Origin: a virus
Taxonomy: Duplodnaviria > Heunggongvirae > Uroviricota > Caudoviricetes
Direction: 5' to 3' (one strand)
Virus record (IMG/VR): IMGVR_UViG_2671180283_000027
Length of the DNA stretch: 32,641 bases
In this document: positions 1 to 32,641 of the stretch, in pieces
Layout of the letters: the number at the start of each line of letters is the position of its first letter
Position numbering within the stretch: the stretch's first letter is position 1
The notes under the pieces: generated by a model
Seen by the model: the letters and a program-made list of their open reading frames with translations, nothing else
Told to the model about the DNA's origin: nothing
Database searches by the model: none
Made by a program: the position numbers and the translations under genes

Positions 1-1362
1 ATGTTTAAACCGGAACTCCTTTCCCCGGCGGGAACGCTGAAAAATATGCGTTACGCTTTCGCTTATGGCGCAGATGCTGTTTATGCGGGCCAGCCGCGTT
101 ACTCCCTGCGTGTGCGCAACAACGAATTCAACCACGAAAATCTTCAGCTCGGCATCAATGAAGCCCACGCGCTGGGGAAAAAGTTTTATGTCGTGGTCAA
201 CATTGCACCGCACAACGCCAAGCTGAAAACCTTTATCCGTGACCTGAAACCGGTGGTGGAAATGGGGCCGGATGCGCTGATTATGTCCGATCCAGGGCTG
301 ATTATGCTGGTGCGTGAGCACTTCCCTGAAATGCCGATCCACCTCTCGGTGCAGGCTAACGCCGTAAACTGGGCGACGGTGAAATTCTGGCAGCAAATGG
401 GCCTGACCCGCGTGATCCTCTCTCGCGAGCTGTCGCTGGAAGAGATTGAAGAGATCCGCAATCAGGTGCCGGATATGGAGATCGAGATCTTCGTTCACGG
501 CGCACTGTGCATGGCCTACTCCGGTCGCTGCCTGCTCTCTGGCTATATCAACAAGCGCGATCCGAACCAGGGTACCTGCACCAACGCCTGCCGCTGGGAG
601 TACAACGTCCAGGAAGGGAAAGAAGATGACGTTGGCAACATCGTACACAAGTACGAGCCGATTCCGGTGCAAAATGTTGAGCCGACGCTGGGTATCGGCG
701 CGCCAACCGACAAAGTGTTTATGATCGAAGAAGCCCAGCGTCCGGGCGAGTATATGACCGCGTTTGAAGATGAGCACGGCACTTACATCATGAACTCGAA
801 AGATCTGCGCGCCATCGCCCATGTAGAACGCCTGACCAAAATGGGCGTGCATTCGCTGAAAATCGAAGGCCGTACTAAATCTTTCTACTATTGCGCACGC
901 ACCGCACAGGTTTACCGTAAAGCTATCGATGACGCCGCTGCGGGCAAACCGTTCGATACCAGCCTGCTGGAAACTCTGGAAGGTCTGGCGCATCGTGGCT
1001 ATACCGAAGGTTTCCTGCGTCGTCATACTCACGACGATTATCAGAACTACGAATACGGTTATTCAGTTTCTGACCGCCAGCAGTTTGTTGGTGAGTTTAC
1101 CGGTGAGCGCAAGGGGGACCTCGCGGCGGTAGCGGTGAAAAATAAATTCTCCGTTGGCGACAGCCTTGAGCTGATGACGCCGCAAGGCAACATTAACTTT
1201 ACCCTTGAGCACATGGAAAACGCCAAAGGTGAAGCGATGCCGGTCGCACCAGGCGATGGTTATACTGTGTGGCTCCCGGTCCCGCAGGATCTTGAGCTCA
1301 ATTACGCTCTGCTGATGCGTAATTTCTCCGGGGAAACCACGCGTAACCCACACGGTAAGTGA
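1..1362 (+). CDS. yegQ: U32-family peptidase YegQ (TrhP, tRNA hydroxylation); full-length 453 aa host gene
   Basis: ATG at position 1, 453-aa ORF; sequence recognised as E. coli YegQ; ordinary host G+C; lies immediately upstream of cyaR as in E. coli K-12. Confidence 0.85.
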   Translation: MFKPELLSPAGTLKNMRYAFAYGADAVYAGQPRYSLRVRNNEFNHENLQLGINEAHALGKKFYVVVNIAPHNAKLKTFIRDLKPVVEMGPDALIMSDPGLIMLVREHFPEMPIHLSVQANAVNWATVKFWQQMGLTRVILSRELSLEEIEEIRNQVPDMEIEIFVHGALCMAYSGRCLLSGYINKRDPNQGTCTNACRWEYNVQEGKEDDVGNIVHKYEPIPVQNVEPTLGIGAPTDKVFMIEEAQRPGEYMTAFEDEHGTYIMNSKDLRAIAHVERLTKMGVHSLKIEGRTKSFYYCARTAQVYRKAIDDAAAGKPFDTSLLETLEGLAHRGYTEGFLRRHTHDDYQNYEYGYSVSDRQQFVGEFTGERKGDLAAVAVKNKFSVGDSLELMTPQGNINFTLEHMENAKGEAMPVAPGDGYTVWLPVPQDLELNYALLMRNFSGETTRNPHGK

Positions 1363-1393
1363 TTAATTTCGATTATTTTTCCCGGATGGAAAA

Positions 1394-1415
1394 TTCTTAG
1401 AAACCGATCACATAC
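1394..1415 (+). promoter_or_regulatory. Candidate CRP site of the cyaR promoter, with a TATCAT -10 element at 1434-1439
   Basis: Perfect TCACA half-site at 1408-1412 with an imperfect left half; centred ~42 bp upstream of the predicted cyaR 5' end; cyaR is known to be CRP-activated. Confidence 0.4.
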
Positions 1416-1446
1416 AGCTGCATTTATTAAGGTTATCATCCGTTTC

Positions 1447-1533
1447 GCTGAAAAACATAACCCATAAAATGCTAGCTGTACCAGGAACCACCTCCTTAGC
1501 CTGTGTAATCTCCCTTACACGGGCTTATTTTTT
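1447..1533 (+). ncRNA. cyaR: CyaR (RyeE) Hfq-dependent small RNA; its 3' terminator overlaps the prophage attL core
   Basis: Sequence GCTGAAAAACATAACCCATAAAATGCTAGCTGTACCAGGAACCACCTCCTTAGCCTGTGTAATCTCCCTTACACGGGCTTATTTTTT matches my recollection of E. coli CyaR; terminator hairpin plus T-run at the 3' end. Confidence 0.8.
1507..1533. other. attL core (27 bp) of the P2-like prophage
   Basis: AATCTCCCTTACACGGGCTTATTTTTT is repeated exactly at 32078-32104; its reverse complement matches the P2 att core as I recall it. Confidence 0.75.
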
Positions 1534-1595
1534 ACGCGTAATACAATGAAATAAAAGGATTTATTTCTGGTCACGTCCACACATTGACCACATCG

Positions 1596-1621
1596 ACAAA
1601 AAAGCCCCTCGACTGAGGGGC
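1596..1621 (-). terminator. Rho-independent terminator downstream of ogr
   Basis: Stem GCCCCTC / GAGGGGC (1604-1610 and 1615-1621) with a 4-nt loop, followed on the minus strand by TTTTTT. Confidence 0.6.
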
Positions 1622-1634
1622 TTCCTGTTTGTAA

Positions 1635-1853
1635 TTACATCCACATAATTTGCTGCCCTGACGGCAACGGGTGCGGTCTTACGGCGTGGACTTCTCCCGG
1701 CTTCACGATGTATCGCTGTACCGACTCATAAGTGATGAACGTGGCGCTGCAATTCACGTTCTGACACTGGTGATAACGCTCTTTTGTCGTGTCAGTGATA
1801 TAGCGGCTTGTACGCGCATGTGCGGCATGCTGGCATAAAGGACAATGAAACAT
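1635..1853 (-). CDS. ogr: Ogr late-gene transcriptional activator (zinc-finger, 72 aa)
   Basis: MFHCPLCQHAAHARTSRYITDTTKERYHQCQNVNCSATF... recognised as P2 Ogr; start refined to the internal ATG at 1853, giving the expected 72 aa. Confidence 0.9.
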   Translation of the reverse strand: MFHCPLCQHAAHARTSRYITDTTKERYHQCQNVNCSATFITYESVQRYIVKPGEVHAVRPHPLPSGQQIMWM

Positions 1854-1934
1854 CGCGAGCACCTCTTCCGGTTTTGTTGATGGTGCCATTTTAGTTAATT
1901 TATCCTTATAAAACAAACAGATAAAATAAAAACA

Positions 1935-3098
1935 TCACTCATCATCTTCTGTTTCGTACTCCACATCAGAAAGCCTGACCTCAAGCTCTAAGGACGTCGT
2001 GAAGCCGCTATTATTCAGAAAATGTGTCACCTTAGTGATTGTCCAGTCCTGCTCGTCTATGACGCGCTTAAAGCCTGACACTTTAACCGGTGTTTCCGTG
2101 TAAATATCAGCCCGACCGGTAGCCAGGCTGATGGAGAACTCCGCAACGCCCCGTTGCAGTTTATCCCACTTCGCCTGAGCGGCGCGCATGGCCTGCGCTT
2201 TCGTGGCATATACCGTGGTCAGGGCAAAAACATTGTCAGCCTCACCTGCCATGTATTCACCTTCGCGCGCTTCCGGTACTTTTGGCGCTTTCTTCTGCGT
2301 GACCGGTTTCGCTTTCGGGTGCTCCAGTGCGCGCAGGTGTTTCTCTTTCTTTTTGCGTTTCAGTTTTACCTTCTGCTTTTGCGGCTTCGGGTCTTTGGTG
2401 TGTAACCACTTTGCCGTTACGCCGGTGTAGGCTCCACGGTCAGCAATCGCAAAATGATGGCGGTCACCGTCGCTGCGGGTGATGGTGACCTGCGGGATTT
2501 TTTTACCGCTGGCCGTCACCCCCTGCCCCGCTTTGAGAAACAGCAGTTTTCCCATTTTTACCGACACCTCACCGCCGTTGCGTTCTGCAAGACGGGTCAG
2601 AAATTTCGCATCAGACTCCTGCGACTGGTCGATGTGCGGGATTTTAATTCCGGCCAGTGACGGAGCGACACTGGCTTCCAGCCTGTTACGGGAGGCTATC
2701 GCCTCAACAATCGCACCGAGCGTGGTGTCATGCCATGAGCCTTCACGGCGGGAATTGAGCGTCCCGCGAAAATCTGCACTCCGGGCGCGGATGGTGACCA
2801 CATCCGGTGCGCCCCGGTGTTCAACCTCATCAACGGTAAATTTCCCTTTGCATACCAGGGCAAAACCTTTCCAGCCGATATACACCGTCAGGACAGCGCC
2901 ACGAATCGGTAGTCCGACCTGCCCGTCGGCATCGTTCAGTTCAATATCAAGCTGGTCAGCCTCAAAGCCCCGGTTATCCGTCAGGGTCATGCTCATCAGA
3001 CGGTCGCTGATATTGCCGGTAATATCCCTGCTGTCGAGCATCAGCATGTAATCCGGCGTCAGCGTACTGCCTGCATCAAATGTCAGTGCATCCAGCAT
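1935..3098 (-). CDS. D: Tail protein gpD (387 aa)
   Basis: Size and position next to ogr as in P2; sequence recognised as gpD-like. Confidence 0.85.
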   Translation of the reverse strand: MLDALTFDAGSTLTPDYMLMLDSRDITGNISDRLMSMTLTDNRGFEADQLDIELNDADGQVGLPIRGAVLTVYIGWKGFALVCKGKFTVDEVEHRGAPDVVTIRARSADFRGTLNSRREGSWHDTTLGAIVEAIASRNRLEASVAPSLAGIKIPHIDQSQESDAKFLTRLAERNGGEVSVKMGKLLFLKAGQGVTASGKKIPQVTITRSDGDRHHFAIADRGAYTGVTAKWLHTKDPKPQKQKVKLKRKKKEKHLRALEHPKAKPVTQKKAPKVPEAREGEYMAGEADNVFALTTVYATKAQAMRAAQAKWDKLQRGVAEFSISLATGRADIYTETPVKVSGFKRVIDEQDWTITKVTHFLNNSGFTTSLELEVRLSDVEYETEDDE

Positions 3099-3577
3099 TA
3101 TCCCGCCCCCGTCATACCCGTGAATTTAGTCGCCATACTGCCAGCCTTACCGATGAGCGATTCCGCCTGTTTACCGATATCGCCATAAAGCGCGGCCAGT
3201 GATTCATCAACGCGGATGAGCGACAGCGTAAAATCAATTTTCCGGGGTGTGCCGTCTGCAAAGAAAATACTCCCTGTTTCACTCACCTTGCTGATGACAT
3301 ACATGCCGTAAATCATGCCGGTGCCATCCAGCAACGGCCACGCCCGCCCCTCCTCTGCCATCAGCCTGAGCGTGGTCATCGTCAGCTTGCCGCCGGTCAG
3401 TTCGGGATAAAGCACACCGGCAAGCGTGATGTTTTCCTCACCCACACCGAGAAACTGAAAAGCGTCCCGTTTACCGATACGGGAATTTGACGGCCAGCGA
3501 TAATCTGATTCACGCTGCATGGTCTGGTGTGGCAGCGTCTGGCGCATAAAAACAAACATACCTAACGCGAGCATCAT
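3098..3577 (-). CDS. U: Tail protein gpU (159 aa)
   Basis: P2 order T-U-D; size matches gpU. Confidence 0.85.
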   Translation of the reverse strand: MMLALGMFVFMRQTLPHQTMQRESDYRWPSNSRIGKRDAFQFLGVGEENITLAGVLYPELTGGKLTMTTLRLMAEEGRAWPLLDGTGMIYGMYVISKVSETGSIFFADGTPRKIDFTLSLIRVDESLAALYGDIGKQAESLIGKAGSMATKFTGMTGAG

Positions 3578-3591
3578 TTTTCGTCACCTCC

Positions 3592-6039
3592 TTAACCGTC
3601 ATGCATCATGCTGGCACGGGCGCGCGCACGTTTATCCCGCTCGTATTTTTCGAGCGCATCCTGTAACTGGCGGTCGAGCTGTGTCCCCGGCGCAGTACCA
3701 CCCGTCAGGCTGATGTGATATTCGTTTTTACTCTGGTCTACATAAGAGCGGCCAGCCGGTGCCGTGACCGGCTGATAAGCCTGATAACCTGCATAAGAGC
3801 TGGTCGCCGGAATATAACCACCGCTGCCATACGTGGCGGCTTGAGTTCTGGCGGCTGTCTGGTCAAGTGTGTCTGACTCTTTGTTGATAACACCGAGTTT
3901 TTCCAGTACCCAGTCAATACCACTGCGCAGTTTGTTGAACGCATTAAGCGGCAGCATCAGCGCGTCAGCCAGTGCCTGCCCGAACATAACGCCCGTGTCA
4001 CGGCAACGGTTCAGGGTGTCCCGGGTGGCTTTGACCGGGGCAATCAGGTTTTTAAACCACTGCCACGCGGCCTGTAACTTTTCACCCAGCCAGTCAAACA
4101 CCGGTTTAAGTGGCGTGAACAGTTCCCCCACCGGCGCAAATGCCGCTTTCAGCCCTTCCACCACACCGCCAAAGAATGCGCTGACAGGCTCCCAGTATTT
4201 ACGGATAAGCAACGCCCCGGCGACAATGGCGGCCACCACGGCCACAACCGGCCAGCTAATCGCCCCGATGGCGGTTATAACAGCACTGCCAACCGTCGTG
4301 AAGATTGCCCCCATTGCGCCTGCTGCCGCGATGATGGCATTGATGCCGGTGATAACCGGCCAGGCTACGAGGCCAATGGCACCGATGACACCAGTCAGTG
4401 CCAGTGCACCACCGACAATGATGCCGATGGTTGACGCCAGTGATTTGTTTTTCTGGATCCAGCCGTCGAGTTTTAACACATACTTTGTGGCCGTCTGCGT
4501 GAGATTACGCAGTGCGCCTTCCTGCTGGTCAAACAGGTCAGTCCCCACCGCCTCATAAGCGGACTGAAACTCCTTAAAGTCACCGCCGAGGTTGTCCTGC
4601 ATGATATTTACCAGCTCTGCGGTCTTCCCGTCTGAGGCTTTAAACGCAGCGGTCAGTTTGTCCAGCTTTCCGGTTGAGGCGGCAGTCATCAGCACAGCGG
4701 CGGCTGAGCTGGCCTCCTCCCCGAAAATGGTTTTCATGTATTCAGCCTGCTGGGCAGTACCGAGCCGGTTTTTCTCAAAACTGGCCTGCATTTCTTTCAG
4801 AATGGTAAATATTGGCCGGGTGTTTCCCTTGCTGTCTGAGGTTTCCACTCCAAGCTCTTTGAGTGCATCCCATGCTTTTCCCGTCGGTGCCTGCAGGCGG
4901 CTTAACACGGCACGGCTTCCCGTCCCCGCCATTGAGCCTGTGATTTTTGCATCATGCAGCGCCCCGACCATTGCGGCGGTTTCTTCAATGCTGACACCGG
5001 CATTTTTTGCCACAGGTGCGGCATAGGTCAGCGCATCGCTCATGCCGTCAAAATCGGCGGCGGTTTTGTTCATCGTCATGGAGAGAACATCCCCGATATG
5101 AGCGACCTTATCGTTTGAAAGCTGAAAGGCGGATTTCATCCCCATCAGCAGGGCGGCGTTTTCTTCCATCGTGCGGCGGTTCGCCAGCGCCATATTCAGC
5201 GTGACCGGCGTTGCCGCCTGAATGGCATCAACATCCCCACCGGCTTTCGCAATGATAATCTGTGCACCGGCTGCATCATCTGCCGAGGCTGCGGTATTGT
5301 CGCCGAGCTGGCGCGCCTGCTTGCGGAGTGCGGTCATTTCGGCGGAGTCTTTTGCCACTCCCAGCACAGCCTGCAATTCTGAGTTTTTCTGCGCAAACTC
5401 ATAACCGGGCATCAGCAGCTTAACTCCGGCCATCGTTCCCGCAGCAGCAATCCCCACACCGGCAGCGCCCACCGAGACCATATTTCCGGCCAGCTCCTTT
5501 CCGGCCTGATAACGCTGTTTGACTGCGTTAAGTTTTGCCTGTTGCGCACTGACACGCGCCAGCGCGTCGCGCTGACGGTTAAGCTGTGCGGTGGTTTCAC
5601 TGATACGGTTTTTCAGTCCCTGCTCATCATGTGCAAGATTGCGGGTATTAATTCCCACAGCGGCCAGTTCCCGCTGCTGGCGTTTAACGGAATCCGTCAG
5701 GCGGTTATATTTCGCCTGTAAGTCCTCCGCCGCACGCTTTGCGGATTCCAGCACTTTCGCCTGAGCACGGGTCGGACGTTCGGTGTTTTTAAACTGTGTG
5801 GCAAGGGCTTCTGCTTCCTGCCGAGCCTTTTCAAGTGCATGACCAGTCACGGCGAGCTGTGCACTGGTCTTGCGGAATCCCTCAATACGGGATGCGTGAC
5901 CGTTCAGCTCGCGCAGTGATTTTTGTGTTTCCCGGATATCCCCCGACAGCGACTTGCTCGCTGTGCGGATGGATTTAAACGGGCGGGATGCCTGGTCAAC
6001 AGCCCTGAGCAATACCTGTAATTTTACATTGTTACTCAT
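3592..6039 (-). CDS. T: Tail tape measure protein gpT (815 aa)
   Basis: Long Ala/Gly-rich and coiled-coil protein of the P2 gpT length, between E/E' and U. Confidence 0.9.
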   Translation of the reverse strand: MSNNVKLQVLLRAVDQASRPFKSIRTASKSLSGDIRETQKSLRELNGHASRIEGFRKTSAQLAVTGHALEKARQEAEALATQFKNTERPTRAQAKVLESAKRAAEDLQAKYNRLTDSVKRQQRELAAVGINTRNLAHDEQGLKNRISETTAQLNRQRDALARVSAQQAKLNAVKQRYQAGKELAGNMVSVGAAGVGIAAAGTMAGVKLLMPGYEFAQKNSELQAVLGVAKDSAEMTALRKQARQLGDNTAASADDAAGAQIIIAKAGGDVDAIQAATPVTLNMALANRRTMEENAALLMGMKSAFQLSNDKVAHIGDVLSMTMNKTAADFDGMSDALTYAAPVAKNAGVSIEETAAMVGALHDAKITGSMAGTGSRAVLSRLQAPTGKAWDALKELGVETSDSKGNTRPIFTILKEMQASFEKNRLGTAQQAEYMKTIFGEEASSAAAVLMTAASTGKLDKLTAAFKASDGKTAELVNIMQDNLGGDFKEFQSAYEAVGTDLFDQQEGALRNLTQTATKYVLKLDGWIQKNKSLASTIGIIVGGALALTGVIGAIGLVAWPVITGINAIIAAAGAMGAIFTTVGSAVITAIGAISWPVVAVVAAIVAGALLIRKYWEPVSAFFGGVVEGLKAAFAPVGELFTPLKPVFDWLGEKLQAAWQWFKNLIAPVKATRDTLNRCRDTGVMFGQALADALMLPLNAFNKLRSGIDWVLEKLGVINKESDTLDQTAARTQAATYGSGGYIPATSSYAGYQAYQPVTAPAGRSYVDQSKNEYHISLTGGTAPGTQLDRQLQDALEKYERDKRARARASMMHDG

Positions 6040-6459
6040 TCGTGTTTCCGCTTCGCCGGAGCGCCTTTTCGCGCCATGTGATGAGTTCGGTCAGGCTCAT
6101 GGGATACAGTTCTGATGGCGGCCAGTGAAATATCACTGCCACATCCGCCATCAGGTCATCGACCGAGAGATTTTTCGGAAACGTCACTGCACCGAGTTCG
6201 GCGACAAAAAACCGACCACCTTACCGGCCAGCGCCACAAGGTCAGGCAGTTCCAGCGCGGCGACCTCCTGCTCGGTCAGCATCGGTGCCGTCATGCGCGG
6301 CAGCACTTTAATCAGTGCATCGACTTCGGAGTTTGCGACCGCAGCCAGACTGACACCGCGCAGCGTCCCGGCATTGGGTTTCATCAGCGTGACCTGTTCG
6401 ATAACCTGTTCACCACGTTTAACCGGATTATCCAGGGTAATGACGTTTTCTTTGTTCAT
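6032..6459 (-). CDS. E+E': gpE+E' fusion made by -1 programmed ribosomal frameshift (~145 aa)
   Basis: Slippery T TTT TTG in the E frame at 6211-6205 (minus strand); I translated the -1 frame by hand and it stays open to a TAA at 6034-6032, overlapping the T start codon (6039-6037). Confidence 0.75.
6184..6459 (-). CDS. E: Tail assembly chaperone gpE (91 aa)
   Basis: Position between FII and T; C-terminus ...KVVGFLSPNSVQ contains the slippery heptamer. Confidence 0.85.
   Translation of the reverse strand: MNKENVITLDNPVKRGEQVIEQVTLMKPNAGTLRGVSLAAVANSEVDALIKVLPRMTAPMLTEQEVAALELPDLVALAGKVVGFLSPNSVQ
6205..6211 (-). other. -1 frameshift slippery heptamer TTTTTTG
   Basis: Codons GGT TTT TTG TCG encode G-F-L-S near the E C-terminus; same heptamer as recalled for P2 E/E'. 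Confidence 0.75.
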
Positions 6460-6515
6460 GGTTTTCTCACTTCTGAATCGGGGTTAACCGGTCAGCCAGG
6501 CTGACCGGATGAAAA

Positions 6516-7034
6516 TCACAGGCCGATATTCCGGCGGTGTTGCTCCAGCCTGTCGACGCCGTTCACCTTCTCAATCATGTTGATGGTGTCGATTTCGACC
6601 AGCTCCTTACCGTCCATCGTCAGCCGGAAATAGGTGCAGACCACAGAGATTTTCGACTCGGTGTCTTCTCCCTGTTTACCCTCGCCGGTGTCGATTTCTT
6701 TCTGACGGCCACGCATGACCACCTCGACGGCCACCGTTTCGCCGGTATCGTCGCGCTGGTAAGAGCCTGCAAAACGAATCGGTACGGCATCCACACCGGT
6801 TGCGGCGTAAAGCTCCCAGATAACCGAATCCGGGAAGCCCCCGAGCGACCACTCCATTGACAGCGCATCGTCATCAAGGCCGAGGTCTACCGGTGCGCTG
6901 CCGTTCATCCCCGCACCGCGATAGTTTTCGAGCTTACGGGTCAGTTTTGGCAGCGTGACGGACTTTGCAACGCCCTGATAGCTGTAGCCGTTCAGAAAGA
7001 CGTTCATTAACTTGAGTTTGCGCGGCATTGCCAT
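6516..7034 (-). CDS. FII: Tail tube protein gpFII (172 aa)
   Basis: P2 order FI-FII-E-T; size matches. Confidence 0.9.
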   Translation of the reverse strand: MAMPRKLKLMNVFLNGYSYQGVAKSVTLPKLTRKLENYRGAGMNGSAPVDLGLDDDALSMEWSLGGFPDSVIWELYAATGVDAVPIRFAGSYQRDDTGETVAVEVVMRGRQKEIDTGEGKQGEDTESKISVVCTYFRLTMDGKELVEIDTINMIEKVNGVDRLEQHRRNIGL

Positions 7035-7046
7035 CGGTCAGGCTCC

Positions 7047-8237
7047 TTAATTGCTGTTAACCGAGGTGACCAGATTTGCCAGGTATTTATCGGTAATACG
7101 CTGGCGCAGGGTCAGGTTTTCAAGAGGAGGCACCGGGGTATAGTCGTAGTCGATATACAGTTTTCCGGCCTTAAGGGTTTCCGCATCGTTGGATTCTTCG
7201 CTGAACCAGCAGGTCGCATCCACAATATAGCCGTTTGTTTTCAGCTCACGGAATTTGGCATTGATGCCGTCAACGATGTCGCGAATCAGCGTTGCAGTGA
7301 TGGGCTTGTCCACAGCCCACATGTGCGCCTCAGCCATCGTGTCGGCCAGCACCTGCGCGGTGCGGGTGTAGTTTTCAAAGAGGAACAGCGGGTCATCAGA
7401 GCAGGTACGGTTACCCCAGAAGCGGAAACCGTCACGGCGAATCAGCGTTGTGACACCTGACTCGTTCAACAGGTCAGCATCAGTGCCGGACTCCTGCAAA
7501 TCCCAGAATACAGAGGCACTGATGCCGGTAACACCGTTTACCCCGACATTGGACAGCGTTTTATGCCAGCCCTGCTCCTGGTCGATTTTAGCGCGCAGAC
7601 CCAGCGCACGGGCGGTGGCATACGCGGTGGCGGTGGTGCTGGTGACCGTATCCCATGCGAGGAAATCCGGCCAGATGACCATCAGCTCACGCTGGCTGAA
7701 ATTCTGGCGGTAGGCTTTCACCTCGGAAATGGTTTTACAGCCCCATGCGCTGATATACCCGAAAGCGCGCAGCTTCTGACAGACTGATGCCAGTGCAACA
7801 GCCACCTCTTTGGTGTCCAGTCCCGGCACGCCGAGAATACGCGGTTTAACACCGGTTACCGACTCTGCCGCCAGCAGGGCTTTCAGTCCGGTATACTGAC
7901 CGTTTTCGTCAGTGGTGCCGATGATATTGGAAACGGTCTGCGCGAGTTTCGTTTCTTCGTCGTCGCCGGTGCCGTCTTCAACACGCACGACAACGGTAAC
8001 CGGTTTTGACTGGTCAGCGATGGCCTGCAACGATGCCGCCAGCGTGCCTTTTTTACCGGCCTTTGCAATTGCGCTCTGCACATTGGTAATCAGCACCGGT
8101 TTATTGAGGGGGAAGGTTTCCGCATCCGCATCGCTGGCCGTACAGACCATGCCGACAATGGCAGTGGATATGGTGGAAATGACTCGGGTGCCGTCGTTAA
8201 TCTCCAGCACCTGCACGCCGTGATGATAGTCACTCAT
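7047..8237 (-). CDS. FI: Contractile tail sheath protein gpFI (396 aa)
   Basis: 396 aa as in P2 FI, directly upstream of FII. Confidence 0.9.
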   Translation of the reverse strand: MSDYHHGVQVLEINDGTRVISTISTAIVGMVCTASDADAETFPLNKPVLITNVQSAIAKAGKKGTLAASLQAIADQSKPVTVVVRVEDGTGDDEETKLAQTVSNIIGTTDENGQYTGLKALLAAESVTGVKPRILGVPGLDTKEVAVALASVCQKLRAFGYISAWGCKTISEVKAYRQNFSQRELMVIWPDFLAWDTVTSTTATAYATARALGLRAKIDQEQGWHKTLSNVGVNGVTGISASVFWDLQESGTDADLLNESGVTTLIRRDGFRFWGNRTCSDDPLFLFENYTRTAQVLADTMAEAHMWAVDKPITATLIRDIVDGINAKFRELKTNGYIVDATCWFSEESNDAETLKAGKLYIDYDYTPVPPLENLTLRQRITDKYLANLVTSVNSN

Positions 8238-8296
8238 CCGTTTAACTCCGTGGTTAATGGGTGAGTGGTATTTTCAGTTGTGCCGGAGATGTCAGG

Positions 8297-8890
8297 CTAT
8301 TTGTCCCGGTTGGCTAAGGGATGACACAATTTATTCTTTGTCGCTGATGAGGGGAATTTTTTATAGAGCGTGGACAGGCCAATATCAAAAATCAGCGCCA
8401 CGCGTTGACGTGATTCACCCGCAGCCAGCAACCGTCCTGCCTGTTCCCACTCACTCGCGGTGAGCTTCGGACGTCTGCCACCAATACGACCTTTGGCTCT
8501 GGCCGCTTCCAGTCCGGCGCGAGTCCGCTCGACAATGAGTTCTCGTTCCATTTCAGCCAGGGCACCCATCACATGAAAGAAAAAACGTCCCATCGGCGTG
8601 CTGGTATCAATGGCATCCGTCAGGCTGCGAAAATTAATGCCGCGTTCGCGCAGCTCCTCAACCAGAATAACCAGATGCCGCATACTACGCCCCAGCCGGT
8701 CCAGCTTCCAGACTACCAGTGTATCCCCCTCCGATAATGTCCTGAGCAGTTTTTTCAGTCCCGGCCTGTCGGACTTCGTGCCGCTGATTTTATCCTCAAA
8801 AATCAGCTCACATCCTGCACACTCCAGCGCGTTACGCTGCAATTCCGTATTCTGGTCATTTGTTGACACGCGGACATAGCCAATAAGCAT
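8297..8890 (-). CDS. Serine DNA invertase (Hin/Gin/Cin/Pin family, 197 aa)
   Basis: N-terminus MLIGYVRVSTNDQ with the catalytic Ser, resolvase/invertase motifs, C-terminal HTH; sits beside an inverted-repeat tail-fibre cassette. Confidence 0.9.
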   Translation of the reverse strand: MLIGYVRVSTNDQNTELQRNALECAGCELIFEDKISGTKSDRPGLKKLLRTLSEGDTLVVWKLDRLGRSMRHLVILVEELRERGINFRSLTDAIDTSTPMGRFFFHVMGALAEMERELIVERTRAGLEAARAKGRIGGRRPKLTASEWEQAGRLLAAGESRQRVALIFDIGLSTLYKKFPSSATKNKLCHPLANRDK

Positions 8891-8917
8891 GATGGATCCC
8901 CTGAATAAAAACCGGGG

Positions 8918-9424
8918 ATGATGCCAGTTAGCCGTAATCTCTGCATTTTCTTAAACGTTGGTTTGGGAGAAGGCTCCGCGCTACCGGTGGGCGTACCGGT
9001 TCCGTGGCCTCTCCCGAACCCACCACAGGGATGGCTTAAATATAACGGTGCGCCCTTCGATAAAAACATATATCCGAAATTAGGTGCAGTTTATCCGGCT
9101 GGCGTATTACCCGACTTACGCGGCGAGTTTATTCGCGGCTGGGATGATGGGCGGGGAGTGGATGCAGGGAGAATCATATTAGCTCAGCAGGGTGATGCTA
9201 TTAGAAATATTACAGGTTTCGTGAGTGGTTCTTCTGGCGTTTCGTTTGATAGTTTTTCTGGTGCTTTTTACGATTCGGGGGTAAGAAGCGGCAGAAGGCC
9301 TGAGAGTACGACTATTGTTGATATGAATGATGATTTTGCTTTTGATGCTTCCCGGGTAGTGCCAACTGCAAATGAAAATCGCCCGCGAAATCTTGCATTC
9401 AATTACATAGTTCGTGCAGCTTAA
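8918..9424 (+). CDS. Silent alternative tail-fibre C-terminal cassette (Sv'-like; no credible own start)
   Basis: Shares the repeat-encoded segment with H and the conserved C-terminal VPTANENRPRNLxFNYIVRA, but has a different ~50-aa variable stretch; the opening codons are probably an ORF-caller artefact. Confidence 0.6.
   Translation: MMPVSRNLCIFLNVGLGEGSALPVGVPVPWPLPNPPQGWLKYNGAPFDKNIYPKLGAVYPAGVLPDLRGEFIRGWDDGRGVDAGRIILAQQGDAIRNITGFVSGSSGVSFDSFSGAFYDSGVRSGRRPESTTIVDMNDDFAFDASRVVPTANENRPRNLAFNYIVRAA
8946..8971. other. Invertase crossover site (hix/gix/cix-like 26-bp site), invertase-proximal
   Basis: TTTTCTTAAACG-TT-GGTTTGGGAGAA: imperfect palindrome with half-site TTCTCnnAAACC and central TT/AA, at the outer edge of the inverted repeat. 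Confidence 0.65.
8946..9213 (+). repeat. Inverted repeat arm A (~265 bp) of the tail-fibre inversion cassette
   Basis: Near-identical by eye to the reverse complement of 10395-10661; encodes the same ~83 aa (LGEGSALPVGVPVPWPLPNPPQGW...AIRNITG). Confidence 0.85.
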
Positions 9425-9431
9425 ATGAAAA

Positions 9432-9468
9432 GCCGTCTTAATGGGGTCAGTCCATAATGACGGCTTAA
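9432..9468. terminator. Hairpin between the convergent alternative cassette and the tail fibre assembly gene (possible bidirectional terminator)
   Basis: 15-bp imperfect inverted repeat AAGCCGTCTTAATGG / CCATAATGACGGCTT around a short loop. Confidence 0.35.
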
Positions 9469-9477
9469 TCATCTTTA

Positions 9478-10083
9478 TCAAATTGAGGGCGGCTCAGGTA
9501 GTATCGCAGTTGGAAAATCTGAGGGTTTAATGGCATTCAGCGCATCAATATAATCAAGCCACAGGTTAAACTTGCTTGTTTCTGTTTCGCTCATTCGATT
9601 GAGTTGTAACTTTGAAGGCCAGTTATTTTTATTAATGACCGCATTAGCCTCATCAATCAGCGCCTGAATTTTCATTTCAAATGCCTGAACGTCAGCAACT
9701 CTTTTTGCATCGATATCCGTTATCCACTCAGTACCATTCCAGACATCAAATTGAGTTTCTGGCGCAATTGTGGTGGTATTTTCTGGAAGCTCTCCTAAAA
9801 ACCGAACAGTGATTTTCTCCCCTGTATCAGTTTTATAAACTTCTGCTTCACGGTGATCTTCAACATACTCCCAGCCGTTCAGATCTTCATTACGACAAAT
9901 AGCAAAGCCAGCCTTGAATTTGCCGGGTTTATCAGTACAGGAATGGGCAGGCACGCCCACGCCTTCTGCAAGATATTCAACGGTTGATGACAGGTACTCA
10001 CGGGTGATGGCATCATAGTTATAAACAGTGATTTCACCTGCCGATGATGCGATCCCATATGTATTCAAAATAGCTTCACTCAT
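9478..10083 (-). CDS. G: Tail fibre assembly chaperone (gpG/Tfa-like, ~201 aa)
   Basis: Directly downstream of H; C-terminal region typical of Tfa proteins; start refined to the ATG at 10083 with an AAGGA ribosome-binding site (the ORF track starts at an upstream GTG). Confidence 0.8.
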   Translation of the reverse strand: MSEAILNTYGIASSAGEITVYNYDAITREYLSSTVEYLAEGVGVPAHSCTDKPGKFKAGFAICRNEDLNGWEYVEDHREAEVYKTDTGEKITVRFLGELPENTTTIAPETQFDVWNGTEWITDIDAKRVADVQAFEMKIQALIDEANAVINKNNWPSKLQLNRMSETETSKFNLWLDYIDALNAIKPSDFPTAILPEPPSI

Positions 10084-10155
10084 TCTCTTATCCTTCGTGC
10101 TGGGGCAAGATTCTACTATACTGAGCGTCCTCACTTATTCTTGATATTGATGTTG

Positions 10156-11475
10156 TTACATAGCCCTCACAATGTAATTAAATGACAGGTTACGTGGGCG
10201 GTTTTCATTTGCAGTTGGAACCATCAAGGAAGCATCAAAAAAAAGCGCAGCAAATCTATCGTCTGTCGCTCCAATAGCAACATCTACTTGAGCGGCATAC
10301 GATCCAAACTCACCGTCAGTGCGGAAAGCACCTGTTGCCCCTGCATTAAAAAGCCTTGCTGATGTAGCTGCATTTCGTCCCTGAACCCCACCAGTGATAT
10401 TTCTAATAGCATCACCCTGCTGAGCTAATATGATTCTCCCTGCATCCACTCCCCGCCCATCATCCCAACCGCGAATAAACTCGCCGCGTAAGTCGGGTAA
10501 TACGCCAGCCGGATAAACTGCACCTAATTTCGGATATATGTTTTTATCAAAGGGTGCACCGTTATATTTAAGCCATCCCTGTGGTGGGTTCGGGAGGGGC
10601 CACGGCACCGGTACGCCCACCGGCAGTGCCGAACCTTCTCCCAAACCAAGGTATGCGAGAAGACCGGCAACATCCTTTCCACTCAAATGAGTCAGCGTCT
10701 CATCCAGTGGCTGCTTACCTGACAGCGCATTGTTAATGGTGGTACTGAATTTCGGGTCATTGTTAATGGCTGCGGCAATTTCTTTCAGTGTGTCCAGCGT
10801 GGCTGGCGCACCGTTAATCAGAGCGGTAATAGCGGCCTGAACAAACTCAGTGGTCGCAATCCGCGTGGTGTTATTTCCTGCGGCAGGCGTCGGCGCTTTT
10901 GGTTCTCCGGTAAATGTCGGATTATGTTTCTGTGCATACTGGGTATGAGGATCCTGTGCGGCAATGTGGTTTCTCATCTGGTCATCCACATACAGCCTTA
11001 ATTCCAGGACTTCATCATCCACGTATTTACGGGTCGCCAGTACCACCGACGGGTCGATTTTCAGCGTAATAGCTTCGGTATTCGTGACAACCAGAATCAT
11101 GCGGATAGTCTGGGTACGACCACTGCCTTCCTGCAACTGCGGTTTGTACGTTTCCGGGCAGTTCGCCACCGCAATGAGTACGCCTTCATCATCATAAAGC
11201 CCAATCTCACGGATCCAGAATCCGCCCTCGTTCTCAGGGATGATTTGCTCCGCAATAATCTGGCTCTGGTTGTTCGGGTCAACACTCAGAAGATTCAGTG
11301 GCGCGATGCGTTTCTGGTTAATCAGTTTTGTCTGTGCCGGGTCTGGTGTCGGCAAGACACCATTCGCATCACCAACGGCCATTTGCGTCAGATTCAGCTT
11401 ACTGCCGAGCATCGTCGCGTTAGCCAGCCGTGCTGCGCCCTGATTAGTCAGAATGGCGTAGTATTTCACTGTCAT
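10156..11475 (-). CDS. H: Tail fibre protein gpH (439 aa) with an invertible C-terminal region
   Basis: N-terminus recognisably similar to P2 gpH; downstream of I; C-terminal third lies inside the invertible segment. Confidence 0.85.
   Translation of the reverse strand: MTVKYYAILTNQGAARLANATMLGSKLNLTQMAVGDANGVLPTPDPAQTKLINQKRIAPLNLLSVDPNNQSQIIAEQIIPENEGGFWIREIGLYDDEGVLIAVANCPETYKPQLQEGSGRTQTIRMILVVTNTEAITLKIDPSVVLATRKYVDDEVLELRLYVDDQMRNHIAAQDPHTQYAQKHNPTFTGEPKAPTPAAGNNTTRIATTEFVQAAITALINGAPATLDTLKEIAAAINNDPKFSTTINNALSGKQPLDETLTHLSGKDVAGLLAYLGLGEGSALPVGVPVPWPLPNPPQGWLKYNGAPFDKNIYPKLGAVYPAGVLPDLRGEFIRGWDDGRGVDAGRIILAQQGDAIRNITGGVQGRNAATSARLFNAGATGAFRTDGEFGSYAAQVDVAIGATDDRFAALFFDASLMVPTANENRPRNLSFNYIVRAM
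10395..10661 (-). repeat. Inverted repeat arm B (~265 bp), within the 3' third of gene H
   Basis: Reverse complement matches 8946-9213 with a few mismatches. Confidence 0.85.
10636..10661. other. Invertase crossover site inside the tail fibre gene H
   Basis: TTCTCCCAAACC-AA-GGTATGCGAGAA: half-sites match 10 of 12; identical central dinucleotide to the site at 8946-8971. Confidence 0.65.
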
Positions 11476-12083
11476 GCGTTTACTCTCAGGTTATCAATTA
11501 AATGAATGGCCGAGGCCGGGAAATAATCCCCTCCGACAATAATGGCCTCCGGGGTGTAGGGATAAACCGTCAGGGCGTCACCGTGATAGCATCCCGCACC
11601 GGCAAAAATGTTGCCGGTTGTACTTAAACTGATAGCCAGTCCCGTCAGATGGCGGCTTGCCGGTTTTGCATCAGCAACGAGACGCTCCAGCTCCTGATAC
11701 ATTTCTTCGGTAATACCCTGCTCAAGCACGCCAACAACGATACGGAACGTCCCCGGCTCCTCGTTGAGCTGCCACCACTCCCTCACCTCAATCAGATAGC
11801 CGAGCGGCTCCACCACACGGCGAATCGCACCAATAGTGCCCTTATGGCAGTGAATGAAATACGCATCGCGGATAACAGCGCGTTTTGTCGCTTCCGGCCA
11901 CTTATCATCCCAGCGGTCAACCGAAAATGACCACGCCAGCCACGGCAGCAGATTTGCCGGACAGGTATCCGGGTTCCACAGCTCACGAATACTGATCGGT
12001 GTTTTTTCAATTTCCGCACAGGCTTTTGCGGCGGCAACTTCAAGCGGTGATGAGCCGGTCGGCAGTAGTCGCGAATCACTCAT
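11472..12083 (-). CDS. I: Baseplate protein gpI
   Basis: P2 order V-W-J-I-H; stop overlaps the H start (ATGA). Confidence 0.85.
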   Translation of the reverse strand: MSDSRLLPTGSSPLEVAAAKACAEIEKTPISIRELWNPDTCPANLLPWLAWSFSVDRWDDKWPEATKRAVIRDAYFIHCHKGTIGAIRRVVEPLGYLIEVREWWQLNEEPGTFRIVVGVLEQGITEEMYQELERLVADAKPASRHLTGLAISLSTTGNIFAGAGCYHGDALTVYPYTPEAIIVGGDYFPASAIHLIDNLRVNA

Positions 12084-12984
12084 CCGAGCCTCCGGTCACG
12101 ACGCGGTATTCGGTACAGAAAGACGCCTGCGTACTGTTGAGCACGATGTCGGCCAGTGGTGCGGCCAGCTCGACACGCTGCACGCCTTCCACATGCAAAG
12201 CGGCATAAATGGCAGACAGACGGATGTCGCGCCCAAGCCGGTGCTGTGCCGTGATGTACGCTTCCAGTTTTTTCACGGCGGCAGCGCGTATGGGTTCGCT
12301 TTCGGGACCAGGGTAAAGGTAAAGCGTGGCGTTTATCTGGTATTCAACGATGGCGGCAGACTGCACGGTCACGCGGTCGGCCACCGGCCTGACGTCCTCA
12401 CCATTAAGGGCGTTACGCACCACGGCCAGCAGGTCTTCGGATGCAACACCGTTATTTTCACGTGACAGCACAGAGATGGTGACGCAGGCCGGAGACGGAC
12501 TGGTGACAGAAATATCCGCGACACGCCCGTCGGCACTGCGACCATGATACTGATAGGCACCCACCGACCCGGCGACGCTTAAACCTTCAAACGCCTGCTG
12601 AATACGCAGACGATAATCGGTGTCAGATTCCATCACTGCCGGTGTCGGCGGAATGGTCGAATCATCTGCCGGGGTGATAATCAGGCGTGTGGTGTTGTAA
12701 TTGGCACCAATCACATCAAGGTCATTACCGGCGGCACAGGCCAGCATCACCGCCCGTGCGGCCTCATTCACACGCTGACGCCAGATAAGCTCACGATAAG
12801 CATTTTCCTCCAGCAGTTTGACGAGAGGCTCGGATTCCAGCGTCAGGGTACGGGCGACCGCCTCCTGCTGGTCTTCCGGGTAAAGGGAAATCAGTGTCGC
12901 CTTGCGTTCGGCAAGAATGGTTTCAAAGTCCAGCTCCTCGACCACATCCGGTGCGGGTAGCTGGTTCAGGTCGATAATCGGCAT
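12076..12984 (-). CDS. J: Baseplate wedge protein gpJ (302 aa)
   Basis: 302 aa as in P2 gpJ; synteny. Confidence 0.9.
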   Translation of the reverse strand: MPIIDLNQLPAPDVVEELDFETILAERKATLISLYPEDQQEAVARTLTLESEPLVKLLEENAYRELIWRQRVNEAARAVMLACAAGNDLDVIGANYNTTRLIITPADDSTIPPTPAVMESDTDYRLRIQQAFEGLSVAGSVGAYQYHGRSADGRVADISVTSPSPACVTISVLSRENNGVASEDLLAVVRNALNGEDVRPVADRVTVQSAAIVEYQINATLYLYPGPESEPIRAAAVKKLEAYITAQHRLGRDIRLSAIYAALHVEGVQRVELAAPLADIVLNSTQASFCTEYRVVTGGSDE

Positions 12985-12988
12985 GGTT

Positions 12989-13336
12989 TCAACTCACAGG
13001 GATGGTTAACGAAAGTGGCTGGCCGGTGTCGTTGTGCTGGCCGGTTAACGTGACCGTCATTCGCCCGTCAAAACTGCGCTCAGTGGTGACGGATGACAGG
13101 GTGACGCGGGGTTCCCATTTCAGCACCGCCATGTAACAGGCGACCTTAATCTGCAACTCAAGCGCCGGGGTCTGCGGCTGGTCAATCATTGACGCCAGCA
13201 ACGAGCCGTAATCACGACGCATCACCCGTGAGCCGACTGGTGTGCGCAGGATATCGCCGATACTCTGGCTGATATGCTCAAGGTCAGTGACCGTCAGGCC
13301 ATCACTGCGATTCATTCCGAGATAACGCGCAGTCAT
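12989..13336 (-). CDS. W: Baseplate protein gpW (115 aa)
   Basis: 115 aa as in P2 gpW; synteny. Confidence 0.9.
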   Translation of the reverse strand: MTARYLGMNRSDGLTVTDLEHISQSIGDILRTPVGSRVMRRDYGSLLASMIDQPQTPALELQIKVACYMAVLKWEPRVTLSSVTTERSFDGRMTVTLTGQHNDTGQPLSLTIPVS

Positions 13337-13968
13337 AGAGGTCCCCCGGTTGTGCCGCCGCTGTCGCCGGGGTGTTTATGGGTATGCAGTACCTTACCGT
13401 TTGATGAGAGTTCACCGCCGGTGTGTTCAATGTTGCCGCGCATCGTCCCTCCCTTCTGCACTTCCAGCGTGCCGGTAATCAGCCTGTTGGTGCAGACCAC
13501 CTCCGGTGTGTCCAGGGTGACGCGGGTTGATGCTTTCACCATGACCACCGGCACCGTGGCAGTAACAGAATCAGAAGCCGTCACGCTGGCCGTTTTAATT
13601 CCGCTTGCCGTGAGTGCACTGGTTTCAGGTTCATACTCAATCACCGCCCCGTCAGGGAAACGGATATGCAGGGCATCCGCCGACGCAGACGGCGCGGGGT
13701 TATCGCCGGAATAAATCCCCGGCAGAACGAACGCCGTGTCGAGTTCGCCACCCACGGCCAGAATCAGCACCTGTTCCCCCACGGAAGGTGCCCACCATGT
13801 GCGCGAACGCCCGGCGCGATGGGTCAGCCACTGAAGCCAGTCGGTGCACATGCCGCCGGTCTGCACACGGCAGCGACCGGCATTAAGGTCGGTTTCGACG
13901 ATAATGCCGGTGCGGATCATGTTGCGCAGTGCGCGCGCGAGTTCCTGAATATTTGCGAGAGTGTTCAT
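13333..13968 (-). CDS. V: Baseplate spike/hub protein gpV (211 aa)
   Basis: 211 aa as in P2 gpV; first gene of the V-W-J-I-H-G block. Confidence 0.9.
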   Translation of the reverse strand: MNTLANIQELARALRNMIRTGIIVETDLNAGRCRVQTGGMCTDWLQWLTHRAGRSRTWWAPSVGEQVLILAVGGELDTAFVLPGIYSGDNPAPSASADALHIRFPDGAVIEYEPETSALTASGIKTASVTASDSVTATVPVVMVKASTRVTLDTPEVVCTNRLITGTLEVQKGGTMRGNIEHTGGELSSNGKVLHTHKHPGDSGGTTGGPL

Positions 13969-14034
13969 AACGGGAAGGATGCCGCCGGGTCATACCGGCG
14001 GCAATGTGACGATGAGGTGTCAGGAATGGCACAA

Positions 14035-14487
14035 CTAACGGTCGAGGTGAGCCAGGATAATCTCTTCAATCATCTGCACATCCTCACTGGTAAAGCCGAG
14101 CAGAGGACGCGCCGGATAATCAATTTTCTTACCGTCTTTCCGGGTTTCTTCCGACAGGCCGAACTGATGCACGCTGGCGATTTTCGGTGACTTCCCGCCG
14201 TAAAATTCCATTGATGCCTGTTCCGGGCTGGCGCGGATATGCAAAAAGCGACTGGTGATAAGTTTCGCAAACATTTTTCGCTTAACACGACCGGTCTTTT
14301 TTCTGGCGCTCTGCTGCTGGCGTGGCGCGTAGGGTGTGCCGTCCGGGGCTTTCTGTGCCATCACCCGACGCTGCTGACTCTGACGCAGACGTTTCGCCAG
14401 TTCGGCACTCAGTCGTCGACGCCCTGACGGTGACAGCGACTCAATCAGTCCGGTCAGCCGGTCTTCAAAACGCTTAAACTCATTCAT
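14035..14487 (-). CDS. S: Tail completion protein gpS (150 aa)
   Basis: 150 aa as in P2 gpS; synteny. Confidence 0.85.
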   Translation of the reverse strand: MNEFKRFEDRLTGLIESLSPSGRRRLSAELAKRLRQSQQRRVMAQKAPDGTPYAPRQQQSARKKTGRVKRKMFAKLITSRFLHIRASPEQASMEFYGGKSPKIASVHQFGLSEETRKDGKKIDYPARPLLGFTSEDVQMIEEIILAHLDR

Positions 14488-14947
14488 CCCACTTGCTCAC
14501 CAGTTCGCCATTGATATACAGCTCCATCGGGCGGGTGACCGGCTCCGGCGGCGGAGGTTCCGGAATATTCTTCACATGCAGCGCGCCGTCCACCTCTCTG
14601 ACCAGCGTGCGCTCGGTCAGCATCAGGCTGATGCTGATATCAAAGCTGCTGTCATTGTTGATGTCTGCATAAAACGTGAAGCCCTTTTTCTGGCCTGCGT
14701 CGGTGGTCATGATGTCGGGCTGATTTTCCCGCAGCCACGCCAGCACCGGCACGATGAGCAGGTCAAAATCACCGGTAAAGTCGGTCACAATCACATTGAG
14801 CGTGTAACGCTTTTCGAATGACAGCGACGCCGCCAGTGTGGAGGCAATACTCCCGTTATCCACGAATATCCGCAGCATCTCGGGACTGGTTTTCAACACC
14901 GTGACGGCATCAGTCAGCGCCCTGCGCAGGCTGTCGGGTTTGAGCAT
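14480..14947 (-). CDS. R: Tail completion protein gpR (155 aa)
   Basis: 155 aa as in P2 gpR; synteny. Confidence 0.85.
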   Translation of the reverse strand: MLKPDSLRRALTDAVTVLKTSPEMLRIFVDNGSIASTLAASLSFEKRYTLNVIVTDFTGDFDLLIVPVLAWLRENQPDIMTTDAGQKKGFTFYADINNDSSFDISISLMLTERTLVREVDGALHVKNIPEPPPPEPVTRPMELYINGELVSKWDE

Positions 14948-15200
14948 CGTTTTCGTCCTGACAGTGTTTAATCATTTTTACCTGGCTGGCACAGCGCGCC
15001 AGCGCGTTCTCAAGCTGCCGGATATCGGCACTTAAATCGCCGTTCGTCTGCGGGTCACTGCCCGGCATCGGGCAAAGGCTCACTTTCGGGCAGGCGTTGT
15101 GGACAATCACTGGCGTCGGTGCAGGCGGGGCGCTGGTGCAACCGGCGCACAGCATCAGGCAGGTCAGCGCCGTACCAGCGGCGAAAATCTTCGTTTTCAT
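14910..15200 (-). CDS. lysC: LysC, Rz1-like outer-membrane lipoprotein spanin (96 aa), out of frame within lysB and overlapping R
   Basis: Internal ATG at 15200 opens MKTKIFAAGTALTCLMLCAGC, a lipoprotein signal peptide with lipobox, followed by a Pro-rich segment; 96 aa as recalled for P2 LysC. Confidence 0.75.
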   Translation of the reverse strand: MKTKIFAAGTALTCLMLCAGCTSAPPAPTPVIVHNACPKVSLCPMPGSDPQTNGDLSADIRQLENALARCASQVKMIKHCQDENDAQTRQPAQGAD

Positions 15201-15480
15201 TGAGTAACCTCGTGATGGTTTTCTCGCGCTGTGCTTCACGCTTCGCGGCGTTCTCCAGTTCCTGACGCAGTGCCACCTGCGCCAGCTCGTTTTTGTCTGC
15301 CCCGGTGATGGCAACATGAAGCTGATTTTTCAGCATGGTGATGGTCGTCTGCTGCCCGCTGGCGACGCTGTTCGCCCTGTCCAGTGAGGTGCGCAGGCTG
15401 GCGTTTTCATGCTTCGCCAGAAACAGCCCCGCCACCGCCAGTGATAACAACACAACCAGCACAATCATCAGCTTTGACAT
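15055..15480 (-). CDS. lysB: LysB, Rz-like inner-membrane spanin (141 aa)
   Basis: N-terminal transmembrane helix then a charged coiled-coil region; size and position as in P2. Confidence 0.85.
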   Translation of the reverse strand: MSKLMIVLVVLLSLAVAGLFLAKHENASLRTSLDRANSVASGQQTTITMLKNQLHVAITGADKNELAQVALRQELENAAKREAQREKTITRLLNENEDFRRWYGADLPDAVRRLHQRPACTDASDCPQRLPESEPLPDAGQ

Positions 15481-15893
15481 GGTTCCCGCCCCTCAAAACG
15501 CTGACGACAGGCCGTACGTATCAGCCGGAAGAACACCGACGCCACGAGGTAAATCAGCGCGGTAAAAATCCATCCGGCAGCGACCAGCGAGATAAACGTC
15601 GCCACCATCACCACCAGAGCCGCCGCCCGCCTGCGCCACGGCACCGGCTGTAAAAACAGCGACGTGACAATCTTCACGGCCAGCGATTCCGGCGGCAGCT
15701 CCCGTCCGTAGAGTTCCAGTACATACTCCGTGGCATACACGCCGACACCACCGGCAACCACACAGATAACCGTCGCCAGAATCGCCCAGGTGGCGACAAA
15801 ACTGACGGCCACGCTCTGCGGGTAAATCAGGGACAGTGCCAGCATCAGCGCCAGCGACACGTTCAGCATCAGTGAAAGGGATAATTTCTTCAC
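15468..15893 (-). CDS. lysA: LysA, membrane protein of the lysis cassette (141 aa)
   Basis: Multi-pass hydrophobic protein between K and lysB, as in P2. Confidence 0.8.
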   Translation of the reverse strand: MKKLSLSLMLNVSLALMLALSLIYPQSVAVSFVATWAILATVICVVAGGVGVYATEYVLELYGRELPPESLAVKIVTSLFLQPVPWRRRAAALVVMVATFISLVAAGWIFTALIYLVASVFFRLIRTACRQRFEGREPCQS

Positions 15894-15907
15894 GGTGTTT
15901 ACTCCGT

Positions 15908-16405
15908 TTAAGCCGGTACGCCGCCAGCGGTACGCCAGACGGTGACCAGTTTTTCCAGTGAATGCTCACGCTGACCGTAACCGGCACCCGGCAGGGACGC
16001 CCAGATATTGCGACAGCGTGAAATAGCGCGCTCAATGCGTCCCGCCCGGATGTCATCCAGCGCACCACGTTCGCGGATCAACTGAATGGCGAGTCTGTCC
16101 TGTGACAACGGACTGAAATCCGGCAGGGCAAGCTGTTTGCGGTAGTGCGGCCAGAACAGGTAAAGCTGCTGATAGCGACCGGAGGCCGTGGATTTTTCAC
16201 CTCGACGGTTAAACACCTTCGCCGGTCGGCCATGCGCGAACGGGTGGTCACTGTAGTCGGTGAAAATTTCCGGCTTCCCGTCCAGTCCGGTGACTATCAC
16301 GTCATAGCCCCGGTTTTTCGTCAGCGGATGATTCGCCGTCCCTTCGGACACGGCCAGCATGTCGAGAAAGGCGGCGATATTCTGATGCGTGTTAATAACC
16401 GGCAT
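15908..16405 (-). CDS. K: Endolysin gpK (165 aa)
   Basis: 165 aa as in P2 gpK; follows the holin. Confidence 0.85.
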   Translation of the reverse strand: MPVINTHQNIAAFLDMLAVSEGTANHPLTKNRGYDVIVTGLDGKPEIFTDYSDHPFAHGRPAKVFNRRGEKSTASGRYQQLYLFWPHYRKQLALPDFSPLSQDRLAIQLIRERGALDDIRAGRIERAISRCRNIWASLPGAGYGQREHSLEKLVTVWRTAGGVPA

Positions 16406-16686
16406 TACGGTTTCCCCCTGCCCTTAAAGCGGCGCTGAATGGCAATCTCAATCACCTGATAACCGGCGATACCCAGCATGGAGCCGATGCCGCACACCGC
16501 AGGCAGTGACAGGTCAGGAAACTGCACCAGAACAACACCGGCAACCATCGAGACAAAACCACCGAGCAACATGCGCCCGATAAACAGACGCGGGGTGATG
16601 GGTTCACCACCGGCAAGCACCTTGCCGACAACAATCAGCACCCCAATCATGAAAAGCGACAGGACGCTTTTTTCTTCTGCTGTCAT
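16405..16686 (-). CDS. Y: Holin gpY (93 aa)
   Basis: Small protein with hydrophobic helices; 93 aa as in P2 gpY. Confidence 0.85.
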   Translation of the reverse strand: MTAEEKSVLSLFMIGVLIVVGKVLAGGEPITPRLFIGRMLLGGFVSMVAGVVLVQFPDLSLPAVCGIGSMLGIAGYQVIEIAIQRRFKGRGKP

Positions 16687-16689
16687 GCG

Positions 16690-16893
16690 TTACTCCCACA
16701 GATTGACAGTTTCAGCCACGGGCGCGGTCTGAACGTCGGGCAGTTCGACGGCGGTGCCGTGTGGCAGCACCGCACCCAGTTCAGCCAGTCCCGGATTTGC
16801 GGCGAGCACGGTCTCAACCACGCCCTCAGTGCGCCCGTAATACCGGACACAAATGGCGTCGAGCGTGTCGCCCTGTAGCGCAAAGGTCTTCAT
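16690..16893 (-). CDS. X: Tail protein gpX (67 aa)
   Basis: Start refined to the internal ATG at 16893 (MKTFALQGDTLDAICVRYYG...), giving 67 aa; start overlaps the L stop. Confidence 0.8.
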   Translation of the reverse strand: MKTFALQGDTLDAICVRYYGRTEGVVETVLAANPGLAELGAVLPHGTAVELPDVQTAPVAETVNLWE

Positions 16894-17399
16894 CAGATTT
16901 GACTCACGATGCAGCGCGGCTTGTCCTGGATACGCGCCACCGCCCAGCGCATATCCCGCCACAGTTCATCAATGGTGCTGTCAATGCTGTCAGCCTTCTT
17001 GTCGCCTTTCGCACTGGCATCCACGCCGCGATAACGCTCATAAAGCGACGCGGTCGCCATCGCACACACGGCGCGCTCGTAGTAAAAAACTTTGATGCTT
17101 TCACCGTCGATGTCGTCCGCCGGAACGTCCGCCAGACGCGTAAAACCGGCGGCAATTTTCTGTTCGCGGTACTCGTACAGCTCCGCATTCGTCTCCGCCA
17201 TGCCTGACTTGATGGCCTCACGCAGACGGGCGGGGGCGACGGTCTGCTCAAGGCGCATACGTTCCCGGACGCGCTTCGGGTCGATATCGGGAAAAAAGAA
17301 CGTGTTTTTAATCACCGGCTCGTCGCCTGCCGGTTGCGGGATGACCACCGTACCCTCACCGGACACGGGAGCCTCCTTTCGCGGAATAATCAGCGTCAT
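16893..17399 (-). CDS. L: Head completion protein gpL (~168 aa)
   Basis: Start refined to ATG at 17399 (MTLIIPRKEAP...); position between M and X. Confidence 0.8.
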   Translation of the reverse strand: MTLIIPRKEAPVSGEGTVVIPQPAGDEPVIKNTFFFPDIDPKRVRERMRLEQTVAPARLREAIKSGMAETNAELYEYREQKIAAGFTRLADVPADDIDGESIKVFYYERAVCAMATASLYERYRGVDASAKGDKKADSIDSTIDELWRDMRWAVARIQDKPRCIVSQI

Positions 17400-17501
17400 C
17401 ACGACTACCTCTGAAAAGTCGGGCGGTGGACGCCGGTGCAGTGTCAGGTGATTCACCCTCACTGACCGGCGTGCCGCCCTGGCGCGGGGCGCATTCGGTT
17501 G

Positions 17502-18245
17502 TTAACTGGCTTTCTTTTTCGGGCGTCCACGTTTTGCCGGTGTCGCACTCCGGCTCTTACGCGGGGCGCGGGTGGCCGCTTTTGGCTGCGGCTCCGGCTT
17601 CGGTTTCAGTTCCCGCTCCAGTCGTTCAATCTCTTTTTTGACGCCTGCCTGACAGTCGAGCTGTGTCGCACGTTGCAGGTGCGCCAGCGCACCGGCGGCA
17701 TCACCAGCGTCACGCAGAAACAGACCGGTGATTTTGTTCAGCTTTGCGCGCACTTCATCAGGCATGTCTGCCGTGGCGGTCAGTGCAAGGGTCTCCGTCA
17801 GCAGGCGGGTATCCACAGACTCACCGGCAGCGTGGGCGCGCATGGCCGCGAGCGCCACCTCCTCGGTGAACATGTACGGCGGGGTGCGGCGGTGTTTACC
17901 CGGCATGGTCAGACCGTACTTCAGGGCATAACGGGCAATCTCCAGCGCACCGGCAATATCGCCGGTATCCAGACGCCACAGCATGACCGTCATCAGAATG
18001 TCATCCTGTGCACCTTTGCCCTGCTCCAGCACACCGTTCACCCACGGCAACCAGAACGGCAGCAGTTCGCGTTTTTTCGCGGCCTTCAGCTCTTTTGAAT
18101 AAATCGCTTTCAGTGTGCGCTGGTCTGCGGCCAGCTTGACCAGCATCTGCTCATAGACAGTTGCATGTCGCAGCGGGGCGGCGTCCCGCTGCGCGGTCAT
18201 CGCTGCCGAGACCCGCATCATGTGGCGCTGTGCGGGACTCATCAT
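17502..18245 (-). CDS. M: Terminase small (endonuclease) subunit gpM (247 aa)
   Basis: 247 aa as in P2 gpM; basic C-terminus; between N and L. Confidence 0.85.
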   Translation of the reverse strand: MMSPAQRHMMRVSAAMTAQRDAAPLRHATVYEQMLVKLAADQRTLKAIYSKELKAAKKRELLPFWLPWVNGVLEQGKGAQDDILMTVMLWRLDTGDIAGALEIARYALKYGLTMPGKHRRTPPYMFTEEVALAAMRAHAAGESVDTRLLTETLALTATADMPDEVRAKLNKITGLFLRDAGDAAGALAHLQRATQLDCQAGVKKEIERLERELKPKPEPQPKAATRAPRKSRSATPAKRGRPKKKAS

Positions 18246-18248
18246 CGG

Positions 18249-19322
18249 TTACGCTCCCGGCTCTGCGGTCACTTTAGTCGGTGTGGAGAAGTCACCGACC
18301 TTAATTTTTTCCACCAGACAACCGGCGGCATAGTCTTCCACCACGTAATCAATGTTCATTGACTCGTAGTTCTCCACGCGGTCGAGTTTCGGGTTTTCCA
18401 CAATCACGCGGCGATGGCTGTCATCCATGTAGTAGATGGACAGGTTTTCCAGCTTCGTGATGAGCATCGCATCCGCCGGGAAGTACGGGACGCGTACCGC
18501 CGGCAGGTTACCGATGCGTTTCTGGCTGATGATGACGTCAGCGGCCAGCATCTCGCTGTTGTCCTGCTCCTTGTTGACGATGGGGAAATACTTGTCCGCC
18601 AGTAGCTGACGCCCCACAATCACCACAAGGTCAGGGTCTTCCTGATACCACGGCTCAATCAGGTTGTTGGTCGCATCCATCACCAGTGCATCGAGGCTGG
18701 CATAATCACCGCCCTTACCCACGCGGATGACCTCAGAGGTCGTGTGACCTTCCTCGTCAGTAACCTTGCTCATCACGCGCGCCGGGGCTTCATTGCGGTA
18801 TTTCTGCAGCCAGCCGACCGCCACATCCTGCAGCATCTGGTTACTGCTGCGGTCAGAGGTTTCGGCACGCCTCACGCCGTTAAAACCGGCCATGATTAAA
18901 TCAAGGGACTGGCGTTTGATAATGGCGTTACGGACACGGAGCTGGAAATCCTGATAACGCGCCCACAGGTCAAGCGTTTTGTAGCGGATATAAAAATCGA
19001 AGTTAATCTGGTCGCATTCGTACTTGTTTGACGCCAGCTTCGAGAAGTCCTTCGGCTGACGCTCGGTGCCACCGGCGGTGTCTGTGGTGCTGGCGATGGA
19101 GCCGGTGACACCAATACCAATTTTTTCCCCTTTCATTTCGCTGACCGGCACAATGTTGATGCGGGTCAGAAAGTCAGAGGACTCCTGCATGGTGTTCATC
19201 AGGGTCTGGGTGACCGACGGTTCAACGGTGAATTTTTTCGACACATCACCGGCGTCGATGCCGTTCAGTTCGGCAACACGGGACAGGTAGGCATTAAATT
19301 TAAAGCGGGTTTCCTGGCGCAT
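18249..19322 (-). CDS. N: Major capsid protein gpN (357 aa)
   Basis: 357 aa as in P2 gpN; synteny. Confidence 0.9.
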   Translation of the reverse strand: MRQETRFKFNAYLSRVAELNGIDAGDVSKKFTVEPSVTQTLMNTMQESSDFLTRINIVPVSEMKGEKIGIGVTGSIASTTDTAGGTERQPKDFSKLASNKYECDQINFDFYIRYKTLDLWARYQDFQLRVRNAIIKRQSLDLIMAGFNGVRRAETSDRSSNQMLQDVAVGWLQKYRNEAPARVMSKVTDEEGHTTSEVIRVGKGGDYASLDALVMDATNNLIEPWYQEDPDLVVIVGRQLLADKYFPIVNKEQDNSEMLAADVIISQKRIGNLPAVRVPYFPADAMLITKLENLSIYYMDDSHRRVIVENPKLDRVENYESMNIDYVVEDYAAGCLVEKIKVGDFSTPTKVTAEPGA

Positions 19323-19380
19323 AGTTTTTCCTGAAATTAAGGGTTAATCGTGAAGGTTTTCCCGGACTGGCTGACGCCGG

Positions 19381-20235
19381 TCAGCAGTTCGTCATCAGGG
19401 CGTCACCGCCACCTCCGGTGGCCTTGCTGCGGCGCTGCTGGGTCAGACTTTCGGTGTGGTCGAGACTGTTTTTCAGGCGGCTGAATGCCTGGCTGGTTTC
19501 ATCCGCCCTGTCAGTCACCTCCTGCTTAAGTGCGGAAAAGGCGGTTTCCATCTCAGCGAGGCGCTGCTCAGTGGCGCTCAGTTTTTCCTGCACATGTTCA
19601 GCAACAGCGGTCACCGCTTCATGCACGTCATTCAGACGGGCGTCATCGCTGGCCTGTTTGCGGCCAAAAATGGACTTCACCTTTTCGGTCAGGGCGGTGA
19701 ACACGGTTTCAGGCAGGTCTTCAAATTCCAGCTCAACAGGCGTTGCCACTGAAATCAGGTTTTCAGGGCTTAATTTGAAGCGGTTCAGGGGGTTGTGTTT
19801 TGCCGTGCGGCAGAATTCCAGATATTCCGTGCCGAGGCTTGCCGGGTCATCGGTGACGGCCAGACCCACCAGATAACATTTGCCGGTGTTGGCAAAGTTC
19901 GGCTGAATTTCCATTGAGGTGTAGACCTTCTGTGCGGCCTTGTTCATCGCGATAAGGTCATCGGTCGGGGTGATTTTCGCAAACAGCGCCCATTTGCCTT
20001 TCAGCGCCGAATCATCGTCAATCTTTTCGGCCTTCAGTTCGGCCACATCGCCATAACGTTTAAAAATGCCGTCAGGCAGGATGCCTCGCAGATGTTCCAG
20101 GTTAATACGGCAACCATAGACACGCGGGTCAAAGGTTTCCGCCATTTCCTGAATATCCTGCGCACTGATGACACGCCCGTCACAGGTGTCACCCTCAACG
20201 CCGATACGAAAGAATTTTGAGACTTTTTTTGCCAT
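19381..20235 (-). CDS. O: Capsid scaffold protein gpO (284 aa)
   Basis: Start refined to ATG at 20235 (MAKKVSKFF...), giving the P2 gpO length; divergent from P. Confidence 0.85.
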   Translation of the reverse strand: MAKKVSKFFRIGVEGDTCDGRVISAQDIQEMAETFDPRVYGCRINLEHLRGILPDGIFKRYGDVAELKAEKIDDDSALKGKWALFAKITPTDDLIAMNKAAQKVYTSMEIQPNFANTGKCYLVGLAVTDDPASLGTEYLEFCRTAKHNPLNRFKLSPENLISVATPVELEFEDLPETVFTALTEKVKSIFGRKQASDDARLNDVHEAVTAVAEHVQEKLSATEQRLAEMETAFSALKQEVTDRADETSQAFSRLKNSLDHTESLTQQRRSKATGGGGDALMTNC

Positions 20236-20408
20236 TGTCAGGAGTCCTGAATAGTGATTAGAGGAGTCACATGTCGGCATCAGTTTCCCGACGATGCGCA
20301 TCCTCCGCCATCAGTCCCGGATGGCTTATCACTGACACAACAGCACCTTAGCGAATCGCGGGGCGCGACTCAGTAGCCTTGCCGTGTATTCATCACGGCG
20401 AGGTATTC

Positions 20409-22181
20409 ATGACCATCACCACAGACACCACTCTTTTACACGACCCGCGTCGTCAGGCGGCGCTGCTGTACTGGCAGGGGTTTTCCGTGCCGCAGATTGC
20501 CGCCATGTTGCAGATGAAACGCCCGACGGTGCAGAGCTGGAAACAGCGCGACGGCTGGGACAGCGTTGCCCCCATCAGCCGTGTCGAAATGAGTCTGGAA
20601 GCGCGGCTGACCCAGCTCATCATCAAACCGCAGAAAACCGGCGGTGACTTCAAGGAAATTGACCTGCTGGGACGCCAGATTGAACGACTGGCACGGGTCA
20701 ACCGCTACAGTCAGACCGGCAACGAGGCAGACCTTAATCCGAACATCGCTAACCGCAACAAAGGCGGGCGGCGCAAACCGAAAAAGAATTTTTTCAGTGA
20801 CGAGGCCATCGAAAAGCTGGAGCAGATTTTCTTTGAGCAGTCTTTCGACTATCAGTTGCACTGGTATCGCGCCGGGCTTGAGCACCGCATCCGCGATATC
20901 CTGAAATCCCGCCAGATTGGCGCGACGTTTTATTTTTCCCGCGAGGCGCTGCTGCGCGCCCTGAAAACCGGTCATAACCAGATTTTTCTGTCGGCCAGTA
21001 AAACGCAGGCGTATGTGTTCCGCGAATACATCATCGCCTTTGCCCGGCTGGTTGACGTTGACCTGACCGGTGACCCGATTGTCCTGGGCAATAACAGCGC
21101 AAAACTGATTTTTCTCGGCACCAACTCCAACACCGCGCAGAGCCATAACGGCGACCTGTACGTCGACGAGATTTTCTGGATCCCGAATTTTCAGGTACTG
21201 CGTAAGGTGGCATCAGGTATGGCCTCACAGAGTCACCTGCGCTCGACCTATTTCTCCACCCCGTCCACGCTGGCGCACGACGCCTATCCGTTCTGGTCCG
21301 GTGAACTGTTTAACCGGGGACGCGCCAGCGCCGCCGAACGCGTGGAAATCGACGTCAGTCATAACGCCCTTGCCGGAGGTCTTCTCTGTGCGGACGGCCA
21401 GTGGCGGCAGATTGTCACCATTGAGGACGCCCTGAAAGGTGGCTGCACACTGTTCGACATTGAGCAGCTCAAACGTGAAAACAGCGCCGACGATTTTAAA
21501 AACCTGTTCATGTGTGAATTTGTTGACGACAAGGCGTCGGTGTTCCCGTTCGAGGAGCTGCAACGCTGCATGGTCGACACGCTGGAAGAATGGGAAGACT
21601 ATGCGCCGTTTGCCGCAAATCCGTTCGGCTCACGTCCGGTATGGATTGGTTACGACCCGTCACACCGTGGCGACAGCGCCGGATGCGTGGTGCTGGCACC
21701 GCCGGTGGTGGTCGGTGGCAAATTCAGAATACTTGAGCGTCACCAGTGGAAAGGCATGGACTTTGCCACTCAGGCGGAATCCATCCGCAAACTCACCGAA
21801 AAATACAACGTCGAATACATCGGTATTGATGCCACCGGCCTTGGTGTCGGCGTGTTCCAGCTCGTGCGCTCGTTCTATCCCGCCGCGCGCGATATCCGCT
21901 ACACGCCGGAAATGAAGACCGCAATGGTGCTCAAGGCAAAAGACGTTATCCGCCGTGGCTGTCTGGAATATGACGTCAGCGCCACCGACATCACCAGCTC
22001 GTTTATGGCTATCCGCAAGACCATGACCAGCAGCGGACGCAGCGCCACCTATGAGGCCAGCCGCAGCGAGGAAGCCAGCCACGCCGACCTCGCCTGGGCG
22101 ACCATGCACGCCCTGTTAAATGAGCCACTCACCGCCGGTATCAGCACCCCGCTGACATCCACCATTCTGGAGTTTTACTGA
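20409..22181 (+). CDS. P: Terminase large (ATPase) subunit gpP (590 aa)
   Basis: Start refined to ATG at 20409 with a GAGG ribosome-binding site; 590 aa as in P2 gpP. Confidence 0.9.
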   Translation: MTITTDTTLLHDPRRQAALLYWQGFSVPQIAAMLQMKRPTVQSWKQRDGWDSVAPISRVEMSLEARLTQLIIKPQKTGGDFKEIDLLGRQIERLARVNRYSQTGNEADLNPNIANRNKGGRRKPKKNFFSDEAIEKLEQIFFEQSFDYQLHWYRAGLEHRIRDILKSRQIGATFYFSREALLRALKTGHNQIFLSASKTQAYVFREYIIAFARLVDVDLTGDPIVLGNNSAKLIFLGTNSNTAQSHNGDLYVDEIFWIPNFQVLRKVASGMASQSHLRSTYFSTPSTLAHDAYPFWSGELFNRGRASAAERVEIDVSHNALAGGLLCADGQWRQIVTIEDALKGGCTLFDIEQLKRENSADDFKNLFMCEFVDDKASVFPFEELQRCMVDTLEEWEDYAPFAANPFGSRPVWIGYDPSHRGDSAGCVVLAPPVVVGGKFRILERHQWKGMDFATQAESIRKLTEKYNVEYIGIDATGLGVGVFQLVRSFYPAARDIRYTPEMKTAMVLKAKDVIRRGCLEYDVSATDITSSFMAIRKTMTSSGRSATYEASRSEEASHADLAWATMHALLNEPLTAGISTPLTSTILEFY

Positions 22182-23215
22182 TGAGCAAGAAAAAAGGGAA
22201 AACACCGCAACCTGCGGCAAAAAAAATGACCGCCAGCGCCCCGAAAATGGAGGCATTCACCTTTGGTGAACCGGTGCCGGTACTCGACCGCCGTGACATT
22301 CTGGATTACGTCGAGTGCATCAGTAACGGCAGATGGTATGAGCCACCGGTCAGCTTTACCGGTCTGGCAAAAAGCCTGCGTGCTGCCGTACATCACAGCT
22401 CACCGATTTACGTCAAACGTAATATTCTGGCTTCAACGTTTATTCCGCACCCGTGGCTTTCCCAGCAGGATTTCAGCCGCTTTGTGCTGGATTTTCTGGT
22501 GTTCGGTAATGCGTTTCTGGAAAAGCGTTACAGCACCACCGGTAAGGTCATCAGACTGGAAACCTCACCGGCAAAATATACCCGCCGTGGCGTGGAGGAG
22601 GATGTTTACTGGTGGGTGCCGTCCTTCAACGAGCCGACAGCCTTCGCGCCCGGCTCCGTGTTTCACCTGCTGGAGCCGGATATTAATCAGGAGCTGTACG
22701 GCCTGCCGGAATATCTCAGCGCCCTTAACTCTGCCTGGCTGAATGAGTCGGCCACGCTGTTCCGCCGCAAGTATTACGAAAACGGCGCACATGCCGGATA
22801 CATCATGTACGTCACTGATGCCGTGCAGGATCGCAACGATATCGAAATGCTTCGCGAAAACATGGTGAAGTCAAAAGGCCGCAACAACTTTAAAAACCTG
22901 TTTCTCTATGCCCCACAGGGGAAAGCCGACGGCATTAAAATTATCCCGCTCAGTGAAGTGGCAACGAAGGACGATTTTTTTAATATCAAAAAAGCCAGCG
23001 CCGCTGACCTGCTGGACGCGCACCGCATCCCCTTTCAGTTGATGGGCGGCAAGCCGGAGAACGTCGGGTCGCTGGGCGATATTGAGAAAGTGGCAAAGGT
23101 CTTTGTCCGCAATGAACTTATCCCGTTACAGGACAGGATCCGCGAGATAAACGGCTGGCTCGGCCAGGAGGTCATCCGCTTTAAAAACTACTCACTGGAC
23201 ACTGACAACGGCTGA
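22181..23215 (+). CDS. Q: Portal protein gpQ (344 aa)
   Basis: 344 aa as in P2 gpQ; start overlaps the P stop. Confidence 0.9.
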   Translation: MSKKKGKTPQPAAKKMTASAPKMEAFTFGEPVPVLDRRDILDYVECISNGRWYEPPVSFTGLAKSLRAAVHHSSPIYVKRNILASTFIPHPWLSQQDFSRFVLDFLVFGNAFLEKRYSTTGKVIRLETSPAKYTRRGVEEDVYWWVPSFNEPTAFAPGSVFHLLEPDINQELYGLPEYLSALNSAWLNESATLFRRKYYENGAHAGYIMYVTDAVQDRNDIEMLRENMVKSKGRNNFKNLFLYAPQGKADGIKIIPLSEVATKDDFFNIKKASAADLLDAHRIPFQLMGGKPENVGSLGDIEKVAKVFVRNELIPLQDRIREINGWLGQEVIRFKNYSLDTDNG

Positions 23216-23219
23216 CATC

Positions 23220-23241
23220 GCCGCCTGCGGGCGGCTTTTTT
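23220..23241 (+). terminator. Rho-independent terminator after Q
   Basis: Stem GCCGCC / GGCGGC with loop TGCG, followed by TTTTTT. Confidence 0.7.
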
Positions 23242-23383
23242 ACACCCCGTCATCACGCCCTCACACGCTCACCACCGCACAAAACACCCCACAGACACAC
23301 CAACGCCCCGGCGCACAATCCAAACGCCGTCACGACGCGCTGAGACGCTGAAAAAATAAAATCAGCACCACCGCCAGCGCGCA

Positions 23384-23402
23384 GTGCTTTCCCCGCCTCG
23401 CC
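23384..23402. other. cos site (19-nt cohesive-end sequence)
   Basis: GTGCTTTCCCCGCCTCGCC is the reverse complement of GGCGAGGCGGGGAAAGCAC, which I recall as the P2 cohesive end; lies in a C-rich tract just past Q. Confidence 0.7.
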
Positions 23403-23477
23403 CGCCCGCTTCATGGGGCGGTTTTAATGCAACAATGCACCTTCTCTAAAACAGGCAGGATAAACTATGAACGATAA

Positions 23478-23516
23478 AAATCCCCAACAGCCAGTGCATG
23501 CAAATACATGCACTGG
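23478..23516 (-). terminator. Rho-independent terminator of the cargo gene
   Basis: Perfect 10-bp stem CCAGTGCATG / CATGCACTGG (23491-23516) with a 6-nt loop, followed on the minus-strand transcript by a TTTTT run. Confidence 0.5.
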
Positions 23517-23533
23517 TATGCAAATTATAAGCC

Positions 23534-25885
23534 TTAAAGTTCTGTATATATTAGGCGTAGCATATCCTGCGCATAACTTTTCATATCTTCATCAGTCCAT
23601 TCACGGATAACGTGCATAGGCTCATTGAGTGCAGTTCTAAACCCATGAATTCTTCTGGCCGTCTCCTCTTCCAAAATACCATCTTCAGCCAGTCGATTAA
23701 TACACACAGAAAAATCCGTTCTATCATTTAAGTTGCAGTCTGTCAGTTGTTTGCGATAACGAGAACGGAATTCTGATTCAAGATATGGCCTTAAAGATAG
23801 TATTATTGTCTTATCAGTATCCACACCATTTATAAAATCAACAATCCTCTCATAGGATCTCTCATGGTCTGAAGCTATTAATTGCTCTACCTTCAGCGGT
23901 TCAAAATTAGAACCGTCTTGACCTTGTTTGATCTGAAGAATTCTATCCAAATTAAATTTTTGAGATGTCTTTGCTGCCATTCCTTTATAGTGTGTAGTAA
24001 TAAACATCTGTTTTACATAAGGCTGTAATTCATACAACTTCTGCAAAATACAAGATATTCTTTCCTCATCAAAACTTGTTACAGGATCATCCATAATAAG
24101 AATAGCTTTTGATTTCTCATCATTAGGTAACAAGTAAATTTTAGAAAGAAAGATGCACAAAGCCAAAGCTCGGCGATCTGACTCACTAAACAAACAATTA
24201 AGTTTGTTTTTTCCAACTGACTTCCCATTAAATGAAACGTCAAGTTCATAAACAATTTTTGTACCCTGCCTGTTTATTTTTTTATTTATAGAAAATTTAC
24301 TAGATCCAACAGAACAGAACAGAGAATTAATGTGCTCAAAATATTTGTTTAAAAATTGCTCCTGGCATTCCTCTAATGTTTTCTTCTTCTCATTATAGTT
24401 TTTTTCCCTAATATCTATTTCTTTTTTCAATTCAAGATATTCTCGACAATCTGGCTCAAGCAATAATCTTTTTTTATTAGATTCCCACTGCCCAAGATCT
24501 TTTTGATAGATTCCCAGTAATACATCTAATTTGGTGGAATTGATACTTTCTTTATACTTCACCAACTCATCATTGAGCTGATTAATAATGCTATTGTATG
24601 ATTCCAATTTGCCATGAATTTCATGCTCAAATTGTAGAAGAGCCGAAAAATCAAACCCCTTCATTTCGTTGTATACAGCTAATTCTTTCTCATCATATAT
24701 ACACTCCAGTGATTGCTGAGCCTTAAGTAGATCTTGGTTAAATGTCAATATATCATTTCTTACTTGATTATAAATAGCACAACATGACTCAAACCTTCCA
24801 TTATTACTTAATTCATTTTTTATCTCATTCTCTAAATACTGTGACAAAACATCAATGTTTTTGCTATGTACATCATCAATTACATTTAATGAGATAAATG
24901 AAAAATCAAGCCGCCTTATTTCTTTTAATTCTTTTTTTGTACTTTCAATAAAGCGCATAAATGACTCATCAAATGAATCCTTATAAGCACTAATCAGCTC
25001 TTTTGATTCTCCTGATATACTCTGACCGCAAAATGGACATATTTCTGTGGCCATACCAAGCCCATTTGAGATCCATCCATTAAAATGATCGTGAGCCTTT
25101 ATTCTCTCTTTATGTCGCTCTAATATAGAAAGTGCATCGTCATGAATTGTAGCCATTCCAGAAGAAAGACATTTATTAACCCTAATTGAAATATCTTTCA
25201 ACTTTGGTGTACAGTTAATTAAATTAAACAACGGCCTTGCTTTAATATATTTGACGGCTGTTTTCTTCTTTTCAACTTCTTGTATTGACTTAATAAGTTC
25301 ATTTATTTTTGAGTCAACGCAATCATAATCTGTTATGACAGGCTCACTATTAGCATACTCATCAACGTTATCAATTTGGTGTGATTGAATTAAATCTTTT
25401 TTACTTCTTAACGAACCTCTTAAACTTCTTAATTCTGCATTCTCCTTTTCCAGAGCTTCAAAAGCAGCAACATTGTCTTCACCCAAAATAAATGCAGTAA
25501 CACATTCAGAGTTTTCTCGATTAGATACTGTACCTGCCATTACATTTCTATGAACAAAACTCTGATCAAAGATATATAATTTAGAATCTGGTGGTGGTAA
25601 TCCTGACCATTTATCTACATAAAATGAAACAACTCTATTTGAACTCCCCTCTGTGAATTGTAAATCAATCTTTGGAGTTACTTCACCATCTCCCTCCAGA
25701 ATAGTCTTTCTGTTAACAACCAATTCAGGAGTATTCGTTGATAAAGAATAAAAGATGTCACAAAGAGTACTTTTACCATGTCTATTTTCACCGTAGATAA
25801 CATTCATGTTATTAAACTCATAAGAGCTGGAGCGAGCTTTAATATAGTTACCTACGCCCTCTATTAATTTAATCCTCTTTAACAT
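23534..25885 (-). CDS. Cargo: Rad50/SMC-like ABC ATPase (783 aa) with a CxxC-containing coiled-coil insert and a C-terminal putative nuclease domain; candidate RloC/PrrC-like anti-phage protein
   Basis: ATG with AAGGA ribosome-binding site; Walker A GENRHGKST (~32-40), Q-loop candidate (~Q108), coiled-coil region ~130-560 with CPFC at ~283-286, signature-like LFSESDRRALAL (~565-576), Walker B ILIMDD (~595-600), D-loop SFD, H-loop THY (~631-633), then a ~140-aa C-terminal domain with RPYLE (R699/E703) and downstream His; strongly AT-rich compared with the rest of the prophage. Confidence 0.7.
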   Translation of the reverse strand: MLKRIKLIEGVGNYIKARSSSYEFNNMNVIYGENRHGKSTLCDIFYSLSTNTPELVVNRKTILEGDGEVTPKIDLQFTEGSSNRVVSFYVDKWSGLPPPDSKLYIFDQSFVHRNVMAGTVSNRENSECVTAFILGEDNVAAFEALEKENAELRSLRGSLRSKKDLIQSHQIDNVDEYANSEPVITDYDCVDSKINELIKSIQEVEKKKTAVKYIKARPLFNLINCTPKLKDISIRVNKCLSSGMATIHDDALSILERHKERIKAHDHFNGWISNGLGMATEICPFCGQSISGESKELISAYKDSFDESFMRFIESTKKELKEIRRLDFSFISLNVIDDVHSKNIDVLSQYLENEIKNELSNNGRFESCCAIYNQVRNDILTFNQDLLKAQQSLECIYDEKELAVYNEMKGFDFSALLQFEHEIHGKLESYNSIINQLNDELVKYKESINSTKLDVLLGIYQKDLGQWESNKKRLLLEPDCREYLELKKEIDIREKNYNEKKKTLEECQEQFLNKYFEHINSLFCSVGSSKFSINKKINRQGTKIVYELDVSFNGKSVGKNKLNCLFSESDRRALALCIFLSKIYLLPNDEKSKAILIMDDPVTSFDEERISCILQKLYELQPYVKQMFITTHYKGMAAKTSQKFNLDRILQIKQGQDGSNFEPLKVEQLIASDHERSYERIVDFINGVDTDKTIILSLRPYLESEFRSRYRKQLTDCNLNDRTDFSVCINRLAEDGILEEETARRIHGFRTALNEPMHVIREWTDEDMKSYAQDMLRLIYTEL

Positions 25886-26151
25886 TCTTTTTCCTTAATT
25901 AATTGTTAAGTTTCAATTACAACCAACACAATAAACTTAAGAAAATCAATATAATGCACAACAACAAAACTCACAATACCTTACACGCTCGTTACCTACT
26001 GCAAACTTATCTTGCAATACTAATAATCAAGTTTGAAATCATAATATCACCACATGAAATTGCCATATCGCAGAGGCTCCTTACTCGACAACTAAAATGT
26101 TTATACTCCAAAAAGTAAGTTTCTTACTTTTTAACCGCATTAATTTCTACA

Positions 26152-28419
26152 TCACCTAAAACCTATCCACTCATCAGCGACCGGATACGTGAATTGTTTC
26201 CCGTCATAATTTACAGTCGCGCCACGCGCCAGCGCCTCAAGCTCCCATCGCTGCGGCCTGATACCGTTCTGAGCAAGGTCAACGCGGATACGGGTGATTT
26301 GCATTCTTTCCGACCGGGTCAGTCTGGCCGATGGTGCAATTTCATGTGGTTTTAACGGGCTTCCGTTTCTTTGCTGACGGTTTGGTCTTCTCAGTCCGTG
26401 TTTTAATGCGCTTCTGAGCGCCCTCACAACCTCCGGGTCATTCCATTCGATAACACCGTCATCAACCAGATTAAGCACTGCTGCGGCGTGCTCAGAAGGT
26501 GTGGGAGCCGGTAACGAAGTATCACCACCGTTGAGCTTTCCACAGTTATTGACAGGACTCCGAGGCGCGGCGATGCCGCTTTTTAAAGTCAAAGGCTCAA
26601 CGACCGGCACTTTCGGCACAATGCGCCAGTCCGTGGTTCTGGTGATATGAATATGACGCGCGCCGAGATGCGGCGCGTAAATGCCGACCACTCTCTCGAC
26701 TTCTTCCTCGTACTCGTTAACGTCATCCGACGGGCTACGGGCGACCCTGACAGTCTGACAATCGCGCGGGACATTTGCCCCGCCCTGCGCGCTGATATAC
26801 AGCGCAAAATCGCCACTGTCTGCGGCGGCGCGTGCAGCCTCCACGCGTTCGTCAAATTCATCAGCAATGCTGACGCCGCGAGGCAATTTACGTAGCTCAC
26901 GGTAAGCTCCCATTGTCGGCAGGCCAACCGTTTTAAATTGCGGAATGCGCCACGTTGACGCCCATGCGGTAACAGCCGCCGCAGTATCTTTCAGCGGTCT
27001 GCCGGTATCGTTATCGAGCTGACCATCCAGTGCATAGCCGTCGATATTTTTTGAAATGTATTTCGCGATATATCCCGCAGCACCGCCCCGGTTAAGGTGT
27101 TTTGCCTGAAAACGGTTTCGCGCGGCTCCTCTTTCGTCGCCATCCTCTTTGAGCGCATAGCGACGCATGATTTCGATAATCTGGTTACGCTGGCGTGGAT
27201 TACAAAAAAGCATCATATGCCAGTGCGGCGTTCCGTCGTGGTGTGGTTCGACGACACGCAAACCGTAGACCTGTAAATCATTATCCTTGAATGCCGTGCG
27301 CATCAGGCTCCAGATACGGCAGAGATAACGCTGCGCATCCTTTGGATTAAATGCCTCATCGTTCCAGCCGTGATTAAGCTGGACGGTTTTATTTTCGCCT
27401 TTTCCGACCTGACGTGTCGGGTGATACTTTGACGGCGTGGTCAGCGTGATAAACATCCCCACATCACCCTCTGCGGCGGCGTAACGCTCAATACCGGCGA
27501 TGGTGTTCATCAGCTCCATCCGGCGAATTTCAGGATTAGAAATACTGCCCATCACCTTGCTGATAAGGTCGATGCGCTCGCCGGTTTCCCTGTTTTCGAG
27601 GTCACACGATTTAAGAAATTCCAGATTTGCCTGGCGGCGCGCACGCACATCACGAATGGCGTGTTTACTGGCATAAGGAGAACGGTCTTTATTGACCTCC
27701 CCGACAGCTATCAGTAACGCTTCATGCCAGCGCATACGCTGGCCTTTAAGCTGATGAGTCCACCACTCATCGTTAAACAGACGGGCAATGGCAGAATATG
27801 CCTGCCTCGTGGTCATCTGCCCTTTACGGTATTTTTTCCAGTAGAGAGGGGAAATATTGAAAGCACGTGCAGCGCCAGCAACATGACCATAGAGGTGAGC
27901 CTGCGCCTCATCCGTAAACAGCGATTCTTTTTCGCCATGCGCATCCACCCAGGCATCGCTGAGTTCCTCATACATCATGAAAAGCTGCGATGAGATACGG
28001 GCAGCAAACTTTTTCAGCTCCTTGTCATTCATTCCCGGCAGGCGCGCATAGTGGTCACGCTCTGCCAGAAACAGCAACGACGCGTCGGTGTTCATTTCAT
28101 GGCGCTGATTCACACGCTCAATGCGCGGCCATAAACGACGCTGAAAAGTGGATGTGAGGAAATAAAACCCGTGTACCGGGCTTTTATTGCGCCGGATGTA
28201 GTCATAGCGTGAAGTAAACAGCGAGCGCAAAAAGTAAGGCAGGCGGTTAATCGTGGATAAAACACCTTGCACCTGACGCATCTCGTCACGTGTAAGGGGT
28301 CTTTCGCGCCCGACGGCCTCGCGTGGCGCGTTCCATGCATAAGCACCGGTAAACGCCTTACCGGTGCCTGCAGCAAATGCTGAAGGAGGGACAAAACGCC
28401 CGGAGGCTTTAACGGCCAT
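26152..28419 (-). CDS. A: Replication initiation endonuclease gpA (rolling-circle, ~755 aa)
   Basis: Recognised as P2 gpA-like; contains the HWH motif region; start refined to the ATG at 28419 (MAVKASGRF...); the ORF track starts at an upstream TTG. Confidence 0.85.
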   Translation of the reverse strand: MAVKASGRFVPPSAFAAGTGKAFTGAYAWNAPREAVGRERPLTRDEMRQVQGVLSTINRLPYFLRSLFTSRYDYIRRNKSPVHGFYFLTSTFQRRLWPRIERVNQRHEMNTDASLLFLAERDHYARLPGMNDKELKKFAARISSQLFMMYEELSDAWVDAHGEKESLFTDEAQAHLYGHVAGAARAFNISPLYWKKYRKGQMTTRQAYSAIARLFNDEWWTHQLKGQRMRWHEALLIAVGEVNKDRSPYASKHAIRDVRARRQANLEFLKSCDLENRETGERIDLISKVMGSISNPEIRRMELMNTIAGIERYAAAEGDVGMFITLTTPSKYHPTRQVGKGENKTVQLNHGWNDEAFNPKDAQRYLCRIWSLMRTAFKDNDLQVYGLRVVEPHHDGTPHWHMMLFCNPRQRNQIIEIMRRYALKEDGDERGAARNRFQAKHLNRGGAAGYIAKYISKNIDGYALDGQLDNDTGRPLKDTAAAVTAWASTWRIPQFKTVGLPTMGAYRELRKLPRGVSIADEFDERVEAARAAADSGDFALYISAQGGANVPRDCQTVRVARSPSDDVNEYEEEVERVVGIYAPHLGARHIHITRTTDWRIVPKVPVVEPLTLKSGIAAPRSPVNNCGKLNGGDTSLPAPTPSEHAAAVLNLVDDGVIEWNDPEVVRALRSALKHGLRRPNRQQRNGSPLKPHEIAPSARLTRSERMQITRIRVDLAQNGIRPQRWELEALARGATVNYDGKQFTYPVADEWIGFR

Positions 28420-28684
28420 ATGAGCCAAAAGCCTCTGAACAACGCCTGCTGAGTTGCTCAACCTGCGCGTTTAAATCAGCAAAAGACTTTGCGCTTCCGG
28501 TCAGAATATCGTGATGCATCAGGCCGGAAACGAGCTGGCTTAATTTCGGATAATAACCAACCACCGCCAGCCATTCCTGACCGGCGTTTTTACCGCTTTC
28601 CGCTCTCTTTTTCTCGTGGAGAATAAACTGAAAGCTGTCACTGGTAACGACATAACGTTCGCCAATTTCAATACGAATACTCAT
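28409..28684 (-). CDS. Hypothetical early-operon protein (91 aa)
   Basis: ATG start overlaps the stop of the upstream gene; sits in the B-to-A small-ORF block typical of P2-like phages. Confidence 0.6.
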   Translation of the reverse strand: MSIRIEIGERYVVTSDSFQFILHEKKRAESGKNAGQEWLAVVGYYPKLSQLVSGLMHHDILTGSAKSFADLNAQVEQLSRRCSEAFGSYGR

Positions 28685-28905
28685 GCCGTTCTCCGGTAAT
28701 GTTTGTTTTTTGCTTCAAAGACTGACTGGCAGGAAACACAACGCGTGGCTGACGGATAAGCCGCACGACGGGCAGCAGGTATTGGCGCGTCACACTCTTC
28801 GCAAACCAGCGCAGAAGCACCGCAATGTTTTACCCTTGCCGCGTTAATCTGACGCTCCAGTAATTCAGCCTGTTGTTCCTGAATAAAATCTACGTTGTCC
28901 GGCAT
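28681..28905 (-). CDS. TraR/DksA-family C4 zinc-finger protein (74 aa)
   Basis: CEECDAPIPAARRAAYPSATRCVSCQ...KHY closely parallels the TraR zinc-finger motif as I recall it. Confidence 0.75.
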   Translation of the reverse strand: MPDNVDFIQEQQAELLERQINAARVKHCGASALVCEECDAPIPAARRAAYPSATRCVSCQSVFEAKNKHYRRTA

Positions 28906-29207
28906 TACCAGCTCCTTTTGTCGTTAAGTTTTTTAAATTCATCAGCGCAATAGCTGGCAATTTCTGTCGTTAATTTCGTCAGTTCATCCACGGAGGAGAT
29001 TTGCTTGTGAAATACAGCACGTTTAACAAGTAAATTGACCACATCAGACAGGAGATTTAATTCGTTCTGATAAATCGCGATAACAGACTCAGTTATTTCG
29101 CGTTTTTCTTTATCAAGACCAAGTTGAATAAGAGATAGATCGCCATTTTTCATAACGGTGATTTTTAAGGCGTTATTCAGTAATACAACTGAACGAGAAC
29201 AGGACAT
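28905..29207 (-). CDS. AT-rich hypothetical protein (~100 aa)
   Basis: ATG at 29207 overlaps the upstream stop (TGATG); markedly lower G+C than neighbouring early genes; no recognisable motif. Confidence 0.55.
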   Translation of the reverse strand: MSCSRSVVLLNNALKITVMKNGDLSLIQLGLDKEKREITESVIAIYQNELNLLSDVVNLLVKRAVFHKQISSVDELTKLTTEIASYCADEFKKLNDKRSW

Positions 29208-29431
29208 CAAAGCACCTCCCCGCGAGACAATCCGATATTGTGAAATTTTTCCGACTCCTGACTGAGCAGCTCGACTATCTCTACGCGGGATAACTCCGCC
29301 TTTGTGATGTGGCGAATCATGGCGTCAAGATGAGAAGAAAAGCGCGTTGCTGCGTCGGCCTGTGCTTCGGTTCTGGCCTGTTGCAGCAGTAATGCGTATT
29401 TACCGCACTGATTTTCAGAAACTGTATGCAT
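29207..29431 (-). CDS. Hypothetical early-operon protein (74 aa)
   Basis: Start refined to ATG at 29431 with a GGAG ribosome-binding site (the ORF track starts at an upstream TTG); translationally coupled to the next gene. Confidence 0.55.
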
Positions 29432-29494
29432 GACTTTCTCCAGGCAAAAAGAAGCCCCGCACAATTAAGTGCGTTAAAAACTCTGGTTAATTAC

Positions 29495-29995
29495 TTAATG
29501 CAGATATTGCTCTGGTTTTACCGACGTCAGAATTGTCGGTGCATACTCAAACAGGCTGAATAATTCACGTAATGCACGGAATAAGGCATCACGCCAGTAA
29601 CATGATTCTTCATTAATTCGCCAGTATGGCTGGTTGAATTCTTTTTCAGTCAATCCGGCATGCATAAATAAAGTACGGCGCTGACTGACAGTTAAAAAGC
29701 TAATATATGCATACTCACTTGCACCGACCTGACGGCGTTTTGAGAATGCCCCACGCAGTTCATCAATTGCACAAACCAGCCGTTCACGTTCGACGTCGTT
29801 CATTTCTTCAAAACGCATCGTTGCGTGACGCTGTTTTAACTGCGCATGGAAGCAAACCGTTAGCCGTTCGCGTTCCATCATCTGATTATAATAATCGCAT
29901 GTCTCCTGCCAGCGAGGGACGGCCAGATGCTTACCAATTATCCGGCGCATAGCTGCTGGCTGTTTTTCAACGAGATTGAGCGTCATCACTGTCAT
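29495..29995 (-). CDS. B: Replication protein gpB (166 aa)
   Basis: 166 aa as in P2 gpB; position between cox and A in the early operon. Confidence 0.75.
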   Translation of the reverse strand: MTVMTLNLVEKQPAAMRRIIGKHLAVPRWQETCDYYNQMMERERLTVCFHAQLKQRHATMRFEEMNDVERERLVCAIDELRGAFSKRRQVGASEYAYISFLTVSQRRTLFMHAGLTEKEFNQPYWRINEESCYWRDALFRALRELFSLFEYAPTILTSVKPEQYLH

Positions 29996-30162
29996 TTCCA
30001 GACCCTCCGGCTTTTCAGAAAGGTCAGAGCCTTTTTTAACGGACTCTGTTTTTTGGTGCGGATAATGATTCCCTTACGCCCCTTACCGTGGGTGATGGTA
30101 AAGTCAATCGCCCTGGGGCTTTCGTTACGCAATAACTGAGCAATACAACGAGGCTCATTCAT
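29992..30162 (-). CDS. Small basic hypothetical protein (56 aa)
   Basis: ATG at 30162 preceded by a strong AAGGAG ribosome-binding site; stop overlaps the B start (ATGA); lysine/arginine-rich C-terminus. Confidence 0.55.
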   Translation of the reverse strand: MNEPRCIAQLLRNESPRAIDFTITHGKGRKGIIIRTKKQSPLKKALTFLKSRRVWK

Positions 30163-30172
30163 ACGGTTCTCC

Positions 30173-30448
30173 TTAACGTGGTTCACCGAGACCTAACCAC
30201 ATCAACCAGCCGTCACGAATCTCTTTAGGACGGCTTTCATAAGCCAGTTTTAGTCCGTTATTCCATGCCGGAAGGTATACCCAATATTCACCAGCACGCC
30301 CCGATACTGACTGAGGGTCAGTAATCTCAATAACTGGTAATTTCCCTTTCTCAATCATGCCCCTTACAGCTCTTGGAGTTTTACCAATGAGTTTTGCAAA
30401 CTCCTGATAAGGCACGGCATCAGTCACGCTTACAAGCTGTCTATTCAT
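30173..30448 (-). CDS. cox: Cox (excision directionality factor and repressor of Pc, 91 aa)
   Basis: 91 aa; first gene of the early operon, divergent from C, as in P2. Confidence 0.8.
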   Translation of the reverse strand: MNRQLVSVTDAVPYQEFAKLIGKTPRAVRGMIEKGKLPVIEITDPQSVSGRAGEYWVYLPAWNNGLKLAYESRPKEIRDGWLMWLGLGEPR

Positions 30449-30462
30449 CTGCTACGATTCTC

Positions 30463-30492
30463 CCTTAGTGCTTCTAATGGCTCCTAATGGCT
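30463..30492. promoter_or_regulatory. Period-10 tandem repeats in the cox-C switch region; candidate C-repressor operators
   Basis: CCTTAGTGCT / TCTAATGGCT / CCTAATGGCT in direct tandem; P2 C repressor is known to bind direct repeats. Confidence 0.4.
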
Positions 30493-30569
30493 AATTATTG
30501 CCTAAAAGGATAACTCCAGAAGCACAACATTTCACACTATCAGCAAGAAATTACGCAATCGGAGTAATT

Positions 30570-30869
30570 ATGTCAATAGACGTTTCGGAGAAGTTGAAGC
30601 TAATCCGTGAATCTGAAAGGTTAAACCGTAAAGAATTCAGTGAATTAACTGGTGTAGCCTACAGCTCACTTTCGAGCTATGAGAGCCGGTCAAAAAACGC
30701 TGGAGTTGAAGCCATAATGAAGGTCTTACAACATCCCAGATTTACTAAATATACTTTGTGGTTCATGACTGATCAGGTAGCTCCAGAAGCCGGGCAAATT
30801 GCGCCCGCTCTCGCACACTTTGGGCAAAACGAAACAACGTCGCCCCACTCCGGTCAAAAGACTGGTTAA
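30570..30869 (+). CDS. C: Immunity repressor C (99 aa)
   Basis: Start refined to ATG at 30570 with a GGAG ribosome-binding site; C-terminus ...FTKYTLWFMTDQVAPEAGQIAPALAHFGQNETTSPHSGQKTG recognised as P2 C-like. Confidence 0.85.
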   Translation: MSIDVSEKLKLIRESERLNRKEFSELTGVAYSSLSSYESRSKNAGVEAIMKVLQHPRFTKYTLWFMTDQVAPEAGQIAPALAHFGQNETTSPHSGQKTG

Positions 30870-30984
30870 CAATTTATCGTGAATATATTCATCACAAGTG
30901 CCTACTATTGGTGGCTAAATTTCAGCCACCACGAAAAAAGCGATTAGTAGTAGCAAAAAAAAGTACCACTCGGAGGGTTTTCTG

Positions 30985-31998
30985 ATGGCAATCAAAAAAC
31001 TCGATGATGGTCGATATGAAGTGGACATCCGCCCTACTGGACGTAACGGAAAACGCATCCGTAGGAAGTTTGATAAGAAAAGCGAAGCTGTCGCTTTCGA
31101 AAAATACACGTTGTACAACCACCACAATAAAGAATGGCTATCAAAACCAACAGACAAACGACGTCTGTCGGAACTGACACAGATCTGGTGGGATTTAAAG
31201 GGTAAACACGAAGAGCATGGGAAATCTAATCTTGGAAAAATTGAAATCTTCACAAAAATAACGAATGACCCATGCGCATTTCAAATCACGAAATCCCTTA
31301 TCAGCCAGTACTGCGCCACCCGAAGAAGTCAGGGTATTAAACCTTCGAGTATCAATCGTGATTTAACATGTATTAGCGGCATGTTTACAGCCCTGATTGA
31401 AGCGGAGTTATTCTTTGGTGAGCACCCTATCAGAGGGACAAAGAGGCTTAAGGAGGAAAAACCAGAAACAGGCTATCTCACACAGGAAGAAATTGCCTTA
31501 CTGCTTGCAGCACTTGACGGCGACAATAAAAAGATTGCGATTCTTTGCCTGAGTACAGGAGCACGTTGGGGAGAAGCAGCTCGTTTGAAAGCAGAAAATA
31601 TCATCCATAACCGCGTCACGTTTGTTAAAACGAAAACAAACAAACCACGCACCGTCCCGATCTCAGAGGCTGTTGCCAAAATGATCGCGGATAACAAACG
31701 AGGTTTTTTATTCCCTGATGCTGATTACCCTCGCTTCAGACGAACAATGAAAGCAATAAAACCGGATTTGCCAACGGGGCAAGCCACACATGCACTAAGG
31801 CACAGCTTTGCCACTCATTTCATGATTAATGGAGGAAGTATTATCACGCTACAACGGATACTAGGTCACACGCGGATTGAGCAAACTATGGTTTACGCTC
31901 ATTTTGCGCCAGAGTACCTTCAGGACGCCATTTCTCTTAATCCGCTAAGAGGTGGTACTGAGGCCGAGAGTGTCCACACAGTGTCCACAGTAGAGTAA
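30985..31998 (+). CDS. int: Tyrosine integrase (P2 Int-like, 337 aa)
   Basis: 337 aa as in P2 Int; C-terminal R...HxxR...Y catalytic region (HALRHSFATHF ... TMVYAHF); next to attR. Confidence 0.9.
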   Translation: MAIKKLDDGRYEVDIRPTGRNGKRIRRKFDKKSEAVAFEKYTLYNHHNKEWLSKPTDKRRLSELTQIWWDLKGKHEEHGKSNLGKIEIFTKITNDPCAFQITKSLISQYCATRRSQGIKPSSINRDLTCISGMFTALIEAELFFGEHPIRGTKRLKEEKPETGYLTQEEIALLLAALDGDNKKIAILCLSTGARWGEAARLKAENIIHNRVTFVKTKTNKPRTVPISEAVAKMIADNKRGFLFPDADYPRFRRTMKAIKPDLPTGQATHALRHSFATHFMINGGSIITLQRILGHTRIEQTMVYAHFAPEYLQDAISLNPLRGGTEAESVHTVSTVE

Positions 31999-32077
31999 CG
32001 TTTAAGGGCTTTCAGTGGTAATTTATGCCGCTCAAACCCGCATTGTACCGTTGAAAGCCCCTACTGGTGACACCCTA

Positions 32078-32104
32078 AATCTCCCTTACACGGGCTTATT
32101 TTTT
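32078..32104. other. attR core (27 bp)
   Basis: Exact repeat of the attL core at 1507-1533. Confidence 0.75.
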
Positions 32105-32263
32105 TATGCATAAGCCCTATCTCTGGTAACCGTCTTCCATTGACCACATCGATAGAATCCTCCTTCATAGCACGATGCCTTTCACTTATCGGCATCGTGC
32201 TCCCACAGGTTCCGGCTACGCACAGCCAGAACGCGCATATTTGACGCTTACCAAAAAATATTC

Positions 32264-32581
32264 TCACTCTCCACATTTGAATGTCAGACGAGCGACACCA
32301 TGTAATCCTACACCTTCTGTCTTCAGCTCAACTATTTGCATTTTTTTGCCCTGAGTAACACAGAAATGAGTTGCATCATTTTTTACTATATTTTCTGCAC
32401 CAGATATTCTACCCCTGGCTAAAGAAGCTTCGGCTTCGGTGTAGTATTGGTTATCGAGTTTACGCTGAATATTACTTTTATATGCAAGACCAAATTTACC
32501 GATACTTGTCTCATCATTATGCACAGCACAACCAGACATAATAAAAATACTAATTAATGATATAGCAGCTATCTTTTTCAT
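32264..32581 (-). CDS. yegR: Small AT-rich lipoprotein (105 aa), probably the yegR homologue
   Basis: Start at the internal ATG with a GAAGGTGAG ribosome-binding site; signal peptide MKKIAAISLISIFIMSGC with lipobox; 105 aa and location beyond the cyaR-linked prophage as for yegR in K-12; identity recalled, not searched. Confidence 0.55.
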   Translation of the reverse strand: MKKIAAISLISIFIMSGCAVHNDETSIGKFGLAYKSNIQRKLDNQYYTEAEASLARGRISGAENIVKNDATHFCVTQGKKMQIVELKTEGVGLHGVARLTFKCGE

Positions 32582-32641
32582 CTCACCTTCCCCCATTAAA
32601 TACCAACGACACTCTCTAGTGTTTAAATATAATAATGGCAT

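Follow-up and report, generated by a model that had tools for sequence, protein, structure and literature searches.

CyaR (RyeE) is a small RNA (sRNA) that depends on both Hfq and CRP. The 27-nt core of the P2 attachment site and the remnant of a P2-like prophage carried by E. coli K-12 have been known since the P2 literature of the early 1990s. Temperate phages and islands that integrate into tRNA genes, into the tmRNA gene (ssrA) or into the 3' end of other sRNA genes (sdsR/ryeB in Salmonella) bring with them the 3'-terminal sequence of the structured RNA that they target (Bobay et al., 2013; PMC3603311), and the gene is rebuilt at one junction and partially duplicated at the other. E. coli ryeE was already known as a phage target (Bobay et al., 2013, citing Wassarman et al., 2001; PMC3603311), and a tabulation of insertion sites gives "cyaR RNA" for Wphi2 (P2) of E. 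coli W, for the ogr-D' element of K-12 and for P2*B of strain B (Archer et al., 2011, Table 2; PMC3032704). A P2-type prophage at cyaR is an already known and published arrangement, and roughly one complete E. coli genome in five shows it.

The stretch of DNA analysed here (the window; 32,641 nt) almost certainly comes from an E. coli lysogen with a complete P2-type (Peduovirus) phage integrated at the primary P2 site, which overlaps the 3' end of cyaR, and with cyaR regenerated at the left junction, attL (Table 1). None of the observations speaks against this reading. The integration site lies between yegQ and yegR and is presumably locI, the primary site of P2 in E. coli. As in the tRNA, tmRNA and sRNA cases, the last bases of a structured RNA gene are also present on the phage, and the gene is whole at one junction and present as a partial duplicate at the other. 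Unlike in tRNA-type targets, what is used is not a tRNA stem but the intrinsic terminator of an sRNA, and the core holds part of the terminator hairpin. The likeness to P2 at its primary site extends to an identical attP core, to the order of P arm, IHF site, core, Cox region, P' arm and int, to the gene order (at 94-97% identity), and to the host locus, listed as "cyaR RNA" (PMC3032704). The cryptic P2 remnant of K-12 (ogrK-D') shares the attL junction, but of the phage genes only ogr and the 3' part of D are left in it, whereas the window holds a whole prophage between two perfect cores.

Table 1. Positions of host, attachment-site and prophage features in the window.
Feature	Position	Strand	Basis
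yegQ (trhP), host gene upstream of cyaR	1-1362	+	453-aa complete ORF; RefSeq naming
Putative cyaR promoter region: CRP-like half-site TCACA 1408-1412, -10-like TATCAT 1434-1439	1397-1439	+	read from the letters
cyaR (ryeE) sRNA gene, complete	1447-1533	+	Rfam RF00112 and fold
CyaR intrinsic terminator: stem-loop 1498-1525, T tract 1526-1533	1498-1533	+	terminator scan, fold energy
attL core, 27 bp, identical to P2 attP core	1507-1533	+	exact repeat, P2 annotation, alignment
attL phage arm	1532-1596		ungapped coordinate transfer from P2
Predicted IHF site, attL	about 1532-1565		transfer from P2 24324-24357
P2-type (Peduovirus) prophage body	1534-32077		BLAST against AF063097, Pfam, phage database matches
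Predicted Int P-arm site, attL	1569-1596		transfer from P2 24293-24320
ogr / F-operon terminator hairpin	1601-1624		P2 annotation 24265-24288; + strand scan
ogr, late-gene activator	1635-1853	-	Pfam Ogr_Delta 2e-21; transfer from P2 24036-24254
P2 fun(Z), G and distal H replaced by serine invertase and other fibre/assembly genes	8318-11646		
Nonessential orf30 (in P2 between S and V) absent; ~64 bp between conserved blocks	13969-14032		
cos region, equal to P2 cosL 1-19, internal to the prophage	~23384-23402		block 14033-23402 ends at P2 base 1; approximate, as this block contains gaps
P2 old, tin and orf91 replaced	23403-26166		
int, 337-aa tyrosine integrase, reads toward attR	30985-31998	+	Pfam Int_N, Phage_integrase
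attR phage arm: P' arm and Cox-binding region	31964-32061		transfer from P2
attR P' arm, two GTGTCCACA repeats	31970-31978 and 31981-31989		transfer from P2 24470-24496
Predicted Cox region, attR	31988-32061		transfer from P2 24399-24472
attR core, second 27-mer copy, promoterless cyaR 3' fragment	32078-32104	+	exact repeat
P2 P-arm-like relic in attB host flank	32118-32157		30/40 positions identical to 1562-1601
yegR, host gene right of attB	32264-32581	-	RefSeq annotation of identical stretch

cyaR and the att core at the two junctions

Positions 1445-1530 of the + strand match the Rfam covariance model of CyaR_RyeE (RF00112) over its full length (model positions 1-85 of 85) with 100.7 bits against a gathering score of 47 (E = 3e-19), and this is the sole Rfam match across the window. 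The gene call rests on Rfam; cyaR is not annotated in the RefSeq records of the E. coli loci that were retrieved, ATCC 8739 and K-12 included. An earlier reading of the letters without database searches (the sequence-only reading) had correctly assigned the sRNA to cyaR, and the gene that it placed at 1447-1533 equals the Rfam match with the T tract added. The RNA is predicted to fold into a small hairpin and a strong terminator (z = -3.0). The terminator hairpin has 11 pairs and a 6-nt loop (1509-1514), is followed by TATTTTTT, and has a fold energy of -15.5 kcal/mol (z = -6.7), i.e., the U-tailed Rho-independent terminator of CyaR/RyeE is present in the window. So is the conserved context of the sRNA downstream of yegQ, a synteny that is equal in ~120 species. 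The stretch matching yegQ is named yegQ/trhP by RefSeq in essentially every E. coli genome, and the host of the window is therefore E. coli. Upstream of cyaR the DNA agrees with the K-12 and ATCC 8739 loci from 1417/1430 onward. Judging from the published biology of CyaR, the region at 1397-1439 may serve as a cAMP-CRP-dependent cyaR promoter; a generic sigma-70 scan gave no promoter match there. Neither a tRNA nor a tmRNA gene was found in the window, which rules out both as the integration target.

The 27-mer AATCTCCCTTACACGGGCTTATTTTTT occurs exactly twice in the window, once at each end of the prophage, and a chance origin of this repeat is ruled out by the 0 matches obtained in 100 shuffles. 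It is identical to the annotated attP of phage P2 (AF063097, 24356-24382), and in an alignment of attL, attR, the empty attB, the K-12-like locus and P2 attP the identity between attP and attB comprises exactly these 27 bases. Homology to P2 stops exactly at both core copies; it begins at 1507 and runs rightwards through ogr, D, U, T, E, FII and FI, and it ends at 32104, which is approached from the left through A, B, cox, C and int. The sequence-only reading equated the core with the terminator hairpin and U-tract of cyaR, and this is about two-thirds right. The loop, the 3' arm (1515-1525), the T tract and the last 2 nt of the 5' arm of the hairpin do belong to the core, whereas 1498-1506, the other nine bases of that arm, are not part of it and are found in the host only.

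The unoccupied site was represented by a synthetic sequence, in which window positions 1200-1533 are joined to 32105-32641, and this was searched in 5,426 complete E. coli genomes. Many of them matched it in one piece at 100% over 871 bp, e.g., ATCC 8739 and BLR(DE3), and 4,563 carried at least 80% of the query in one place, a count that takes in loci with small remnants since nearby pieces get joined. In ATCC 8739 the matching stretch consists of yegQ, an unannotated gap and yegR. Alignment with this strain places the core inside cyaR in unoccupied genomes, as expected from the sequence-only reading, and bears out that the phage rebuilds the 3' end of the sRNA: from 1430 to 1533 the attL copy is identical to the empty-site allele. 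cyaR is regenerated base for base at attL because the 27 bases with which the gene ends are present without any change on the phage. A partial copy of the cyaR 3' end is also found again at attR, where it comprises 24 nt if the gene is ended as in Rfam and 27 nt if it is ended at 1533. This copy lacks the 5' arm, and together with its phage-side flank it does not fold into a terminator (-3.1 kcal/mol, z = -0.8); GGGCUUAU of the attR core pairs instead with AUAAGCCC of the host flank.

If Int, IHF and Cox act here as they do in P2, the phage tyrosine integrase together with IHF would exchange strands inside the 27-bp core. The junctions of the window are an attL consisting of the 5' part of cyaR, the core and the P-arm/ogr side of the phage, and an attR consisting of the int/P'-arm side, the core and the host flank, with attR left with a promoterless cyaR fragment unable to fold as a terminator.

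The prophage compared with P2 and with remnants at the same site

The 30.6 kb between the cores are colinear with P2 in four blocks of 94.4-97.4% identity (BLAST against AF063097). The int, C, cox, B, A, capsid, tail and lysis blocks are all there, as is cos, the ORF lengths are as in P2, with int equal in length to P2 Int, and Pfam domains were found for Ogr, gpD, the tape measure protein, gpA and the tyrosine integrase. The ends of the prophage are laid out as in P2, with the integrase gene beside one junction and the arm-type, IHF and Cox sites in the P2 arrangement; the P arm at attL is identical to that of P2 in the alignment, and so are ~75 nt to the left of the attR core. Three P2 modules have been swapped or lost (Table 1), and these match genes marked as nonessential in the P2 record, i.e., orf30, fun(Z), tin and old. 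The phage of the window is therefore best described as a relative of P2 and not as P2 itself, with a fibre module linked to an invertase, no orf30, and an AAA_13 / PDC-S06 gene.

The region from 8297 to 11475 encodes a serine DNA invertase of 197 aa (Resolvase and HTH_7 domains) beside an ORF of 168 aa on the opposite strand with a tail-collar domain, adjoined by a tail-fibre assembly gene and a shortened gpH-like fibre gene (439 aa). It looks like an invertible host-range module that replaces fun(Z), G and distal H. In place of old-tin-orf91, the - strand at 23534-25885, which lies between cos and gene A, encodes a 783-aa AAA_13 ATPase whose match to the PADLOC candidate defence family PDC-S06 spans the full length (E = 6.5e-154).

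Junctions of the same kind are frequent. The attL junction was scored as present where a 300-bp query with base 1533 at its centre was covered to at least 80%; this is the case in 1,167 of the 5,426 complete E. coli genomes, and the attR junction is present in 812. With attL exceeding attR by ~355 genomes, a prophage with both junctions is expected in some 15% of the genomes and a remnant in another ~6-7%. K-12 has the same attL junction as the window, with ogrK and a truncated D behind it (98.3% identity over 725 bp). Where the K-12 remnant ends on the right, the last 18 nt of the core (ACACGGGCTTATTTTTT plus T) are joined to the middle of gene D, which implies that the deletion that formed the remnant ended inside attR.

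As remnants such as ogrK-D' of K-12 are common at the cyaR site, with more attL than attR junctions, and as three P2 modules are replaced or missing in the window, it could be argued that the element studied here is itself a defective or cryptic remnant, and that its two repeats are a historical scar from which excision and reintegration no longer take place. We consider this unlikely. Both cores are perfect, the arm, IHF and Cox regions are P2-like or identical to P2, the genes from int to lysis are colinear with P2 and have P2-like ORF lengths, cos is in place, and the modules that have been replaced are those marked as nonessential. A complete P2-type prophage remains the preferred reading, and from its intact-looking ORFs it would probably be able to excise and to form particles.

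CyaR in the lysogen

The sequence-only reading pointed out that the phage sequence after attL differs from the host flank after attR, so that integration could alter what lies downstream of the CyaR terminator. Immediately after the core the two flanks do differ (ACGCGTAAT on the phage side at attL, TATGCATAA on the host side at attR), but they are not wholly unrelated, as 30/40 positions are shared after an offset of 15 nt. The T run is also affected, with 6 T at attL against 7 in attB/attR of this host. The sequence downstream of the core is thus changed as suggested, but there is little to support an effect of this change, since attB alleles with 6 T are the commoner ones and K-12 itself is of the attL type. 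Among the attR flanks that were collected, ~40 come from 6-T and ~11 from 7-T attB alleles, and the locus of the GTDB representative of E. coli (L064) carries a 6-T attB allele.

One contig from another genus bears on the same question. In IMGVR_UViG_2568526497_000005 (~2540-2625; L147) yegQ is 92.7% identical to that of Enterobacter, and an Enterobacter-type 5' arm of the terminator, GCCTGCGT, is joined to a P2-type 3' arm, ACACGGGC, and to a P2 flank. The predicted stem contains a C.A mismatch and has a fold energy of -11.6 kcal/mol compared with -17.0 for the native Enterobacter stem, i.e., a loss of 5.4 kcal/mol. At the level of sequence this single case is direct evidence that the phage supplies the 3' arm at attL, and that the sRNA can be changed when phage and host alleles do not match.

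It is conceivable that the lysogen of the window is converted through its sRNA, with the new flank or the shorter T run altering termination, the 3' U tail, Hfq binding or read-through. The changed sequence and T run after the core would agree with this, as would the weakened chimeric stem in the Enterobacter-type locus and the loss at attL of an inverted repeat of attB, GGGCTTAT-N10-ATAAGCCC (32092-32117), which overlaps the 3' arm and the T tract of the attR core copy. Such an effect is nevertheless quite improbable here. The RNA-coding sequence through 1533 is that of the empty allele, the 6-T run is common among E. coli attB alleles, the bidirectional ogr terminator reads as a second terminator-like hairpin on the + strand (1602-1623), 70 nt past cyaR, and the junction is present in a fifth of E. 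coli genomes. A functional change of CyaR by integration is also unlikely because K-12 carries the identical attL junction with the ogrK-D' remnant behind it. CyaR was characterised in K-12, and what is known about this sRNA would then come from an attL-type allele. Regeneration of an unchanged cyaR is the reading that we retain, and from what is known of P2, with the equal junction of K-12 as indirect support, CyaR would be expressed normally in the lysogen.

The host flank and cyaR as a phage site in other genera

The host flank to the right of attB contains 40 nt that resemble the P arm of P2 (Table 1). An exact 15-mer, CATTGACCACATCGA, is found within the window only at the P arm and in this relic, with 0 occurrences expected by chance. 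The relic lies 15 nt nearer to the core than the P arm does in P2, and of the two arm-type repeats it retains a single one (ATGTGGTCA, read on the opposite strand). It is found in the empty site of ATCC 8739, and two divergent E. coli alleles of the flank have it (L002 and L064). In E. coli, as seen in ATCC 8739, the relic, yegR and AT-rich DNA make up an insert of ~0.8 kb that starts exactly after the CyaR T tract. Neither Escherichia sp. E1V33 nor most other genera have this insert. A scan for the CyaR seed and loop in one genome per species gave 120 loci, and in most of these yegS starts 126-200 nt after the seed motif, which indicates that the ancestral order is yegQ-cyaR-yegS; in most genera outside E. 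coli yegS follows cyaR within ~100-150 nt. YegR of L064 is only 65% identical to the copy in the window, and the yegR insert is therefore polymorphic. The "empty" E. coli site may consequently be a scar, specific to E. coli, left by an older P2-like element, and the arm-type Int site that the relic has kept beside attB might contribute to the site preference of P2.

There is no direct support for yegR as phage cargo. A tblastn search of 50,697 phage records with yegR returned two records only, a 2.4-kb fragment and ON470606.1, which also holds the int-to-yegR stretch of the window, and PADLOC gave no defence match for yegR, so that neither search identified an independent phage homologue or a defence homologue of YegR. 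The search for a degenerate second core in the right-hand part of this insert gave no more than a short T run (GACTTTTTAT), which aligned with the T tract of E1V33. The flank also contains a 10-bp stem, AGCACGATGC...GCATCGTGCT (32170-32200), after the relic and before the end of yegR; neither this hairpin nor the one at 32092-32117 is followed by a T run on either strand.

P2-like phages are found at cyaR also outside E. coli. In Citrobacter youngae and another enterobacterium Ogr and gpD are encoded directly after cyaR, and in E. albertii, Buttiauxella, an Enterobacter and others a P2-type IHF and P-arm motif follows the gene. IMG/VR contigs gave 121 matches, which are split into attL-type sites and attR- or attP-type sites and which show three main variants of the 3' arm, ACACGGGC, ACGCAGGC and ACGCGGGC. 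Where the flank of an attR site is not of the E. coli type, the variant in the core is not of that type either (ACGCAGGC or ACGCGGGC), which indicates that the phage copy tracks the allele of the host. In five such IMG/VR attR sites from non-E. coli hosts (L130, L132, L138, L149 and L222) the phage flank to the left of the core reads CTGTAAGGG(A/G)GG..A; as this is partly complementary to CTCCCTTAC of the core, attP of these phages would have an inverted repeat across the left core boundary, which P2 does not have. A locus labelled Enterobacter hormaechei B56 (CP170191.1) has an E. coli-type cyaR terminator and a yegQ fragment 100% identical to the protein of the window, and its species label may be wrong.

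The use of the site by P2-like phages in several genera, and the phage-like relic directly after the terminator in the empty E. coli site, could be taken to mean that the CyaR terminator is itself of phage origin, an ancient P2-like phage having donated the 3' end of the gene, but this is hardly credible, as a terminator with the same conserved loop is found across ~120 species of Enterobacterales, in most of which yegS is the next gene and phage DNA is lacking (Serratia, Pectobacterium, Photorhabdus and Yersinia included), and as the stem co-varies with the host lineage while the phage cores follow the host allele. A host terminator copied by the phage is the reading to be preferred. A wider proposal joins these observations: the cyaR terminator would be a long-lived landing site of P2-like phages throughout the Enterobacteriaceae, the "empty" E. 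coli site an old scar, and integration across genera a source of chimeric and weaker terminators. We put this forward tentatively and consider it doubtful as a whole, if clearly less so than the other alternatives discussed above.

The window itself holds a standard P2-type lysogen at the standard site with the sRNA intact, and neither this nor the side observations alter what is currently understood. For annotation it follows that cyaR is complete in the window and that the 27-mer at 32078-32104 is not a second or partial cyaR gene. The host-matched cores, the chimeric terminator and the relic provide natural material on how att-site mimicry constrains or changes an sRNA terminator, and if chimeric terminators do arise across genera as proposed, lysogeny could occasionally generate functional sRNA alleles.

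Follow-up and report, generated by a model that had tools for sequence, protein, structure and literature searches.

A Gin/Cin/Pin-type tail-fibre switch with a single chaperone gene in a P2-like prophage

In the canonical invertible tail-fibre segment, each of the alternative tips is followed by its own chaperone gene in the same orientation. The segment described here holds only one Tfa-like ORF. It lies in a stretch of viral DNA of 32,641 nucleotides (IMGVR_UViG_2671180283_000027), the whole of which is called the window below. Two questions are raised by this layout. First, is the switch functional? Second, how would the chaperone be supplied when its gene has been flipped off the operon of the fibre gene H? 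We read the locus as a functional Gin/Cin/Pin-type tail-fibre switch in which the one tfa gene, with an Ogr-activated late promoter of its own, serves both tips, and we put the probability of this joint reading at roughly 0.7. The switch belongs to the well-known Mu/P1/e14 kind and is unusual only in that both tips share one chaperone gene.

The prophage is P2-like (Peduoviridae). Comparison of its ORF map and domains with the annotated P2 genome gives the P2 gene order Q P O N M L ... V W J I H G FI FII E T U D ogr, plus int, C, cox, B and A, and the DNA of the window matches P2-like phages. The prophage is apparently complete, and its ogr gene is present. The local order is likewise that of a P2-like phage, with FII, FI, invertase, segment, H, I, J, W and V. 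Within the segment lie the 3′ end of H, a single tfa and an alternative H tip that has no promoter (Table 1). As in the canonical design, the alternative C-termini are in frame with one fibre gene, whose constant part and promoter lie outside the segment.

Table 1. Features of the switch locus, in positions of the window.
Feature	Position	Strand	Remarks
DNA invertase, Gin/Cin/Pin subfamily of small serine recombinases, intact	8297-8890	minus	197 aa; Pfam Resolvase 3e-52, HTH_7 1e-12
Putative recombinational (Fis-type) enhancer, invertase nt 19-90	8801-8872	minus	likeness to P1 cin enhancer
Terminator-like hairpin between crossover site and invertase start codon	8910-8929	minus	sequence conserved in e14 and PEC414
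ORF starting at ATG 8918 (outside segment) and running into Hv′	8918-9424	plus	168 aa, StfE-like
Invertase-proximal 26-bp crossover site (pix/gix type)	8946-8971	plus	TTTTCTTAAACG-TT-GGTTTGGGAGAA; central TT 8958/8959
Left arm of 272-bp inverted repeat (collar domain, silent tip)	8946-9217	plus	
Invertible segment, 1,690 bp	8959-10648		in-silico flip reproduces PSS-12 allele
Silent alternative H C-terminus (Hv′), collar type	8959-9424	plus	Pfam Collar
Hairpin between convergent Hv′ and tfa stops, predicted intrinsic terminator for tfa	9430-9466		followed by UUUUCAUUU on minus strand
Tail-fibre assembly chaperone gene tfa, sole copy in segment	9478-10083	minus	201 aa; Pfam Caudo_TAP 1.3e-20
Candidate Ogr-type late promoter of tfa	10108-10171	minus	dyad TGTGAGGGCTATGTAACA 10171-10154; TATAGT 10120-10115; predicted start near 10108
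Tail-fibre gene H	10156-11475	minus	Pfam Phage_tail_fib and Collar; 439 aa
Variable C-terminus of H, currently expressed (Hv, 164 codons)	10156-10648	minus	
Right arm of 272-bp inverted repeat (collar domain, expressed tip)	10390-10661	minus	
H-internal 26-bp crossover site	10636-10661	minus	TTCTCGCATACC-TT-GGTTTGGGAGAA (10661-10636); central TT 10649/10648
Constant N-terminal part of H	10649-11475	minus	Pfam Phage_tail_fib 1.5e-62

A preliminary description of this DNA had claimed an inverted repeat of ~265 bp between the 3′ third of H and a plus-strand cassette, with 26-bp sites of identical central AA/TT at its outer edges, and had named an exact alignment of the arms as a check. Base-by-base comparison upholds these claims: the arms are 94% complementary over 272 nt, and the two crossover sites lie inverted at the outer edges, with identical central dinucleotides (TT/AA). 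The 26-bp pattern has exactly two matches in the 32.6-kb window, each with at most two mismatches, with 0 expected from 100 shuffles. The left site aligns with Mu gix and with the e14 site, and its core, TTGGTTTGGGAGAAGG, is identical to the published repeat of the e14 P segment (PMC12529663). A shorter second inverted repeat (9340-9411 and 10169-10240; 72 nt, 82%) spans the final ~24 codons of both tips. No third crossover site, which would allow tfa to flip alone, was found in the 32.6-kb window.

The invertase, described earlier as of the Gin/Hin type, is ~80% identical to Mu Gin, with a full-length alignment (PDB 3UJ3, E = 1.2e-94 over residues 1-182; also 4M6F), and keeps the catalytic Ser9 in MLIGYVRVSTNDQ; the enzyme is intact. 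Nucleotides 19-90 of the gene align, ungapped and with 78% identity, with the enhancer annotated inside P1 cin at nt 19-90; over the first 540 nt of the gene the identity is 69%. In a set of 43 dereplicated invertase genes, synonymous-codon identity is 0.70 in about nt 1-90 versus 0.53 elsewhere. The 5′ end of the invertase gene may thus hold a Fis-type enhancer.

Both orientations, whose detection the preliminary description had proposed as a check, were found in public E. coli genomes, with at least 11 loci in the state of the window and 5 flipped, in three prophage backbones. In all four independent flipped genomes in which it can be resolved (PEC414, EC31, GCA_013057285 and GCA_033744415), the crossover maps to 8958-8973, an interval of 16 bp that includes the predicted central TT. 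In these genomes the 5 diagnostic bases of the outer half-site remain with the flank, whereas of the 11 diagnostic bases further in, from 8974 on, at least 10 move with the interior. The exchange had been predicted at 8958/8959 and 10648/10649, which agrees with these natural alleles, and its position means that the inversion is site-specific rather than a product of general recombination between the long arms. For PSS-12, whose arms are partly homogenised, the breakpoint is bracketed only to 8957-9211, so that this genome alone cannot separate site-specific from homologous recombination. The predicted change of the H C-terminus is also seen: flipped H is in frame and intact, with 430 aa versus 439 aa, and is annotated as such in PSS-12, EC31 and PEC414. 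Owing to the diagnostic SNPs in its long arms, the locus is an unusually clean natural demonstration of an exchange no more than 16 bp from the predicted centre. The identical cassette occurs in both P2-like and lambdoid prophages.

The two tips, both collar-type, share their first ~88 residues beyond the crossover and their final ~24; between these shared ends they diverge in a block of ~45-55 residues, which presumably contacts the receptor. In the tip alignment, all collar tips end with a C-terminal ...RPRN.(A/S)FNYIVRA motif.

What sets the locus apart is its chaperone. The preliminary description had stated that the cassette holds no second chaperone ORF and that in the flipped state the sole tfa would be convergent to H. 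The first statement agrees with the one Tfa-like ORF found in the segment, and the second with the flipped genomes. The Hv′ stop (9424) and the tfa stop (9478) are just 53 nt apart, and this space is taken up by the hairpin, with folding energies of -21.6 and -22.4 kcal/mol (z -5.2 and -3.7). The gene also has its own AAGGA ribosome-binding site. The single-chaperone layout is therefore real, but its implied uniqueness was overstated, since a P2-like prophage of EPEC E2348/69 and an undescribed P2-like prophage of Trabulsiella odontotermitis (locus L026) likewise have one tfa. Two tfa genes are found in ~38 of 45 related segments, a survey made with a site-motif search, BLAST repeat detection having missed repeats of 16-26 bp. 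Relatives of the single-tfa cassette were sought in several further ways. A Tfa scan of genome contigs gave 3 distant loci only, an exact-pattern scan of viral contigs gave 0 matches, and a distant blastn of the H-tfa spacer returned the same 6 E. coli genomes and nothing further. A pattern scan of metagenomes gave 107 matches, none of which adjoins a Tfa homologue, and all were set aside as chance. The tip nearest to Hv′ pairs, in the usual two-chaperone context, with a Tfa just 36% identical to that of the window, and for this reason we can only infer that one Tfa serves both tips.

Even with tfa convergent to H, the flipped state need not be without its chaperone, given a candidate promoter inside the segment. 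H and tfa are separated by an unusual spacer of 72 nt, and upstream of tfa there is a perfect match to the P2 late-promoter activator TGT-N12-ACA (consensus cited in PMC3931495), centred at about -54.5 from the predicted start. The features of P2 late promoters are found together here, namely a dyad close to -55, an identifiable -10 and a weak -35, and the geometry agrees with that of P2 itself, where the activator sites of the annotated late promoters pF, pO and pP have their centres between -55 and -58. The composite motif, defined as TGT-N12-ACA followed after 31-36 nt by a hexamer with at least 5 of 6 matches to TATAAT, has its sole match in the window directly upstream of tfa, with ~0.25 expected per shuffled window. 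Scans for the sigma-70 consensus found, in either orientation, no promoter upstream of tfa and no promoter-like site at 8800-8958 of the plus strand, where the invertase gene starts. A TGT-N10-ACA with TTGACA at 8861-8876 was rejected, as it is due to the conserved VSTNDQ codons and its spacing is wrong; a TGT-N12-ACA between site and invertase in EPEC lacks a -10 at the right distance and was not counted.

The Trabulsiella relative, whose Tfa is 70% identical, keeps the dyad and GTATAGT with a spacing of 34 nt versus 33 nt in the window, the 33 nt between dyad and -10 being only ~27% identical. Conservation of the dyad alone is weak evidence, because the ...IVRAM-stop codons of H constrain TGT and part of ACA. 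The dyad plus TATAGT motif occurs in 0 of 89 other tfa ORFs of related segments, and the conserved footprint comes from two lineages only. The identical cassette is also found in a lambdoid prophage that should be without Ogr. The EPEC shufflon with its single tfa has neither such a spacer nor the motif, so a private promoter is not a general solution. From the motif, its geometry and its recurrence in Trabulsiella we infer that tfa has its own Ogr-dependent late promoter, and it may be expressed in either orientation.

A comparison with known systems places the switch. As in the G segment of Mu, the order is fibre gene, invertible segment and invertase in one direction, with the 5′ end of the invertase beside the segment, the 26-bp sites align with gix, and a constant N-terminus is joined to alternative C-termini. 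Mu differs in the length of its repeats, 34 bp against 272 bp in the window, and in a segment of 3 kb whose two chaperones, U and U′, each begin 2 nt after their tip, whereas the window has one tfa behind its spacer. The e14 P segment, flipped by PinE and also by PinQ, is close at its invertase end: besides the identical core, the junction from site to invertase is homologous, the StfE-type ATG included. In addition, e14 has one collar-type tip, whose chaperone, TfaE, shares 52% identity with the window Tfa. In contrast to the window, e14 is a defective lambdoid element with two chaperones (tfaP and tfaE). The C segment of P1 with Cin and the Min system of p15B share the recombinase subfamily. 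In P1, however, cin meets the segment by its 3′ end, and the segment is 4.2 kb long with U and U′. Min of p15B has six sites.

The two single-tfa loci are nearer in layout. The shufflon of the EPEC E2348/69 prophage has collar-type tips ending in ...FNYIVR(A/T)A, inverted repeats of 215-239 bp across the collar domain, and a tfa convergent to H in the majority orientation; Goldberg et al. 2014 (PMC4272514) demonstrated the inversion by means of sequencing and PCR. It differs in having three tips and four states, another invertase and backbone, and a tfa translationally coupled to one tip. The Trabulsiella locus shares with the window the repeats (254-271 bp), the spacer with its TGT-N12-ACA dyad and TATAGT, the AAGGA ribosome-binding site and an analogous, equally placed terminator. 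It differs in its three tips, two of them in silent tandem cassettes, in a leader of 219 nt that includes 147 additional nt, and in a gene for a DNA methylase that lies between invertase and FI.

These relatives bear on the view that the switch is decaying: the chaperone gene of Hv′ would have been deleted, and flipped H′, without co-expressed Tfa, would give fibre-less or non-infectious particles, so that the switch is ON/OFF and not A/B. The norm of two tfa genes, seen also in a collar-collar cassette of Erwinia dacicola, speaks for such a loss, as do the pseudogenised tfa genes and tips found among the relatives (5 of 45), a frameshift in one copy of Hv′ (ARL09/232), and the identity of 99.7-100% among cassette copies, which makes the cassette young. 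Nevertheless, the cassette is present in three prophage backbones and many assemblies, and in the index of the collection the exact Tfa protein appears in 182 blocks. Moreover, the diverged three-tip relative also has a tfa that is uncoupled and comes with a ribosome-binding site, a terminator and a promoter-like motif of its own, and the EPEC locus, which flips experimentally, is likewise single-tfa. We consider decay unlikely.

It is also improbable, in our judgement, that the flipped tip is independent of the tfa of this cassette, with Hv′ folding unaided or using the Tfa of other resident prophages, or that tfa is transcribed from an invertase-side promoter reading into the segment. Elsewhere, a tfa nearly always comes after a collar-type tip, which counts against this view. 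Other prophages could be a source, since E. coli genomes usually have several tfa genes, and PSS-12 and ARL09/232 hold 3 and 2 cassettes, but those genes are not expressed alongside the late genes of this phage. As to the third route, the pin-proximal ORF of e14 (stfE/stfE2) is evidently natively expressed, inverted cells cured of the plasmid resisting T2 (PMC12529663), the window junction is homologous and keeps the ATG, and a transcript of the flipped state would pass through Hv into tfa; against it stands the empty promoter scan of 8800-8958.

A third proposal is that the main benefit of keeping the segment goes to the host. The ORF next to the invertase (168 aa, or 176 aa in its flipped counterpart) would then make a free fibre tip that masks receptors and blocks other phages, after the host-defence role shown for e14 StfE2 (PMC12529663). 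The shared crossover core, a leader and ATG conserved with e14 stfE, and the calling of this ORF by PGAP in every copy are compatible with it. However, the prophage looks complete, so that the fibre switch itself is under phage selection, the tip with which the e14 effect was demonstrated is gp53-like and not of the collar type, and ATG 8918 directly abuts GGGG, a poor spacing for a ribosome-binding site. Host benefit could, besides, be an extra role and not an alternative one, and as the main explanation it is very improbable. Finally, inversion by RecA between the 272-bp repeats, with the invertase irrelevant, is effectively refuted by the crossover mapping, for although repeats of this length would suffice for homologous recombination and PSS-12 would allow it, none of the four resolvable flips crosses in the inner identical blocks of 70-80 bp, and relatives flip with repeats of just 16-26 bp.

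On the favoured reading of a functional switch served by one Tfa, the invertase would pair the two 26-bp sites, probably aided by a Fis-bound enhancer in the 5′ end of its own gene, and strand exchange at the central TT would invert the segment. The final ~164 codons of H would be replaced by the ~155 of the silent cassette, giving a fibre of 439 or 430 aa, and lysogens would release phage of two adsorption specificities, that is, a change of host range on flipping. Being inside the segment, tfa would form a self-contained unit, transcribed in either orientation.

Invertible fibre segments are textbook cases of programmed host-range variation, and the locus brings no new principle. The cassette shared by P2-like and lambdoid prophages illustrates module exchange between phage families. 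An Ogr-type promoter at the H stop codon would explain how a chaperone gene flipped off its operon is expressed, and one Tfa gene, the sole one available to two or three receptor-binding tips, bears on chaperone specificity. The layout is also relevant to engineering the host range of phages or tailocins with minimal cassettes. More tentatively, and at somewhat less than even odds, collar-type switches may have evolved towards one chaperone for many tips, tfa being freed from the fibre gene by a private Ogr-dependent late promoter, ribosome-binding site and terminator inside the invertible DNA. If this is true, the chaperone would be made whichever way the segment points, and new tips could be added as bare cassettes of ~150 codons, as at the three-tip Trabulsiella locus.

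The ORF map, the domains and a comparison with annotated P2 place a P2-like prophage on the minus strand of the window, with the gene order D, U, T, E/E', FII, FI, inversion locus, H, I, J, W, V and onwards, and with gene sizes that match those of phage P2; ogr, gene A, int and the head genes are also present. The inversion locus lies between FI and the fibre genes. The crossover-site pattern has only two matches in the 32.6 kb (none in 100 shuffles), and no third crossover site was found in the window. The preliminary description holds in all its elements. In particular, no second Tfa-like ORF was found in the segment between the crossover points (8959-10648), where the stops of the silent tip Hv' and of the chaperone gene tfa converge 53 nt apart, the gap being filled by a strong hairpin, so that the claim of a single chaperone is borne out.

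Features of the inversion locus, in window coordinates
Feature	Coordinates	Strand	Remarks
Invertase ORF, 197 aa	8297-8890	minus	Resolvase and HTH_7 domains
Invertase-proximal ORF, 168 aa, into silent tip	8918-9424	plus	in-frame ATG outside the segment; 176 aa when flipped
Proximal 26-bp partial palindrome, TTTTCTTAAACG-TT-GGTTTGGGAGAA	8946-8971	plus	outer edge of left arm
Inverted repeat, 272 nt, 94%	arms 8946-9217 and 10390-10661		
Hv', silent alternative tip	8959-9424	plus	promoterless collar-domain cassette
tfa, tail-fibre assembly chaperone	9478-10083	minus	Caudo_TAP gene
Hv, expressed tip, last 164 codons of fibre gene H	within segment 8959-10648	minus	
H-internal 26-bp partial palindrome, TTCTCGCATACC-TT-GGTTTGGGAGAA	10661-10636	minus	outer edge of right arm

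Outside the locus, the neighbours of the prophage at its ogr end (ogr, 1635-1853, minus; window 1-1860) are the CyaR/RyeE sRNA gene (1445-1530; 100.7 bits with Rfam), which it adjoins directly, and a peptidase-U32 gene (1-1362); we take it to be the yegQ-cyaR site, home of the ogrK P2 remnant in E. coli K-12. A 783-aa AAA_13 ATPase (23534-25885, minus) occupies the P2 old/tin hotspot, flanked by portal gene Q and replication gene A; along its whole length it matches PDC-S06, a candidate defence family of PADLOC (E=6.5e-154).

Residues 1-182 of the invertase align with phage Mu Gin (PDB 3UJ3/4M6F; E ~1e-94, ~80% identity), and the catalytic serine is retained within MLIGYVRVSTNDQ. The proximal site can be aligned base for base to Mu gix and to the e14 site, and its inner core, TTGGTTTGGGAGAAGG, is identical to the repeat published for the P segment of e14 (PMC12529663). 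The P1 record places the recombinational enhancer at cin nt 19-90; the window gene matches this stretch ungapped with 78% identity, against 69% for the first 540 nt of the gene, and across 43 dereplicated invertase genes the synonymous-codon identity is 0.70 in the enhancer stretch versus 0.53 elsewhere. A cis element lying within a gene would be expected to leave such conservation, which would thus point to one indirectly. The invertase has a C-terminal tail of 15 residues (8297-8341) without counterpart in Gin, part of which is encoded by the late-promoter region of the FI operon; the coding sequence of the invertase includes the pF activator dyad, TGTGTCATCCCTTAGCCA (8311-8328, minus). Between the start codon of the invertase and the proximal site is a terminator-like hairpin (8910-8929, minus) with TTTATT after it; this hairpin is kept in e14 and PEC414, and may insulate the invertase from late-operon read-through.

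Among 5,426 complete E. coli genomes, only 6 contain the 1,184-bp interior of the segment (99.7-100% identity); in a larger assembly collection, the index lists the exact Tfa protein in 182 blocks. The window orientation is seen in strains Res13-Lact-PEA12-26 and DXMF6-3R. In PSS-12 and EC31, this prophage occupies the identical chromosomal location with its segment flipped; the H annotated in these strains is an intact protein of 430 aa, and tfa is convergent to it. A second P2-like backbone, which differs in the constant part of H, the invertase and the sheath, also has the cassette in both orientations, flipped in PEC414 and unflipped in ARL09/232. Overall, at least 11 loci in the window state and five in the flipped state were counted.

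The crossover, predicted at 8958/8959 and 10648/10649, was mapped with the 16 positions at which the two arms differ. In four flipped genomes (PEC414, EC31, GCA_013057285 and GCA_033744415), the five outer half-site markers (8948-8957) remain with the flank, and at least 10 of the 11 markers from 8974 inward travel with the interior. Therefore, the crossover took place within 8958-8973, the predicted central TT included, and site-specific inversion at the predicted points is confirmed. Homologous, RecA-type recombination between the arms is effectively removed as an explanation, since the crossover lies outside the deeper 70-80-bp identical blocks where it would be expected. This mapping is the strongest result of the analysis. 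A comparison of PSS-12 with the window brackets the breakpoint to 8957-9211 only, because the PSS-12 arms are partly homogenised: they are 98.9% identical, versus 95.4% in the window, and at the majority of diagnostic positions the Hv-linked arm shows the alleles of its partner, a pattern that points to gene conversion between the arms. In the P2-like copy of ARL09/232 (locus L007, 2070-2572), the silent Hv' is annotated as frameshifted, which could be decay or a sequencing error.

The cassette is not confined to P2-like prophages. ARL09/232 carries it, in addition to its P2-like copy, in a lambdoid prophage at dusA (NZ_CP049967, 2624679-2631862), where the 1,184-bp interior, consisting of the Hv'-specific part, tfa and the Hv-specific part, is 100% identical to the window and the invertase is different; PSS-12 has three matching places. 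These sequences suggest that prophages of different families residing in one genome have exchanged modules or undergone gene conversion.

How common a single chaperone is was surveyed in 79 viral-contig loci with an invertase at least 80% identical to that of the window, the sites being located by motif and Tfa-like ORFs scored with an HMM trained on 13 known Tfa proteins. Both boundaries were present for 45 segments. Two intact convergent tfa genes occur in 38 of these, with the H-following tfa beginning at most 26 nt from the H stop, often via an ATGA overlap; five have fragmented tfa genes and two have one tfa. The collar-collar cassette of Erwinia dacicola likewise has two, and two chaperones are therefore the rule. 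The single-tfa layout is an exception to it, yet not unique. The P2-like 'shufflon' of EPEC E2348/69, for which four states are documented by sequencing and PCR (PMC4272514), has three collar-type tips, 215-239-bp repeats and one tfa only, convergent to H in the 90% 'forward' state. The nearest relative of the window Tfa (70% identity) is in a P2-like prophage of Trabulsiella odontotermitis, whose three tips, one of them expressed and two silent, are accompanied by a single tfa. In some other relatives, a non-collar tip is followed by a small ORF without Pfam hit instead of a Caudo_TAP gene (65 aa in E. coli FDN-9, locus L004, 3313-3510; 115 aa in loci L027-L029, 4575-4922); these ORFs may be unrecognised chaperones.

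The tips of the single-tfa loci have in common the collar domain and a C-terminal ...RPRN.(A/S)FNYIVRA, and differ in a central block of ~50 residues; this likeness makes it plausible that one chaperone serves several tips. Counting against it, the tip most like Hv' is normally paired with a Tfa only 36% identical to that of the window. In this cassette, tfa is uncoupled from H: a 72-nt spacer lies between the two genes, and tfa has an AAGGA ribosome-binding site of its own and a terminator 3' of the gene, the last found in both the window and Trabulsiella. The consensus of the P2 late-promoter activator, TGT-N12-ACA as cited in PMC3931495, has four perfect matches in the window. One dyad overlaps the H stop codon (10171-10154, minus), with a TATAGT hexamer 33 nt downstream. 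It is centred at about -54.5 from the predicted start, compared with -55.5 to -57.5 from mapped starts for the dyads of the annotated P2 promoters pF, pO and pP. The pF and pV regions of the window phage have one-mismatch dyads at the position expected from P2, and the prophage encodes Ogr. The composite of this dyad and, after 31-36 nt, a hexamer matching TATAAT in at least 5 of 6 positions occurs a single time across the two strands of the window, upstream of tfa (0.25 expected per shuffled window); among the related segments, 89 other tfa ORFs all lack it in the 260 nt upstream. The Trabulsiella locus has a dyad, TGTGCGAGCGATGTAACA, and GTATAGT 34 nt apart; the interval between them is only ~27% identical to that of the window, and a 147-nt insertion follows.

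These observations lead us to propose, tentatively and with a probability of roughly 40-45%, that tfa forms an autonomous unit of late transcription within the invertible DNA, whose private late promoter would permit expression even when tfa points away from H. Half of the dyad is constrained by H codons, the promoter footprint comes from two lineages only, the motif was not found in the EPEC E2348/69 locus, and the lambdoid copy of the cassette should be without Ogr. The Trabulsiella tfa leader (locus L026, 3830-4000), 147 nt longer than that of the window, contains a hairpin with 24-bp arms (3928-3976), and an N6/N4 DNA methylase gene (6360-7112) is present between invertase and FI in the same locus.

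Alternatively, tfa may be transcribed from the invertase side: the e14 ORF adjoining the invertase, stfE/stfE2, is evidently expressed natively, and StfE2, the product of flipped e14, is reported to block T2 adsorption (PMC12529663). The window junction, including the ATG at 8918, is homologous to that of e14; this ATG and its leader are conserved in e14 (stfE), PEC414 and, more loosely, Mu. By analogy, the 168/176-aa ORF may have StfE2-like exclusion as a further role. The switch may also be decaying, with the flipped state simply defective, or the flipped tip may be independent of the window Tfa.

By every test applicable to it, the window locus is a member of the Gin/Cin/Pin fibre-tip inversion systems. 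Its layout is Mu-like, with fibre gene, segment and invertase in one direction and the invertase 5' end beside the segment, whereas cin of P1 abuts the segment by its 3' end. The one canonical Mu/P1/e14 feature tested from which it departs is a separate chaperone gene for each tip, a departure common to already sequenced loci, one of them published. The residual novelty of the locus would be a shared chaperone with a candidate private late promoter.

Follow-up and report, generated by a model that had tools for sequence, protein, structure and literature searches.

The window (the whole stretch of DNA that was analysed, 32,641 nucleotides) holds a P2-like E. coli prophage whose cos-side defence slot is occupied by a foreign, single-gene cargo of low G+C content. 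The slot is flanked on one side by a gene for a phage portal protein (22181-23215, plus strand) and on the other by gene A, which encodes a Phage_GPA replication protein (26152-28461, minus strand). The P2 cos cohesive-end sequence is read directly at 23384-23402 (minus strand) as the reverse complement of GGCGAGGCGGGGAAAGCAC, which we take to be the P2 cos sequence; position 23403 is therefore the first base past cos. Homology to the P2-like prophage of strain APEC O1 ends at 23431 and restarts at 26172 by blastn, so that the variable, low-G+C cargo segment extends from 23432 to 26171, with its right breakpoint about 20 nt within the 3' end of gene A. The preliminary description, which had called for such a comparison of the cos-to-A locus, bounded the island at 23403-26151: its start is indeed the first base past cos, but the segment that is swapped against APEC O1 is 23432-26171. 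The location itself agrees with the old/tin-type accessory position named there, since the slot between gene A and cos is the cos-proximal gpA-gpQ hotspot, which carries old and tin in reference P2 and in which validated defence systems are strongly over-represented (PMC9122126). About a quarter of the P2 hotspot loci hold non-defence cargo, such as partition systems (PMC9122126).

The single gene of the cargo (23534-25885, minus strand) starts with ATG, 7 nt downstream of a Shine-Dalgarno-like AAGGA, and encodes a product of 783 aa, exactly as first described; from its ORF and HMM matches it is annotated as an RloC-like ABC ATPase-HEPN gene (PADLOC PDC-S06; Pfam AAA_13). The ORF list shows no second ORF within the island, and neither RNA antitoxin or ToxI-like repeats nor known RNA families were found there; the window contains no tRNA genes. 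The G+C content of 23432-26151 is 0.328 against 0.535 in the remaining window, with values of 0.328 for the ORF (GC3 0.263) and 0.301 for the upstream spacer of 266 nt (25886-26151). As the other dips in the window bottom out at 0.42-0.47, this is its sole sharply AT-rich stretch, which confirms an early impression from the letters. Comparison of two E. coli alleles (about 86-88% DNA identity overall) gives a dN/dS of 0.19 for the whole gene and 0.175 for its HEPN domain, and the gene is evidently under purifying selection.

The same two alleles agree at 59 of 60 positions in an upstream block (25943-26002, minus strand) that contains a promoter-like TTGTGA-N17-TATATT (25948-25976) and may act as the promoter of the gene. 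The proposal that the gene has its own AT-rich upstream region is thus supported by composition and by this conserved block, but not by the hexamers as such, which in a sigma-70 promoter scan were no more frequent upstream than in shuffled sequence. A terminator had also been claimed: RNA folding places a strong, terminator-like hairpin of 11 bp (23491-23516, minus strand) 18 nt past the stop codon. The U-run of this hairpin is displaced, however, and the consensus terminator scan makes no minus-strand call there, so that it is not a canonical terminator.

Domain architecture of the 783-aa protein

Pfam AAA_13 matches residues 12-634 (E 2.4e-33; 116 bits, with the cut-off at 36), and the AlphaFold model of the protein (pLDDT 84) has its best Foldseek matches in Rad50, SMC heads and LmuB. 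Residue conservation was scored over 51 homologue sequences, and all coordinates in this section refer to the minus strand. By the secondary structure of the model, the N-lobe of the ABC head comprises residues 1-122 (25520-25885) and includes the Walker A motif GENRHGKST (25766-25792), in which G37, K38 and T40 are invariant. The C-lobe (residues 526-665; 23891-24310) carries a signature-like LFSESDR (24173-24193), a Walker B motif ILIMDDP (24083-24103), and the switch histidine His632 (TTH632Y; 23990-23992), with S567, D570, D599, D600, and H632 all invariant. Its signature region is matched by RecF in PDB and NCBIfam searches; this was the only return of a PDB sequence search with the whole protein, while no NCBIfam family exceeded its cut-off. 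PHROGs gave no meaningful match to the protein, and a BFVD fold search returned only generic Rad50/SbcC/SMC-like viral ATPases.

Between the two lobes, residues 123-525 (24311-25519) form a helical, coiled-coil insert of some 400 aa, with long model helices at residues 123-167, 187-215, 364-402, 414-447, 451-475, and 477-525. It contains a zinc-hook-like CPFC motif (C283-x2-C286; 25028-25039) that the model places in a loop between a preceding helix (265-276) and a following one (293-304). Both cysteines are invariant, conservation reaches at least 90% at P284, F285, G287, and Q288, and the motif may bind zinc. The split ABC head and the coiled-coil insert with CPFC that were proposed from the letters are thus both recovered, the former by the AAA_13 match, the Foldseek results and the invariant K38, and the latter by the helical insert and the invariant cysteines; the structure prediction that had been suggested for the hook region gave a Rad50/SMC/LmuB-like fold with CPFC in an inter-helix loop.

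The C-terminal domain (residues 666-783; 23537-23890) has the all-alpha fold that defines the HEPN superfamily (Anantharaman et al. 2013). It carries R699-x3-E703 (23777-23791) and N754-x3-H758 (23612-23626); R699 is invariant, and conservation is at least 90% for E703, N754, and H758. The preliminary description had paired R699 and E703 with H747 and H758: three of these four residues hold, but H747 is not conserved among the 51 homologues, and the partners are N754 and H758. E703-x3-R707 fits Ex3[KR], the pattern typical of the acidic residue in HEPN helix 1. H758 is preceded by N754 at x3 and by R750 at x7 (8 residues before it, and not invariant), so that its region does not conform to Rx4-6H; the PrrC and RloC versions of the HEPN motif are atypical (Anantharaman et al. 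2013).

Judged by its sequence, this domain is strongly diverged. The HMMER match to AAA_13, a profile of 713 positions, breaks off at position 571, while those of canonical RloC-like proteins continue to 712-713. With hhalign, the domain alone aligns to the profile of canonical RloC-like proteins with a probability of 25% (E 8e-4) and the motifs in register; its profile gives no signal against single sequences (ENT4, Javan105 'RloC'), the signal being confined to profile-profile comparison, and only noise against the PDB (S20, SRP54; E > 0.2).

Family, relatives, and distribution

The protein is matched from end to end by model PDLC04895 of the PADLOC candidate system PDC-S06 (residues 1-783 against profile positions 1-780 of 784; E 6.5e-154). 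The preliminary description could not tell whether the family was described or new and proposed profile searches; this full-length match provides the answer: the family is already known, as a catalogued defence candidate. The papers that we found on PDC-S06 report detections of it, none an experimental study of any member. In IMG, homologues are automatically labelled 'wobble nucleotide-excising tRNase'.

Clustering at 50% identity divides the lineage into 303 clusters; their proteins are nearly all about 780 aa long and have a HEPN domain that is left uncovered by Pfam AAA_13. An exhaustive search with the C-terminal domain also returned matches of about 400 aa, but these are N-terminally truncated fragments rather than representatives of a short, PrrC-like architecture. 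In the five contexts inspected, from four organisms, the homologues are solo genes, often amid defence or mobile genes: nSTAND3, VspR, and NERD-UvrD in Vibrio, a Shedu SduA_C gene in Aliikangiella, as well as RelE/MqsA and VapBC pairs. Among 5426 complete E. coli genomes, 23 carry the gene, and the ORF is intact in these 23 and in two alleles. The gene is absent from deposited phage genomes, since megablast matched no more than the 232-nt Q/cos flank and tblastn with the protein gave no match in 50,697 records.

Comparison with RloC

[quoted passage not shown] 2012, 2014); the hook mutant C291G of GkaRloC shows hyperactivity or toxicity. We used the definition of RloC of Davidov and Kaufmann (2008), and compared GkaRloC, AbaRloC, and EcoPrrC by their published description. 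The 783-aa protein has three elements of this definition, namely ABC motifs, an insert with CXXC, and a conserved C-proximal Arg-x3-Glu...His. It is close in size to GkaRloC (YP_146738; 804 aa), with which it has the ABC ATPase motifs in common, as well as one CXXC, almost identically placed in the coiled-coil insert (283-286 against about 288-291 in GkaRloC) and a triad in a C-terminal domain of HEPN fold (R699/E703/H758 against R692/E696/H737); both are encoded by solo genes without a restriction-modification (R-M) partner. The likeness to Rad50 and RloC, and the PrrC/RloC-type triad, that had been noticed earlier are therefore upheld by the Rad50/SMC fold and by the conservation of R699-x3-E703 and H758. 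The published triad of RloC and PrrC is Arg-x3-Glu...His, with a Glu-His spacing of 36-52 residues in RloC and often a serine before the histidine (PMC2610378). Here the two proteins differ: the spacer is 54 residues in the 783-aa protein, outside the published range, and 40 in GkaRloC, the residue before H758 is methionine instead of the frequent serine, and the C-terminal domain goes undetected by the C-terminal third of AAA_13.

Rousset et al. (2022) tabulate the systems of the P2 hotspot and list an 'RloC-like' AAA_13 protein in fifth place; the figure of 420 beside its name is read as a locus count. The APEC O1 prophage (WP_000423308.1) and Enterobacter phage ENT4 carry this canonical type; from the gi order and the description in the paper, WP_000423308.1 is probably the APECO1_4465 of Anantharaman et al. 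(2013). This hotspot protein (735-742 aa) resides in the same gpA-gpQ locus, has the same architecture, and also belongs to PADLOC PDC-S06. It shares only 23% identity over 377 aa with the 783-aa protein, with no pairwise alignment of the C-terminal domains, and is assigned to another sub-model (PDLC04886 instead of PDLC04895). AAA_13 covers it end to end with 374 bits (116 bits for the 783-aa protein), and it carries the canonical MRNILE-x39-SH, in contrast to the spacing of x54 and the Met-His found here. In APEC O1 its gene has the opposite orientation, and it is common, whereas the 783-aa gene was found in 23 of the 5426 E. coli genomes. Profile-profile alignment nevertheless joins the 783-aa protein to the canonical RloC-like AAA_13 proteins over its full length (probability 99.8%, E 9e-30) and enters the C-terminal domain, where LRpFlE is set against MRnIlE and LN.pmH against INrgSH.

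Other known systems

At about 400 aa, PrrC likewise joins an N-terminal ABC ATPase domain to a C-terminal HEPN anticodon nuclease that has an Arg-Glu-His triad, and it follows the logic of abortive infection. It has no coiled-coil or zinc-hook insert, in contrast to the 400-aa insert with CPFC in the 783-aa protein, and always lies inside an hsd locus that silences it, whereas the neighbours of the 783-aa gene are gpA and cos/gpQ, without R-M genes; the insert and the lack of an hsd locus rule out that the protein is a PrrC. The PrrC of E. coli is tied to EcoprrI, a type Ic R-M system. Residue 356 is the catalytic histidine of PrrC (PMC2610378).

[quoted passage not shown] However, its effector is a TOPRIM domain instead of a HEPN domain, its ATPase belongs to the OLD/Gabija/PARIS type and lacks both CXXC and a long coiled coil, and past the P-loop it has no detectable sequence relationship to the 783-aa protein. 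Neither Pfam nor PADLOC finds TOPRIM in the latter; a weak PADLOC match to AriA (E 4.6e-6) is confined to residues 505-634 of the ABC C-lobe. OLD and the PARIS pair AriA-AriB are ruled out by the lack of a TOPRIM domain and of an AriB partner. Two distantly related ABC-HEPN lineages and the ABC-TOPRIM tRNase Old thus alternate at one P2 slot, which suggests that ATPase-gated shut-off of translation has been selected for repeatedly at this position.

Rad50/SbcC and LmuB give the best structural matches for the head and coiled coil, and Rad50 also has a CXXC hook. These ATPases have no fused HEPN domain and are instead paired with a separate nuclease (Mre11/SbcD, LmuA), whereas no partner gene is present here. 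Although PADLOC reports a partial match to LmuB (E 4.7e-20), Lamassu, Rad50-Mre11, and SbcCD are ruled out by the single-gene island and by homologues that stand alone in five contexts.

Proposed function and alternative explanations

We consider it reasonably probable (roughly 60%) that the island is single-gene cargo of a defence hotspot and encodes a divergent RloC-like protein with sensor and effector in one chain. By analogy with the RloC proteins of Geobacillus and Acinetobacter, on which the following scheme is modelled, the 783-aa protein would most likely be a self-contained anticodon nuclease acting by abortive infection. In the lysogen the gene's own promoter would drive low-level synthesis, and the protein would remain latent, with the hook and the ATPase module restraining the HEPN domain. 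An infecting phage would give rise to DNA ends or abnormal DNA; binding of these by the head, and hydrolysis of ATP, would turn the nuclease on. The HEPN site (R699, E703, N754, and H758) would then cleave tRNA anticodon loops in a metal-free reaction that leaves 2',3'-cyclic phosphate ends, whereupon translation would stop and the infection would be aborted. For RloC itself, an antiviral role was proposed rather than demonstrated (PMC2610378).

The find will not surprise a specialist. RloC-type ABC-HEPN proteins are widespread, their antiviral role has been proposed since 2008, and PDC-S06 is a computational candidate. Since it belongs to a natural E. coli prophage, has its own upstream region, and sits at a hotspot whose cargo is known to be expressed in lysogens, the gene should lend itself readily to cloning and to phage challenge with standard coliphage panels. 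It is possible, if rather doubtful, that the lineage is a separate ABC-hook-HEPN family of defence proteins, with a trigger and an RNA target of its own, rather than a functional orthologue of RloC. The E. coli P2 copy would then provide a first experimentally tractable member of a PADLOC candidate class, and with it one could ask directly whether RloC-type proteins give protection against phages.

We regard it as unlikely that the protein is an active HEPN RNase for defence that has a target other than the anticodon loop (mRNA, rRNA, or another tRNA site), possibly with a trigger that differs from the DNA breaks of RloC, such as a phage protein, and thus a distinct ABC-HEPN system. Its C-terminal domain stands apart in sequence, the Glu-His spacer being longer by about 14 residues, and prophage ABC-HEPN families have already been set apart from RloC and PrrC (Anantharaman et al. 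2013); yet the end-to-end profile homology to RloC-like proteins with catalytic motifs in register, and the overall architecture and nearly identical hook position that are shared with GkaRloC, speak against a distinct system.

More improbable is a stress or addiction module that shuts off translation after host DNA damage, or stabilises the prophage, without excluding phages. RloC is activated in uninfected cells by nalidixic acid and other inducers of double-strand breaks (PMC3874168), its antiviral role is a proposal, and about a quarter of the hotspot loci hold cargo unrelated to defence. Against this stand the strong enrichment of the hotspot in validated defence systems, the homologues amid defence genes in unrelated bacteria, and an island with neither an antitoxin-like partner ORF nor repeat RNA. 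Finally, the HEPN-like domain could be non-catalytic (a structural or RNA- or ligand-binding element) in a Rad50/SMC/Lamassu-like DNA ATPase or an inert remnant, as the partial LmuB match in PADLOC and the Foldseek matches to LmuB structures might suggest, but this is very improbable in view of the conservation of R699, E703, N754, and H758, the lack of LmuA, LmuC, Mre11, or SbcD genes in the island or beside homologues, the dN/dS of 0.175 in the HEPN domain, and an ORF that is intact in all 23 complete genomes and both alleles.

Location, composition and borders of the island

The segment between P2 gene A and cos contains a single long ORF (23534-25885, minus strand, ATG start) that encodes a protein of 783 aa. 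Its composition is foreign to the prophage: sliding-window G+C is 0.30-0.37 over 23501-26000 versus 0.52-0.62 on either side, and the exact values are 32.8% for the ORF (GC3 26.3%), 30.1% for the 266-nt upstream spacer, and 53.5% for the remainder of the window. The ORF list and these figures bear out the AT-rich island and 783-aa product of the preliminary description. Its placement between cos and gene A likewise holds, given the P2 gene-A replication endonuclease on one side (26152-28461, minus strand; Pfam Phage_GPA, E 3.6e-123), the phage portal protein on the other (22181-23215, plus strand, preceded by a terminase-like ORF), and cos at 23384-23402, where the P2 cohesive-end sequence stands in reverse complement. 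The left border first proposed, 23403, is thus the first base past cos. In a blastn comparison with the window, homology to the P2-like prophage of E. coli APEC O1 ends at 23431 and restarts at 26172; the exchanged cargo is therefore 23432-26171. The right breakpoint lies about 20 nt within the 3' end of gene A, and, since homology restarts only at 26172, the gpA stop codon and last six or so codons (26152-26171) travel with the island. No other credible ORFs, Rfam families or tandem repeats were found in the island. The gpA-gpQ locus beside cos, where reference P2 keeps old and tin, is a hotspot: among 18,150 E. coli loci, 1,650 arrangements of genes have been recorded (Rousset et al., PMC9122126).

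The signals ascribed to the gene itself survive in part. Of its terminator there remains a strong 11-bp hairpin at 23491-23516, but the U-run is displaced and a consensus scan made no call. In the upstream region, promoter-like hexamers are no commoner than in shuffled sequence, whereas a 60-nt block (25943-26002, including TTGTGA-N17-TATATT) is identical at 59 of 60 positions between the two E. coli alleles of the island, which share about 86-88% DNA identity overall; the block could be a promoter or regulatory element that has been conserved. About 20 nt past the gene A stop codon lies a short AT-rich hairpin followed by a T-run (26110-26132, minus strand; AAAAAGTAAGAAACTTACTTTTT), where early-operon transcription could end ahead of the cargo gene.

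Domain architecture and conserved residues

Pfam AAA_13 matches residues 12-634 (E 2.4e-33; 116 bits against a cut-off of 36). An AlphaFold2 model built on a 51-homologue alignment (mean pLDDT 83.9) has an ABC N-lobe (residues 1-122), long helices (123-525), an ABC C-lobe (526-665), and a helical C-terminal domain (666-783), with the CPFC motif in the loop joining helices 265-276 and 293-304. In Foldseek searches of the PDB, Rad50 ranks first (7zr1, E 1e-11), then SMC heads and the Lamassu protein LmuB. The split ABC head with a coiled-coil insert carrying CPFC, at first read from the sequence, is seen in the fold as well. Invariant in the 51 homologues are G37, K38 and T40 (Walker A), C283 and C286 (CPFC), S567 and D570 (the signature-like FSESDRR), D599 and D600 (Walker B), and H632 (switch). 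In the C-terminal domain R699 is invariant, and E703, N754 and H758 are at least 90% conserved. This agrees with the earlier choice of K38, C283/C286 and R699-x3-E703 as key residues; of the two downstream histidines then named, H758 stands but H747 is not conserved. Weak Pfam DUF4145 matches (best E 3e-4) were obtained for 6 of 19 C-terminal domains, and DUF4145 belongs to the HEPN clan (Anantharaman et al.). The HEPN comparison list includes LsoA (7.1), Csm6 (7.0), AbiA (7.0), RnlA (6.9) and the Gifsy-1 HEPN protein HepS (6.5), together with the toxins 8xdj and 7ae2, MtlR, Csx1 and also Cas13b.

Several known systems were discarded. PrrC is ruled out by the insert and by the absence of an hsd locus; Lamassu, Rad50-Mre11 and SbcCD by the absence of a partner gene here and beside the homologues examined; and OLD and PARIS by the lack of a TOPRIM domain. 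PADLOC gives partial matches to LmuB and AriA.

Comparison with RloC

RloC is defined by ABC ATPase motifs like those of PrrC, a Rad50-like coiled-coil insert bearing a CXXC zinc hook, and a C-proximal Arg-x3-Glu-x36-52-His in which the His is often preceded by Ser (Davidov & Kaufmann, PMC2610378). The Geobacillus protein has 804 aa, the triad R692/E696/H737, and a described hook mutant C291G (PMC2610378). With 783 aa, C283/C286 and R699-x3-E703-x54-H758, the window protein closely matches this architecture and its residue positions, although the Glu-His spacer exceeds the published range by two residues and the His is preceded by Met instead of Ser.

In alignments, canonical RloC-like AAA_13 proteins stood in for the biochemically studied RloC. 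An AAA_13 protein annotated as 'RloC-like' is entry 5 among the P2-hotspot systems of Rousset et al. (Table S5B; the 420 beside it is apparently a locus count). Examples of this type are a 742-aa protein in the Q-A locus of Enterobacter phage ENT4 and a 738-aa protein in the APEC O1 prophage (locus L011, 6233-8449; NC_008563 925932-928148; opposite orientation). The latter is probably APECO1_4465, the prophage ABC-HEPN prototype of Anantharaman et al., judging from gi order. As APEC O1 carries this different, canonical RloC-like gene in the same gpA-gpQ slot, two distantly related ABC-HEPN lineages alternate at one P2 hotspot. The APEC O1 prophage also has a 'Sll1717 family P-loop ATPase' and an IS21 element between its tail-fibre and sheath genes.

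Canonical RloC-like proteins carry the motif MRNILE-x39-SH and match AAA_13 end to end (360-378 bits). The same holds for a protein from a Streptococcus prophage with the annotation 'translation-disabling ACNase RloC'. In the window protein the match ends at profile position 571 of 713, and in its Vibrio homologue at 570. Pairwise, the window and APEC O1 proteins share 23% identity over 377 aa, with the C-terminal domain outside the alignment. Profile-profile alignment of the two families is nearly full length (probability 99.8%, E 9e-30) and sets LRpFlE opposite MRnIlE and LN.pmH opposite INrgSH; when the C-terminal domains are compared by themselves the register is kept, though the signal is weak (probability 25%, E 8e-4). 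With the C-terminal domain profile as query, an exhaustive HMMER search over 1.84 billion cluster representatives returned 303 clusters (E ≤1e-3), and among the best 150 the full-length matches are nearly all of 750-800 aa with the domain C-terminal. Six matches of about 400-460 aa inspected in those 150, candidates for short PrrC-like proteins, were N-terminally truncated fragments. From the AAA_13 stop, these alignments and the length pattern of the clusters, the window protein can be assigned to a distinct, fairly small AAA_13 subfamily, with the architecture and predicted catalytic residues of RloC but a strongly diverged HEPN domain, longer by about 14 residues.

The kind itself is not new: a computational study of 2013 described ABC-HEPN proteins of prophages (Anantharaman et al.), RloC-like AAA_13 genes at the P2 hotspot were listed in 2022 (Rousset et al.), and the PADLOC candidate model PDC-S06 (PDLC04895) already covers this subfamily full length (E 6.5e-154; residues 1-783 against profile 1-780 of 784). 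Within this known kind the effector (HEPN) domain is notably diverged. A 2025 preprint considers an E. coli AAA ATPase flagged PDC-S06 a probable true defence protein; we found no experimental tests of PDC-S06 in the literature. The island is of interest chiefly as an easy E. coli test case.

Distribution, selection and gene neighbourhoods

Of 5,426 complete E. coli genomes, 23 contain the island and its flanks at full length, while the flanks alone have matches in 2,153. The island occurs as two alleles, one whose DNA is at least 99% identical to the window and one at about 86.5% (83% at the protein level). Its gene invariably bears the annotation 'AAA family ATPase' and is flanked by a 'replication endonuclease' and a 'phage portal protein'; the identical protein is already public under E. 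coli accessions by that name alone. Neither DNA search nor tblastn found the gene in deposited phage genomes. The dN/dS ratio between the alleles is 0.19 overall (N-lobe 0.21, coiled coil 0.19, C-lobe 0.12, C-terminal domain 0.175); the gene is therefore functional and under purifying selection. In 9 of 15 chromosomes among the matches listed (e.g. NZ_CP173249, NZ_CP074701, NZ_CP101858) the locus lies at record positions ~2220-5222, and in the one inspected record position 1 falls inside the P2 'replication endonuclease' CDS, whose annotated feature opens there; assembly-rotation software seems to have mistaken gpA for the chromosomal start gene.

The next relatives (about 780 aa, 35-41% identity) belong to marine gammaproteobacteria (Vibrio, Shewanella, Aliikangiella, Zhongshania, Nitrincola), and several bear the automatic IMG label 'wobble nucleotide-excising tRNase'. 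The Vibrio parahaemolyticus homologue sits among nSTAND3, DEAD/ResIII, VspR and NERD-UvrD genes, in what looks like a defence island (JAGJLF010000004, 91798-110134); the DEAD/ResIII helicase there has 1199 aa and the NERD-kinase-UvrD protein 1679 aa, and a family-B DNA polymerase is also encoded nearby. The Aliikangiella homologue is near a Shedu SduA_C gene, a metagenomic one lies between a RelE/MqsA-like pair and a VapBC pair, another comes after integrase-like genes, and that of Zhongshania has metabolic neighbours. Across these five contexts no conserved neighbour gene was found, and the gene is solo each time.

Proposed mechanism

By analogy, we consider the window protein to be probably (at roughly 60%) a self-contained abortive-infection nuclease working like RloC. 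In the Geobacillus enzyme (GkaRloC), the anticodon nuclease is silenced or activated by a built-in switch made up of the zinc hook and the DNA-dependent ATPase, and in Acinetobacter inducers of double-strand breaks switch on native RloC, which cuts tRNA-Glu and tRNA-Gln (PMC3458546, PMC3874168). The antiviral role of RloC is itself a proposal in that literature. HEPN RNases need no metal and leave 2',3'-cyclic phosphates. The window protein would accordingly be made in the lysogen in latent form, presumably with zinc bound at its hook; DNA ends or replication intermediates of an incoming phage would engage the Rad50-like head, ATP hydrolysis would free the putative HEPN site (R699, E703, N754, H758), and cleavage of tRNA anticodon loops would stop translation, yielding the predicted defence phenotype. 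P2 Old, the reference cargo of the same slot, is reported as an ABC-ATPase-gated abortive tRNase (2026 preprint, bioRxiv 10.64898/2026.07.10.737580), which makes the functional analogy at the locus close. Another RNA target or trigger than those of RloC is the less likely alternative that survives best. That the gene serves as a DNA-damage or addiction module and not in phage exclusion seems to us improbable, and a HEPN domain without catalysis, or action of the protein on DNA, more improbable still.

Other features of the prophage

The window starts with a host peptidase U32 gene (1-1362), presumably yegQ-like, the attachment site being in our reading the K-12 yegQ-ogrK site, and the prophage integrase lies at 30985-31998; with the host gene at one end and the integrase at the other, the window is nearly a whole P2-like prophage at that site. 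A serine-recombinase DNA invertase (8297-8890, minus strand; Resolvase E 3e-52, plus HTH_7) has beside it a Collar-domain ORF of 168 aa (8918-9424) and a tail-fibre assembly gene (9478-10134); the Collar-domain ORF and the tail fibre gene (10156-11475) lie on opposite strands. G+C dips to 0.42-0.46 in 8297-10134, and the arrangement, tail fibre gene included, resembles an invertible host-range switch of the Gin/Cin type.

Follow-up and report, generated by a model that had tools for sequence, protein, structure and literature searches.

An AT-rich gene in the early operon of a P2-type prophage, identified as the orthologue of P2 orf81 and a long-standing resident of the replication module

The early (Pe) replication operon of P2-type phages has the gene order cox-orf78-B-orf80-orf81-orf82-orf83-A. 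Alongside genes for replication and recombination, the early operons of temperate phages carry unrelated accessory genes. Morons, a class of accessory genes of phages, vary between close relatives and usually come with expression signals of their own. The gene considered here, orf81, is already known: it is annotated in the P2 GenBank record (AF063097, AAD03303.1) and filed in Pfam as DUF5405. A search of the literature on DUF5405, DUF2732 and orf80 to orf83 found no functional study, and one comparative paper lists P2 Orf81 as 'unknown'.

The window, that is the whole 32,641-nucleotide stretch analysed, is the right arm of a P2-type prophage, with the early operon on the minus strand and the immunity and integration genes on the plus strand. 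The open reading frame at 28905-29207 (minus strand; 100 aa, 11.3 kDa, pI 7.8) was rightly identified in the initial annotation as an accessory gene in the early operon of a P2-like phage; the accompanying statement that it has no recognisable motif was wrong. It matches Pfam PF17399 (DUF5405) with 118 bits against a cut-off of 21.6 (E 2.4e-34), residues 10-95 covering model positions 1-88 of 88, and phrog_265 at E 1.7e-54 over positions 1-99 of 99. P2 Orf81 is 95% identical to it in amino acid sequence and has the same neighbours. On this identity, the full-length profile match and the position between orf80 and orf82, within the stretch from B to A, the reading frame is almost certainly the orthologue of P2 orf81 and a member of DUF5405. 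NCBIfam holds no family for orf81, orf80, orf83, B or A.

Public names for the gene are inconsistent. A comparison of RefSeq phage records (NC_070907, NC_070902, NC_070905, NC_070903 and NC_070908 against NC_001895, NC_005056 and others) found 'minor tail protein' in some and 'replication initiation protein' in others, while bacterial genomes name it 'DUF5405 family protein'. Both functional names appear unsupported. That 'minor tail protein' has been given to the same gene makes the family names unreliable, and no experimental basis for the PHROGs/RefSeq label 'replication initiation protein' was found in the literature. Nor did the searches lend support to the latter name: orf81 has no similarity to characterised initiators or helicase loaders in Pfam, NCBIfam or the PDB, and a Dickeya P2-like module without DUF5405, described below, argues against a requirement; what label and gene have in common is that orf81 is coded inside the replication module.

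A strong Shine-Dalgarno sequence, a dN/dS of 0.23 over 11 phages and a confident AF2 model (pLDDT 86) establish orf81 as a real protein-coding gene. Its 100 codons run from an ATG at 29207-29205 to a TAA at 28907-28905 on the minus strand. The list of open reading frames opens it one codon earlier, at a TTG at 29210, but the ATG agrees with the P2 annotation and is the start served by the Shine-Dalgarno sequence, GGGGAGGTG (29213-29221, minus strand), which was read from the upstream sequence within the 3' end of orf80, at a spacing of 5 nt. Such a position is consistent with coupled translation. Overlapping stop and start codons on both sides had been noted earlier and are confirmed, one base being shared with each neighbour: upstream, in TGATG, the orf80 stop TGA (29209-29207) gives its A to the orf81 ATG, and downstream, in TAATG, the final A of the orf81 TAA is the first base of the orf82 ATG at 28905. 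Translation of orf81 would proceed by coupling to orf80 and orf82. Consensus scans found no promoter-like site in or beside orf81 (28300-30600 holds one, where chance alone would give 3.1) and no terminator-like site on its coding strand, the single hairpin within the reading frame lying on the opposite strand.

The surrounding anatomy bears out the earlier placement of the gene inside the early replication operon, which is of the P2 Pe type with orf81 coupled to both neighbours. On the plus strand lie the immunity gene for the C repressor (30498-30869) and int (30985-31998). The minus-strand operon begins with cox (30173-30448) and orf78 (29992-30186), followed by gene B (29495-29995), whose 166-aa product is P2 replication protein B by phrog_235 and the P2 annotation (PF26815, Phage_RepB, is found on its homologues), and by orf80 (29207-29431; 74 aa from the P2-equivalent ATG), a DUF2732 gene by PF10809 (E 5.7e-10), phrog_128 and the P2 annotation, the open frame of which reaches further, to a TTG at 29464. 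Beyond orf81 come orf82 (28681-28905), encoding a 74-aa TraR/DksA-type C4 zinc finger protein (PF01258, E 3e-11; TIGR02419, 78.3 bits against a cut-off of 59.7), then orf83 (28409-28684, 91 aa), which overlaps the start of gene A. Gene A (26152-28419), the rolling-circle replication endonuclease by the P2 annotation, ends the operon, and its product has 97-99% amino acid identity to gpA of P2-group phages. Between B and orf80 the consensus scan marks a terminator-like hairpin with a T-rich tail (29458-29473, minus strand; CGCACTTAATTGTGCG, then GGGCTTCTTT), at the place equivalent to a putative rho-independent terminator in the P2 record. Judging from this anatomy, orf81 is probably transcribed from Pe, and given the hairpin between B and orf80, orf80 to orf83 and A would be made from Pe transcripts that read through a leaky terminator. 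A full-length CyaR/RyeE small RNA at 1445-1530 on the plus strand (Rfam RF00112, 100.7 bits) suggests that the window starts, on its left, in host chromosome and that the prophage adjoins cyaR.

The operon contains a second, divergent DUF5405 gene, orf83 (PF17399, E 6.7e-13; phrog_154), and the two are distant paralogues. BLASTP gives no alignment between them; hhalign aligns orf83 with the orf81 profile end to end (82% probability, E 1.1e-5, 82 columns). The AF2 models share a topology of four strands followed by two helices, with strands 7-10, 14-18, 24-32 and 37-46 and helices 49-66 and 73-99 in Orf81, and strands 4-7, 11-15, 20-27 and 37-45 and helices 48-62 and 68-87 in Orf83 (pLDDT 77). 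Furthermore, a Pectobacterium protein in the orf81 position matches both phrog_265 and phrog_154. Paralogy follows from these three observations together with the scores of both genes above the DUF5405 threshold. In a PDB profile search the orf81 alignment returned nothing at E <= 10 and the orf83 alignment noise only, and the best Foldseek match of the orf81 model in the PDB has an E of 0.14. Against BFVD, Foldseek returns other DUF5405 or uncharacterised phage proteins of about 90-100 aa (TM 0.55-0.77), Lactobacillus phage proteins among them.

A tblastn search with orf81 retrieves 75 phage records, every one from the P2 group and all also carrying B. Records with B at at least 95% identity and at least 80% coverage likewise number 75, and those with A at at least 90% identity number 77, at least one of the extra ones being a fragment. 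Among phage records the gene was not seen in P2 relatives without B, such as the 186-like Erwinia phage EtG, where the order is DUF2732 - TraR - exonuclease - DUF5405 - A and no orf81-type gene stands between the DUF2732 and TraR genes. The B-to-orf83 block is present in 1675 of 5426 complete E. coli genomes (about 31%), at least 80% of it in 1597 of the 1675, nearly all at 95-99% identity. Divergent orf81-type proteins (25-57% identity) occur in Citrobacter, Scandinavium, Buttiauxella, Edaphovirga and Serratia; the Edaphovirga prophage is decayed, flanked by transposases and without orf82, orf83 and the 5' end of A, so it is uninformative on gene order. In Serratia, Pectobacterium and Yersinia ruckeri prophages, some with a 186-type immunity region, an orf81-type gene of about 31-37% identity occupies the same slot, the contigs reading RepB - DUF2732 - DUF5405 (orf81-type) - TraR - (orf83 position) - GPA, and overlaps of 1 nt or little more with the neighbours recur. 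A Dickeya oryzae prophage (L021, 4001-7404) has RepB, DUF2732, TraR and GPA and neither DUF5405 gene. Provided that this prophage is functional, orf81 and orf83 are dispensable, and the module does seem able to do without orf81. Orf81-type genes were seen only in modules with B, but as Dickeya has B without orf81, we reject the idea that the two genes strictly depend on each other.

We are therefore close to certain that orf81 has long belonged to the B-type P2 replication module and has been inherited vertically with it. The comparison of homology and of presence or absence across P2-like phages that had been proposed at the outset gives DUF5405/P2 Orf81 and 75 P2-group records. Homology to a conserved replication accessory protein in all relatives had been named as evidence that would count against a lateral acquisition; of this, conservation in relatives is largely borne out, a replication role is not.

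Sequence variation in orf81 is unevenly spread. Across 11 P2-group genomes, picked to take in divergent orf81 alleles, dN/dS is 0.23 for orf81, 0.16 for orf80, 0.15 for orf83, 0.125 for orf82, 0.085 for the 5' part of A and 0.02 for B: orf81 is under purifying selection, yet the weakest of the operon. Among 105 close homologues the first helix (residues 49-66) is nearly invariant (entropy 0.06), against 0.32 for the sheet and about 0.3 for the C-terminal end. In Yersinia phage vB_YpM_115 (L005, 1250-1495) and E. coli EC6563 (L003, 773-1018) an extra 81-aa gene (phrog_11056) stands between orf80 and orf81, both of which are shorter there, and the first 50 codons of vB_YpM_115 orf81 have 60% nucleotide identity to the window as against 94% for the rest. 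The change marks an intragenic recombination joint, the 5' half of this orf81 having been replaced, and the orf80/orf81 junction is thus an occasional point of recombination or insertion. The gap between orf83 and A is a second variable slot inside P2-like early operons; a PAPS-reductase-like (cysH-type) gene lies there in Peduovirus P2 OU784746 (L010, 2302-3297) and in a Serratia contig (L018, 4360-5367).

Orf81 is predicted to be small, soluble and non-catalytic and to fold as a four-stranded sheet plus a helical hairpin. The protein would bind a replication, recombination or nuclease partner of phage or host (B, A, DnaB, Rep or an exonuclease) and so tune P2 rolling-circle replication, helpfully yet dispensably, its nearly invariant first helix forming the core and its more variable sheet a specificity surface. 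This picture, in which a dispensable protein modulates a component of replication, recombination or nuclease action by binding and not by catalysis, is put forward only tentatively; it is suggested by the neighbourhood of DUF5405 genes. These always lie between B and A in P2-type phages, adjoin a DnaQ-like exonuclease gene in Erwinia phage EtG and Pseudomonas phage UF_RH7, directly follow abc2 in HK446 and ES18, where erf precedes (with ssb too in ES18), lie downstream of exo/recT in phiEt88 and sit between a gp46-like nuclease gene and the clamp genes in T4-like MP1. The UF_RH7 case is unusual in form, the DUF5405-like region being the N-terminal part of a 179-aa protein (L027, 2501-3040) encoded directly upstream of the exonuclease gene. 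As an argument for a replication role this neighbourhood is weak, given the mixed content of temperate-phage early operons and the lambdoid copies, which lie in the classic non-essential 'ea' region. Nor would orf81 be a core replication factor, since a P2 mini-replicon is not known to need more than A and ori. The explanation as a whole, in which the reading frame is P2 orf81, an old resident of the module and a binding modulator, is the best available, and we hold it to be about evenly balanced between right and wrong.

The main rival to the binding-modulator model is an anti-defence or host-takeover factor, in which Orf81, made early, would inhibit a host immunity or housekeeping protein, for instance a nuclease-based defence, and the variable sheet would track its targets. 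The protein is small, early and without a catalytic motif; in the lambdoid phages its DUF5405 relatives directly follow the anti-RecBCD gene abc2; it can be dispensed with in some lineages (Dickeya); and its neighbour orf82 encodes a TraR-type protein, of a family that binds host RNA polymerase. Its dN/dS exceeds the 0.02-0.16 of the other operon genes, although it is still far under 1, and the variable sheet is accompanied by an allelic, mosaic 5' half in vB_YpM_115 and E. coli EC6563. Indeed the operon's highest dN/dS and this mosaic half suit an arms-race protein at least as well. However, no similarity to a characterised anti-defence protein was found, the sole BFVD row of this kind, a toxin/antitoxin-system inhibitor of Pectobacterium phage Q19, being insignificant (E 0.11, TM 0.31). 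Among defence proteins, PADLOC-DB holds no family matching orf81, orf80 or orf83 at E <= 0.01. The fixed slot and near-universal presence in B-type modules are also unlike the patchy spread typical of such genes, and we judge an anti-defence role possible but somewhat doubtful.

A broader proposal takes in Orf81 and Orf83 together with the related proteins of lambdoid, T4-like, N4-like and Casjens-type phages. DUF5405 proteins may form a hitherto unnoticed family of small phage proteins that inhibit or modulate host DNA nucleases or defences built on nucleases, as is suggested by the occurrence of their genes beside abc2, DnaQ-like and SbcCD-like genes and by the relaxed, mosaic evolution of orf81. 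Orf81 could then be a faster-evolving second copy whose variable sheet sets target specificity. We think this proposal rather unlikely.

It is less probable still that the TraR-like Orf82 forms a complex with the DUF5405 proteins encoded on either side of it, and that these help to reprogram the host RNA polymerase at an early stage of infection. In P2-type modules of several genera a DUF5405 gene does stand next to the TraR gene and is translationally coupled with it, and the EtG early operon keeps one of each. Yet the exonuclease gene lies between the two in EtG, no TraR gene adjoins the lambdoid, T4-like or N4-like DUF5405 genes, and Dickeya keeps TraR without any DUF5405. It is this separate occurrence in other phages that makes a partnership with Orf82 less likely than the binding-modulator model.

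The AT-richness that first drew attention to orf81 is genuine. Its GC content is 0.366 (0.455, 0.287 and 0.356 at the three codon positions), while orf80 has 0.504, orf82 0.511, orf83 0.471, B 0.457 and A 0.536, so that the initial annotation was right to call it AT-richer than its neighbours (36.6% GC, where the adjacent genes have 47-51% and the early operon about 50%), and the G+C difference is upheld on computation. Over 303-bp windows the early operon has a mean GC of 0.500 (sd 0.049), and its minimum window (0.363), about 2.7 sd under the mean, falls on orf81; just 7.3% of 303-bp windows in the whole 32.6-kb window are equally AT-rich. Low values at all three codon positions are what a recently acquired moron, its AT-richness marking a foreign gene in the operon, might be expected to show, and in atypical base composition orf81 does resemble one. 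The narrowness of the subfamily, with 20 representatives at E <= 0.001 among 1.84 billion proteins, and the failure to detect orf81 in 186/PSP3-type relatives point in the same direction.

The description of orf81 as laterally acquired is nonetheless unsupported. The gene is in every P2-group phage record found, 75 of 75, matching the 75 with B, where a moron would vary in presence among close relatives; it occupies the same slot across genera, down to the 31-37% identity of Serratia, Pectobacterium and Y. ruckeri; it is a paralogue of orf83 in the same operon; and it is coupled to both neighbours, the consensus scans showing none of the promoter or coding-strand terminator signals that morons usually bring. 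Low GC recurs with it, at 0.347-0.390 in 10 other P2-group phages, and in four of five lineages of the other genera the orf81-type gene is again the lowest of its module (0.37-0.41 against 0.43-0.57), Pectobacterium being the exception. Because the composition persists across such divergence, AT-richness is a trait that this gene lineage has long had, and no sign of recent import or scar of transfer; its simplest cause may be weak constraint combined with AT-biased mutation and a protein rich in K, N, I and L. The recent-moron reading is thus largely refuted, and we give it very little weight. The real AT-rich cargo gene of this prophage lies elsewhere. The 1-kb GC map has its lowest stretch at about 24-26 kb, in an island of 30-33% GC (about 23.5-26.1 kb) that contains the gene for a 783-aa AAA_13-type ATPase (23534-25885, minus strand), between gene A and a 344-aa reading frame at 22181-23215 that we take to be the portal gene; the spot is presumably the P2 tin/old cargo hotspot. 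The ATPase matches the PADLOC candidate PDC-S06 over its full length (E 6.5e-154) and LmuB weakly.

Least credible of all is the idea that the AT-rich DNA itself, the local GC minimum of the operon, is functional as a nucleoid-protein site, promoter or RNA and the reading frame incidental, given the purifying selection on the protein, its confident fold and its strong family match, and a cis-acting RNA or promoter in the stretch was rejected, there being no Rfam match in the region and no promoter-like site within the reading frame.

The finding is real but ordinary. Carriage by about 31% of complete E. coli genomes lends the gene modest importance, and its inconsistent public annotation is a further reason for modest interest; few gaps are left in the P2 early operon, and a defined function for the DUF5405 pair would close one of them. 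The case also illustrates how poorly a high AT content by itself indicates recent horizontal transfer, since in this gene it has been kept across genera.

Set against known systems, orf81 is like the phage morons and the P2 hotspot genes of the tin/old locus in being AT-rich relative to the backbone and apparently non-essential. Unlike them it is fixed, syntenic across genera and translationally coupled, and the hotspot cargo of this prophage is another gene, the one at 23534-25885. With P2 Orf83 and the wider DUF5405 family (phrog_154; ES18 gp45, Sf6 gp24-like, HK446 gp29, EtG gp42 and MP1 gp042) it has in common the family itself, the predicted topology of four strands and two helices, a conserved Cys in the last helix and an early-operon place near DNA replication or recombination genes. 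The two types differ in range, orf83-type genes being found in many phage groups (155 phage records) and orf81-type genes only in phage records of the P2 group (75) and in B-type prophage modules of other enterobacteria, and in composition, the GC content of orf83 being ordinary and that of orf81 low. The closest counterparts are P2 Orf81 and its orthologues in Wphi, L-413C, fiAA91-ss and other Peduovirus phages, which are alike in length, slot, overlaps and low GC; P2 Orf81 itself differs from the orf81 of the window by only a few substitutions.
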